A DNA stretch of 64,000 nucleotides from contig CM082598.2 of the NCBI GenBank assembly GCA_040954595.2, positions 9,501,097 to 9,565,096 of the forward strand. Reading direction: 5' to 3'. Positions 1 to 64,000 of the stretch are shown one piece after another. This DNA is from Balanoglossus misakiensis. Lineage: Eukaryota; Animalia; Hemichordata. Positions within the stretch are counted from its first letter, which is position 1. Each line of letters begins with the position of its first letter. The notes under the pieces were generated by a model that did no database searches, was not told where the DNA came from, and saw nothing but the letters and a program-made list of their open reading frames with translations. The translations under genes were made by a program, and so were the position numbers.

Positions 1-319
1 CTACGCAGACCCAGCTACACTGGTTAGCATTGCGGCAGCGGACTTTGACCCTCAGTCGCTAATGTTGTGGGAGGTTTCATTAGCATGGTAGTCACATGTA
101 GTGGATAGTAGTTCGGGAAATTGGCCGAAATACGTAAGCAGACCAGTGATTTTCTTGCACGAAGGGAGTATGGTACCAGCAATAATCAGAGATCAGGCTT
201 CGTTGCCGTTCAAAAGTTCCTACTTCAGTCGTGACGTTGCAACTGGACGTTCAGTATGGGGTTCGGCCCGCAGGTGGCCGTGGGGGTTATCAGGTCCCCC
301 GTAATGGCACGAAGCTTCA

Positions 320-1160
320 TGCAGCTGTATGGGACCAAAATAATACGCCCGATTCGGGGGTCACCTGTGACACCTGCGTAACTCAATTATGTGCATGCGT
401 AATTGTGGGGTCAATGAAAGGGATGCTAGCTTGGTATTTGTTGCACATGGATCAAAATGAAGTCCGATTTTCCTGTCAAGTTGTGGGCGACCTTATGTGA
501 CATTTCACCTACTTTTGCTTAGTGAATAACAGCAGATGCATGCAGCTTTGGCGTGGTGGGGGGATATACGGATGGGACCATAATGATATACCAAATGCGG
601 GGTCACCTGTTGCACCTGCCGAAGTCATTGATTTTGTACATTTAATTGGACACTAACCAACAGGGCAATAGGTGTGGTTTTTGTTCCACAGGGACGAATG
701 TAAGTGTCAGTTTGTTTTTGCCCAAATGTATAAGTTGATTTGGATGACCTCTGTCGTACAGTGCCATATCTCAGCCCATTGTACAGGTGCAGCTTTGGTA
801 TTTGGAGGGATGAAACTATCATGAAATGCCAAATACAGGGGGATACCTGCGACACCTGCTTGATTCATGTATTACGTGCATACCGAATGGTAGGCAAAGT
901 GAAAGGGCTGCAAATGTAGGATTTGTTGCACATGACCATAAACAGGAATGAAATTTTTTTGTCAAATTTTTGGGTGACCTCAGGTGTCCATTGACCTGCT
1001 TTCCATATGTTAGCACGCATATCATATATAGCCAGGTGGTTGGAGGGGTAGAGTAGGACCCTCTGCGTCATGAAATGCTAAATTCCTGGGGCCACCTGTA
1101 ACTTACTTGCGTAACTCATTATTATGGCCATATCTAATTTGACAAACCCAAACAGCGAGG
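320..1160. repeat. Highly degenerate ~245-bp tandem repeat (about 4 units)
   Basis: Motif GGGGTCACCTGT(G)ACACCTGC-like recurs at ~357, ~599, ~838 and ~1088. GCAGCT(T)TG precedes it at ~322, 542 and 789, and ATGAAATGC(C/T)AAAT at ~821 and ~1070. Confidence 0.55.
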
Positions 1161-2034
1161 ATTTTCCGTTGTCTTGAATATGAACCAAATAAGAATCCTC
1201 ATTTTTGGCCCAAATTTTGGGTACCCTCTGCTGACCTTTGAAGTATACTTACTGAAGTACTTACAACGTAGAAGTTCACCTTTGGTTGTTGTGTTTGTAC
1301 TTGTAAGACATCCATTTCGGGTGGTTGCCTACTTCCCCATATCTCCACATCCAGAGCAAACACAGCCTACGCATTTGAATGGTACAACCCTGAATGGAGT
1401 CTAATGGTTATTAACTCTATGCTTGGGCCCCTTCAATGCTGCTTGCAGCTTTAATTGTAATTACCATCCCTCTGACGTCACCAAAAGGAACTATTTTAAA
1501 CTTGTAAACAAAGTCCCCTTTGGGCGTCAAAATTCAGTGCAATTGTTGGTTTTATTTCGATATAAAAACATAAGCAAAGATAAATAAAATGTTTCGTATG
1601 TGTAAATATGGATGATCGACGATTAGTTTTACCTGTGTACATTTTTATCGCACCAACCGGCACCAAAACTGTCGTGAGGTCGGCAGTGCTGAGCCAATGT
1701 CGTCGCGTTGTCGAACGAGCGAAAGGTACAAATTTGAGTATTCGCAAAAAATGTTGATGCGACGATTAGAGCAAAACAGTCTAGTCATAAAGCAAAAGGC
1801 ATAAGAAAGGTTTCCTGCTCCAGTGAAACCTTGACGGACTATGAAATCCAGCTGACGCACGACAGACAGGTCCTCGCCAAAACCAGAATCGTCCAGGTCG
1901 TGACCCGAGTCACCTGACAGATAGACCGCATAACATCGATCTTCAATTTTGCACGAAATAGTTCCAAATTTTATCGCAACCACAAAAAGTTTTATTTGAA
2001 TATCAAAATTAGCGGATCTAGGTATGTGATAAAC

Positions 2035-2187
2035 ATATAATTCCCCCGTATTCCTCACTCGTGTACCTGCGTCGCGAACTCGTGATTCCCCGTATAGCTG
2101 TATCCGTATAGCTGGATACGGCCGCTATACGGGGAATCACTCGTCCGCGACGCAGGCACACTCGTTCGAAATACGGGGGAATTATAT
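2035..2187. mobile_element. Short palindromic (hairpin) MITE-like element
   Basis: ATATAATTCCCCCGTATT...GATTCCCCGTATAGC pairs with GCTATACGGGGAATC...AATACGGGGGAATTATAT. It sits where the DIRS-like element is truncated. Confidence 0.75.
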
Positions 2188-2189
2188 AT

Positions 2190-4690
2190 AATTATTATAT
2201 GCATGGCTGTAATATTGTCTATATGAGGTATCACCTTGTGATTAGCCCAGTATGGGGCCCACCTGAGAGCAGCTAATAAGAGAACCAAAGTCTCTTTGTA
2301 ATTAATATGAAAATTATCAGCTTTTGGCCACTCCACCATGGAAAGTAAAGCCAGTCATTTTTAAACAAAGCCCCAGCAGCTTTACCAGATGCATCTGTAT
2401 GGACATCAGTAATAGGTGCACGATTTAAAAACCTGACACTACCATTAAACTGTGGTAAGAAAGCAATCCACCAGTCTAAATCTGCAAAGAAGTCATTACA
2501 CAATAAAATTTTGTGTGTGGGTTTGTTAAGCTTGCCTATGCAATCTATTATTCTCCGGAGGAAAGTTCTACCTCCATAAATAACTTGACATGCCCAATTT
2601 AGCTTCCCAGCAAGGGACTGCAGCTGGCGGCGTGATGCACAATTTTTGTTGCGAAACGAGAGCAGCAGGCGGAAGAATTCATGCAATTTAGCAGGCGGCA
2701 AAGACAGTGTAAGATTCACACTGTCAATAAGGACTCCCAGAAAAACCAAACGTTGGGTAGGGCCCTCCACTTTGTGCCATGCAATGTCAAATCCCAATTT
2801 GCGAGAAGTTTGATGAGGATATTCAATGCTTTTTGACATTCCTCATATGTGTCGGCAACAATTAGGAAATCATCTAAATATACTACAACACTATCTATAC
2901 CTTGACGAGCAAGCATTCTGCGGACAGCTTGAGTTATGCAGTGGAAAATCATGGGAGGTCTTTTTGCCCCAAAAGGTAACCTTGTATCATACATATTTGT
3001 CGGCATGTTTGAGTCAGAGAAAGCCAATTTAAGACCAGTAAACTTGCAATTTGACAGGTGGATGCGCACTGACCTAAATGCAGATTTGAGGTCCACCTTG
3101 GCCATGAAAGAGCTGTAAGGTTTGATACGAGAAAGAAGGTGCAAAATCATTGATGGCTGACCCTGGGGGACGACTACAATCGTGTATGAGGCGAACACCA
3201 TTAGACTGTGGTTTAGGTATTGCTCCTATAGTATAGCACTAACAATATGAGGCTTTATAGTAGGGGTAACAACATAATGCCCTTCCCTAATTTCATCCAT
3301 AATTTGGCATTCCACTGTACAACAATTCCCTTCATCAGTTGCAGACCGATAATTATCCCCCTCCACATGAGACCCAACAGAATTACAATCTAAAATATGA
3401 AAGCCGTTGTTTATACCATCAAGGAGAAAATCCTTGTCAGGGTCATCAGGAGCAATCTCAGAGACCCAAGCATCGTAATTTAAACTATGGGGGTTGGGTG
3501 GAGGGGGAGGCAGGCGGTCTACTTTTGCTCGTTTTTTGCCTCGTTTGCTACCCTTGATTCATCATTAGGATGAGATGACTGGGTGCTGTTTGCGACACTC
3601 CAAATAGATGTGGGCATATGTGCACCTATTACCAAATGTACAATTACCTGTGTTAAAACCAATGCATATTGGCCTACCTGTTTTTGCATCTAATGGTGCA
3701 GGCAAAACACCTTTTCCCTTGCTAATATTCCCACTAGGGCCAGGGGCACCCTTGCCAGCTACTTTGTTTGCTATAAATTTCTCCCTCAAGTGTACCGATG
3801 ACAAATGTTGGGACTACGTACCCCAAGGGAAATGATAGGCTGCCTGCAAGTCATCCGATACTCCCTGTCATACACTAGGACAGACGCCCACTCATATCTA
3901 TCAGCCAACTGTGATACTTTCACAGTGTATGCTGGATAATGTTTGATTTGAATAATATCAAACGAATGATTAAGAATCAGTTCATATTAGATGCGCGCGT
4001 TCGCCGCTGTCCATTGTTGTGGTGTGACAGAGTTCAGCTTAGGTTTGGCGGGACCGGATTCCAATATCAGTTTACTGCCGCTATCGCCGACCGACAGGAC
4101 CTGTTGCTCCACTTTCATTGTGAAGGAACCGGGGACAAAGTCAACAATATCCAAGTGTTTCTGACCTTTTGTATTGGATTTTAGGTAAACCAGTGGGTCT
4201 AAATCCATACGATCAGGTGTTGCGCATTTAGGCGGCACGTCCGCGTTGGACTTTGCAGCCGCTGGTTCTGGAGCCAACGCTTTCAGCAAGGTGTCCAGGT
4301 TGAAGCTTGCAGGAGGCGTTTCTTGAATCGCTTTTCAATGTGGATATGGGAGGAGCACTGTGGTCAGAGGAGCTCACGTCTTTATTACAGTCTGCGCCAC
4401 TGGAGAAACTTGACATATTCTCTGCAACAGTCGGGGCCGCCATCTTGGAAGTCATGTTTTTTCACGGGACTGGCTTGACCCTGGCCGGGTCCCATCAGCG
4501 CAATTATTGCTGCTTCTAACTGTCTGAGCTGGCCCAATGGACTGATTTTCATACTAACCATGTCTTCAGGCTTGATCAGTTTGACAGCATCCAATGTAAC
4601 GAAGCTGTGCATACCAAGAACCGACAGTGTGTCCAAAGAAATACCATATTTTTCTGCCCACAGTTGCATCTCCAAACATGGTGTCATGGA
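2190..4690 (-). mobile_element. Decayed DIRS/Ngaro-like (tyrosine-recombinase class) retrotransposon, 3'-truncated
   Basis: RT motifs MAKVDLKSAFR, RLPFG and VVVYLDDFL (2716-3201). DIRS-type RNase H motifs LQSLAGKLNWA, GRTFLRRI, DLDWW and HTDAS (2273-2839), then HINYKE. Gag-like region with Cys/His motif CIGFNTGNCTFGNRCTYAH (3565-3804). Frameshifted; no recombinase ORF is visible. Confidence 0.85.
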
Positions 4691-5825
4691 CGATAACAGG
4701 CTTGCAATGCTGTGTCGACGGTATGGTCTACATGACCAGTCGTAGCAGAGTCGACGCTGAGCTTATCCATCAGTTCCACTACGTCTGTCGGTGACAGATA
4801 GTTAAACCGAAACGTAACTGTAGAAGCAGTCTTACAGCGTACGCTCGATATTGCTTGAAAAGCAAAACGCTATGACAATGTGAAAGCAGTGTGTACAAAC
4901 AGTGCCGCCTGTAAAAGTACTGAGCCAAGAGGCGGACAGTGGCCTTCCCTGATTAAGTTGGTCATGTGAGGGTCACGGAGCTTGCATGATTTAAACACCG
5001 CTCAAAGAGCTAGTACTTCAAAGCTATGGTTTCACGGGAATGAAGTTACAGAGTTTAATTAAAGTCTCTACAGCTGCCACTCTTTGTATTATTTTCTTGA
5101 TTTTATTTTCCAACTTAAATTTGTCCATCTAAATAAGCTTACTGATAGGTATACATGAACACCTTATCGATGCCCGATTGTGACTGCATGTTGCAATTTG
5201 AACATGCTATGTATTAAACAGGTGTCACACCGATTTAATCAGCCTGAGCCCCATACAAACAGTAAGTAGCTATCGTGGTATGCGTCGCCAAGAGATGACA
5301 AATTTATGCAAATGCAAGTAATATGGCTTAATGATGAGTATTTTAGAGGATAGGGAATATATTTGAAGTATTTTACTGTGTAAAAAAATATGTGAAATTT
5401 GGCAGTTCAAGGGGCTTTAATGCAAAAATAATGTCAACACACAGGTGCACACTGTTCAAGATACCACCAATAATGTGTGTGCACTGAGGCATCTGGAGAC
5501 TAAGTCCAAAGTATAGCATAGACTCCTCTGTAATATCTCTTTTCTTCGTGTATGGTACATGCTATTGACCAAATCTGTTTACATGTAGCAATATATAATT
5601 ATAACAATGGAGCTTTGTCAGCCACTACTTCACATATATTCTTTACGTTACATCAAATTATATTATACCAGTATATTGATGGTGTAAATCACGCTATTTT
5701 ATTGGTCGAGACACGACACGTGACCGTGATATATTCGTCATATACCACAGTCATATATCATAGTCAAAGAAAATGCCTTTTTAAAATGTTTTATGCAAAG
5801 TTTCAATATACTGGCATAATATAAT

Positions 5826-5966
5826 AGCAATAAAACACCCAGCCATGGTATACCACTCGATTTTGACCAGTTCAACTCCATATACGCACTCGCTATCGCT
5901 CGTGCGTATATGTCGTGAACTGGTCAAAATCGAGTGGTATACCATGGCTGGGGGTGTTTTATTGCT
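5826..5966. mobile_element. Palindromic hairpin MITE-like element
   Basis: Near-perfect inverted repeat AGCAATAAAACACCC-AGCCATGGTATACCACTCGATTTTGACCAGTTCA ... TGAACTGGTCAAAATCGAGTGGTATACCATGGCT-GGGGGTGTTTTATTGCT. Confidence 0.8.
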
Positions 5967-6182
5967 TAAATATACACTTATCACATATACACATAAATAA
6001 TAATCCCCAGCTTGTGCATAACAGTGAAATCAATAAAGCTGTATATATTTGATCATTACTAACCCTATATAATCTTGGTGCTAAACTTAGAGGTTCAATT
6101 CTTTCTTTATATACAAAGTAATTGCCATATCGCCTGTAATGTCCCCGACTATGAATCAAATAGATTGACTCGCAGTTGTATG

Positions 6183-9100
6183 TGTGTTGTATTGGGACTC
6201 CGTACGCCATGAAGTCTAGTCAACAGAGTGCCAAAACGAGGCAACTCACTTTATTACCATAAGTCAACATAGAGGGCAGTATTACAGATAGTAATGTACA
6301 AGTGGTACAAGGCATTCAAAGTAACATACATGTACATTACACGCCCCTTTCTTACAAATGGGTGACTGGTAATACAAGTGTAAACAATTCAGGATGTTTG
6401 ACAATGTGTGGACATTTTTTCTATAACTCTGGAAATCACAAAGAAGTAGTATCTCAAATACAATGTAAGTCAATTCTTTGTAACACAGAAAACTACAAAT
6501 CTAATTGAACTTTTCCTTTTGATACTCGGCCATAACGAGTAGTGATATCCGGTCGGATTTTCACTTGATCATGTTTGAGTTTTGTGTGGGCAGTAGTGTT
6601 GAGTGGGTGGTATGTGGTGTGTCTGAAAACGTGGATTCAGAAAGACGATTGGAAACTGGTACAGGTTTGGAACAAGATTCCTGCAGATATTCATCAACAT
6701 CAGGTAAATCTGGTGGTGGTGGGTTTTCAGATGTTGGATACATATGTCTGCGATTTCTTTTGTACACCTTTCCAGACTGACTTTCAACTAACACAGATCT
6801 GGGCTGTGGAAGTGTTTCCTTTACAACACCATATTCCCATTTAGCATGTGGGTTACGAAATCTGACTGGCTGACCTGGGACTGGCTATGGAATATTATGA
6901 CGTGCTGTTCTGTCATAATAGTATTTCTGCTTGAGCTGTCTAGCTTTCAAGTGATTTGTCATGGGAGTGACTGTGAGGTTTTGTCAATTTTTCCGCCGTG
7001 GGAAGTTTGGACTTCAGGATCCTGCTCTTAAGCAATTGACTGGGTGATAAACCATTTGTTCCATCGAGGAGAGTATTGTGAAACTCTAGCAATGAAACAT
7101 AGGGGTCTTGACCACTTTTATATGCCTTTTTCATCAGACGTTTGACTGATTTTACAGCATTTTCAACCTGACCATTGTGAATAACCTGGGCTGATCTTGA
7201 TGTGGTCAAATTCCCAATCATGAGCAAATTTACGGTACACATGATTGTCATAACATGGACCATTATCACTAATGACAGTATCGGGGATTCCTTCACGAGC
7301 AAAATTAATACAGATTTTGTTGCAGATATAATTGCATTCGCTGTTTTGTTTGGAAGCTTTATTACTTCTGGGAACTTTGAGTAATAATCAATAATGACCA
7401 AATAATCATCTGATCCTACCTCGAATAAATCAGTACCAACTTTGGACCATGGGGTACTTGGTATCTCGTGGGGGATCATCGGTTCTTGAGAACGTTTGGG
7501 ACGAAATTCCATACAGACAGAGCATTTAGATATCATGTCTTCAATTTCATTGTTGATGCATGGCCAAAATAGTATTGAGCGGGCTCTTTGTTTTGTTTTG
7601 ACAATTCCTTGATGGCTGGCGTGTAGTTTTTGCATGATTTCTGGACGCATACTTGCTGGAATAATGACTTGGTTGTTGCGAAACAATATTTCATGGGCAT
7701 ATGTTATTTCATGTCGATATGCATGATATGGTTTGACTTCATCAGGAACATACATTTTATTGTCGGGCCATTTTGAGGTGGCGAGGTCAATGACCTTCAA
7801 CAGCGTAGGGTCACACGCGGTTTCTTCACGTAATTTCTCTAATTTCTGGTCTGATATGGGCATTTGATTGATGATACTGAGGACTTCTCGTTCTGCATCT
7901 GATTGTTGTGGAGCATCGATCGGGGCTCGACTCAGCGCATCGGGTATGAGCATTTCTTTACCGGGTTTATACACAATGTGTAGATCATATCTCAGAAGAT
8001 TCATGCGCATGCGTTGTAAACGTGGACTCAGTTTATGCAGCGGTTTCTGAAATATACCGACAAGGGGTTTGTGATCGGTTTCGACAGTTGTTTTGTCTCC
8101 ATATATATAATCATGAAACCGAGTACATGCAAAGAGAATTGCACTCATCTCCTTTTCGATTGTCTCGTAATTTACTTCTGCGTTATTCAGTCTACGCGAG
8201 GCGTAAGCAACTGGGTGAGAATCTTGGCTTATCATGGCGCCAAAACCTTTGTTACTAGCATCAGTAGAAATTGTGACTGGCTTTTTAGCATCGTAGAATT
8301 TCAGTACGGGAGCATTTGTAGCAACTTCAATCAATTTGTCAAACGCAGCATCATGTCTGGCTTCCCAGCTCCATTCTATTCCTCACGTAATGGGGCTATA
8401 AGTGCTGACAAATTTGGCACGAACTTTGCTAGATACACCATGATGCCGAGAAATGTCTGGAGCTCAGATTTGTTTTGCGGCTTGAACATTTCTGTGAGGG
8501 CTCGGATTCTTTCTGGACTTGGTTTCAGTCCTTCACTTGTCAGTAAGTGACCTGAGAGTTCGGCTTCGTCAACAGCTATTTCACATTTGCTGCCATTGAG
8601 TTTCAATCCGGACTCGCGAACTTTGTCTAGGAATTGACAGAGGTCTTTGTCATGCTCGTCATCAGAAGTAGCTTGTAGTAGCATATCGTCTACAATGACT
8701 TCAATACCTTCTAAATCACCAAATTCATCTATCATGGCTCTTTGCCAAATTTCGCTTGCAGAGCTAATACCAAATGGCATTCTCTTAAACATATATCTAC
8801 CCCAGGGGGTGTTGAACGTGGTTAGCTTGGAACTCGCGTCACTAAGTTTGAGTTGCCAATAACCTGACGTGGCGTCGAACTTGGAAAAAATATTCGCGTC
8901 TGGCTTTCGCGTTACGACGTCTTCTAACGTGGCGTTTGGAAAGTGCTCACGACGTATTGCTTTGTTTAATTCTTGCGGATCTAGGCATACGCGCACTTGG
9001 CCATTCTTTTTCATGACCACGGTGATTTGACTAACCCAATCGGTTGGCTCGGTGACGGGTTCAATTACATCAAGTAAAACCATACGATCTAATTCTGCTT

Positions 9101-10580
9101 TGACTTTGTCTCTCAATTTGTGAGGGATTTGTCATGGTGGTAACTGAACTGGGGTTACACTGGGGTCAATTTGTATGTCATACTCACAGTTGTTCAGACA
9201 ACCAAGGCCTTCGAATAAATCCTTGTTGTTGTCAAGTAACCTTTGGGCTTGTTTAGTACGCTTTGAGTGTGATTTTTCTGAAGCAGTTGAAATATTGCTA
9301 TTCTGTTTGGTTAGGTACCAAAGATTTCAATACAGACACTGGAATAATATCAACTTGTGAACCACTATCTAGTTTGAAGGATACATTGGTGTCTCCAAAG
9401 CGACAACTTTGAGACCAGTCTTTTGATCTGCTATCAGTTTCAGTTTCAAGAGTTCTGACAGTTAAAGTGTCAATGGTGAACTGTGCGATGTCTTCATCAC
9501 TGCTATCTGCATGAGTAACTGCTTTCACTGCACGCTGGCTACGTGGGTGCTTGCTTGACCTGGCTCGTGACATTGACTGCTGGGCAGGATGTTGTGTTGT
9601 GGGGCTGGCACAACGGTTGTTGGTACGCTGGGAAGTACCTCTACACTTACTTGCAAAGTGGTTTGGTTTTCCGCATTTCCGGCATGTTTTGCCATATGCT
9701 GGGCATTTTCCAGAATCATGTTCATAGGGACAGTTCGGACACTGCCTGTTCCCTGCGGGAGGTCGACGCGTGAACTTCTGGTGGGACTTAATTACCACGT
9801 GACTGTTTACCGCCTGCACACTTGACATCGTGTACATCAACTGAACTATCGTTATCGATGAACGAGAGTGATCTCATCTGATCTGCGGATAGTTCGGCTG
9901 CTTTGCAGGTGTTGACTGCTTTCTGCAGTGTGAGGTCGTCAGTTCGGAGAAGTCTTTCTCGAACTTTCTCATCTCTGATTCCACACACTATGCGATCTCG
10001 AAGAAATTCATCCGCCAAATCTTGGGGTAAACTGCAGTCTTTGCGCAACGTGCGTAATGACGTCAAATAGTCCGTGAACGACTCGTTGATTTTCTGTTGT
10101 CTTGAGTTGAATAGATAACGGTTTACGGTTATGTTTTTTCTTGGCTCACAATAACCGTCGAACTTTTCAATGACTGGATCGATTTTGTGTTCATCTCTGG
10201 GATCGGCGAACTCGAACGTGTCGAAGACTTGCCGCGCAGCGGTACCAGCTACATGTAGAAATGTGGCGACTTGTACGGCCTCATCTTTTTTGTTCAGTTC
10301 TGCTGCCGTGGCGAACGTTTCCCAACTGCGACGAAACTCCTTCCAGTTTTGCGCAACGTTACCATCTAGGCTTAGATGTACTGGAGGTTTCAGTTGAATG
10401 TTGGATTGAGCCATTTTTCCTCAACTTCTGACACCATGTGTTGTATTGGGACTCCGTACGCCATGAAGTCTAGTCAACAGAGTGCCAAAACGAGGCAACT
10501 CACTTTATTACCATAAGTCAACATAGAGGGCAGTATTACAGATAGTAATGTACAAGGCATTCAAAGTAACATACATTACA
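6183..10580 (-). mobile_element. Ty3/Gypsy LTR retrotransposon A (Mag-like), nested in the LTR of element B
   Basis: LTRs at 6183-6341 and 10437-10580 (TG...CA). 5-bp TSD GTATG (6178-6182, 10581-10585). PBS TGGTGTCAGAAG (tRNA-Leu-like). PPT AAGAAAGGGGCG. Confidence 0.95.
6500..10414 (-). pseudogene. gag-pol of element A, broken into several ORFs
   Basis: Gag (9788-10414). CCHC knuckle CRKCGKPNHFASKC and protease LDSGS (9298-9840). RT with RVCLDP, MPFGI and IVDDML (8376-9116). RNase H TDAS and integrase HASHQG..CSVC, GTDLF, IDYYSKFPE (6940-8334). Multiple frameshifts and stops. Confidence 0.92.
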
Positions 10581-11107
10581 GTATGGCTTCTAACAACTCG
10601 CCATGTTAACTTTATTAACAACAACACAACTACTGCGCATGGGCAGGTACTGTACTGCGCATGACATGTACAGAATGCAGCTGGCCATACTGAAAGTATG
10701 TTTTGTTATATGTCTGGATATTACATTTCTCCTTTTCTTTTGAGATAGCAGAATTGTTTCAATTTCTCTTGAAGATTGTCATTTTGTGCTGAGTCTCATT
10801 TCTCTCATGGTTCACGGTCAGTGTTCCTATTTGCAGTTTGATCATGAATATAATGTATGTTTTTCCACAATCTCCGTGTTTCCAAATTTCCAAATATAAA
10901 TTGGCCTTGCTCAACAAATAACATTAATTTCAACTTCAAAAATATCAAATCGAATAGAGATATTATGTCCCTCGGTATAAATGTTCCTGTCTTTTTTCAT
11001 GCGATTTTCACTTTAATACGAACTCGAAATAGAATAAAATATAGAACAATAAACTCGAACATTGTTATTGTCATTGTCAGTTTTTCCCATAGCCTAGCTA
11101 TCGCCTG

Positions 11108-14100
11108 CTATTCATAGTCTTCCAGGTAAGTCGGACGGCGTCTTTCTCTCTGCGGACGGAGTCTCCTTTCCGGTGATTTTGTTGGTGTTGGGTTTGGTTT
11201 ACGCGGACTATCACAAACTGTTTCCGTCCCCTGTTGCTGGTTAGGTGGGTTTACATCTTCCTCATGGTTGGTATTAAGGAGTAGCTTTTCTCGCCAGTCC
11301 CTTGCATTTCGTTTTCCGGTTGCATCATATATGAACATTTCCTCGTCGAGATCTTATACTACTGCGTTCACAAGTTTGAACTTGCTTGCGTCACGATATA
11401 CTTCCCTTCCATCTGTTATACGTCTCCCTGCGATGCTTGAACCATCAATTCTGTATACTCTGTAGAATGTTGGCTCGTATGCGGTTGACCACTTGTTTCT
11501 TTTCTGTTGTTTCAGTAGATCATAGTCTCCCACGATGAAATTGTGTGGCTTCACATTTCTCTTTTCTGTTGCTTGTCTGATCTTCTCTTTGTATTCTCTG
11601 TCTCTCTCATTGATTGCATCATCTTTCATTGTTTTCTGGTCATCTCTTGTGTGGTGGTCTAGTTTGGTTCTGACTTGTCTGTTCATCATTGCTTCGTACG
11701 GTGCTGTATTTGTAGCTGGGTGTGGTGATGAACGGTATCCTGTCAGCATATCTTGAATGGCTATTTCTCTGTCCTTGCCTTCCAAGTGTGCGATTCTCTC
11801 TGTTTTATTCAGCATCTTCATGAAGTTTTCAGCTTCTCCATTGGCTCTCGCATGTTCTGGTGTTACGGTATGGTGGTGAAATCCCTCCTCCTTTGCGAAG
11901 TTGGTGAATTCTTCTGAATCTCTTTGTGGGTTTCGCTGCAGTTGAATATACAGTTTCAACTTCTGGGTATCTTGTTCTCTTGTCGATGGTAGCCCGGAGA
12001 CCAGGGCGTCGAAAAGAAACGCCCGGTGACAGTCTCTATTTACGCACAGAATTCTGTGCGGAGAACGACACGGGCGGTAAATCTTGCGTGTAAGCTAATT
12101 GGTCACTCAATGTAAACCAAATGACATCATCGCATTCTAAATGAGGAAATAGAGGTGTGAAATTCCCGCGAAGGGATGTGGGATTGGTTTTGAAGGTGTA
12201 TGAATATTCATACCCAAGCTTTGTTAATTATATCATCCAACCACTGGCGCCCGTCAACATTTGATAGATCACTCGTTATCCATTCGTTACTAAGCGACCC
12301 TGATCGTTGCCAGGGCTACTATCTTTCAGCTCAGCAGGACATTGCTCGACTGTCCCCGGGCGTTGTATTCTAGATCGACGCCCTGGTCTCCGGGCTATGT
12401 CGATGGCTACCAGGTTGTAGTGTCCATCAGGATATGGTCCTCCAAAGTCCACTAATATTACTTCCCATGGTTTCTCTGGTATTGGTGTCATCTCTTTCTG
12501 TTTCAGCTAGTGGATGTCTGGACAAGAAATCTAGTGGGTCAGCAGCATCTTTGCCTGGCTCATAAAGTAGCTCATAGTCAACATCTTGAATTTCCATTAC
12601 CCATTTCTCTATCCTGGGTGGTAGTTTCATGGTAGCTTTGTTGAACATTGGAATGAGCGGTTTATGTGCTGTGATGATTCTGAATCTGGGTGCTCCCAAC
12701 AGATATATGCGGAATCTGTTCTTTGCCCATTTCACTGCTAAAGCATCTTTCTCAGTCTGGCTGTATCTTTTCTCAGCGCTTGTCAAAGTGCGACTGATGA
12801 AGTGAACTGGTCTCAGGCCTTTCTCACTCTGCTGGAAAAGTCCTGCTGACAGTCCTTCATGGTAACTTGCTTCCACTCTCACTGTGATGGGTTTCGATGG
12901 GTTGAAGTAAGCCATAGTATCTTCATTTGTGATGCTGTCTTTGAGGTTCTGGAAAGCTGTGTTCTCCTTCTGTCCCCATCTGAAATGGACATCTTTGTGA
13001 GTAAGCTTTCTCAGGGGTGCTGTCAGTGATGTGTATCGTGGTATGAATTTCGAGAGATATCCGATCATTCCCAGGAAACTTCTCACTGCCTCCTTGGATG
13101 TTGGTGCTTTGCATTCTTTCACAGCTCGGACTTTCTCTGGTGTTGGCTTGAGGCCATTTTTCGTGAATCGGTATCTGAAGAATTCAATCTCCTCAACTCC
13201 AAATTTGCATTTGTCAAGGTTGAATGTGATCCCGAAATCCTGTGCTCTCTGTAGGACTGTTTCTAGTGTTTTGTTGTGTTCTTCTACTGAACGGCCTCCC
13301 AAGAGGATGTCATCGCGTTGGTTGAGACATCTTGGTATGTCACCAAATATTCTGTATATTGTCTCGTCAAACAAATCTTGTGATGACTTGGCTCCAAAGA
13401 TCAGTCGTTTCGGCCTCATGTTGCCCCATGGTGTGCTGAAAGTTGCTACCGCTCTAGATTCTGGATCTAGCAAGAGCTGGTGATATTCCTGCCTCATATC
13501 AAGCTTGGAGAATAATACACAGTCGTTGAACTTGTGCTCAAAATCCTCCACTAATGGGCTCTGGGTGATTCTGTTTCTCTCCACGTACTGGTTTGGTACT
13601 CTCAAGTCTACACTTGCTCTGATCATGTGTGGCTCTAGGTTTTACCTTGGTGTCTCATGGAATCTTGGTTTTGGCTGTACTACAAGGGGTGAACACCATG
13701 TCACTGGTTCTCCTTGTGGAACTTCTTCAAAGATTTCTTCTTGTATACAGTGCTCCAGCCATTTCTTTAGTGGTTTCTGCAGATAGTATGCCACAGGTCT
13801 GGGTTTCTGGGCTACTGGTACTGCTTCTTGCTTCATGCTGAACTTGGCATAAATGTCTCTATCATTCTTCATACATGTATCTCTTATTCTTCCAATTCCC
13901 TGGAATACATTTCCGTATTTCTCTGTTATCTCTTTCACTCTTTACTGTTTTGATGTCTTGAGTTTCTTTTATTCGTAGATTGTTGACCTCTGTCAGCGAT
14001 CCATCTGGTTTTATTTGCATCATACCCAGTTCAGTTAGTGTATTTCTGCTCAGCAGTGGTGGTGAATTTATCCTACCTCTGACTACGATGAACTTGGCTT

Positions 14101-15346
14101 TCACTCCACAGGTTCTGTTTCTCACTATGGTAGAGAATTCGCCTTTCACTGGTAATCGATCTTGCAAAGTGTTTAGCTTTGTGTGACTGTCCTGTAGTTA
14201 GATCTCATCGCTGGATCTGTGTTGTAATGCTTTGAACTGATGCTCATCCATGACATTTACCTCAGCTCCGGTGTCAGGTTCCATCTGTGCATCAACATCA
14301 TTTATTATGACTGTGACAGTTTTTCCTGTGTAAGTTTCCGTTGCTCTTTTTACACCTTTGACGTGTTTGTCTGCATGTTCAAAATAGTCGTCATCTGAAC
14401 TTGTAGTGCTGTCTTGCTCTTTTGTTGAAGTTTTCTGTATTCTTCTCTGCTGTTTTCTATTGCCACTCTTTTCTTGGGCACTTCCATATGTCTTTCTGCT
14501 TCTATACCCTGTGTCTTTACTTCCTCTGTCTGGATCTGCTCTACACACAGAAGCGAAGTGGTTTCTCTTTTGGCATTTCCTGCATTGTTTACCAAAAGCA
14601 GGGCAGTTCTGTCCTTCTTTATGAACTCCGGTCAGTCCACAATATGTACACTGTTTACCATCATGTGCAGGTGTCTGTTTTCTTTTCTCGGGTTTTCCGT
14701 GTTTCTTGGTTTGTCTGTACTGTTTCACTTTTGCAATACTTCTCTCACCTGACTGTTTCATATCACGCATTTGTAGTGAGGTGTCCTCCATTTGCGCTGC
14801 TTCAGTCAGTAACTGAGTAAGAGACCATTTCTTGTTTATTGCTTTCTGTATCAGGGTGCAATTGTCAATTGTCTGGATGATATGTTCCAGAATTCTCTCT
14901 TCACAACTCGTGCCGAACTCACACTCGTTGGCTTTTTCTCTCAATCTGGCTGCGTATGCGACAGTGCTTTCATTTGTTGTCGGAGTCATTTTGAGAAATA
15001 AATACCTTGCGTGGTGTTTATTCTTCTTTGGTGTGTAGTACTCGTTTAGTTTCGTTTTCAACTTCTCATAGACGTTTGCTCCCTCTATGGGGTCAGGTAA
15101 ATTTTTCTTGAGTCTCGCTATTTCTTTTCCTCCATAGATTATCATGGCGTCTTTCTTATCTACAGGTTCTGTTATTCTGAAGTATCGAAATTCTCGTTCG
15201 ATGCCCTCTAACCATTCCTCCCAAGCTTTGCCTGTTGTGATCTGATCATCGGTATGCACAAACGGTTGGCATTTGAGGTTTCTCGTGTCTGTAACCACGG
15301 TTATTGCTGCTGGGGGTGCCGCCATTTTGTCAGTTCTATCAGTCAC
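11108..15346 (-). pseudogene. gag-pol of element B, disrupted
   Basis: Gag with CRKCQKRNHFASVC and protease PDTGA (14198-15346). RT/RNase H with RLIFG and QRDDIL (12427-13626). Integrase fragments VDFGGP and NGEAENF (12276-12491, 11354-11959). Stops, deletions and a MITE insertion. Confidence 0.9.
11990..12397. mobile_element. Non-autonomous TIR element with TAG...CTA ends and 9-bp TSD (AcademH-like), inside the integrase of element B
   Basis: TIR TAGCCCGGAGACCAGGGCGTCGA / TCGACGCCCTGGTCTCCGGGCTA. TSD TGTCGATGG (11981-11989, 12398-12406). Removing it restores integrase ...LVAIDKRTRYPEVE. Confidence 0.85.
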
Positions 15347-17252
15347 GTAGCACTGATCGACACTATATGTACGTCACACTCACGCTCGGCAGATCTGATG
15401 TATAAATTTCTGGGGCGGCTCTCGCTGGGGAATGGTTTGAGTTACTCACCATGCATTTATGGTTATTCTGCTTTGCATTCTGTGGATCGTTTGATCCTCG
15501 TCGCCATTGTAATGTCCCCGACTATGAATCAAATAGATTGACTCGCAGTTGTATGGCTTCTAACAACTCGCCATGTTAACTTTATTAACAACAACACAAC
15601 TACTGCGCATGGGCAGGTACTGTACTGCGCATGACATGTATAGAATGCAGCTGGCCATACTGAAAGTATGTTTTGTTATATGTCTGGATATTACATCGCC
15701 TTAAGGGCGGAGCGTCCCTATATATAGGGGTAGCCAAATGGCGGTGTTCATTGTGTAAATTGACTCTGAAGGGTGAACAGCGGACACACGCTCCCGAGAA
15801 TGCATGATTTTCCGAAGTTTTTGACCACAACATCCTTCACAATGCATACAAATTCCACCATGAATATGTCTCCTTCCGAATTATGGCTTAAATTCCCCAG
15901 ACAGACGCGAATCCTTATCTGCGTTCTGTAAACTGGAATGTGTGTTCACGAGATTGTAGAGGTGCAATTGACTACACACTTTTCGAGGTCATGTCTGTAA
16001 AAAACATGAGTTGATCAAATCGACGTAAAAATGCAAACCTTTCTACTAATACTACTACTAGCACTGGGCAAAATGATTGATATACGACAATATACGTAAA
16101 ACTACTAAGTTTGTACATTTGACATATACGTTTCATATACGTGCATTTACGTAACAAATGCAAGCTGCTAGATATGTGTACAAATACGAGAAGTATACAT
16201 CATGTACACGTTCTCTTACATATACGTTCTGCAGATCTACGTATTTGTAGTTATTTTCTACCGAATAGTGTGCCTACAGTATACATCCATGTATATGTAC
16301 GTATATTCATGCTAATTATTAGGATTATTTGGACCACCCGTTTTTAAAAGCAAACGCTTTCAAAAGTTTGATGAAAGATCTGGGTCGCACTTCTGCGGCC
16401 ACTTTATGTCGCAAAACGCTGGTTGTTTTACGACGTTTTACGACGTCCACCTCCGGTACATAGAAACACCAGCACCGCTGGCAGTCACTGTACGCCGTCA
16501 ACCGTGTGCATAAGTTTGTTTCAACACCAGACAAAGCGAAAGAAGAGTTGTCACAGAAACTTGATAGTCTGGACGCAGAACAGAAGTCTTTGAGGGAAAA
16601 TCGACATGCGGCGGTGATAATCTATGCACCAACAAAGGAAGACCGGATCGTATGATTTTTGTAAGTTTAAACATACATCGTGTTTTGGTCTTGTCCATAT
16701 CCACCCCACCCATGTGTCTGCGTTTTGACACTATTTCTACTCGTTGTTAAGTCCGAGTCCTTTTTATTTCTGCCGTTTGCATTAGTGCATCAAGCATGTC
16801 TATGTAGAACTAGAAACAGGTTTTGATTGACAATTTGACATTTCCACCAAGCATTTGTATTGTTATCTCAAATGTCCCTTGTTTTACTTTGCAGCGGCAG
16901 GTAAAGCACTCAGCTTTATGTAACCATAGAAGATTCATCTGATACAACCAACGAGTAAGTATATCTCTTTTATTCTTAGACTTTTCATTCAATTTGGTGT
17001 AGTATGATTTATAACATTGAGCATAACCCGTAGAGAAAAAAGACGCGGAACATCGGCCAAGATCAAAGGCCTTGAGGATTAGCTAGAACAAAAGGTAAAC
17101 AAACTGGGTTGACTTCCATGTGTGCTCTACAGCTTGGTGTTTCATGGTTGACGACAAACAAAAGATGCATATAAGCGTGGGATTGCTGGATTGCCAGAAT
17201 AGCTGACGTTCAGATATTTTAGCAGCTACTGAGCTTGGATACTTGGTAGCTC

Positions 17253-17973
17253 CATGGAGGTACTAGAGAGAAGGAGCGAGGACGGATTTAAGCGGATTAA
17301 ATCCCTTTCTTCTGAAGTGTGATAAGCTTCTTTAAGTCTTTGTGTTTCTGTGTTGAAAGCGTCCTTTGAACCCACTGTGCGTTACCGCTGATTATGCAGT
17401 TAGGGTTTGGAAGATCTACGGGGTAATATTTCTATGATATTAAAAACACTATGCGCACATCGCGGACGAGCGTACTACATATGCGTGGTGACTTTTATTT
17501 ACATCTAGAGGTCAAGTTTACGCATCACCACTACCGGAAACGTGTCAGGCGGACGTCTTGGAAGACTTGTGGCGTTATTTCTCTTGTTTGTACAACCAAA
17601 AAGTATGATTTTGAAATGAATATTTTGAGTTTGTAGCAATTTTCAGCAAAAAACAAGTTCATAGGTTTTATTTGAAAACCAATCTTCCCGATGCAAGCTG
17701 TTTTGTTAGTGTGGGATGGTGTGGGATGCCCGATATTCACCATTGTAATTGCCAGCGCGGAGACGTTCGGCACAGCAGTTTGGTCTGGTTGTTTATGCTT
17801 AGAGACGCGACGCCAGCTATGAGTTGTTTATCTACGCAAGCGCACAGCTTGAATGAACGCCTATCAGGTGATAAAATGTTGAGAGCCTAATGTTATCTGC
17901 AAACAGATTAAGACGCACATGGGGTTCATAGGAAACAATAGCGTCCTCGCTCCTTCTCTCTAGTACCTCCATG
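17253..17973. mobile_element. MITE with 7-bp TSD (P-element-like)
   Basis: Perfect TIR CATGGAGGTACTAGAGAGAAGGAGCGAGGACG. TSD GTAGCTC (17246-17252, 17974-17980). Confidence 0.85.
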
Positions 17974-18680
17974 GTAGCTCTAACCATGCTCTTATGCGTG
18001 ATAGTGAGCAACTATTCAGTCATAACTATTTGACCTCGGTTGCGATAACAGCACACTGAATCTGTATGCTTTTTGTACCTTGTCAACATGACAGATAACA
18101 AAGTATACATTTGGAAGGTGTGAAGACATTTCCCATGGCCCGATTTGTTGAATGCAAATGAGACATTTTCACCCATAAACTAAAAACAATGGGGGACGTT
18201 TATTATAAACTTAAACAGTGCACTGTCATGTTGGTGACAAAGGTAAAAACAGAACGGACTGACTTGTCGCTGTGTTCCAGGTGAAGGTGTTTACAGCCCA
18301 CTCTATATAAACTGCCAGTGGTTCAGACTTCCCAAAAGTTGTAGCTCATAGGCACCGCAGTCAAAGATAAGTGCTTAAGATGACCAAACTAAATACTCTT
18401 TTTCTTTTCTTTTTGACAGCTTCTACAGAGTCATGGCAAGATGGTGGATCTTGAAGACAAATCTTAATAGGATAACATGGTGAAAGCAGGCGATCTGATG
18501 ATGTCAGATGAAGCAAATTTTTCATGGTATTTTGGAGTTACTGAATGAAGCTAGACTTTGAGGATTATTTTTCAGATTTTAGGTTTGCATTTAAAAACAA
18601 AACACTTTGTTCTTTGTCCATGTAATGTCTTTAATCATTTTATATGTTTTAAATAAAATTACCTTTTTAGGAGTTATGTA

Positions 18681-19935
18681 TGGGTGTCTCAAAACACATT
18701 GTGCGACAAGAAAGTGCTAGTCGCACTTTGAGGGAAATGCTATCTGCGACCACTAGCACTTTGATTCTGCGACCACTAGCACTTTGATTCTGCGACCACT
18801 AGCACTTTGATTCTGCGACCACTAGCACTTGCATTCTGCTACAAGATTTTTTATTGGTTGTGTAACTTATGTGCACAATTAATACCCCATTGACAGTAAC
18901 GAGGTGTGAACGATTCGACAAGGCAACGTCAATGCCCGATGCTTTCCCGGCCGATCCCAAGTTCGTCACGTTGATAAGTGCGGCAGTCATTGATCGAGTT
19001 AACAAAGCAAATGCCCCGGCCGTTGCGTCGCCTTTCCGTACTGTTTGTACAAACATGCAACCACAACTGTACATGAAAAAACTAGCTGCGTATTGCTCTC
19101 AGACTAAAACATCAATGCAATGAGAAAACGTTGATAAAACATTATTTATATAGACAGAATAAAGGAAAAAGTTTATTAACGTAAGTACTGTACTCGATCG
19201 TATCGGCATCTTGAAGTCCTATTTTTAACACGCAAAGGTCACGGGTTCATGTGGGCGCGCACAACACTTAACTGCACTCATGCTACAGAAATACACACAG
19301 TCGTTTTTCAACATAAAAATATTACCTTTATTTAGACATAAAACCGCTAAAGGCAAGTATACCGATCACGGAAGCAAGTAGTCAGATTCATCGAGCGATT
19401 CATCTGATGAGTGCAGCGCGACCTTGACCATATTCTACGATGTCAAAGGTCAGGTCATTCAAAAATGGCGATTGTGTTGTCATCGCATCGCAAATGCGCA
19501 TTTCGCGCTCGTTTAATAGCTAGTTTTACTCAGCTACAAAAATCGACAAACCAGAGTTCTTATTAAAGTCGGTGTAAAATCAGACTTGGATATGATCTAG
19601 TAGAAATAAAAGGTCAGTATTTAACCAAACGGAAATTACGTGGATCGTGTATTTTGTACATGACACGAGTACAACATATCAAGTTATCATCTTGAAAGAA
19701 AGTTGAATGTCGCGATACTTTCAAAACCCCTCGATCGATACGACTGTGCTTTTTGAAACCGGTTTTTATTCAAGCTTGTTGGTCGCAAATGATCACAGCG
19801 CACAATGCAAGTACCAGTGGTCGCAGAATCAAAGTGCTAGTGGTCGCAGAATCAAAGTGCTAGTGGTCGCAGATAGCATTTCCCTCAAAGTGCGACTAGC
19901 ACTTTCTTGTCGCACAATGTGTTTTGAGACACCCG
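18681..19935. mobile_element. TA-flanked non-autonomous TIR element with subterminal 23-bp tandem repeats (Tc1/mariner-like)
   Basis: >100-bp TIRs beginning GGGTGTCTCAAAACACATTGTGCGAC. Tandem CTGCGACCACTAGCACTTTGATT units in both arms. TA on both sides. Confidence 0.85.
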
Positions 19936-20750
19936 TATATACCTGTTTTTAGTGAATTTTATTATGTGAGCAGTTTTTTGTTGATGCATGATGGGAGGAA
20001 GTGTATCGGCTTGAAATATGCTTTTACCGATTTGTTGCTATTGATCTGCTTTGAAATGCAGTTGCATCTCAAAGCAGACTAATAGTAACAAATTTACAGC
20101 AAAGGTGAACAAGAAGGAAAGGTCAAATCCTGACAATGAAGGATGACCCCAGAATTGTGACCTTTGGGGTAATTTAAATATGACCCCAAAATTATTTTGC
20201 AAATATTTGCCAACAATGATGACATAATGTATGGTAATTTCTGGAAGGGTCTGCGTTAAATATACGTAAAAATACAAGGAACGTGAACTCAACTATGCAA
20301 ATGTAAATGTCTGTGATGAGGATGTAACGTATGCTAATAACACAGTCATGCAAATAGCAAGGAAGATATGCACTGAGAATGTGTACAAATACGTTGGAAT
20401 GTTTATAGTGTGCACTTGATCTGCATTGGTCTGCGTTGTGCACACCCGTGATCTTCATAGATATACGTGCACGTATACTAACACATTGGTATGTTCCATA
20501 TACGTGAATATACGTCACATATACGTGGTGCAGATTGTAGATGTACAACTGTGCAGACTATTGTATACTTGCGCATATTCCTAATCTACGTGTCCATATA
20601 CGTGAAAATACTGAATGTATATCAACCTTTTTGCCCAGTGTAGTACTATCACGAAAAAAAAAAACTTTTGTCGTACAATTTCACAGGATTCTCTGACCAA
20701 AGATTCTTTGGCCCTGAAAAGTGTCGTTTGACCCATCTTCCTGATAAGTT

Positions 20751-21328
20751 TTTGGGGTTCCAAGGGACCTTATGGGATCGGTTGCGTCTGTATGTACGGA
20801 TTGATGGATGGATGTCTGTACATGTATGTCTGTATATCTGTCCACATCAAAAACTTGAAAACCGCTGCGTGTATCACCTTGATATTTGGTGTGCTGATGC
20901 AGGCTGGGCTGTAGATGGGAGTTTGTTCAAATGAAGGTGTCATCGCCAAAAATATGCAAATTAGCTGGAAAAATGTGAATTTGGGCAAAACTCAGTAACT
21001 CAAGAACTACTGGTCAGATTGCTTTGCAAAGTGGTGTGTATTTACTTTATTGAGTTGTTTTAATTAGGCAGGAACCCCCTCCTGTGATTTATATACACAG
21101 CATGATTACATAACTGGCTAAGTTTTAAAGAGGCCAGCTGTTCTATTTAGTGTATGTACAGTACATATGCCATTGGCAGCTTATGGGTCAGTCAGTGTTT
21201 GCCCATTGATCTCTCGCTATGTGTGTGTGTGTGTGTGTCTGTCTGTCTGTATATGGCCATGTACTTCGGTGTAGACTTTTTCTTGTGTAATCACTCAATT
21301 GGACCACCGTGTCCTTGACGCGATTTTT
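20751..21328 (+). mobile_element. Helentron/DINE-like non-autonomous repeat (family copy 1)
   Basis: GGGACCTTATGGGATCGGTTGCGTCTGTATG, then a (GTAT/GGAT)n microsatellite, then the core AAAACTTGAAAACCGCTGCG. 3' end GGACC..GTGTCCTTGACGCGATTTTT. Near-identical to the copy at 47242-47850. Confidence 0.7.
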
Positions 21329-22919
21329 ATGTTCACGATGATTATTCCCACCGATGTCCGACATAAGATTAGATCCAGCATGATTAACTTTTGTACAGAG
21401 TACTAGAAAAGAGACCATCTCTACTGCCTATGATTATTTATAGTATCAGCAATTCAATTACGTTTCTTTCCTATGGATTTTCGACAAGCATCAACGATCC
21501 AGCAAAAGTTGTCGACTGACGCCGTGACAGCAATTATCTTAACACTTGGCGAAATCTATAGTACGTATTTCATAAAGAGTTCTGTGTTGAAATATATTTG
21601 AAGGAATGGGACACATGGTGAAAAATGGCACTACTTTTATTATATGCCGATCGAGTACAGGGTATGCTCAAAATGGCTACCCACTCAGTGATTGTGAGTG
21701 ATCTCGTATCCCGCGTTTTACAACTGTCCTGTTCTCCAAATTGGTCGAAAGCACACAACAGTCACTACATAAAACAATGTATACTATCTCTCGAGACCAT
21801 GAGGAAACAAAGCATAATCTTAAAGAAAATTTCTATGGATCACTTTATTTCAAACCTACAAGCAGTACATCAGCACCAAGAGCCGTCCCCCTAACTCCTT
21901 CTATGAAACATGAAACTTTCTTGTCATACAAAGGTGTAAACTTGCCAAAGAATGACGCTAGCAGGCACTATAATTAGGTATAATTTAGGAAAATGGTGCA
22001 ACACATGGTATTTATTTCGAAAAGCTCTCCTCATTAAATAGGTGATGGTATCATTAAATTTTATAAAAGATTGGCAAGAGAGGTAACTAATTTCAACTCA
22101 AAAGGCAAATTCAGGCGGGTCAGAACTTCTCCTTTAATTATGTTTGATACAAGACACCATTTATGTTATTCTACATGTGGATATATAGTGAATCCATATT
22201 CAACCATACACAACTTCTATCCCGCTTATAGGATATGAGAGTAAAAATCTCGCCAAAATGAATAAACGGTAGTGACAGAGTATTCATTTTGGCGAGTTTT
22301 TCACTCTCGTGTCTACAATTGGGATAGAAGTTGTGTGTGGTCGAACATTGATTCCGCTTATAACATGTAGAAAGACATAAACGGTGTCTTGTTATACCGC
22401 AAAAAAAACGAAAATTTTGTTTTGCGTTATCTGTTTCCATTGAGAAGTTACATTTTTAGAAAATTTGATCAAATTCACAGTGAGTTGTATTGAATCAGAG
22501 TTTATTCCCGCCAGGGACACTTTATCGACTAAAAAAAATTATGTATTGTTAGATGGGTCATACACAATCCCTTGTTAAAATTTGAGCAAATTCGGCAAAC
22601 GCAGAGCGAAGCTAAATTCTTCTGAAGTTGTCAAAATCAGCGAAAATGCAAACTGAGAAAAACGGCAATTTGCATTGTTGACACCTAGTTCTTAAGCTGT
22701 GGACTCATTCAGAAAAGTGCTATTTTGGGGTGATTATGCACCATTTCCACCAAGACGCATTTGTCAGAATGTGGATCAGTATTAGACCTACCGATTTATG
22801 TAAAAAAGTAAAATTTGGCAAAAATCATAACTTTTCATGCAATGCCACCTTTTGGCAGTGTTTTGACAATAAAATGTATGCTTTAAAACTTTATTTAAAT
22901 GGCGTTACATTAATTGCAG

Positions 22920-23127
22920 GTCCCCTGGGATGAGTTCGTTCCAAAATTTGAAGAACAGAACCCTGATATAAAGTGGGATGATGTTGAGGAAAAGATATTT
23001 GATGCCATACGACAGCTGTTTAGGGCAGTTACATCGCAAGCACCACCCAAAGGACTTGCTCATAATCCCCAATCAAGAGCCATGTATTCCCTTGATATAA
23101 TGCTGAAGTGGGAAGTTAATGAAAGTG
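22920..23127 (+). CDS. TTLL12: Tubulin-tyrosine-ligase-like 12, penultimate coding exon
   Basis: TTGCAG|...G|GTAAGT splice sites. Peptide VPWDEFVPKFEEQNPDIKWDDVEEKIF...PPKGL...SRAMYSLDIMLKWE matches the recalled TTLL12 C-terminus (EEFIPEFEKQYP...SRAMYAVDLMLKWD). Confidence 0.9.
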
Positions 23128-23612
23128 GTAAGTTAATTTGATTCCACGTAACACTGCTTTAAAGTGAAGGGGTTGTCGCGCCACGTTTGTTTGTTTATTA
23201 ACATTACAATTCAACCACAAATACCTGAAATCAGATAATTCTTAGAACGGACGAAGCAGCCAGCCGTAGCGTACATTGGCATGGCAGCAACTGAAGATCC
23301 TAGTAGGTCATGGCGACTGCAGTGGGGTTTGCACTGGTATGGAAGGACATATTCTCATCAGTTTATAGGTGGTTCTCCCAGACAAAAAGGCAAAAGTTTA
23401 TTCAATGCAATAGCATCGATGCTTCCATTTCATTCTGGCTGTAATTTTTGCGTGGGGGATGATTTCAGATGGAATCTGCATCTCTTACACAGTAAGTTCA
23501 CTCTTGTTCTACCCAAGGTCTAAATTGATTAATAATATGTAATACAGTGGTAGCTTGTGGTTGTCACATTTGTCTTTGTGTGGGTGGGTGTTTGTATAAG
23601 GATGTATGTAGG

Positions 23613-24175
23613 CAGTGTTTCCTCCAATCTGATTAAAATCAGATGTTGGGTGCCGTCTTTACCGTTGCTGATTCTTGGCTGTTCTGTTCCGAAGGGATGT
23701 CCGCACTACATCTGAACCTATGTCATAGGAGATCTCATTTAAATCTCGTGCTTTCTCAAGCCAATCAGAGCGGTCATTAGAGAAGAAAACTGAAGGTGTG
23801 GAAAAACAAGCGAACTTGAACAATAAAAGTGAGTTTGCTGCGCATGGTATGCACGTGGCCAGTTCCAAAGCATTGGGAAAGCTGCTCAATAACAATGCTG
23901 ACTATACATATACCGGTAGATTGTGTTGAGTACTGGGCATTTCATCATGCTTTAGGGATTTGATCAAGAAACTTAGATTTCAAGGGAGACAGGAACAGAA
24001 GATCATGACTGGAGGACAAATCTTGAAAGTACTACCTCCATGATAGACATGAGAACAATTAATGGCTAGGATTTATTTATTGGTCATTTTCACTTGCTCA
24101 ATCGCCCCCCCCCCCCCCCCACTTTTTCTTATGAGTCACAGAGTCCCATTTTTTGAAATCCTGGAGGAAACACTG
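23613..24175. mobile_element. MITE (hAT-like)
   Basis: TIR CAGTGTTTCCTCCA / TGGAGGAAACACTG. Imperfect 8-bp flanks GTATGTAG / GTAAGTAG. Contains an end fragment CAATCTGATTAAAATCAGATG of the family at 44708. Confidence 0.6.
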
Positions 24176-25236
24176 GTAAGTAGTTCAGTCAGATCGCACG
24201 GTACTCATTTGCATATGAAAGTTCGTCATTAACTTTCAATCAGACGGCAATTTTTACACTCTGTGGTACAATAAAATACCATGCTAGCTCGATAAATTAC
24301 GAAAGTGATTCCCATTTTTCATTGCAGACGTAAATTTTATGAGAATCTGTCGGTAATAGTAGTAGTTTTTAACATGTTTTCGGTGGTATGTTGGTGACCC
24401 CGGAAGAGACGTCCACAAACGTGCCAAAAATCATTTGAAGACGACCTCGGAAGTTAACCAAGTTTTCGTGACAGATAGGTCTAATATCGGAACTATAAAG
24501 TGTATGGATAATTTAGCATAGGCCTAAACGAACACACAATAAAATATTTCGTGGGTTTTTTTTTTATGTGAACGAGAACTACACTCACGAACGGCCTAGC
24601 TACAGCTGGACTTGCAAAATATGCGAGCGAACGCACTAGCGCCGCGGAACGCGGAAGTGATGGCACAATCTACAAATTGCACGCGCCCGGCCCAGCACGC
24701 GGCAGACGATCGTACGACTCTGTTGCTAGCCAAGACAGACGCGCCCGTATACAGTGTTTATATATGTGTACCTCCGTACTCAGGGCAGATCAGTTGCGGG
24801 CGCGCACGCATGCGTAGACATCGCCTTTACTGCTCAAGACGAGATCGTATACACACGGTGCCTATCCCCTATAGAGGTACGCGTACGGTGTGGTTTTGCA
24901 CATAAATTTAGTTAACACTGACCAAGCTTCATTGCTGTTCTCGTCCACACCAAACAAACCCACAAAATATTTTATTCTTTGTTCATTGAGGACGTCGCGT
25001 TTATGCTAAGTTTATTAATATCTATACACTTTATTGTTCCATGACGCCCGTGGTTTACCGTACTTGACTACGTGTGAGGAGCTCAGCTGGCGTATTTATA
25101 TTTTTTTCTCCGTATCGTGGGATATAACTATAAGTAGGCTTTTCGAAAATGCCAAGTGTAACTTCAAAACCACTTCCCTTTATTCGCTGATGATATATGC
25201 AAATCATTGCATTGGGTTGATAAATAATAATAATAA

Positions 25237-25648
25237 GGCCAGAGAAAATAAAAATCTTGTTCATCGGATTTTTGGGACCAAGTTCCAGGAGCGGCGAGCG
25301 AATATTTTGTTTAACTTTTTTTTATGCTGAAGGTAAATGCGGTTCTCTGGCATATTTGCACAGATGCAGACAAGGCGAGTTAATTGTTTCCCTTTTTACC
25401 AGAAATATCTCAGACAAAAACACTGATACATCATGCACTTGTAACTGAATTCAATACTATATTTCCCAACAATAACATAGGCCATTACATTTACAGTTGG
25501 TGTTTGCACAACATATTCTGGCCACCAGCGCCAGTACTAAGAATTTTGTAACGCGGAAGTAGAATATTTGCCGAGATCCAAAAAAAAAAAATGTTCCAAA
25601 TAGTAGAAGCGGCGATTCCGATGAACAATTAATTTTTTCTTCCTGGCC
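25237..25648. mobile_element. PIF/Harbinger-like MITE
   Basis: Ends GGCCAG..AAAA..TTGTTCATCGGA / TCCGATGAACAA..TTTT..CTGGCC. TAA TSD. Confidence 0.7.
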
Positions 25649-26937
25649 TAATAGTAATTTATTTATATTTATTTATTGAACAGTGTTCAAAATACTACTA
25701 CAAAATACAGAATAAAGAGTTAAAAAATACAACAAAATACAGAATAAATTGTCAACTCAGACAGCTAAAATAAAACAGTCAACTGCCACAAAAAATCAAT
25801 CTTCATCAATCTGAAAGAAAAATAAAATAAAATAAAAAAGTGAGTGTCCTTGACGGGCAAACTTTCACAAAAAATTGTTAGGGTTTAGTAAAACTGGAGA
25901 GAGAGGTGGGAAAACTAGGCAGCCGGTTCAATCCCAGGTTCAAGCCTGCGCCCGCGTATACGTACACATGCATGCTGTCTTCTCCCGACATTTTGTTGAA
26001 GAAAAGGCGCTCAAAGGTTAAAAAGTAAACAAAATGGCGCTCACAGGTTGAAAAGTAAACAAAATTGAACTGGTCATATCGTCACTATGAAAGCTTGGAA
26101 GTGAATGAAAACTCAAAGAGAGGGGATTTGATGTCTATATTTTGATAAAGGTCTGAAATTTCGTGGTAAAATCCATGTGTAACGGTCAGCTTAAAAATAA
26201 TCGAGAGGATGTCAACGCTATGTGTTTTTTCACAGTCGTCAGAAATTTCGTGATTACAAAGAAACTACATGACAGAAGTTGCCAAAAAATTATTCAGTAA
26301 CAATCCAGTATACCTACCTTCAAGTGAATCCACGGTTTTGTCTTAAAATAATCAACATTGCCTGAAAACAGCTCTATAATATCGAGTAAAAAAATGGCCT
26401 ATTTCGCGACCCGTCAGCGACCTCCAGGTATGTAGGAGCTCAGTACTTCGAAGTGCATACTCCGAGTTCAAAGACCGAGTCGGACTTCTAAGTCCGAGTA
26501 CTCGGACTTATACACTCCGAGTAGTGGCTGTACTCGGACTTGTATACACCGAGTTGCACTCGGTGCTCGGACTTGCGTACTCCGAGTTACACACTGCCTA
26601 TGAAAGACAACAGACGGCAAAAATCCTGTTTTCATTACTCAAGAAGTCATTTATTGCTTACTACCACGATCGGTGTTCATGATGTCTTGTTGCGCCAGTT
26701 TTGAATAGGCATGGGCTTTACATCCATAAAAACATTCACACGGCTAGTTCACACAGTCACTCCCTGGCGTTCACTAAAGCATAGCACGTAACTGCACTCG
26801 CACAACCGTTTTTCAAAATAAAAAAATACGTTTATTTAGACATAAAAACGAAGGGCAAGTATACCGATCACGGAACAATGCGGAAGCGAGTAGTCAGATT
26901 CATCGCGCGATCATCGGATGAGCGCAGTGCAACCTAA

Positions 26938-27193
26938 AGGCTGCCGCACACGAGAGAAATTAGCTGAGCAAAAAGTCATTCGAGGAATTTTGCTCAGCAA
27001 TTTTCCACCCGTGTGCGGGCGGTTTTTCCTGATCTTTTTACTTTTGCGCCGCGGATCACGATATTCAACATGTTTGATATTTTTTTCCTCGCGAGGAAAA
27101 TTACTCAAGACCACCGCACACGAGAGAAACTTGCTGAGCAAAATTCCTCGAATGGCGTTTTGCTCAGCTGATTTCTCTCGTGTGCGGCGGCCT
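26938..27193. mobile_element. PIF/Harbinger-like foldback MITE
   Basis: AGGCTGCCGCACACGAGAGAAAT...ATTTCTCTCGTGTGCGGCGGCCT with long inverted arms. TAA TSD (26935-26937, 27194-27196). Confidence 0.85.
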
Positions 27194-27208
27194 TAAGGTG
27201 GTGAGGGT

Positions 27209-30200
27209 TGTAATGTTATGCGTCGATATTCTATATGGAAAGGCACACACTCGTCAAGTTGAACTGTAACTCAACTTATACTTTATTAGCAAGTACAACG
27301 GAAGTGGCGTAGAAAGGTTGGGGGCGCTATTCCACTAGCATATATCATTACATCCCCTTTCTTTATAAAAAGAAGAAATGAGCATGAAACATTGCTCTGT
27401 TGCTAATAACAAACTAGCATGCAAACACGTAATGCTCTAGCAAATTTCTGAGCTTCGTAAGAGTCAATAGAACAATAAAGAATTAACAGATAACGAATGT
27501 CTATTGTCTGTGAACTGTTCATTTGTTCATGTTTCTTTCTGGAAATATCATGTTGCAACAACAAGTGTTCTCTATCAATGTGGTTTCAATGTTTTACACA
27601 TAGTCTTTTTTCCATACTGGTGGTTTGATCGCTCTGCCTGAAGATGTTCTCTTCACATCACTCTGTTTGGTGTTGTTGTTTCCCATGTTGTTGTTCTGTG
27701 TTACAGCCTGACTGTCCGTGACTGTATGACTAATGATGGCTTGTTTCGGTTCATCACTCGATCCGGTCGATGTTTCAACCATGTACGATCTAGGTTCAGG
27801 GCATTTCTCAGTGATCTTCCCTGTTGTCCATCGTAGTGATTGTGGGTGTTGCAGACCAACTGTTTGTCCAACTTGTAAATCTGGACGGTCACGAGCTGAT
27901 CTGTCATAGTAGTACTTCTGTACTTCCTGACGTTTACGAAGAGAAGTCATCGTTTCTTCGTCTCCTTTCACTCTGGTGGGTAGGTTTGTTCTGACCTTCC
28001 TGTTGTACAACAAATCTGTAGGACTGCCAATCTTTCCATCCGACGGGGTAGCTCTAACACACAGTAATGCAAGCTCTGGATCAATCCCTGCGTGTTTTGC
28101 TTTCTTCATTGTGGCTTTTACAGTCTGTACAGCTCTTTCAATGAAACCGTTTGACTGTGGGTAGTGAGGTGAGGACATGACGTGTCTGAATCCCCAATTC
28201 TCACTGAATTCTCTGAATTCCTTGCTGGAATAGCATGGTCCACCATCACTAAACATGCGTTCAGGAATTCCGTGCTCTCCGAATATAGTCTTGAGTTTCC
28301 TGATAACTGCTCTGCTGGTTTCAGCGTTGAGGTGTCTAACAAATGTCATCTTGCTGTAGTAGTTTCCGACTACAAGATATGTATCACCATCTAACGCAAA
28401 TAGATCAGATCCTATGTTCTGCCATGGTGCGCTTGGCATGTCATGGGGTATCATGCTCTGTTTCAGTTCTCTCTTTGTGATCCGCAGACAGGCATCGCAT
28501 TTGTCAATCATGCATTCAATATCATTGTCTATCCCTCTCCAGTAGACACAGGTTCTGGCTCTGAGTCGCGTCTTTTCAATACCTTGGTGACTCATATGTA
28601 GCTTTGATAGTATCTCATCCTGGAGGGATTTTGGAACTATGATGCGTTCACCTTTCATCAGAATCCCATCTTCGACAGAGATGAAGTCTTTCATACTCCA
28701 GTACTGTCTAACAAGCTTAAGCACATCTTGCACCTTTTCAGGCCATCCGCTGGTGACTATGTTTTTCAACATTTGGAGTTCTGGATCACAGTCTGTGTGA
28801 TAACGCAGCTGATCCATTTTTGCATCTGACCATCGTACACTGTGGATAGTCTTCTCCAGCTTCAGTGTTGCGGACGGTTTTGGGTTGAGGCGTGATAATG
28901 CGTCGGCCAATAGTAGCTCTCTGCCTGGTCTGTATTTTATCTCCATGTCGTATTGTTGTATCCGTAGCAACATCCGTTGCAAACGTGGGGGAGCCTGGCT
29001 CAGAGTTTTGAGCTTTATGGCTTCGAGGGGTTTGTGGTCCGATTCAACAACAAACTTGGACCCATAAACGTATGTGTGGAAGCGTTCGGCTCCAAATACT
29101 ACTGCAAGCATTTCTCTCTCAATGTTCGCATATCGTTCCTCTGTGGACGTAAGTGCTTTCGATGCAAATGCAATTACATCTTCTCGACCATTGGCGTTGA
29201 CTTGGATCAACACTGCACCAAGTCCCTTTTTGCTGGCGTCGACCTGTATTTTCGTTTCTCGCTGGGGGTCGAAGTAGTTGAGTGTAACAGTGTTACATAT
29301 CAGCTTCTTGATCTCTTGGAAGACATTCTCGTGAGTTGCTGTCCATGTCCAACTCGTGTCCTTCTTGATCAGTTCGCGTAGTGCTGAAGTTTTGCTAGAT
29401 AGGTTTGGTATGAATGGTGCTAAATACTGTACCATACCAAGAAATTGCTGAGGCTCCTTAACACTTGTAGGGCTCGGCAGGTCAACAATTTCTTTTACTT
29501 TCCTTTCGTCTGGGCGGTATAGACCATACCGTAGAATGTGACCTCGTTAGTCTTGATTTTACACTTTTCATCGTTGAAGACAAGACCATTCTGACGAGCA
29601 TGTATCATCAAGTTATGTATGTTGGCGTCGTGATCAGCGTCATCTTTTCCTAAGACGATAATGTCATCGGCGATACTCAGAGTACCATTGCAGCCAGCCA
29701 ATATCAGATCCATCTTCTCCTGGAATACATCTTGAGAGACTTTAAGACCAAATGGTAAGCGACGAAATCTATACCGCTTACTTGGTGTACTGAATGATGT
29801 CAGTGCTGCAGACTTGTCATCGAGCTCAATGCTCCAATAACCATGTCGGGCGTCTAACTTGCTGAAGACTTTGGCACCTGCGAGTTTGTGAGTAATCTCC
29901 TCGACTGTTGGCGCTCTATGGTATGTTCGCTTGATTGCAATGTTCAAGTTACGTGGATCCAGACACACACGTAATTTACCTGAATCCTTTCTGCTGAAAG
30001 CGAGTGAGTTCAGCCATTCAGTGCTTTCGTTTTCTGGGATGGGTTCAATGACACCCATTTTTGTCATTTTGTCGAGTTCAGCCTGAATCTCATCCTTCAA
30101 ATGGATAGGGTATTTCCTGGGGGGACTTACCACTGGTGTCACGTCTGGCTTTACATCGATGTGGTATTTACCAGGAAACTTGCCAATACCCGTAAATCTA

Positions 30201-32085
30201 TCGGGGTATGTGTCCACAAGCGTTGACGTGTTGTCTATCCGCTTTGGTGCGTCTGAACTTGTAACACGTAGTGTCATTGCTGCGACAGTGTTGACTGTGA
30301 TTATGTTCAACAGTTGACTAGCGTGTTTCCCCAGAATTATCGGTCCTGGTGTGTCAGCAACGAAGAATTCTATATTGTGCCATTGTTTTGTTCCAACATC
30401 GTATCGCAATCTCAGGTTGACAGAACCATGTTGATTGATTTCTGTGCCGTTGTACGCATATAACTTCACGTGTGGGCGTTTCTCTAGGATGTTACCCTGA
30501 CTGAGTCCTGTAGGACTGACTAGTGATGGAAACATGTTTTTGAATGTTCTCACCGGTAGGACGTTTCCTTGCGCTCCGGTGTCCACTTTACATCTCATCT
30601 TGGCTACCCGACTGTAACCAGGGATGCGTGCGTCAACATCAATCATGATGTCACCGTCATCACGATTTCGTCTTGTGTTTCTATTGATAGCGTCGAAGGA
30701 GAACTGTTCGTAGTCATCATCGGAATCAACGTCTAGTGCGTGTACAGTTTTCTTCCTGCCATCGTCTTGGTTCCCATATCCACTGCGAGTCGTAGTGCGG
30801 CTTTTTGTCTGTCGATTAGATACAAATGGTTTCCTGCCACCGCTTGTGGGCTTTTGTTGTTCATTCAGCAACTTACATCGGGCTTTCCAATGTCCGGTTT
30901 TACCACAAGTACCACATTTGCTATGAAATGCTGGACATTGTCCATATGGGTGGTCCTTTGCACAAAACTTGCAATTAGCTACACCTTTAGTCTTCTTTGT
31001 ATCACGTTTCTTGTGGATAGCATCTACTTTGGTAGTTGGCGTACCTGCACTTTCAAATGCTTTCATGTGCGCATGCGTCGCTTCTTGGGCTCTACACTTC
31101 TTCAGTGCATCTTCTATCGTCAGCTTTTCACCCTCACTGAGCAATTCTTTGCGGGAGTCATTCACTCGTGTACCCATAATTAACTGGTCAATCAGACGGT
31201 CATCCATGTCTTTGAACTTACACTTCAAGGCTAGTGCTCTGCAGCGTGTATAGAACTCATCAATACTTTCTCCATCTTTCTGCTTGTATGCAGTCAAGTT
31301 CAGTCTGTGTACTCGGAAATGATCCGCAAAACCAACTGACTGTTTAAATTTGTCCCATACGTTGTTGGGCGTTTTCCGTTCAAGGTCAGTTAATGTCCAT
31401 GTTTTGGACAGGTGCTCACCCTTTTCTCCTGCTTGGAAGATGATGTAGTGGTGTTGTTCCGCGTCTGGAACTTTCTTTATGTCAAACCAGCGATCCAGCC
31501 TGTTGCGATAATCGAGTAGAGCAGCCTGGTCGTCACCACTCTCCCATTTCATGTGAGGACATTTTATACCGTCGCCCATGTTGGCCAACAGCGTTTGAAA
31601 TGTGTATGTCTGTATCACAAATAACAGGAACAGAGTCTCTACGTAGTCGATCGTTCAAGATCCGTACTGGTGAAAAGACGATATTTACCACGAAAGTTTG
31701 GTAACCAGTTCAATTCCGTCCGTTGTCGAGAATATCGGTTGTCCAAAGTTCATGTAAGGACAGTGTCACGTGTATAGTTCAGAAGGCACGTTTTCAATAT
31801 GGCTTCTTCACCACCGTGACGTCGCGTCGTGCCCTTTCCAATGTAGAAATCCCAGCGTCAATTCGTTCAACACACGAATTATTCACACAAAAGTAGCGTA
31901 TAGAGTTCAAGTGGTCTCAGTATACTTTACCGCTGCCACCATGTAATGTTATGCGTCGATATTCTATATGGAAAGGCACACACTCGTCAAGTTGAACTGT
32001 AACTCAACTTATACTTTATTAGCAAGTACAACGGAAGTGGCGTAGAAAGGTTGGGGGCGCTATTCCACTAGCATATATCATTACA
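27209..32085 (-). mobile_element. Ty3/Gypsy LTR retrotransposon C (Mag-like), very recent
   Basis: Identical 144-bp LTRs at 27209-27352 and 31942-32085. TSD AGGGT (27204-27208, 32086-32090). PBS TGGTGGCAGCGGT (tRNA-Leu-like). PPT AAGAAAGGGGA. Confidence 0.96.
27594..31618 (-). pseudogene. gag-pro-RT-RNaseH-integrase of element C with one frameshift near 29500
   Basis: 707-aa ORF: Gag, CGTCGKTGHWKARC, protease VDTGA, RT LPFGL and IADDII. 613-aa ORF: RNase H VDAS, integrase HMSHQG..CDAC, SDLF, SDGG, NGFIER. The break lies at the end of RT. Confidence 0.93.
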
Positions 32086-33959
32086 AGGGTCACGCGCAGA
32101 GCACCATGGGGGGTCCAACATGACCGTGTGCGGCAGCCTTAAGCGTTCATTTGACTTCAGGCTGGCCTCGAGTACACACGTCAGCAGTGTCTGGACGATC
32201 ACTTTCTTTGAACCTTTTACGTAGGATATTTTGATTTTTGTGACACCGGACATTTAGTTGTGCACAGATTGGTACCAAGTTCGTTCTCTGTGATATTTTC
32301 GGCTCGCTTGACGTTTTTAACCGTCTATTCGGATCGATGTACTGGCCGCGGGGCTATGCGCATACGTCGACGTAGCTGCATGATGGCCGCCGAGCGTGAA
32401 AAGCTTTACCGTAGGCCAACATACCGTTGCAGCTTTTCTATTCATTCTACATGTATTACAACTCAGTTTTCTTCTCAAATATGTACAGAATTTTTTAAAA
32501 CCCCACTCCAAACTGCAAATAAACGAAAAACAGAAGACTTCTTTTTATTTTACGCACAATGAGTACAAGAAACCTACATGCATGTTTGTAAATATGTGGT
32601 TAGTTACGCAAGTCAAACGGCGCGCGTCCTTAACTACCACATAAAAAATCGTATATAAGTGCTTGAAAGAAAATTTTACTGCCACTGGAATGGTACCGAA
32701 GCGAGCATAATGTCGTTGGTCTTTTTCAGGAACGTGTTGACTGTAATAGGGTTATTCTAAAATTTAGTATTACTGTACAGTAAGTTGCAATCACCACGGC
32801 CTTCACATACGGATAGGGAATATGTTGGGCGCCTATGAGATACATGTAGTACAGTTTCTAAATACGGTGAAATCGATAAAATAAAAGGGGCGCTTTGGGG
32901 CTCCCATGCAATTTCACACACATTACATATTAGTCTATCAAAATATACAAATAACAAAGCTGTGCGACCGCTGTTTAGTCTGCCTGCTAACTTCAAACTA
33001 CGTCGCCCGAGTACGATCGTTGGCAACAGTACGCCATGATGCCAGCTGACATATGGAGTGGAAAAACACCAAAAAATCGCGACTCAGAACAAAATCGATA
33101 GTACTTTCCTCACAGAACGATGCTAACATACATGAACTTATAAAAATTCGATTGGTTTTTCGTTCGATAGGAGTTTCCTTTACATAACCTACGAGAACAT
33201 AAGTCGATTGCGCACAGAAAGCTACACGCGTGACACTGATGGGTCGACCATGTTTTGCTGACTAAGAGTGGGTTAAACCGGAAGTGACGTCGTGACCCTC
33301 ACCACCTTGTGCAACCTCGACCATATTTCAAAGGTCAGGTCATTCAAAAATGGCGATTGTCGCATCGCAGTATGCGCATTTCGTGTTCGTTAGCGTACTT
33401 TTCACTTAGCTTCTAAAATTGACAAACCAATGAGCTCCTTATAAAATTCAGTGTAAAATCAGACTTGGATATGATCTAGTAGATAGGAAAGGTCAGTATT
33501 TAACCAAACGGAAATTACGCGGAGCGTGCATTTTGTACATGATACAGCATGTCGAGAGATTTAAAGAAAGTTGAATGTTGCGATACTTTCAAAACCCCTC
33601 GATCGATTTGACTGGAAGCTCAGTATAAAGTATTCCCACATTTTTATCGCAATATCGAATATTATTTGTGCCTTCAAAAGCTGGCTTTTATTCAACTGTA
33701 ACTCGGAGTACGCAAGTCCGAGCACCGAGTGCAACTCGGTGTATACAAGTCCGAGTACAGCCACTACTCGGAGTGTATAAGTCCGAGTACTCGGACTTTG
33801 AAGTCCAACTCGCTCTTTGAACTCGGAGTATGCACTTCGAAGTACTCTTACATACCTCATCAGCGGGGCCCACTCTAACGGCAACATTGATTGAATTACT
33901 TTCCCTCATTAAGGATGTACGCGCAGAACATAAACCGGAAACACTGCGCGCCCGGTCTT

Positions 33960-34190
33960 TTTCCCATAGGATTACATTGATAATCGGCAGATAACAAACT
34001 TCTACTATTGTCATTTTCACGAAATTTTACACATAGCTCAGTCCAGCAAATATAAATTCATTGGTCAAATTTAGGGGTCCATAGACTAACCATTGGTGAA
34101 AAATGCTGAGTCAGCAGATTTCTTCTATTATAGACCAAATTCATGGCTCTGTATTTCATAAACAAGCGCGGTGACCCCTATATTTTATTA
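33960..34190. repeat. Dispersed repeat; inverted copy at ~43175-43445
   Basis: CCATAGGATTACATTGATAAT...CTACTATTGTC.TTTTCACGAAATTTTAC...TCATGGCTCTGTATTTCA...GGTGACCCCTATATTTT occurs reverse-complemented at 43175-43445. Confidence 0.75.
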
Positions 34191-34337
34191 CGGATTTTCA
34201 TTATACATACAAAGGAGAATAAAAAAATCCACAATTAAAAAAAAATGACAATACTTTCAATTTTACTGAACGTACATCCTTAACATATGTTAATGAGTAC
34301 CATGCGATCTGACTGGTTACCTCTCCAGAGGGCGCCG

Positions 34338-34804
34338 TCAATGACCTTTGGCTTTTCAGAGGCGCGGTCAAGACGTCTCTCCAAATCCGTCTGAGCTCAT
34401 GCTCTGATTCTCTTCTACCATGCATACACCGCTTCATGTGATTGGCTGATATGCCAGACAGAAGTTCCATTGTGTGCATGGATCTTGTGTACATTCAATC
34501 TGTACACCTAACGTCTTTGTCACGTGACGTAGCATACGTGTAGAACAGAGGTTCGGAACAAAAGCGATACTTGTACGCGTAAATTATGATTACGTGTACA
34601 AAAAATTCGGATTTTCTCGATTTTCGTTGAACGATCTATAAAAATGAAATTGTGGAGTAAGTAGGTGATACTTCCGATGGAACGCCGTTGACGAATCAGT
34701 TACCTTCCCTCAAATCAAATGCAACTTCAGCGCCTTCATTGGTTGAACAAAACAAATTTGGAGAGACGTCTTGACCGCGTCTCTGAAAAGCCAAAGGTCA
34801 TTGA
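34338..34804. mobile_element. MITE-like inverted-repeat element
   Basis: ~50-bp inverted repeat TCAATGACCTTTGGCTTTTCAGAG.CGCGGTCAAGACGTCTCTCCAAAT / ATTTGGAGAGACGTCTTGACCGCG.CTCTGAAAAGCCAAAGGTCATTGA. Confidence 0.7.
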
Positions 34805-35077
34805 GAGGCAAGGTAGTATCTGGGTACAGTGTACGCATTTTTGTACCGGGGGTATGCATGCATGTGTTGCTGAAATGGTTCATGTATGGACAGATGGATG
34901 TATCACATTTGAATTTGTTACTAGGTTATTTCATTTCAATGAAATGAAGCAAGTCACTATCAAAAATATGCATTTGAGCCAGGAAAATCTAAAAATTATC
35001 AAAACTCAAGTAGAACTTCTTGCTGATCAAATGGGAGCACAGTGTCTTTGGCACTAATTTTTGCCATTTTTTTTCAG

Positions 35078-35229
35078 GTGAGAAATATGTCCAACCTGTA
35101 TTGTTAGAAGTAAACTATGGTCCAGATGCAACAAGAGTTGAGAGTTACAATCCGGGCTTTTACAATATAGTGTTCAGCACACTGTTTCTTGATGATACTG
35201 AGAATTCTCAAATAAAAAGACTTCTTTGA
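35078..35229 (+). CDS. TTLL12: Tubulin-tyrosine-ligase-like 12, last coding exon
   Basis: Polypyrimidine TTTTTTTTCAG acceptor. Phase-1 join with the upstream exon gives G-EKYVQPVLLEVNYGPD...FYNIVFSTLFLDD...stop, matching recalled TTLL12 (QPQILEVNFNPD...FFNDVFSTLFLD). AATAAA at ~35402. Confidence 0.92.
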
Positions 35230-36614
35230 TTGAGATGCATATGACAATGTGCTGCACTTTTCAACTTTACCATACTCTGTCCATCATAGCTCATGCTCGT
35301 TTGGAAATTTTGAAAAAAAAATTACAAAGCCCATACCATATTGCAGCAGAGCAACTGACTTGGCTTTGCATTAGTTTATTTACATAAATTAGCATATATT
35401 AAATAAACCTAGCCATACACAGACAACATTCTATAATATATTATAGGCCCATACCCTACATTTTATTTAGATTTTCCTTTCACTCCCGAGGGGCTATGAT
35501 GGGACAAGTATGGTAATTTGGTGTATAATCTAGTATATTGCACACTGTAATTTACAAGTTTTGATCAAATGGTAGCACAATGTTCGTATCACTATTTTTC
35601 TGCATTTATGTTTTAAATAGCATGGAATGCAGTTTTACTCGCTTAATTCTAAAACATATTTCACTAGCCTATTTTTTCCAGATACAGTAGTTAAAACATC
35701 TTTCTATATTTTCCGTAATTTAATTATAATGCTCAAACAATGTTCAAATTTCCTGAGCTACAGAAAATGAAAAATCATTTATATGGATTTTCACATCATG
35801 AAGTATATTTTATTGTCATGCAGTGTCTGTAATACAACAGGAAAGGTTAGTGAAGAGACTTACTATGTGACAGTTTTGACATATACCACGGTCACACTGG
35901 TAAAAATTCAAAAGGTTTCAGAGACACTACATGTATTTGCCTTTTGTAAACACAGAGAATTAATCCCTTGAGTCACTTGTGTCCACACACACAAAGTTTA
36001 TGTATAGGCGCTGAGGGTTGGCCGCATAGACAATGGGTTGCGGAGAGGTGTTAATTCTTACACCGACTCAGGTCTGGCCGCCATTAGTTGATAAGAGACA
36101 GTTCAGAAATGTCTGGTCCCTGTGTGACCCCATAATAGTGACTACGGACTACAACTACTGCTGTGACCTGAAATTAATCTACTACTCATCACAATGTCTA
36201 CACTAAGTGTTGTAATATTCTTGGTTTGGTGAACTAATAGACTGCGATATCTTTAAAAAAATTGTAACTTTTTCTGAAGTTTAGCAGAAAGATAATTGTC
36301 AAATATCTTTGGATGTTTGATTTTTTTCTGCGTTTTTGATAAAATCTAAAATAAACCTTTATTTCCCAGAAAACATTATGGACTACGGTATCGGTACTTC
36401 TTTGCAACATTTTGTTTTCAATCACAATATTTGTCTGGAGGTTTTTGCTACCTTCTGGCTCCATGTTTATGCTTGTGTTTATACTCAACATATACTTTGA
36501 ATGCATTGTAAAAGACAACATACACAAAATACTTAAAGTTACCCATCTGTAATACTCTGCTACACATTTTATATGTTCTGTATGCATGTTGTGTTTAATA
36601 AACTTCATCTTCAT

Positions 36615-37664
36615 CAGTCCCTGTTCACTCCATAAATGGAGACGTGTTCTGCGCAACCGCAGTACGTTTAACCTCGTGAACTCAGATGTGCACATGCGTA
36701 CAACATTCCCTGTTCACTCCATAAATGGAGACGTGTTAAATTTCCGACCTACCCATGTACGGCAACAGAAAGCAAAGTGAGCGTAATTCAATAAAACGAC
36801 CTATACAAGCCTGAACTCTGATTATTTCTGGTCCCAAAACTCCTTTCGTGAAAAACTCACTGGACTGTTTACGTATTTCAGCGAGTACTACCCGCTGGAA
36901 GTGACTGGGATTATGCTAATGAGACCTCGCACACAGTACATGCAGTAGTGAGTGTGAGGGTCAAAGTCCGCTGCCGGAGTTGTAGCGCAAATTAAACTTC
37001 TGGGAAGCAATCATTTGATCGTTTCTTTTGACATATAACATAATTATTCTTTTATTATCAAAACACAACGATATTTTACAACCCGCAATCGGCAACCCGC
37101 GGCCCGCAACCCGCATTTTAACGCTTCCCCACATGTACATGTATCACTGTTCACATGTACATACACCCTAACCACGTTCTGAACATGACATGGTATTTTC
37201 AAAATGTTACCCCAAATTACCCCATCATGTGAGAGCCATGAAACTCGCGCCCATTGTCCAGCAGTAGTTAGTTGACTATCCTATTCACTCAAAACAAAAA
37301 GAACGGGTGTGAAAAAGTCACTAGAACAGCATTGATACAGAGGTGTATAACACTGTCGATGATTTCAAGAGAAAAACATGGACGCAGCCCAGGCAGATCG
37401 GTTACTGTATGTGGCGATATCTTTCTAAGTATTTCACTCAACTTGTACAGGCGATGCCATGCTGTCTTCTGGAATGTGCTAGTAACATCACACATCGAAA
37501 TTTTACGAAGTTGCCGCTCCATAAGGTCGAAAATCACCGAAGTCTACGTGTAAACAAATCAGCGAGTGATACTCACTTGCGAACTTCGCGGGATATGCAA
37601 ATTTATTTCTGAGCATGTGCAGTACAATTTAACACGTCTCCATTTATGGAGTGAACAGGGACTG
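36615..37664. mobile_element. Non-autonomous TIR element with a duplicated left end
   Basis: 34-bp TIR CAGTCCCTGTTCACTCCATAAATGGAGACGTGTT, with a second left-arm copy at ~36707. Flanked by TTCAT on both sides. Confidence 0.8.
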
Positions 37665-39210
37665 TTCATCTATGTATACAAAAAATATATGTACCTGTGG
37701 AAATTTAAAATTCACAATCACTCCATTATCTGTATATGACAGATATGTTTTTTTATTGAATAAATATTTGCTAGATACATGGCATATGTTTGGTTGATAT
37801 GTCCTTGATAATACAAAATATTTATGGAATATACAGTAAACCGGAAAATTGTCATGATATGAAATTTTCGCGATATCAAAGGCGGCAACTTTTACTCAAT
37901 GATTGATTTCACTAACTGCATCGTTATCTCAAAAAAAAAATTTTTAATAGACTTTTCATTTTTCATGTTTTTTTTTGGCTCTTGCGAAGTTCGTGAAAAT
38001 TTCTTGTTTGCAAAAATATTCCATTACAGTATATACAGGGTTGTACGGTATAATGAGCAACATAGGATTCATGTTATTTTCCATTTCAGAACTGCATTTA
38101 CTGATTAATGCATAATTTTAACCTACGTATTCAACATTTCCTATCTTAACATATGTCCTGATTAACCTTACATATTTACCAGAAGTGTACATGGCTCAGG
38201 TTACAACAGTTGAATAATAAACATGCCTTTAGAGGTAAAGGCCCACAATCATTTTATGCGCATGAGCGTAATTTCATGTGTACAAACATTACGTCCAATC
38301 CCAATGTTCTGCAAATTTTGCATTCGACTGCCTTCGCTTCCTTCCATATTTCATGCGCACCATATAAGTAGACTGTAATTTTGTCCCTTCTATTCATCCA
38401 ATTTGCTGTCTTTTCCTGATCTCACCGCCATCCTGTCTGTTGTTAGGACAGCAGACTTCCTTTTTGTCTTTCTTTCTCTGGTTTGGAACATGCACATAAG
38501 GCTATCGTCCTCCTTTAAAAACGACCCAGCTGTTGATGCAAAAAAAAATCGGAACATGCTGTTTGTGGGGGCGAGTTGCTTTAACTTGAGCTGAAATGTT
38601 TCAGAAACATTTCCATGGTCGCTGTGTAAATGTCATATTTTTTCAAAGAGATTATCATTTGGGGAATTATACCCCTACAAAACATTGTGGGTTAGTATTT
38701 GACCAGGGGCTTAATCCCTGCTAATGATAACCTCTTTGGAAAACTAGATACATTGATAGTGTACAGAAAGATACAGGTGGCTTAATTACCACTATTGGCA
38801 GAAGATTTGGGGGTAAAATCATAACATTAATTTATTAAATTTAATTTAAAAACCAACAAAATGCTGTCTGAAACCTGGCCTGTGGTTAGTCACATTTTCC
38901 CCAAGCCATGTTCTCCTAATACATGTAATAAGTTATAATTAGCCAAAATTAGCCTATAATAGCCCAAAACGCCACCAAAGTGAATTAAATTCACTTGCTA
39001 CCTGTCAGTATGTCTATATGATTACATATGTTTCAATCATCCAATCAATCTCAAACAGCATGTCTGAGAATTAGCAGTAGTATGAATGAACTGCAGACTG
39101 TGACTTATTAGTGTTAGGTAATCCACTCATTAATAAGGTTGATAATACAAGGTCGTGACCACAAATCATGTCTTCTGCAGTACATTTCAATATTTAGTAA
39201 CTCTGTATAT

Positions 39211-40192
39211 AATAATAATAATAATAATTTATTCAGTACCAATGGCCACCGGCCAAACTGTACAAAAATTCCAAGTATTACAGGTTTATGACGCTAGTAC
39301 AGTATAAAAAATAGATGCACTGTCACAATTCTGGAGATGGAAATACAGAGACATAATAAACTATACATGTATATTGTTCAAATTATCATGTCTACGTTTT
39401 GTTGCATAGAATATGTATCTGCTGAGATTACGAACAGTTTCTACTTTCTCTGAAGAGAGAAGTAGTGTGAATTTATACAGAACAGGGGGGTTGTGAAAAT
39501 AGTCTGGAATATATTTGACTCTCAAATCAGAGTACTTTGGACAAACTAACAAAAAATGGAATTCGTCTTCGACATATTTCAAAGAACACAAATCACACAG
39601 TCTGTCATGGCGTGGAATATTACTCCATCGTCCGGTCTCTACCTTTAAACAGTGAGCAGAGACTCTAAATTTGCATAGGGCTAGCCTGAATACAGGTTTC
39701 TCAATCTGTAACAAATATGGTTCTACACAGAGTTCTTTTTTAAAAGTTGAATAGGTTTCCAACCTTCTAGAGTGACTCAAATTTTCAGTCCATGACTGGA
39801 CATCAATATCAACACATCTTTGTTTAAAAGTCTTTAAAAACATAGCTTCATTTCCAACACCTTGGTTTTCCCATACTTCACCAAAACCATAACTCTGTAG
39901 CAAAAAGCGTACATTTTTTGCCCAAAACTTATAACGTGTAACATCAATATTACAAAGCTGAAATTCATAGCATTTATATACAATTCTATTTTTATCCATT
40001 TTCAAAATACGGAGCCAATATTTGATAATTTTACAATAAATATGCACCCTTAAGGTAACTCTACCTAATTCGCCTCTCATGGCTACTACTGAAGTATTTT
40101 TATACAGTTTTAAAGCATAACGCATCATTTTGTTGTGAAGCTTCTCAATGTCATGAGCTGGGTGGAAGCCCCAGATTTCTGAACCATACATG
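39211..40192 (-). mobile_element. 5'-truncated non-LTR retrotransposon (RTEX-like, clade inferred)
   Basis: Open ORF2 C-terminus at 39361-40191 (YGSEIWG, GELGR, FRVSAHCLKVETGRW, CDLC..EDEFHFLLVC). AATAAA plus (ATT)n tail. 12-bp TSD AACTCTGTATAT (39199-39210, 40193-40204). Confidence 0.9.
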
Positions 40193-40279
40193 AACTCTGT
40201 ATATACTGCAGTATAGTCATGGACACAGTCAACAACATAGCTGGGGCAATCATAGATGTAGCACCATCATCAACCATTT
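40125..40279 (-). CDS. Terminal exon of the EGF-repeat gene (GPI-signal-like tail), reading into the LINE
   Basis: TTTATTTGCAG acceptor at 40280. Phase 1 matches the EGF exons. Peptide QMVDDGATSMIAPAMLLTVSMTILQYIQS; the pre-insertion end would be TAC TAA at 39194-39199. Confidence 0.65.
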
Positions 40280-40332
40280 CTGCAAATAAAACGTAGAGTA
40301 TTGTCTTTTCATCAAGCAATTCATGCAGTTTA

Positions 40333-41570
40333 GGGACCGTTCAGTTTTTACGGCTGGGGTGGGGTGGGGGGGGGGGCAAAATCCAGGGGGGTCACTTAAA
40401 TTTTGAGGTCCAAAAGGGGGGTCATCTTTTTTTTAAAACATTTAGGGGGGGTCACCCACACCCACCCCCACCCCCTCCATTCTTCGTCACATTTCATTTA
40501 TTGGCTGGTTTGTCTAGTGTACCAGGGCAAACTTCTTGTCACCCCACCCCCACCGATGCTTATTTTGAGTGGAGTGGAAAAAGTAAAATTTGTCCTCCCC
40601 AACATTGAGTTAATTTGCTTTTCAATCAATCAATCAAATTTATTTCACTTTCAATTTTTTTACATCGAATGGTGAAAAAAATGTACTATTTAAGTGAAAA
40701 AAGGAGGTAGGAAAAATAGTGCACTCGCACTAGTCAAGTCCACCCCCTCATGGTGAACAGTAGAACACTTGGTTCGTAATACATACAAAAGGAAAAAATA
40801 AAAGTCAAACTATACTTTTCCTAACAAGGATTTCATCTGTTTCTTAAATGAAAATTTTGACCTTGTTGAGCGCATATTTTCAGGAAGTTTATTCCAAACC
40901 TTTGCTGCAGTGTACTTTATGGAATGTTGGCCAGCATTACTGTTATATTTCGGAATAAGAATTCATTAAGAATTCAAGAGTTCATTAAAATGCAACTTTG
41001 AGCACCGTATTTTACAAAATTTTCTTACCCACCCCCTTCATTCTTCGCCACATCTAGTGTACCAGGGCATAGTACTTGCCCACCCCACCCCCGATGCTAA
41101 CTTTGAGTCAGTGGCAAAAGTAAAATTTGTCCTCCCTAACATTGAGTTAATTTGCTTTTGAGTTCATTAAAATGCAACTTTGAGCATTTTACAAAATGTT
41201 CTTATCTTTCTTCACCCACCCCTGCCACTTTTCTTGTTTTACCAATTCTAGCAACTATTGTATTGACTTGTCATTTTAATTTGTTCATTGATTTCTTTAT
41301 TGCAACGATATACTATTATATACTTCAATAATACTTTAAGTAATTTTTAATTGAGGTGTGAGGAGCCTCATTCCCTTTATGGCATACAGTGTACATAGGA
41401 TCAGGATGGCGAATGTTTTCGGTGTGGGGGGGGGGGGGTCATCATAGTTTTTGACCTCTCAAAGGGGGGGTCATCATTTTTTGGTCCTTGGTGAAGGGGG
41501 GGTCGGCCTGATTTTGAAAACAGATGACACAAACTTGCCCCCCCCCCAGCCGTAAAAACTGAACGGTCCC
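40333..41570. mobile_element. PIF/Harbinger-like MITE with G-tract subtermini
   Basis: TIR GGGACCGTTCAGTTTTTACGGCTGGGG. TTA TSD. Internal tandem duplication. Second copy at 45547-46486. Confidence 0.85.
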
Positions 41571-41774
41571 TTAATTCTAATAATCACATCATTGGGAAAA
41601 GTCAATTATATATAACATCCATGCTACTGAATTTCAATTACTTTGTAAATAATTCAAGACTAGTATCAAATTACATAAATTTTCCAGTGCCAAGGCAAGA
41701 AAATTATGTATGCATGACATGTTTATATGTACTGGTATGTATGAACATGTATGCTTATATAAAGTTAGGGTATT

Positions 41775-41902
41775 TGGAGAAACGATAGGCGGTATAATCT
41801 CTACAACGTTGTTTCATGACTCACTGGACTCATCAGGAGACTAAACTGGTCAGTGACTCACGAAACAATGTTGTAGAGATTATACCGCCTATCATTTCTC
41901 CA
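41775..41902. repeat. Hairpin (inverted repeat), possibly a Penelope-like terminal remnant
   Basis: TGGAGAAA.GATAGGCGGTATAATCTCTACAAC.TTGTTTC pairs with GAAACAA.GTTGTAGAGATTATACCGCCTATC.TTTCTCCA. Confidence 0.7.
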
Positions 41903-41982
41903 GCTACCTTTTCTTTATATTCCGCTCAACTTTTGTATTGAGCACTTTGTATCGGACCAGTCGAACTGCATACTTCATATAT

Positions 41983-42085
41983 TATGTATGTATGTATGTA
42001 CCGGTATGTATGTATGCATGTATGTATGTATGCATGCATGAATGCAATGCATGCATGTATGTATCGGTATGTATGTGCATACATG
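41983..42085. repeat. Imperfect (TATG)n microsatellite
   Basis: Run of TATG/CATG tetramers. Confidence 0.85.
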
Positions 42086-42200
42086 TGTACGCAAAAGGGT
42101 ATTTCCTTAATTATTACCACATCTTTCTTAGAGATATAACCCTTACATATACACTGCACTGATTGTATATTTAAAATTTCATACCTGCATCACAGTTTAA

Positions 42201-42705
42201 AGGCACGTAAGCTGCAACTGGATAAAAAATTAAAGTTTTAAATAATCTCATATATGCTTTTAATTATGTCTATTAAATGCTATTTCATGATAATATATCA
42301 AGCTCAACACTTATTTATGACAAAATGGCCAAAAATTAAAGAAAAACAAAAATTCCTGCAATTTTAAAAAAAAGTGCAATATTGCAATGAAAAATATAAA
42401 TCTGGTGTCTCAGTGGTGTACATTTACTTCCATGAGCTCAAGTGGATGAGATCATGTTTTGTTTATGAAGTTTCACAACCGGAAATGCGACATTTTCATT
42501 GTTTCTTTCATTTTCCCACGGTGGTGGCCATAATCGCTTGCGGCAAAGCTTTATTATTTATCTGGTTAAAACTTGCATATGCACTCATATTTAGGGTTTA
42601 CAATGCTTGTGTATTGTTCACTGCCTTCATCTGCATGGACTAATGGTAGTGCAGTTTGAAACAAAAATTATGAAAATTATCCCAAAAGTTACAGCTTACG
42701 TGCCT
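42201..42705. mobile_element. TTAA-flanked MITE (Kolobok-like)
   Basis: TIR AGGCACGTAAGCTG(C)AACT / AGTT(A)CAGCTTACGTGCCT. TTAA on both sides. Purine-purine termini. Confidence 0.8.
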
Positions 42706-43498
42706 TTAAGCCATGCCAGCCTTCATGACAAGTACACGTCACACAGCCTGATAAGGAGCATGTAGAGATTTCAATTGTACTTTCCCCATGACTAATTACA
42801 CATACACCATTTGTACACAAACTTCTTCCACAATATTCTGGAATGCAAAAACATTACAACATTGTAAACATTGTAATTACATGGATGGTAAAAGAGCTTT
42901 TGAAGGCCATAAAAATAAGAAATAAGTTAAAATTTCTCTAGAATAAAGATTTTGTGGAAATTAAAGGCTTATTTAAGGATGTATGCTCAGTAAAATTGAA
43001 AGTGTTGTCATTTCTTTTAAAGCTCTAGTATTTCATCATAACTGTTCAGTATCAATTAATTATCATGTACTTTTAGAAATTGAAGATGCCGTTTCAAACA
43101 AAATTATGCGAAAATGAGAAATACTGTGGCTTTAATTGTTGATTTAATGGTGTATGTAAAATGAAAATCTTTGATAAAATATAGGGGTCACCACGCTCAA
43201 TTTTGAAATACAGAGCCATGAATATAGTCGATAATTGAAGAAAACTGCTGAGTCAGCATTTTTAACCAATGGATTGTCTATGGGCAAAAATTTAAACGAA
43301 ATTTATCACAAAATAGATCTAGAGCAATTTGATTTGACCAATGAATTCATATTGACTGGACTGAGCTACATGTAAAATTTCGTGAAAACGACAATAGTAG
43401 AAATGTGTTTTAACTTGCAATTATCAATGTAATCCTATGGAAAAAAAATACATGTGCACTAGTTATCAGTGTACTTTCTGTATAATCATTGGACTCAC

Positions 43499-43591
43499 GG
43501 CAGCTGGTTCCTGACCATGGATCTTCACAAATACATCCAGAGCCATCAACAGCGCAGTATCCATGTGCACAATTCTTTCCATTGCAAAAAT
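43499..43591 (-). CDS. EGF-like repeat exon (third in window order of transcription)
   Basis: 93 bp, phase 1-1, CTGCAG|...|GTGAGT. Peptide DFCNGKNCAHGYCAVDGSGCICEDPWSGTSC has six Cys and the CxC...W.G..C pattern. Confidence 0.85.
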
Positions 43592-44707
43592 CTGCAGTAA
43601 TGGAAAATACACAACCATGATCACTCATGGGCCTACCAGGTAGACATATAATAAAAACTCAAGAACAAACTTGACTCAAATACATCAACTTTTCACCACT
43701 GCGCAAGCTTAAATGTATTATGGTCACGGATGAGCTGATCCTTAGGCCAAAAAAATAATATAAGCTGTTCCGATTACACGTTTTTTTCAAAAATAGGGCA
43801 GGTAGGTAGGGAAATGTTTTTATTTTGCAATTTTTAGGTCCGATTGGTATGTACCGTGGGACCTTATGGGATCGGTTGCGTCTGTATGTATGTATGTATG
43901 TCTGTATGTATGTATGTCTGTATGTCCGTCCACATCAAAAACTTGAAAACCGCTGCGCGTATGACCTCGTTATTTGGTGTGTAGATGCAGGCAGGGCTGT
44001 AGATGGGAGTTTGTTCAAATGAAGTCGTCATTGCCCAAAATATGCAAATTAGCTGGGAAAATGTGAAATTGGTCAAAACTCAAAAACTCGACAACCACTG
44101 GTCATATTGATTTGAAAATTGGTATGCATGTACCTTATGTCAACCTCATACAGTCCTGTATGTTTTGAGCTAGTATTATCGATTTCCTATTTTTGATGCA
44201 TTTTTTTGTATTTTTCCATGTTATTGCTAAAAAGTCTTCATGTCTTCATTACTTCTTTGAAATTTAGTATGAAGATTCCTTATAGATGTCTGAGTAACCA
44301 TGAGTAACCATAGTTTTGTTCAAATTGTGGCAAAATTTGCATATTTATAATTTTGAGCAATATTTGCCATTTTTGGTCAAATTTTTTTTTCTTTAAAACC
44401 GCAAGCCAGACTGCTTTGCAACTTGGTAAGCATGTTCGTAGAGGTAACCTAAGTAAGATGTTGCTAAAAAAAATGTGATATTTGCATAAATGTGGTATTG
44501 GGGAAATCTTTGCAATTTTTGTCAAAAATTGTTTTCTCTGAAACTGCTTGTCATATTGCATTGAACTTTGGCAGCATGTTCCTTGTAGTGATTGAAGTAA
44601 GATATTGTACAATTTTGGTGATATTTGCATATTTGTGTTTTTGCCACTTTTTAACAAATATTTTCTGTGAAACTGCTTGTTGGATTGCTTTGAAATTTGT
44701 TTTTTCT

Positions 44708-47132
44708 CAATCTGATTAAAATCAGATGTAGGGAACGGCGACGTGGATTTTTTTATGCTGTCACCTCACACTACAAGTAAACACACAAAAATAAACCAGA
44801 ACGCGAGCGGTTCGGACGTTAGGACAAGTTAATCGCATCATATTTGGAGTCGGTTAGGAGGTAGAAGTAGACAGGGAAAGGATTTTACTTCAATCGATAA
44901 AATCGAATTTTGGCCGAAAACGCTGCGGTCCAGATCAGGAACACACAGACCTGTACGCAGAGCTATCGGTCGGTACGCGTTTCTGCAGAAATACAAACGA
45001 TCGTGGCGACAGAATCTCACCCTGGGATGGCCTTACACATATGTAATCGATTCTCTAACAATTTTACTCCGACTTGTTGCCACATCTTATACATTTCGGT
45101 GGCCGGTGGATAGAGGTTCAGTCGTCACGCTGAACTGGCTCGAAACCATTCCCCACGCTGATTCCACTCTCGCGCTGGGATACGTCTAGCTCCATGGTAA
45201 CAGCCGCAAGGGGCCAGATCATGTGATAATTAGGATGCCTATCGTTCGCTATGAGGCGATTGATTGGTTTCCTGGCCCAGTCGATTTCAACAAGCTCCAG
45301 TGGGAGTTGGTCAGATGTAGTGTGAGGCGACAGCATAAAAAAAAATCCACGTCGCTGTTCCCTACATCTGATTTTAATCAGATTGGTTTACATGTTGAGA
45401 TCGCCATACTGAATATAAGGTTTACAGCGAGTTGAGCCTTGCAGGGCTGGCCGTGTAACGCCGCCGCCAGGAACACACAGACCGACTGCACTGACTTGAC
45501 CTTCCTTAGCCGAAGTTAGCGTTATTTTTAAAATCCTGTCACATTAGGGACCGTTCAGTTTTTACGGCCGGGGGGGGGGGGGGGGGGGGGGGGGCGGTCG
45601 GCAAAATCCAGGGGGGGTCACTTAAATTTTGAAGTCCAAAGGGGGGGGGGTCATCTGTTTTTTTAAACGTTAAGGGGGGGGTCACATACTTTTGCCACCG
45701 AACTTTTGCTTTTGAGTCCACAAAATTGCAGTTTCGCGCCCTTTATTTTACAAAATTTTCTAATGTGGGAGGGGGACACCCGTCCCCTTCATTCTTTGCC
45801 ACATTTCGTTTTTTGCTGGTTTGACTATTCTACCAGGGCAGAGTGCTTGCCACCCCAACCCCACTGATGATAATATTTAACAAAGTAAATACATAAAGGA
45901 GAATAATCGTTTAAACCATTTCAAATAACTGATAGTTTTGCGCTGCATCTTCTATATACTAGAAGTTTTATAAATGATGTCATGACGAAGATGACGCCAA
46001 ATCTTCTAACTTTGAGTGGAGTGGCAAAAAGTAAAATTGGTCCCTCCAAACATTGAGATAATTTGCTTTTGAGTTCATTAAAATGCTACTTTGAGCTACA
46101 TATTTTACAAAATTTTCTTATGTGGGAGGGGGACACGCCCACCCCCGCCACTTTTCTTGTTTTACCAATTCTAGCAACTATTGTATTGACTTGTCATTTC
46201 TTTTTGTTCATAGATTTCTTTATTGCACTGATATACTATTATATACTTCAATTTATAATTTATAATTGAGGTGTGAGGAGCCTCATTCCCTTTATTGCAT
46301 ACAGTGTACATAGGATCAGGACGGCGAATGTTTTCGGCGTGGGGGGGTAATCATATTTTTGGGTCTGTCAAAGTGGGGGTCATCATTTTTTGGTGCTGGG
46401 TGAAGGGGGGGTCGGCCTGATTTTGAAAACCGATGACACAAACTTGCCGCCCCCCCCCCCCCCAGCCGTAAAAACTGAACGGTCCCTAATGGTTTTGGTA
46501 AACATGGCAGTGGAAATTGGTTTATTTTTTTATAAACATGTTGCTGAGACATCAACGCTGAATAATTAACACCATTGTGTGATCAAGTTCAGTTGTAGTC
46601 GGATCGAAACGTCGCAACTGTTTCAAAAATACTGTTCCAAAGTGACTATATTCCACTATCTACTTTCAAATTGATTCTTGGAACCATGAACAATATATTT
46701 TCCATTAGGTTATTTTTCCCGACTGGCGGCATGACTACCATGACGAGATTTTATGAATGATCAGCGAAAGTTCATCATTTGTATATGGCTACAGCTCGAC
46801 GTTGCACTGCTCTGCAAAAACCACTCGTATACGATGATGTCAAACAAAGAAAGATATGGGAGAATATGTAATTGTTCACAAGAGAAAGCCAGTCGGTCGT
46901 GTTCTGTGCGGTACTCGAATGAAGTCAACACCTAATTTATCCCATTTTCCCAGTGCAATTCTTGGGTTTTTGTTTCCTCCAGTGCGGTCGACGTAACATG
47001 CAATCTGATTGGCCGGGTCGTAATGCGCAATTTCAACGGCAGCTCCAGTGAGAGTTGGTCAGATGTAGTGTGAGGCGACAGCATAAAAAAAAACCATGTC
47101 GCCGTTCCCTACATCTGATTTTAATCAGATTG
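44708..47132. mobile_element. Composite TIR element: one left end, two right ends
   Basis: Left TIR CAATCTGATTAAAATCAGATGTAGGGAACGGCGAC at 44708. Right TIRs end at 45385 and 47132. The host repeat and a TTTTTTCT-like TSD resume only after 47132. Confidence 0.75.
45547..46486. mobile_element. PIF/Harbinger-like MITE (same family as 40333-41570)
   Basis: Same TIR GGGACCGTTCAGTTTTTACGGC and shared interior. TTA/TAA flanks. Confidence 0.85.
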
Positions 47133-48594
47133 TTTTTTTCTCTGATTGCTTTGAAATTTAGGATATAATTTCATAACACATACATGTATATGTGCAACTT
47201 TTATTCAATTCTGATATCAGAAATATTCAATATTTAGTGAGTTTTTGGGTCCCTTTGGTATGTACCATGGGACCTTATGGGATCGGTTGCATCTGTATGT
47301 ATGTATGGATGGATGGATGGATGGATGGATGTATGGATGTCTGTATGTCCGTCCACATCAAAAACTTGAAAACCGCTGCGCGTATAACCTTGATATTTGG
47401 TGTGCTGATGCAGGCTGGGCTGTAGATGGGAGTTTGTTCAAATGAAGTTGTCATTGCCAAAAATATGCAAATTAGCTGGAAAAATGTGAATTTTGGCAAA
47501 ACTCAGTAACTCAAGAACTACTGGTCAGATTGCTTTGCAAAGTGGTGTGTATTTACTTTATTGAGTTGTTTTAATTAGGCAGGAACTCCCCCCTGTGCTT
47601 TATATGACCACAACAAATTCCTGAATGATTACATAACTGGCTACGTTTTAAAGAGGCCAGCTGTTCTATTTAGTGTATGTACAGTACATATGCCATTGGC
47701 AGCTTATGGGTCAGTCAGTGCTTGCCCATTGATCTCTCGCTATGTGTGTGTGTGTCTGTCTGTCTGTCTGTATATGGCCATGTACTCCGGTGTAGACTTT
47801 TTCTTGTGTAATCCCTCAATGGGACCGCCGTGTCCTTGACGCGATTTTTTTGTAAGTTTCTTTGTTTTTGGTTTAGCAAATCTTCTCCTAAATCAATTGT
47901 CCAGTTATTTTTAAAGTTACTATTTACAAGGAGTTGTTACCCCAAACTAAGACATGTTTACATAACTTGAATAGGCCAGCTGTTACAGAGACCACCGGCT
48001 ATTACATTTTTAATTACCAGTGGCAGGTCAATGTGTGTCTGTGTGTCTGTTCCAGGGCTGAATGAAAGAAGTTGCTTCTCATATGTGTTTGTACAGACAA
48101 TTTTTGGTCAATTTTTTTTCTAGCACCATTTGTAAGACTGCTATGACACATGACACTTTATTGGGCATGTTCCTTGTTAATTTTTTTTACATTCCATATT
48201 TCTATATGGCAAGATCATATCTGCTTGCAATGTTACCTGTAATTTTTATTCTGGTGTGTCACTGTTTCTGCATAATCCTCAAATGGGACCACAGTGTCCT
48301 TGACGCTATTTTTTTATATCTTTGGCCGCCTTAGTGTAGAAGAATGATGTCATAGTTCTTGTGTGATTCTCGCAATTTTCTTAAATTTTGTATATTTGAC
48401 ATCGTTATTCTTACTTCCGGTTTACGAAGCTCGAAAATGTTAAGGGTCAGTGGGCTAAAATTAGGGTAGGTCGGGTAATCGGAACAGCACATATTTTTTT
48501 TATTTTGCCTTATGAGAGATTTAGATGTTTTACTTCTTATTTTTGCATGTTTTTGGCTCTTTCAAAGTGCACGAAAATTTCCCAGTTTACTCAC

Positions 48595-48687
48595 CACAGG
48601 TGTCTCCAAACCAGCCATCCTCACAAACACAGACTCCATTATCACATGTACCATGTAATCCACACGATGTACCATGTACACATAACA
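48595..48687 (-). CDS. EGF-like repeat exon (second)
   Basis: 93 bp, phase 1-1, CCCTATAG|...|GTGAGT. Peptide LLCVHGTSCGLHGTCDNGVCVCEDGWFGDTC. Confidence 0.87.
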
Positions 48688-51033
48688 CTATAGGGAGCAA
48701 GATTAGCAGCCAGTAAACAATTGCAAGACGAAACACCAAAAAGAAGAAAATTTGGAAATCAATTCAACACTTAAATAAGAATTCCATACTTTTTGGTCTA
48801 TCAGCATAAAGCACATGGAAAACACTTTGGATTTGCCAGTCATTCAAATTTATGACTTTTTGACAAACTTTGTGTCCACTGCGCTTATTCTCCTTCCATT
48901 AGGATTATTACTATAGATTTGCTGTATGTCAAATGCATATATATTTCTTGCTAAACATTGACAAACAAGCAGTTAAATTTCAAAGAGTTTATTTCAAAAC
49001 AAGAAAAACAATAAATAAAGTAGATACATATGTATGTGAACATGAATTACATAAAATTACTTTTGATAAAAAATAATCTAGGCAAGGAAAACAAATTTCT
49101 GAAGAAAGTTTTCTTGAAATAATAGCCACATCATATCTGCATGATCAATATTACCACAATGAGAAATATCCCCTGCATAAATAAATCATAATACATGTAC
49201 ATGTATTGTCCTGTCCACTGATATTATGGGGGACAGGTTGAATACAGATGGTACAAATGCCTGGCAGTCAAAGATCACCGCAAGTGAAGGCACTTTATTA
49301 TGTATGTATTTATTGTTTTTAGGTCCCATTGGTTTATACCATGCGACCTTATGGGATCGGTTGCGTCTGTATGGATGTATGTCTGTATGTCCGTCTACAT
49401 CAAAAACTTGAAAACCGCTGCGTGTATCACCCTGATATTTGGTGTACAGATGCAGGCTGGGCTACAGATGGGAGTTTGTCCAAATTAAGTTGTCATGGCC
49501 AGAAATATACAAATTAGCTGGGAAAATGTGAAATTGGTCAAACTCAAAAACTCGACAACCACTATTCAGATTGGTTTGAAAATTTGTATGCATGTACCTT
49601 ATGTCAACCTCATACAGTCCTGTATGTTTTGAGCTAGTATTATCGATTTCCTATTTTTGATGCATTTTTGTGTATTTTTCCATGTTATTGCTAAAATGTC
49701 TTCATTTCTGAAAGTGATGGGTTAACTTCTTTGAAATTTAGTATGAAGATTCCTTATAGATGTCTGAGTAACCATAGTTTTGTTCAATCTGTTGCAAAAT
49801 TTGCATATTTATAATTTTGAGCAGTATTTGCCATTTTTAGTCAAATTTTTTTTTTCTTTAAAACCGCATGCCAGATTGCTTTGCAATTTGGTAGGCATGT
49901 TCGTAGGGGTGACCTTAGTAATATGTTGTAAAAAAATGTGATATTTGCATAAATGTGTTATTGGGGTCGAAACTTTTGCAATTTTTGTCAAAAATTGTTT
50001 TCTCTGAAACCGCTTGTCACATTGCCTTGAACTTTCGCCGGCATGTTCCTCGTAGTGATTGAAGTAAGATATTGTACAATTTTGGTGATATTTGCATATT
50101 TGTGTTTTTGCCACTTTTGAACAAATATTTTCTGTGAAACTGCTTGTTGGATTGCTTTGAAATTTGTTTTTTCTCTGATTGCTTTGAAATTTAGGATACA
50201 ATTTCATATCACATACATGTATATGTGCAACTTTTATTCAATTCTGATATCAGAAATATTCAATATTTAGCGAGTTTTTTTTTTGTAAGTTTCTTTGTTT
50301 TTGGTTAGCAAATCTTCTCCTGGACTAATTGTCCAGTTGTTTTGAAAGTTACTGTTGGCAAGGAGTTGTTACCCCCAACTTAGACATGTTTACGTAACTT
50401 TAATAGGCCAGCTGTTATTGCGAGCAGATTTGATCTTTCCATATAGAAATATGGAATGTAAAAAAATTAACAAGGAACATGCCCAATAAACTGTCATTAA
50501 ATTTTTAATTACAAGTGGCAGGTCAGTGTGTGTGTCTGTCTGTTAATTCCAGGGCTGACTGAAAGAAGTTGCTTGTCATTTGTTTTTGTACAGACAATTT
50601 TTGATCAAAACATGTTTTGTTCTAGCACCACTTGTAAGTTTGTCATGAAACATGACAGTTTATTGGGCATGTTCCTTGTTAATTATTTTACATTCCATAT
50701 TTCTATATGGAAAGATGTATTATGAAACTATATCCTAAATTTCAAAGCAATCAGAGAAAAAACAAATTTCAAAGCAATCCAACAAGCAGTTTCACAGAAA
50801 ATATTTGTTCAAAAGTGGCAAAAACACAAATATGCAAATATCACCAAAATTGTACAATATCTTACTTCAATCACTACGAGGAACATGCCGGCTGAAGTTC
50901 AATGCAATATGACAAGCGGTTTCAGAGAAAACAATTTTTGACAAAAATTGCAAAAGTTTCCCCGATAACACATTTATGAAAATATCACATTTTTTTACAA
51001 CATATTACTTAGGTTACCCCTACGAACATGCCT

Positions 51034-54000
51034 CACTCTTAGGTGAGAGGTCGCGCTACGTGCTGCACCCACTGCTTTTAGTCTCTCCAGTTTTGTCATT
51101 TTAAACGTGTTTTTCGCACCTTCGCCGTTTTATTCCTGCTCGAGTTGGTTTATGAATGTCTGGACCCTACCCTACAACTTTTACTGACATCTCAACTTTC
51201 CTGCTTTTGGAACTACAGTGGCTTTTAGTTTACTTTCGCCGGTCTCAGTATTTCAATAGTCGCCATCTTTCCAAGTCATGCCTCCACCAGTGTATACTGC
51301 TGCCACCCTGATGAACATCGGTAAGAATGTCATGAATGACCGCCTATTGTCCAGGATAACTATCACCTTATGGAACAAGCTCAAAGATTTGAACTATGTA
51401 AGACTCTGAATACCAAAAGAGGCTGCTTTGCAGGCAGACAAAAGCAACGATGCATCTCAACACGAATAACGCCGTATCACCTGTTCAACAAATGCAGAAT
51501 ATCCAATCAGTGTTCCCGTGTTACTTATGGTAATCTCCTCAGGATTCCTACTACTGAATATTCAAATAGCCATGGCGAACTACTGCATAACAATAATCAG
51601 TCTCAGACTGGTTTTGTTCCAGCGAAAGACAAATCACACAATATTCCAGTCGACTTATCTCCTGTCACGAAGCCATCCATCGATCAGCATCCAAGAAATG
51701 TTCTACGCTGCGCCTTCATGAACTGTCGATCATTGTGCAATAAATCCACAGCTATCAACGAATTCCTGCAAGACTGTCATTTGGATGTTTTAATGCTTGC
51801 TGAAACGTGGCTTCGTGACGATGACAGTGATTCATCCCTCATCAATGAAACTCTGCCACCAGGCTATAGCATCATCAGTGTTCCGCGTAAAGGTCGTGGG
51901 GGAGGCATCGCTACGATTTTTAAATCTTCACTGTTAGTGTCACAATGTCCACCTTCTACCTCAATCAAGTCGTTTGAATTAATGGAGGTACGTATAAAAA
52001 CTCCATCGTCGCATATCACACTAGCCACGGTTTACCGTCCTCCTCCGAATAAAACAAATGGTTTCACTGTTGATGACTTCGTTAATAACTTCACTGACTT
52101 CTTGTCTTCTCATCTCACCAACAACGCCCCTCTTGTCATCACTGGCGACTTCAATTTTTATATTGACAATCTAATGCCCAAATGCTCGGAAATATCATGA
52201 CATTCTGGAGTCGTTTTCTATGAGTCAATTGATAACTTCTCCTACACATCGTGCTGGTCATACTATTGACCATATCATTACTCGTGCTGATGACAGTACC
52301 ATCGCTGATGTCCGAGTTGAACCGATCCATGCGATCTCTGATCATTTCCCAGTGTTATTCTCAATACGCAATTACTCTTACGTTAGAAACACGCGTAAAT
52401 CTGTTACATCAAGGGATATGAAATCCTTTTCCGCTAATGGTTTCGCTGCTGATTTATCTGCATCCATCCGCCTTCAACCTGATGCTGACGTATCTACTAA
52501 TTGGGATTTGCTTAAAAACACTGTTAGCGATATATTTGATCGCCATGCACCAACCCGTGTGAGACTAGTGCCAAATAGGCGACCAGTGCCATGGATTAAT
52601 CAGTCAATCATCGATGCCCGGTTGAAAAGAATGAAGGCAGAAAAAATGTGGAGAAAATCTGGGTTGGAAGTACATCGCCAGATTTACAGGGCCTGTCGGA
52701 CCGACGTCGTTCGCCTTGTGGATGCTGCTAAACAGAACCATTATGTCGGCCTTGTTGACGAGTGCTCAGGTAACCAAAAACTATTATTCAAGGTCGTAAA
52801 GGGACTGCTTGGTCACAATAACACATCCACTGTACTACCAAGACATGATGATTCTCTGGAATTAGCAAATCGTTTTGCAAAATTCTTCATTAATCGCGTA
52901 AAATCACTAACTATAAATATGGGCAATTCCATTCGACATCATTCACAACCACAAACTGATTTGAAATCCGATTGTCGCCTTAATGCCTTTGAGCCTACAA
53001 CTGCTGATGAAATTTACAAGGTTATTCGTGCATCGCCTTCATCTACTTGTCGCCTTGATCCGATTCCTACCAAGATCTTCAAACATTCTGACATTTTACA
53101 AGTTTTGTTACCACATATCACAGAAATCTTCAATAACTCTCTGCAGTATGGTGTTGTACCTCCTCATTTCAAGGAAGCCGTCGTTAAACCTCTACTTAAA
53201 AAGCCATCTCTTGATCATGAAGTTCTCAAAAATTTCCGTCCTGTATCCAACCTGCCGTTTTTGTCGAAGATCCTGGAACGTATTGTTGCCAAGAGACTGA
53301 CTTCTCACATTGTCAACCATTCATTGGACGAGCCTTTGCAATCTGCTTACAAGCCAGGACACAGTACTGAGACTGTCAACCATTCATTGGACGAGCCTTT
53401 GCAATCTGCTTACAAGCCAGGACACAGTACTGAGACTGCTCTCCTCAAAGTAACAAATGACATTTTGCTTGCTCTTGATGAAAAAAGAGATGTTTTCTTG
53501 GTATTACTCGATCTTTCCGCAGCATTTGACACTGTGAACCATACCATTTTACTCAATCGCTTAAGAGACCGCTTTGGTCTCTCTGATACTGCTCTCATGT
53601 GGTTTAAGTCATACCTTTCCAATCGTAGTCAGTGTGTACTTGTAAATTCCACCCAATCACCTTTTTATCCGCTCGGCACTGGGGTACCACAGGGATCAGT
53701 TCTTGGTCCCATACTTTTCAATATGTACACGTCTCCATTAGGTGAATTAGTTCAAAGTCATGGTTGTCTTTATAGTTTTTATGCAGATGACTCTTCACTT
53801 TATATGTCTTTTAGTAAAGACAACGCAGCAAGAACTGTTTCAAATCTTGAACTTTGTATATCCGATGTTAGGTTTTGGATGTCTGAAAACTTCTTGTGCT
53901 TAAACGATGATAAGACTGAATTTGTTATTTTCTCTGGTATTTCGGGTGATCTGTCTGATAGAGGCATTTCAGAAATTCGTGTTGGCGATTCTCTGATTCC

Positions 54001-54728
54001 CGTCCATTGTCAGGCTAAGAGCCTTGGAGTGATCCTTGACTCTTGTCTGACAATGAAGCCACATATTGGACAGATCTGCCGCTCTGCCACTTTTCATTTA
54101 CGTCGCATTGCGCTTATCCGCAAATATTTATCTCATTCTGCTACAGAGCAATTAGTTCATGCATTCATTACTTCTCGAATTGATTCATGTAATTCACTTT
54201 TATTTGGGCTCCCGAAGTATTCAATCAACCGTATCCAACGCGTTCAGAATATTGCTGCTAGAATTGTTACTCGTTCAAAAATCACCTGTCACATCACTCC
54301 AATTTTGTATCAGTTGCACTGGCTACCTGTTACAGAGCGTATTGTTTTTAAGATGTTAGTTCTCATTTTTAAATCCATTCATAAACTTGGTCCAATCTAT
54401 CTTTCTAGCATGACTAATCTATATGTTCCGTGTCGCAATTTAAGGTCAGCTGATCAGTTCAAACTCTGCCCTGTTCGATCACGCACCAAGAGTTATGGTG
54501 ATCGTGCTTTTACTGTTGCTGGTCCAATTCTTTGGAATAATCTATCACTCACCATTCGCCAGGCACCAGACTTATCTGTTTTTAAATCAAATGTTAAAAC
54601 TTTACTTTTTAAATCTGTTTTTTAGCCATTTGTTGTATTGTACTTTTGCTTTAAGCGTCATTGATCACATTTTTTGTGGATACTGACGCTATACAAATAA
54701 ATTATTATTATTATATTATATTATTATT
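51034..54728 (+). mobile_element. Near full-length single-ORF L2/CR1-group LINE, frameshifted
   Basis: APE endonuclease (NCRSL, LAETW, GGGI, VYRPP, TGDFN, HTIDHI, SDHFPV). RT (NFRPVSNLPFLSKILE, LLDLSAAFDTV, GVPQGSVLGP, YADD, LHWLPV). 3' stem AGCGTCA...TGACGCT plus (TTA)n. No TSD. Confidence 0.93.
52220..54625 (+). CDS. LINE reverse transcriptase ORF (801 aa), separated from the endonuclease ORF (51370-52200) by a frameshift
   Basis: Canonical non-LTR RT motifs. Contains an in-frame 63-bp tandem duplication. Confidence 0.85.
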   Translation: MSQLITSPTHRAGHTIDHIITRADDSTIADVRVEPIHAISDHFPVLFSIRNYSYVRNTRKSVTSRDMKSFSANGFAADLSASIRLQPDADVSTNWDLLKNTVSDIFDRHAPTRVRLVPNRRPVPWINQSIIDARLKRMKAEKMWRKSGLEVHRQIYRACRTDVVRLVDAAKQNHYVGLVDECSGNQKLLFKVVKGLLGHNNTSTVLPRHDDSLELANRFAKFFINRVKSLTINMGNSIRHHSQPQTDLKSDCRLNAFEPTTADEIYKVIRASPSSTCRLDPIPTKIFKHSDILQVLLPHITEIFNNSLQYGVVPPHFKEAVVKPLLKKPSLDHEVLKNFRPVSNLPFLSKILERIVAKRLTSHIVNHSLDEPLQSAYKPGHSTETVNHSLDEPLQSAYKPGHSTETALLKVTNDILLALDEKRDVFLVLLDLSAAFDTVNHTILLNRLRDRFGLSDTALMWFKSYLSNRSQCVLVNSTQSPFYPLGTGVPQGSVLGPILFNMYTSPLGELVQSHGCLYSFYADDSSLYMSFSKDNAARTVSNLELCISDVRFWMSENFLCLNDDKTEFVIFSGISGDLSDRGISEIRVGDSLIPVHCQAKSLGVILDSCLTMKPHIGQICRSATFHLRRIALIRKYLSHSATEQLVHAFITSRIDSCNSLLFGLPKYSINRIQRVQNIAARIVTRSKITCHITPILYQLHWLPVTERIVFKMLVLIFKSIHKLGPIYLSSMTNLYVPCRNLRSADQFKLCPVRSRTKSYGDRAFTVAGPILWNNLSLTIRQAPDLSVFKSNVKTLLFKSVF

Positions 54729-55522
54729 ACCAAATTGCAAAGCAATCTGGCATGCGGTTTTAAAGAAAAAAAAATTGACCAAAAATGGCAAATATTGCTC
54801 AAAATTATAAATATGCAAATTTTGCAACAATTTGAACAAAACTATGGTTACTCAGACAACCATTAGAAAGCTTCATACTAAATTTCAAAGAAGTAAGCCC
54901 ATCACTTTCAGAAATGAAGACTTGTTACCAATAACATGGAAAAATACAAAAAAATGCATAAAAAATAGGAAATCAATAATATTAGCTCAAAACATACAGG
55001 ACTGTATGAGGTTGACATAAGGTACATGCATACCAATTTTCAAATCAATATGACCAGTGGTTGTTGAGTTTTTGAGTTTTGACCAATTTCACATTTTCCC
55101 AGCTAATTTGCATATATTTGGCAATGATAACTTTATTTGAACAAACTCCCATCTACAGCCCTGCCTTCATCTACACACCAAATATCGAGGTCATACGCAC
55201 AGCGGTTTTCAAGTTTTTGATGTGGACGGACATACAGACTTACACTGTACATCCATCCATCCATACATACATACATACAGACACAACCGATCCCATAAGG
55301 TCCCATGGTACATACCAATGGGACCTAAAAATGGATAAACGCGAGAAATACTGGGGCTTTAAGATGGGGCACCCGCATCTTTTTGCCCGTTGCTATGGGC
55401 CTTCATAGGACACTACACTCAAGTTTGAAAGAAACCGCTATGAATGCCCGAAAAGGGGCTTGTAACTTAGTTGAAAATACGCACAATTGTGTACATACCC
55501 CCTGTCCGAGGATGGTTAACGG

Positions 55523-55585
55523 TAGCTCTGCGTGGCAGGGCTGTGTTATTACGGCGTAACAACACAGCCCTGCCACGCAGAGCTA
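55523..55585. repeat. Near-perfect 30-bp-stem hairpin
   Basis: TAGCTCTGCGTGGCAGGGCTGTGTT(A)TTAC-GGC-GTAA(C)AACACAGCCCTGCCACGCAGAGCTA. Confidence 0.85.
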
Positions 55586-56004
55586 GGTTACTGGCAGCTA
55601 CCGCCTGGCCATGGGCTGCTACGCTAATATGGCAAAGCAGCGGACAGCGATAGCATGCACGTCCTGTAACCACAATAACTGGATCAAACACTAAAAATCC
55701 AATGATTTTGTACACAGAGATCTTGTACCGTTCACAAAAATCCCTAAGGCTTTTTTCATAGGCCAAATACGCCAGTCAAATTTGACCTGTTGACAGAGAA
55801 CACACTTCCGCATAGCATGAAGGACAGTTTTAACGGTTATCATTGCGCTAAGAAGCGATACCGGTGGAAGAGTGCGTCCAAAAACACCCAAAATCGGTGA
55901 CTTTTCCAGGGTGGTACGGGTATGCTGAAATCGACAGATACAACGACCATATTTGAAAACAAAATCCTTCTCGATCTTCTCTGGTTCGAGCAACTTATGA
56001 ATAC

Positions 56005-59000
56005 TGTTGTGATCGCCGATGTCTCACCTGAGTGCGTCTAATCTACGGTTTCTAAAGGTCTTTTGGGAGGTCAGTCAAAGGCATGCTGCTCGATCTGAAG
56101 CATAGCAGAAAGAGAACGAACTACTTCCGCCCAGGGGTGGGTAGGGTCAGTGACGTCATGGGCAGATTCACAACACTCTTCCCCACCACATTTTGAAGGG
56201 CTTCGTCTTCTTCCCCCAAAACACCGGGGGATAACACAACATCGAACACAACAATAACAAAAATACAAAGATAGAATGTCCAGCTGGGCTTTACTGGGTA
56301 TGCCCCACTGGTCGGCCTGTTTGTTTCTTTTCTGGTGCCTCTTCCAACAGCTGTTGGAGGGCTTCCTCCTGTTGGTTTCTTTATCTTTTTGGGGTGAAGC
56401 CCGACCGCCACGTTCCACCCCGGCTCCCTAAGCAGGAAGTGGTGACACCTTCGCTTCGGTGAGCCTGGGCTCTCATGCGGTCCGAGTGGAAGTGGGTATC
56501 TATAGCCTGGGATAGTCCCCTGGCTGGTGACGCCGCACTGGGTCGTCTCCCTTCTGGGCTTCTGGCGCTTGCTTGGGACTGTGGTCGTGGTGCCGCTGGG
56601 GCTTCCACTGCTGATTTCTTTCCAGATGGGGGCCCTTCCACTGTCCCCGAGAGGTCAGGTGGCCTCTCTGGGCTTGCTTTCTCGGGTGGCCTCCCCTGCT
56701 CATCCTGTGGCGGCCTTTTCTCTACCCTCTCCACCGATGCCGACTCCACTCGAGGGCGGGATCCCGCGGATTTCCAGCGCCTGCTCGAACGGCTTCTCTT
56801 CCTCCTGCTGCACCTGATGGTGGCTGTCGAGGACGCAGTGCGAGTCGGGTTTGGTAGATGTCTCGCTGGCCTTAGGATCAGTCGTCTGGGCAATGTAACT
56901 TTTGCCACTTTCCCTTTCGTCCCTTGCCGACCATATGTCATGTGTACACTTTCACCGTCAAACCGCAACTGATTTCTTCGCATATCTAGAATCACTCTCC
57001 TTGTCCGCATAAAGTCTGCCCCTAGCAACATGTCATCACCTATCGGCGCTACATACACGTCCTCTGTGAATTTGGTCTTTCCCAACTTCAGGCGCAAGGG
57101 ACCTACTTTATGGGCTTTCATTTCCATTTCACGCCCTGCAGTTTGCATGATGGTGGTTTTGAGTACTGGGGGGCGGTTCCCAAGACGGCCGTAGAGACGG
57201 TCTGAAATGATGGTGACTTCTGCTGCCGTGTCTACTACTGCCTGTACTTTAATCCCTTCAACTGCAATGGGCACACTGTACATAGACCCTGACACTAATT
57301 GACATAAAGTTATGGGCTGGGTGTCATCACCGCTGGGGGATTCATTCGCTGTGGATTCATCAGTGTCCGAATTCGGGGAATCATACTCCTGTTCGTCCAA
57401 AGACTCCCCTGACGAGTTGTACTGTTCGTCGGTTCGTGCATCCCTAGGGTGTAGATAGAACCCGTGCCCTTGCAATGTATTGTCAGTGTGGGTATCTAAA
57501 GTGGCCTGACACCCTGACCCCTCTTCTCGGATTTTGGCACAACCCTTGGTGTCAGTGCGTGTTGTCACCCTGTCAATTCCATTTCCTCCTTCCTTCACTT
57601 TGGGATCATCTCTTCTGAGTATTGGGCCCTTTGGTGGCTCCTGGGTCAAACTTAGGCCCTCTGGTCTGACCCTTTCCCGCTGCTCAGCGAATGTTACCCG
57701 TTTCTCCCCGGAATCTGAGGTTACTCTTTCCCTTCCCTTGGGGCATTCCCTACGGAAGTGTCCAGATTCCCCACAGTTAAAGCATTCCTGTCCCCTAGGG
57801 GAGGGTGACCGAGACCGGCCTGCCTCGCGTGGGGATAGGGCAACCACTGTCTTTCTCAAACCCTCTAAACTTTTGGCCATTTCAGTCATTCGTTCGTTAA
57901 GGGTATTTATCCCGGGACTGGGACTCGGGTTACGTAGGGTTCGAAACCTCTCCCGCGAGCCCGTTCCGCTGTCCGTGGGTGATAAATCCCGATCTCTGGG
58001 GGGTCGCTCCCGAGTGGCTGATCGCACGCGTATGAACTCGCCGTCGCTATCTGTCTCAGATGTTACTCGTTCTACTTCTCGACGCGAGGTTCGGCGGCCG
58101 AAGATTTCGCGATTGTTATATTGGAACCAACGTATTTGGTCTATGGCCTCTTCCATGGAGGATGCGCGCTGGTTAGCAACGTAAAGCCCTGCCTCGCGAT
58201 CGGAGCATCCCTGACAAAACCTCATTATTGCCTGACGGTCCATAGCGCGTTCCGTCAGATCGGGGAAAGCGTTTGTCGCGAGGGACAGGATTCGATCGGC
58301 CCATTTTTCGAGTGACTCCCCTTCTTTCTGATGGGACTGCTGAAATCTAATCTGCGCGGTCTCTGGCAGTTCTCGGCGCCCAAAACGCTTGTCTAGCTTA
58401 CTGACCAGCCGCTGGTAGCTGATATTTCGCTCGCGCCTGAGCAGTGTCGAGTGAAATTCACTGGCGTCGCCGTCTAAGCAAAAGCACAAGCAACATTTGC
58501 GTTCGCTTTCCGTCCAACCCTGGGCATCCGCGTAACAGGTGAATTTATCAAAAAACACGCTCCATTTCCTCTCCCCAGTGTAAACTAAAGTTTTGGGCGT
58601 ATTAAATATCCTCGAGCCGAAGGCGGGCCCTTCCCTGCCTCCACCATGCCTCATGAACGAAGATTCACCATAAGGGTGGTTTTGCGGCACGTTCCCATAC
58701 GACGGAGTCCAGGTGGCATTGGCTGGGGCGTATGGGCTAGGGCTGCTTCCCGTTTGAGATGGTGGGCCGTAGTACGTGGGATAGGGGGTCCCTGGTACTG
58801 GAGCGGCGCCACCACGGTTTTCAGTGGGAAATCGCCAATCAGCGCGTTCGTAGGGGCTGGCTGGGAGCGGTGTGGACCCCATCGGATATGGTGGCGGTGG
58901 GGTAAAATACCTTGGGAAGTTGTCTGGTGGATACGGTGGAGACATCCCGACCGGATTCCCTGGGTAACGGCTTTGCTCTGTTGTGTGAAACTTATCCCTG

Positions 59001-60205
59001 TCTCGGGGTCCCCTGCAGTACTCACTTGCTGTGGGAGGGTAACCCCAACTATCCAATTCTCGATGTTGGCCAATTTTCTCCCCTCCCCTGGGATATGGGG
59101 TTGTCTTGGGCCCTGTACTATTTCCCCTCCCATACTCCAGTGATGACTGATCACTTTTGCTAGCCCGCTCTGAAACTGGGATTTCGGGTGGCCCCTGGAA
59201 TTTCCCCGTTTTGCGTGTATTTCTGCAGGCCGGTGTTTGCCGGTCCTCATCACTACTACTACTGCACCTTATTTCATAGGACACCATTTCGTGAAATTCA
59301 GGTGTGGGCCTGAGATGAGGGATTTCCCCTAATATTTCTTTTGAGACCCTCCCGTATCTATTTCTGGCTCTCAAGATTGCCTTTGCCACTTTTTTACCTA
59401 CCCCTGGCAAGGTCTTAAGGGTCATGAGGTCACATGTGTTGATATAAACTGGACCCCTGGAGACCATCATGATGTGATCTATTGGCCCTTTAAACAAACT
59501 AATAACTAACTACACACTCCCTCACACAACACGTGGGATTTACACGAGTGAACTGTTTTATTAACAAGAATAATCCCAACACACAAAAGCTCACTCCCAC
59601 ACAAAAGAAACTCGAATGCTTGCTAAAGAAAATCTCTGCGCATGCGCCGAACCCCAAACACGTCTTTTGTAATGAGGACCCCTCTAGCAATAGAAATGGG
59701 CCCTATGTGCCAAAATGGCGGCCGAATTTCCGCCCACGCTACTTTGGGAAAAAACGCAGAAAATTTGACTCAAACTACCTCCAAAACCCCGGTACCTACC
59801 CAGTACCGTCCCTAAACCTCGCTAAAAATCCCCGCGGTCCCCGAGAGTTTGCCCAGTGTCTTCTGGCCCCGGCAATCCCCGATATCCCGTTTTTCCTATG
59901 CCCAGAAAAACCCCACGTCGCACCCGGACGCAATCGCTGGATTCCGACTACACAGAAACACCACTCTCCCTCCCCCGCGTATCAAAAAAAAGCGTTTCCC
60001 CGCACAAGGCTCGAACACAGGCTCGCAGCGCCAATGTTGTGATCGCCGATGTCTCACCTGAGTGCGTCTAATCTACGGTTTCTAAAGGTCTTTTGGGAGG
60101 TCAGTCAAAGGCATGCTGCTCGATCTGAAGCATAGCAGAAAGAGAACGAACTACTTCCGCCCAGGGGTGGGTAGGGTCAGTGACGTCATGGGCAGATTCA
60201 CAACA
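56005..60205 (-). mobile_element. Young non-autonomous Gypsy-type LTR element encoding HhH-Gag-protease only
   Basis: Identical 171-bp TG...CA LTRs (56005-56175, 60035-60205). 4-bp TSD ATAC. PBS TGGCGCTGCGAGC (tRNA-Ser-like). PPT GGTGGGGAAGAG. Confidence 0.93.
56381..59470 (-). CDS. Helix-hairpin-helix / Gag / CCHC zinc knuckle / retropepsin polyprotein (~1029 aa from the first ATG)
   Basis: N-terminal VYINTCDLMTLKTLPGVGKKVAKAILRAR (HhH). Pro-rich linker. Gag core YTGERKWSVFFDKF..GW..L.KRF..Q..GESL..WADRI..L. Knuckle CFNCGESGHFRREC. Protease AVVDTAAEVT..MLLGADF. No RT, RNase H or integrase motifs. Confidence 0.88.
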   Translation of the reverse strand: MMVSRGPVYINTCDLMTLKTLPGVGKKVAKAILRARNRYGRVSKEILGEIPHLRPTPEFHEMVSYEIRCSSSSDEDRQTPACRNTRKTGKFQGPPEIPVSERASKSDQSSLEYGRGNSTGPKTTPYPRGGEKIGQHRELDSWGYPPTASEYCRGPRDRDKFHTTEQSRYPGNPVGMSPPYPPDNFPRYFTPPPPYPMGSTPLPASPYERADWRFPTENRGGAAPVPGTPYPTYYGPPSQTGSSPSPYAPANATWTPSYGNVPQNHPYGESSFMRHGGGREGPAFGSRIFNTPKTLVYTGERKWSVFFDKFTCYADAQGWTESERKCCLCFCLDGDASEFHSTLLRRERNISYQRLVSKLDKRFGRRELPETAQIRFQQSHQKEGESLEKWADRILSLATNAFPDLTERAMDRQAIMRFCQGCSDREAGLYVANQRASSMEEAIDQIRWFQYNNREIFGRRTSRREVERVTSETDSDGEFIRVRSATRERPPRDRDLSPTDSGTGSRERFRTLRNPSPSPGINTLNERMTEMAKSLEGLRKTVVALSPREAGRSRSPSPRGQECFNCGESGHFRRECPKGRERVTSDSGEKRVTFAEQRERVRPEGLSLTQEPPKGPILRRDDPKVKEGGNGIDRVTTRTDTKGCAKIREEGSGCQATLDTHTDNTLQGHGFYLHPRDARTDEQYNSSGESLDEQEYDSPNSDTDESTANESPSGDDTQPITLCQLVSGSMYSVPIAVEGIKVQAVVDTAAEVTIISDRLYGRLGNRPPVLKTTIMQTAGREMEMKAHKVGPLRLKLGKTKFTEDVYVAPIGDDMLLGADFMRTRRVILDMRRNQLRFDGESVHMTYGRQGTKGKVAKVTLPRRLILRPARHLPNPTRTASSTATIRCSRRKRSRSSRRWKSAGSRPRVESASVERVEKRPPQDEQGRPPEKASPERPPDLSGTVEGPPSGKKSAVEAPAAPRPQSQASARSPEGRRPSAASPARGLSQAIDTHFHSDRMRAQAHRSEGVTTSCLGSRGGTWRSGFTPKR

Positions 60206-60599
60206 ATACGAATCAAGTTCTATTTGAAGTCACGGATCGAATAAAAAGCCTTAGGCTTTTGAAATTTGACCTAGCTAATTTGCATATCAATAGCGTCAGG
60301 GGTAGATTTTCAACTAGTTACCAGCCCCTTGTTAGACTCTGAAAAAGGTTTAGTCCAAATTGGGGTGTAATGTCCCAAAACGACCCATAGCAACGGTCAA
60401 AAAGATACGGGTGTCCCATTTTAAGTATATCAGACATGTGGCCATGCCATGGTATTGTTCATGCTTAATGTGTATTGCAATTTGAATCTTTGAAATGAAG
60501 GGACACACAGGTTTGCTTTAATGTATTTTAAAGTCATGTTATGACTAATCAGATAGCAAATGAAGAAAAGGTAAAAGGTAAACCTTTCCTGTGTAATAA

Positions 60600-61300
60600 G
60601 GCTGCATTCACAAACACCTCTGGAGGGGGGGGGGCAGGAGAATTGAGGGGGGGGGATTTGAAAGAATTGAGGGTATGTAAGGGGGGGATTTGAAATTATT
60701 TAGGGACTGAAAGGGGGGGACTTGAAAACTTTGACGACTAAAAATTTATTTTGAGTCCACAAAAATGCAGTTTCGCGCCTTTTATTTTACAACATTTTCT
60801 AATGTGGGAGGGGGACACCCCCTCCATTCATCAACACATTTCAATCATTGACTGGTTTATCTAGTGTCCCAGGTCAGGGGACTTGCCCCCACCGCATGAT
60901 AACTTTGAGCGGCGACGGTTAAATTTGTCCTCCCCAACATACCGGTAGTTGAGTTAATTTGTTTTTGCCAGGTTTATTAAAATGCAGCTTTGAGCTCCCA
61001 ACACAGAATACAAATACTAAAACAAAAAATAAAAACAATGTTCAGTTTTAATACACACTGATGAGGGGAAACATCAGTTTCAAATTCTTTTCATGGGAGT
61101 GCTGTTTTTCTTTTTTACAAGATAGATAGGTGATGTGTTTTGCTCTGTGAAAGAAAATGGGGGGGATTTCAAAATGTTGGCAGTTCGGAAGGGGGGATTT
61201 GAAAATATTTCGGGTTGTGTACGAGGAGCATGTGAAAATTAGCGGTAAAAAAAAATTGAATTCTCCCCCCCCCCCTCCAGAGGTGTTTGTGAATGCAGCC
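60600..61300. mobile_element. PIF/Harbinger-like MITE with G-tract subtermini
   Basis: Perfect TIR GGCTGCATTCACAAACACCTCTGGAGGGGG. TAA TSD. Part of the interior is shared with the 45547 family. Confidence 0.85.
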
Positions 61301-61450
61301 TAAGGGGGAAAGAGGCTCCAAACCTCAATTATTAATTTCTTGATAGTGTTGTCATGTCATACATAGTTTACAGGTTTACTTTCTGCACGTACATCCATAA
61401 TTTTAATGCAGCTGTTCAACTGTGATAGTCCAAATTAAAATCCAACTCAC

Positions 61451-61543
61451 AGCACTTGTTCCCTGTCCAGTTGGGCTCACACTCACATCTTCTTCCATCT
61501 TCACTACACTCTCCATTAGCACAGGTGTTCCAAGCACAAGTGT
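61451..61543 (-). CDS. EGF-like repeat exon (first in window)
   Basis: 93 bp, phase 1-1, TTTCAG|...|GTGAGT. Peptide TCAWNTCANGECSEDGRRCECEPNWTGNKC. Confidence 0.87.
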
Positions 61544-61837
61544 CTGAAATAATAAAAAAGCTTAAAATATCATGTGATATAAGCGGGAGAGAGACTTTGT
61601 CCCTTTAAGCGTACGATTTAACTGTTCTAACTTGTTGTTCATATCTTCGAAAACCCATAAATGATGAATTATTTATCATATGTGCCTTGTGAAACATGAG
61701 TTAATTGAACCAGGTTCACACAGGGTAAAATTTGAGACACTATTGCCTATGGTAAACACAGAGCATTAATCCTTTGAGTCGCTTTGTGTCCGCACACACA
61801 AAGTTTATGTATAGGCGGTGAGGCTCGGCCCCATCAA

Positions 61838-62817
61838 AGGGCTTTCTCACGTGCAATGATTAGGGCGCCCTTTTGAGGATTATAAAAGTTGGCAAACATT
61901 TCTTATCAGCGACTCAAATAGTTTTGCATTCACATGTGTATAAAAGGGACGGGATCACCGCACTCGGACATTTATGCAAATTAGGTTCAAATAGGCTTCA
62001 TGGTGCGATTGAAAATCAAGGACACATTTCGCCACTTGTCCCATTTGTTGTTCCACATGAAATAAATGGAAGATCCGATAAAATCCACACTTTTCCAGTT
62101 TTTGTACAGTCATCCTATAAGTATAAGCGCTTCTACGGTACCGCCTGTGAGTCTTACAGCTTTGAAACCAGTGCGTAATATACTAGTAGCATGACTCCAT
62201 GCTAGTAGTAAAAGCATACCGGGATGTGGGAACGCTTTGAGTTGGTCCCTTGGGACAAAGACGTTTTTAATTTATTCACGCACAGGGATGTATTTTTAGC
62301 CAGACAATGGCAAGACCTAGTTGCCTAGCAATTGTCACCATGAACTTTGCTACAAGTTTCACTACCACTTCCACTGGGCGTCTCAATTTTTTCAGCAGAG
62401 CCCCAGCTGCAGTAAGTTCCGACTACCTCAAGGCTTTGCCTGTAGGTTTTGGGGCTCCTCATTTTACTGATGACCATCAGCAACAAGGCAAATTGACCGT
62501 TGACTAAGCAAGGTGCTAAACATCGCTCTTTTCAGAGGGGTAATTTTACATGCAAGCTCATTAGAAACTGCCACTTGTATCCCCTCAAACCGCGTCGGCA
62601 GAGTGCGTTTAGATCGGCGTTTAGTGCGGTGTTTCTGTTCACACGTGATTTGAATCGCTGTTTAGTGCGGCGCCCCGACCCAGGTCCCACCCCTCAACAC
62701 CGTCACAAAAAAGAGCGGCGCAGGGTCGCTCTCACCTTTTCACACGTGGCACTTACAAATTAACGCCGCCCTAGCACCGCCGCTGGGGCGGCGTTGACGG
62801 CACGTGAGAAAGGCACT
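61838..62817. mobile_element. MITE inserted in a dispersed repeat (uninterrupted relative at ~35945-36135)
   Basis: Ends AG(G/T)GC(C)TTTCTCACGTGC / GCACGTGAGAAAGGCACT. The flanks match the continuous sequence ACACACAAAGTTTATGTATAGGCG...GACAA..GGTTGCGGAGAGGTGTTAAT at 35990-36060. Confidence 0.65.
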
Positions 62818-64000
62818 ACTGACAACAGGTTGCGGAGAGGTGTTAATCCTTACACCTGCTGAGGTCTGACCGGCAAAGCCGTCTCAAATCTAAGCTGTTT
62901 CAGAACCACTTATACACCGTCCACACCGGGTTTTTTTGAGACGGCCGTATCTGATCTGAGATGCTTCAAAACCGTCTTAATGGTGTGTGTGACCCCCATA
63001 TTATTTGGAAGCAAAAGAGCTGATAAAGTTTATATCGCTAATTTGATCTGCAGAAACATTAACAGTAGTTGAATACAACAAAGTATTTACATATTTCTGT
63101 ATCAAGACAACCTCCAGGTGCATGATCTAATCTTTGGCATTTCTAAATGTGCAACAAAAGACACCTTGAATATCTGGATAAAGTCATTAATGTACAAAAT
63201 GTTATTTTTTGTCTAAGTTGAACACAGAAGCACATCAAAATTTTTTGAGTGTGTAGTACCTACCGGTACAAGAAAATATTTGAATTCAAAATAATAGAGG
63301 TTTGAAGTTATAAGTTAGCAGGGACACATACATTATCAGAGAAAAATATGATATTAAAGGATTTAAATCTTTTAATTCTACATAAAAACTGTTAATCCAT
63401 CAACTGTTTTGATTTCATTTTTGAAAGAACACATTATAGTGAAATGCAGGGGAAACCCTTTGTGAACAAATGTTAAGGATGTACAATAAGTAAAATTGTC
63501 ATTTCTTTTAATTGTGGATTTTGGTTTCTCATTTGTATATACATCCCTAACAGTGCCAAGTCAGTAGCAAACGTAGTCATTTTCATACCCCCTAGAATGC
63601 CGGGCATACTTGACCATGGAGAGAATGAATTGGTATCAGACTGTGTAATGTCAAATATTTGTACAGCTGAGTACATACTAAACCACCTCAGAAACAGGTA
63701 TCTTGGATCAGTAGGCGCCAGTAAACAGTCGAACACCAACCAGTCGAGTGATAACGTTTTAATGCAACAACACGAGGCAACGAGAGTCGAGAGAGAGATC
63801 TCACGAGACAACACGAGACTAACCAATACGCCGACTGGCGCGACTTCTCTTTCTTTCTTTCTTTTCTCTCTCTCTCTGTACAAAACAGAACAAAATAAAG
63901 TGAAATGCCGTTACTAACTTCAACAAAAGGGCCAGAGCAACTTTGGGCCGCTAACGGAGGTCAGTAAATGAGAGTCAGTGAAAAAAGGTGAAAGTCTATG

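Follow-up and report, generated by a model that had tools for sequence, protein, structure and literature searches.

The window, i.e. the whole 64,000-nucleotide stretch of Balanoglossus misakiensis DNA analysed here, carries on its minus strand (56005-60205) a 4.2-kb element with paired TG...CA LTRs, a primer-binding site, a purine-rich tract and a target-site duplication (Table 1), as expected of an LTR retrotransposon. The primer-binding site presumably matches the 3′ end of tRNA-Ser. The LTRs are identical and the element is young, having inserted recently; public contigs join its flanks without the element and thus represent the empty site. The insertion lies in a MITE-like repeat of ~0.86 kb with inverted ends at 55359-55478 and 60306-60424 (77% identity), for which contig depth is very high.

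Table 1. Parts of the HhH-Gag element in window coordinates
Feature	Position	Strand	Basis or remark
Target-site duplication, 4 bp	56001..56004, second copy 60206-60209	.	Sequence and empty-site contigs
3′ LTR, 171 nt	56005..56175	-	Pair comparison with 5′ LTR
Purine-rich tract, adjoins 3′ LTR	56176..56189	-	Sequence
Tail lacking RT, RNase H and integrase; stop of ORF at 56381	56190..56917	-	Pfam
Aspartyl protease, D-T-A motif	57011..57274	-	Pfam Asp_protease_2, 39.7 bits
Hairpin at gag/pol junction	57643..57672	-	Slippery heptamer before hairpin in relatives, none in window copy
CCHC zinc knuckle, single	57737..57787	-	Pfam zf-CCHC, 29.5 bits
Gag capsid core, PNMA/Retrotrans_gag-like	58073..58612	-	Pfam PNMA, 32.4 bits; median 42% identity to 41 relatives
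Pro/Ser-rich linker, aa 67-285	58613..59269	-	Unconserved; across 41 relatives, identity has a median of 8%
HhH, ComEA/HHH_3-type, aa 1-64	59276..59467	-	Pfam, alignment, AlphaFold2 (pLDDT 89), fold match
5′ leader	59468..60020	-	Sequence; one upstream ATG besides that at 59470
Primer-binding site, starts TGG, one base past LTR	60021..60033	-	Sequence
5′ LTR, 171 nt, TG...CA ends	60035..60205	-	100% identity to 3′ LTR; repeat extends to neither side

An HhH domain fused to Gag

The minus-strand frame, open between 59509 and a stop codon at 56381, contains ATGs at 59470 and 59467; from the latter, the ORF encodes 1028 aa, in which a helix-hairpin-helix (HhH) domain is followed by a linker, capsid, CCHC knuckle and protease. 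The N-terminus reads M-M-V-S-R-G-P-V-Y-I-N. The initial annotation had placed a ComEA-like HhH at 59310..59470, in frame with Gag, the CCHC knuckle and the protease. This fusion is borne out, as the Pfam family HHH_3 (PF12836) scores 35.6 bits (E 9.9e-9) against the 89 aa at the N-terminus and 30.4 bits against the whole ORF, in both cases above the curated cut-off of 27 bits, and PNMA, zf-CCHC and Asp_protease_2 all exceed their Pfam cut-offs in the same frame. The start is at ATG 59470 or 59467, seven to eight codons before the 'VYIN' from which the ORF had been quoted, and the domain does not end at 59310, since conservation reaches approximately aa 64 (59276). The first hairpin of the window copy reads L-P-G-V-G and the second is degenerate. 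In single-sequence searches, aa 1-80 alone gave nothing at E<=0.001 among 64 candidates in a word-indexed protein search, and the single HhH sequence had no match in the PDB. We reject a bacterial ComEA contaminant or a chimeric assembly, because identical LTRs flank the domain, which is in frame with Gag and is seen again in dozens of relatives.

The Gag is of the Ty3/Gypsy (Metaviridae) type, with a Ty3-type capsid and a CCHC knuckle followed by the aspartyl protease. Pfam searches between the LTRs detected no RT, RNase H or integrase either in the ORF or in the three frames of the tail. This copy is therefore non-autonomous, and RT and integrase would have to come from an autonomous relative. 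The contig spanning the protease-to-tail join (56726-57097) has a depth of 468, compared with about 24 for the flank contigs at 60305-60529; these depths, which come from three runs of one sample, possibly the source, and do not equal copy number, suggest that the short RT-less form is a multi-copy family.

The in-frame joining of Gag and protease is unusual in this lineage, whose gag/pol junction is otherwise conserved. Among CCHC-bearing proteins, 109 of 114 end within 60 aa past the knuckle, and 75 of the 114 carry the motif [LGPK]-N-x-x-G at the Gag end (shuffled sequences: mean 5.4, maximum 12). We compared the junction of the window copy (57643-57700, minus strand) with those of the two relatives for which DNA is available (L001:1939-1981 and L002:1616-1658). 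Both relatives have a TTTAAAC heptamer followed, after six bases, by a hairpin, and a slippery heptamer with a short spacer and a hairpin is a typical −1 frameshift signal. The window copy retains the hairpin without a slippery site in phase, and it is open in the frame that corresponds to the −1 frame of the relatives, so that an in-frame Gag-protease fusion is not the norm of the lineage. Thus, the window copy makes a constitutive Gag-protease fusion, whereas most relatives end Gag at a stop, two of them with a −1 signal. In L001, a contig with several frame breaks, the protease lies in the gag frame past the stop and may be expressed by readthrough.

Distribution and descent of the domain

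The initial annotation had also proposed that the HhH might define an LTR lineage. HHH_3 was present in both of the first two relatives found. A three-sequence profile then retrieved 440 representatives under a threshold of E<=1e-30 and 2655 under one of 1e-10, of which the best 150 were analysed; together with the window copy, and after one capsid-less match had been dropped, 151 proteins with a capsid match were considered. A profile of the lineage HhH scores no more than 4.7 bits against any of 1520 shuffled proteins and 66 bits against the window domain (itself part of the profile), which is thus no chance match. This profile detected the domain in 86 of the 97 proteins whose capsid is preceded by 130 aa or more, and in one of the 54 with a shorter N-terminus. 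As it was built from 56 of the proteins on which it was counted, two checks were added. Pfam HHH_3 was found at E<=0.01 in 54 of 81 long-N-terminus proteins chosen among ids up to P0110, and above the cut-off in 25 of them, in a count made by hand with two proteins displayed with their top five families only scored as misses. After correction for bias, with the three seeds left out, the HhH is present in 67 of the 78 long-N-terminus relatives that pass the search cut-off without the share contributed by the HhH. The domain therefore marks a whole Ty3/Gypsy-type lineage, found at least in echinoderms and molluscs.

Typically, the HhH begins within 15 residues of the N-terminus (76 of 87 proteins) and is separated from the capsid by 38-661 aa (median 191). 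The 11 long-N-terminus relatives without it are scattered over the capsid tree and may represent truncated gene calls or repeated real loss. An organism is named for 6 of 30 protein clusters. The named carriers are the sea urchin Lytechinus pictus and the bivalves Mercenaria mercenaria, Mytilus coruscus and Pinctada imbricata; named relatives without the HhH are Mytilus galloprovincialis and a Sedimenticola metagenome bin, whose Gag (P0083) is likely animal host DNA in the bin. Both metagenome loci (L001 and L002) carry the HhH, one of them with a frame break. Among long polyproteins (1396-3985 aa), the search yielded a single distant Gag-Pol (P0157), which has no HhH, and no intact HhH-Gag-Pol, as expected if gag and pol occupy separate frames. 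Among viral contigs, 56 pattern matches were obtained and none was confirmed. In the ESM Atlas, aa 1-480 matched only low-scoring Gag clusters.

In L001, Gag, protease and RT follow in this order, with the Ty3 RT as the best PDB match for the latter; the contig stops short of RNase H and integrase. Mollusc Gypsy clades (Mag, CsRN1, Cigr-1 and MolGy1-16) are defined on RT/RNase H (PMC6238403), and for this reason the HhH-Gag lineage may well be one that already has a name. No description of the HhH-Gag layout was found in the literature searched, which does not take in subscription journals, bioRxiv supplements or the collections Repbase, GyDB and Dfam, in agreement with the earlier suggestion that it is little described. 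Apparently, HhH-Gag is an undescribed architecture made of known parts and not a new kind of system.

To what extent the domain has been maintained can be judged from its divergence. Compared with 41 relatives, the window copy has a median identity of 33% in the HhH and 42% in the capsid, against 8% in the linker. For 70 proteins in which both parts are complete, those more distant in the HhH also tend to be more distant in the capsid (rho 0.34, permutation maximum 0.18, p 0.001), and eight of the nine supported HhH splits are present in the capsid tree with none in conflict, in a comparison that is unrooted and gives no date for the capture. Correlated distances and matching splits fit a joint inheritance of HhH and capsid and not repeated capture. 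Moreover, of the 13 variant sites in the HhH, 9 are silent where 25-30% would be expected (P 0.001-0.004), whereas all three in the linker change the residue; the sites come from divergent copies in one sample and from few contigs. Judging from these substitutions, the HhH is under purifying selection and is not freely decaying across copies.

These observations bear on the view that the HhH is a passenger captured by the element, or an annotation accident, and has no role. The non-autonomous state of the window copy and the 11 relatives devoid of the domain would be compatible with it, but a passenger should not persist at 33% identity beside a linker at 8% across hosts of two phyla, nor descend together with the capsid and show an excess of silent changes. 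We regard this possibility as very remote and already largely refuted.

Fold, DNA-binding hallmarks and possible donors

An AlphaFold2 model of the HhH built with the 56-row alignment has a pLDDT of 89. In a wide structural search its closest matches were ComEA (8dss; Z 10.3, rmsd 2.5, 64 aligned), the ComEA-related 2duy (Z 8.8, rmsd 1.9, 60 aligned) and Tex (3bzc; Z 8.4, rmsd 2.8, 65 aligned), followed by TEFM (Z 5.8). Foldseek ranked the matches of this model in the same way, but none reached E<=0.001 (best 0.12), and with a single-sequence model (pLDDT 67) it found no significant match. On the predicted model, the HhH is of the ComEA-like fold class, which together with the Pfam score above the cut-off confirms the ComEA/HHH_3 identity first put forward. 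The fold neighbours include Tex/Spt6, TEFM, PsbU and GspK, and given such a mixed set the fold alone does not fix the ligand.

As to the donor, EEPD1 is the top match when the lineage profile is compared with PDB sequences (E 1.2e-12, over two stretches), ahead of ComEA (E 8.2e-9); scored per single domain, ComEA reaches 36.5 bits versus 30.7 bits for EEPD1. KIF22 (2edu) is a weak match (E 0.043; Z 4.8). In the ESM Atlas, the HhH of relative P0021 matches prokaryotic and phage HHH_3 clusters at 0.85-0.93, which is a lead only. By sequence, EEPD1, KIF22 and ComEA are all candidate donors.

The initial annotation regarded the motif as one for sequence-nonspecific dsDNA binding, and the hallmarks of such binding are retained in part. 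The lineage shares with ComEA the pattern I-N...L..LPG[IV]G...A..I...R. In the alignment, the first hairpin matches G-[VI]-G exactly in 39 of the 56 members (G-V-G in the window copy), with the proline present in 52 and the second glycine in 51, and a K or R follows within three residues in 36. The second GhG hairpin, by contrast, is found in none of the 56 aligned members. When residues K62, K63 and R71 of V. cholerae ComEA are mapped onto the HhH by spacing, the K62 position is basic in 25 of 56 (K in the window copy), the K63 position in three (V in the window copy), and that of R71 coincides with the invariant R35 of the lineage. In V. cholerae ComEA, the principal DNA contact is made by K63, and R71 is considered structural (PMC3879209). 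Net charge is neutral on average (median 0, negative in 27 of 56), the window copy having +5. Hence the first hairpin upholds the proposed motif, while the second hairpin and the K63 position do not. The (HhH)2 domains of EEPD1 do not bind DNA alone, four per dimer being needed (PMC12988330). Judging from these features, dsDNA binding by a single HhH is likely to be weak and may depend on many copies; alternatively, the ligand may be something other than dsDNA. A prediction of a two-copy HhH complex, in which the alignment was not used, scored 0.00 and weighs neither way.

A domain that does not bind nucleic acid at all would be a protein-interaction module, engaged in Gag-Gag contact or host-factor docking and filling the place of a matrix domain. 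PsbU and GspK, two of the fold neighbours, are not known to have a DNA role. The best conserved residues (N10, L17, P21, A28, R35 and D63-F64) are core or structural, whereas surface charge is unconserved and the second hairpin has disappeared; in addition, (HhH)2 domains form dimers in XPF-ERCC1 and in Mus81-Eme1 (PMC12988330). On the other hand, the glycines of the first hairpin, which contact the DNA backbone in HhH motifs, have been kept (second G in 51 of 56). A myristoylated, matrix-like anchor was rejected, since Gly-2 occurs in 1 of 66 proteins, and the missing glycine also speaks against a matrix-type role more generally. A protein-interaction module seems to us rather unlikely.

Possible role and relation to known systems

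Chromatin tethering, cDNA protection and integration-site choice, the three uses suggested in the initial annotation, all count as hypotheses. The reading that we prefer, and hold with a little less than even confidence, is that the HhH grips dsDNA weakly and multivalently from the surface of the capsid and thereby tethers particles to chromatin. The Ty3 capsid contains 540 copies with the N-terminus running outward (PMC6525542), so that a weak binder would suit a capsid, and because of this orientation the HhH would hang outside on its long flexible linker. The one intact GhG hairpin would contact the DNA backbone independently of sequence, and avidity across the lattice, with hundreds of copies, would offset the lost second hairpin and the neutral charge. 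The target would be host chromatin, gripped before integration, as for foamy-virus Gag, which tethers to chromatin (PMC7828637). The HhH might, however, be removed by the protease, and the avidity argument would then fall.

Alternatively, the HhH could be an element-encoded stand-in for BAF, binding and compacting the element's own cDNA (or RNA) within the particle or the integration complex so as to protect it or block self-integration. BAF contacts dsDNA by way of an HhH motif and keeps retroviruses from autointegrating (PMC3381236). The outward-pointing N-terminus of a Ty3-type capsid disagrees with such a function, unless the linker, with its median of 191 aa, threads inward or the protease releases the domain. 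Tex, the third fold match, is a nucleic-acid-binding protein, but internal nucleic-acid binding is already supplied by the CCHC knuckle and a neutral domain fits condensation poorly. BAF is also not among the 50 fold matches listed, which does not amount to an exclusion test. We consider this alternative unlikely. The wider scenario, in which a retrotransposon lineage, old and widespread among marine invertebrates, goes back to a single capture of a ComEA/EEPD1-type HhH that now serves either as a Gag-borne DNA clamp on chromosomes or as a BAF stand-in for cDNA, appears to us evenly poised between true and false.

Tethering of particles to chromatin through the HhH would have partial precedents. 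The closest counterpart in print is the RBD-capsid-NC arrangement seen in PNMA-related metaviruses (PMC10516033), the main text of which does not contain the term 'HhH'. Those elements share with the HhH-Gag lineage a PNMA-like capsid, one CCHC and a folded domain of nucleic-acid-binding type before the capsid; their RBD is described as a mixed alpha/beta RNA-binding fold of vertebrate elements, whereas the lineage HhH is small and mostly helical. ComEA differs in being a bacterial DNA-uptake protein, while the lineage HhH is fused to a retrotransposon capsid. EEPD1 (9yi2) resembles it in having a flexibly tethered HhH that binds DNA in several copies only (PMC12988330); EEPD1 and KIF22, which has a C-terminal HhH, are however host proteins. 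Foamy-virus Gag is likewise a structural protein that tethers its element to chromatin, but through a short motif in a GR-rich part (PMC7828637) with no homology to the HhH as tested. BAF, also an HhH protein guarding cDNA, is encoded by the host and again shows no homology as tested. Finally, a region named 'helix-hairpin-helix' has been reported in the LTR retrotransposon Cer1, but this CERV H domain is described as helical, with a possible leucine zipper, and belongs to a separate RNA-export protein (PMC10309623); it is not of the ComEA type and not at a Gag N-terminus.

The region before the capsid of Ty3/Gypsy Gag, where surveyed, consists mostly of long helices and disorder (PMC10516033), and the HhH is a well-folded, selected domain of 64 residues in this variable region of a large lineage. 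It provides a diagnostic marker for the lineage and is small enough for direct assay. The HhH also predicts a connection between Gag and integration that can be put to the test, with a bearing on how Ty3/Gypsy particles reach host DNA. If chromatin tethering by the HhH is true, chromatin would be targeted through a folded DNA-binding domain carried by Gag, in a way that differs from both the chromodomains of integrases and the peptide tethers of foamy viruses, and a capsid with a DNA-gripping surface would be of interest for engineered retroelement delivery capsids.

The window holds several other repeats. Three more young LTR elements lie at 6183-10556, 10581-15696 and 27209-32085, on the same minus strand as the HhH element; two stand side by side, the repeat pairs are 99-100% identical, and all three have gag/pol frames without an HhH. 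Judged from translations, LINE-type remnants are present at 51340-54625 (plus strand; an endonuclease and RT frame) and 39361-40266 (plus strand; a C-terminal fragment). A dispersed repeat family, D2, with paired G-rich boxes ~32 nt apart, occurs at 40381-46410, 60646-60718 and 61170-61290.
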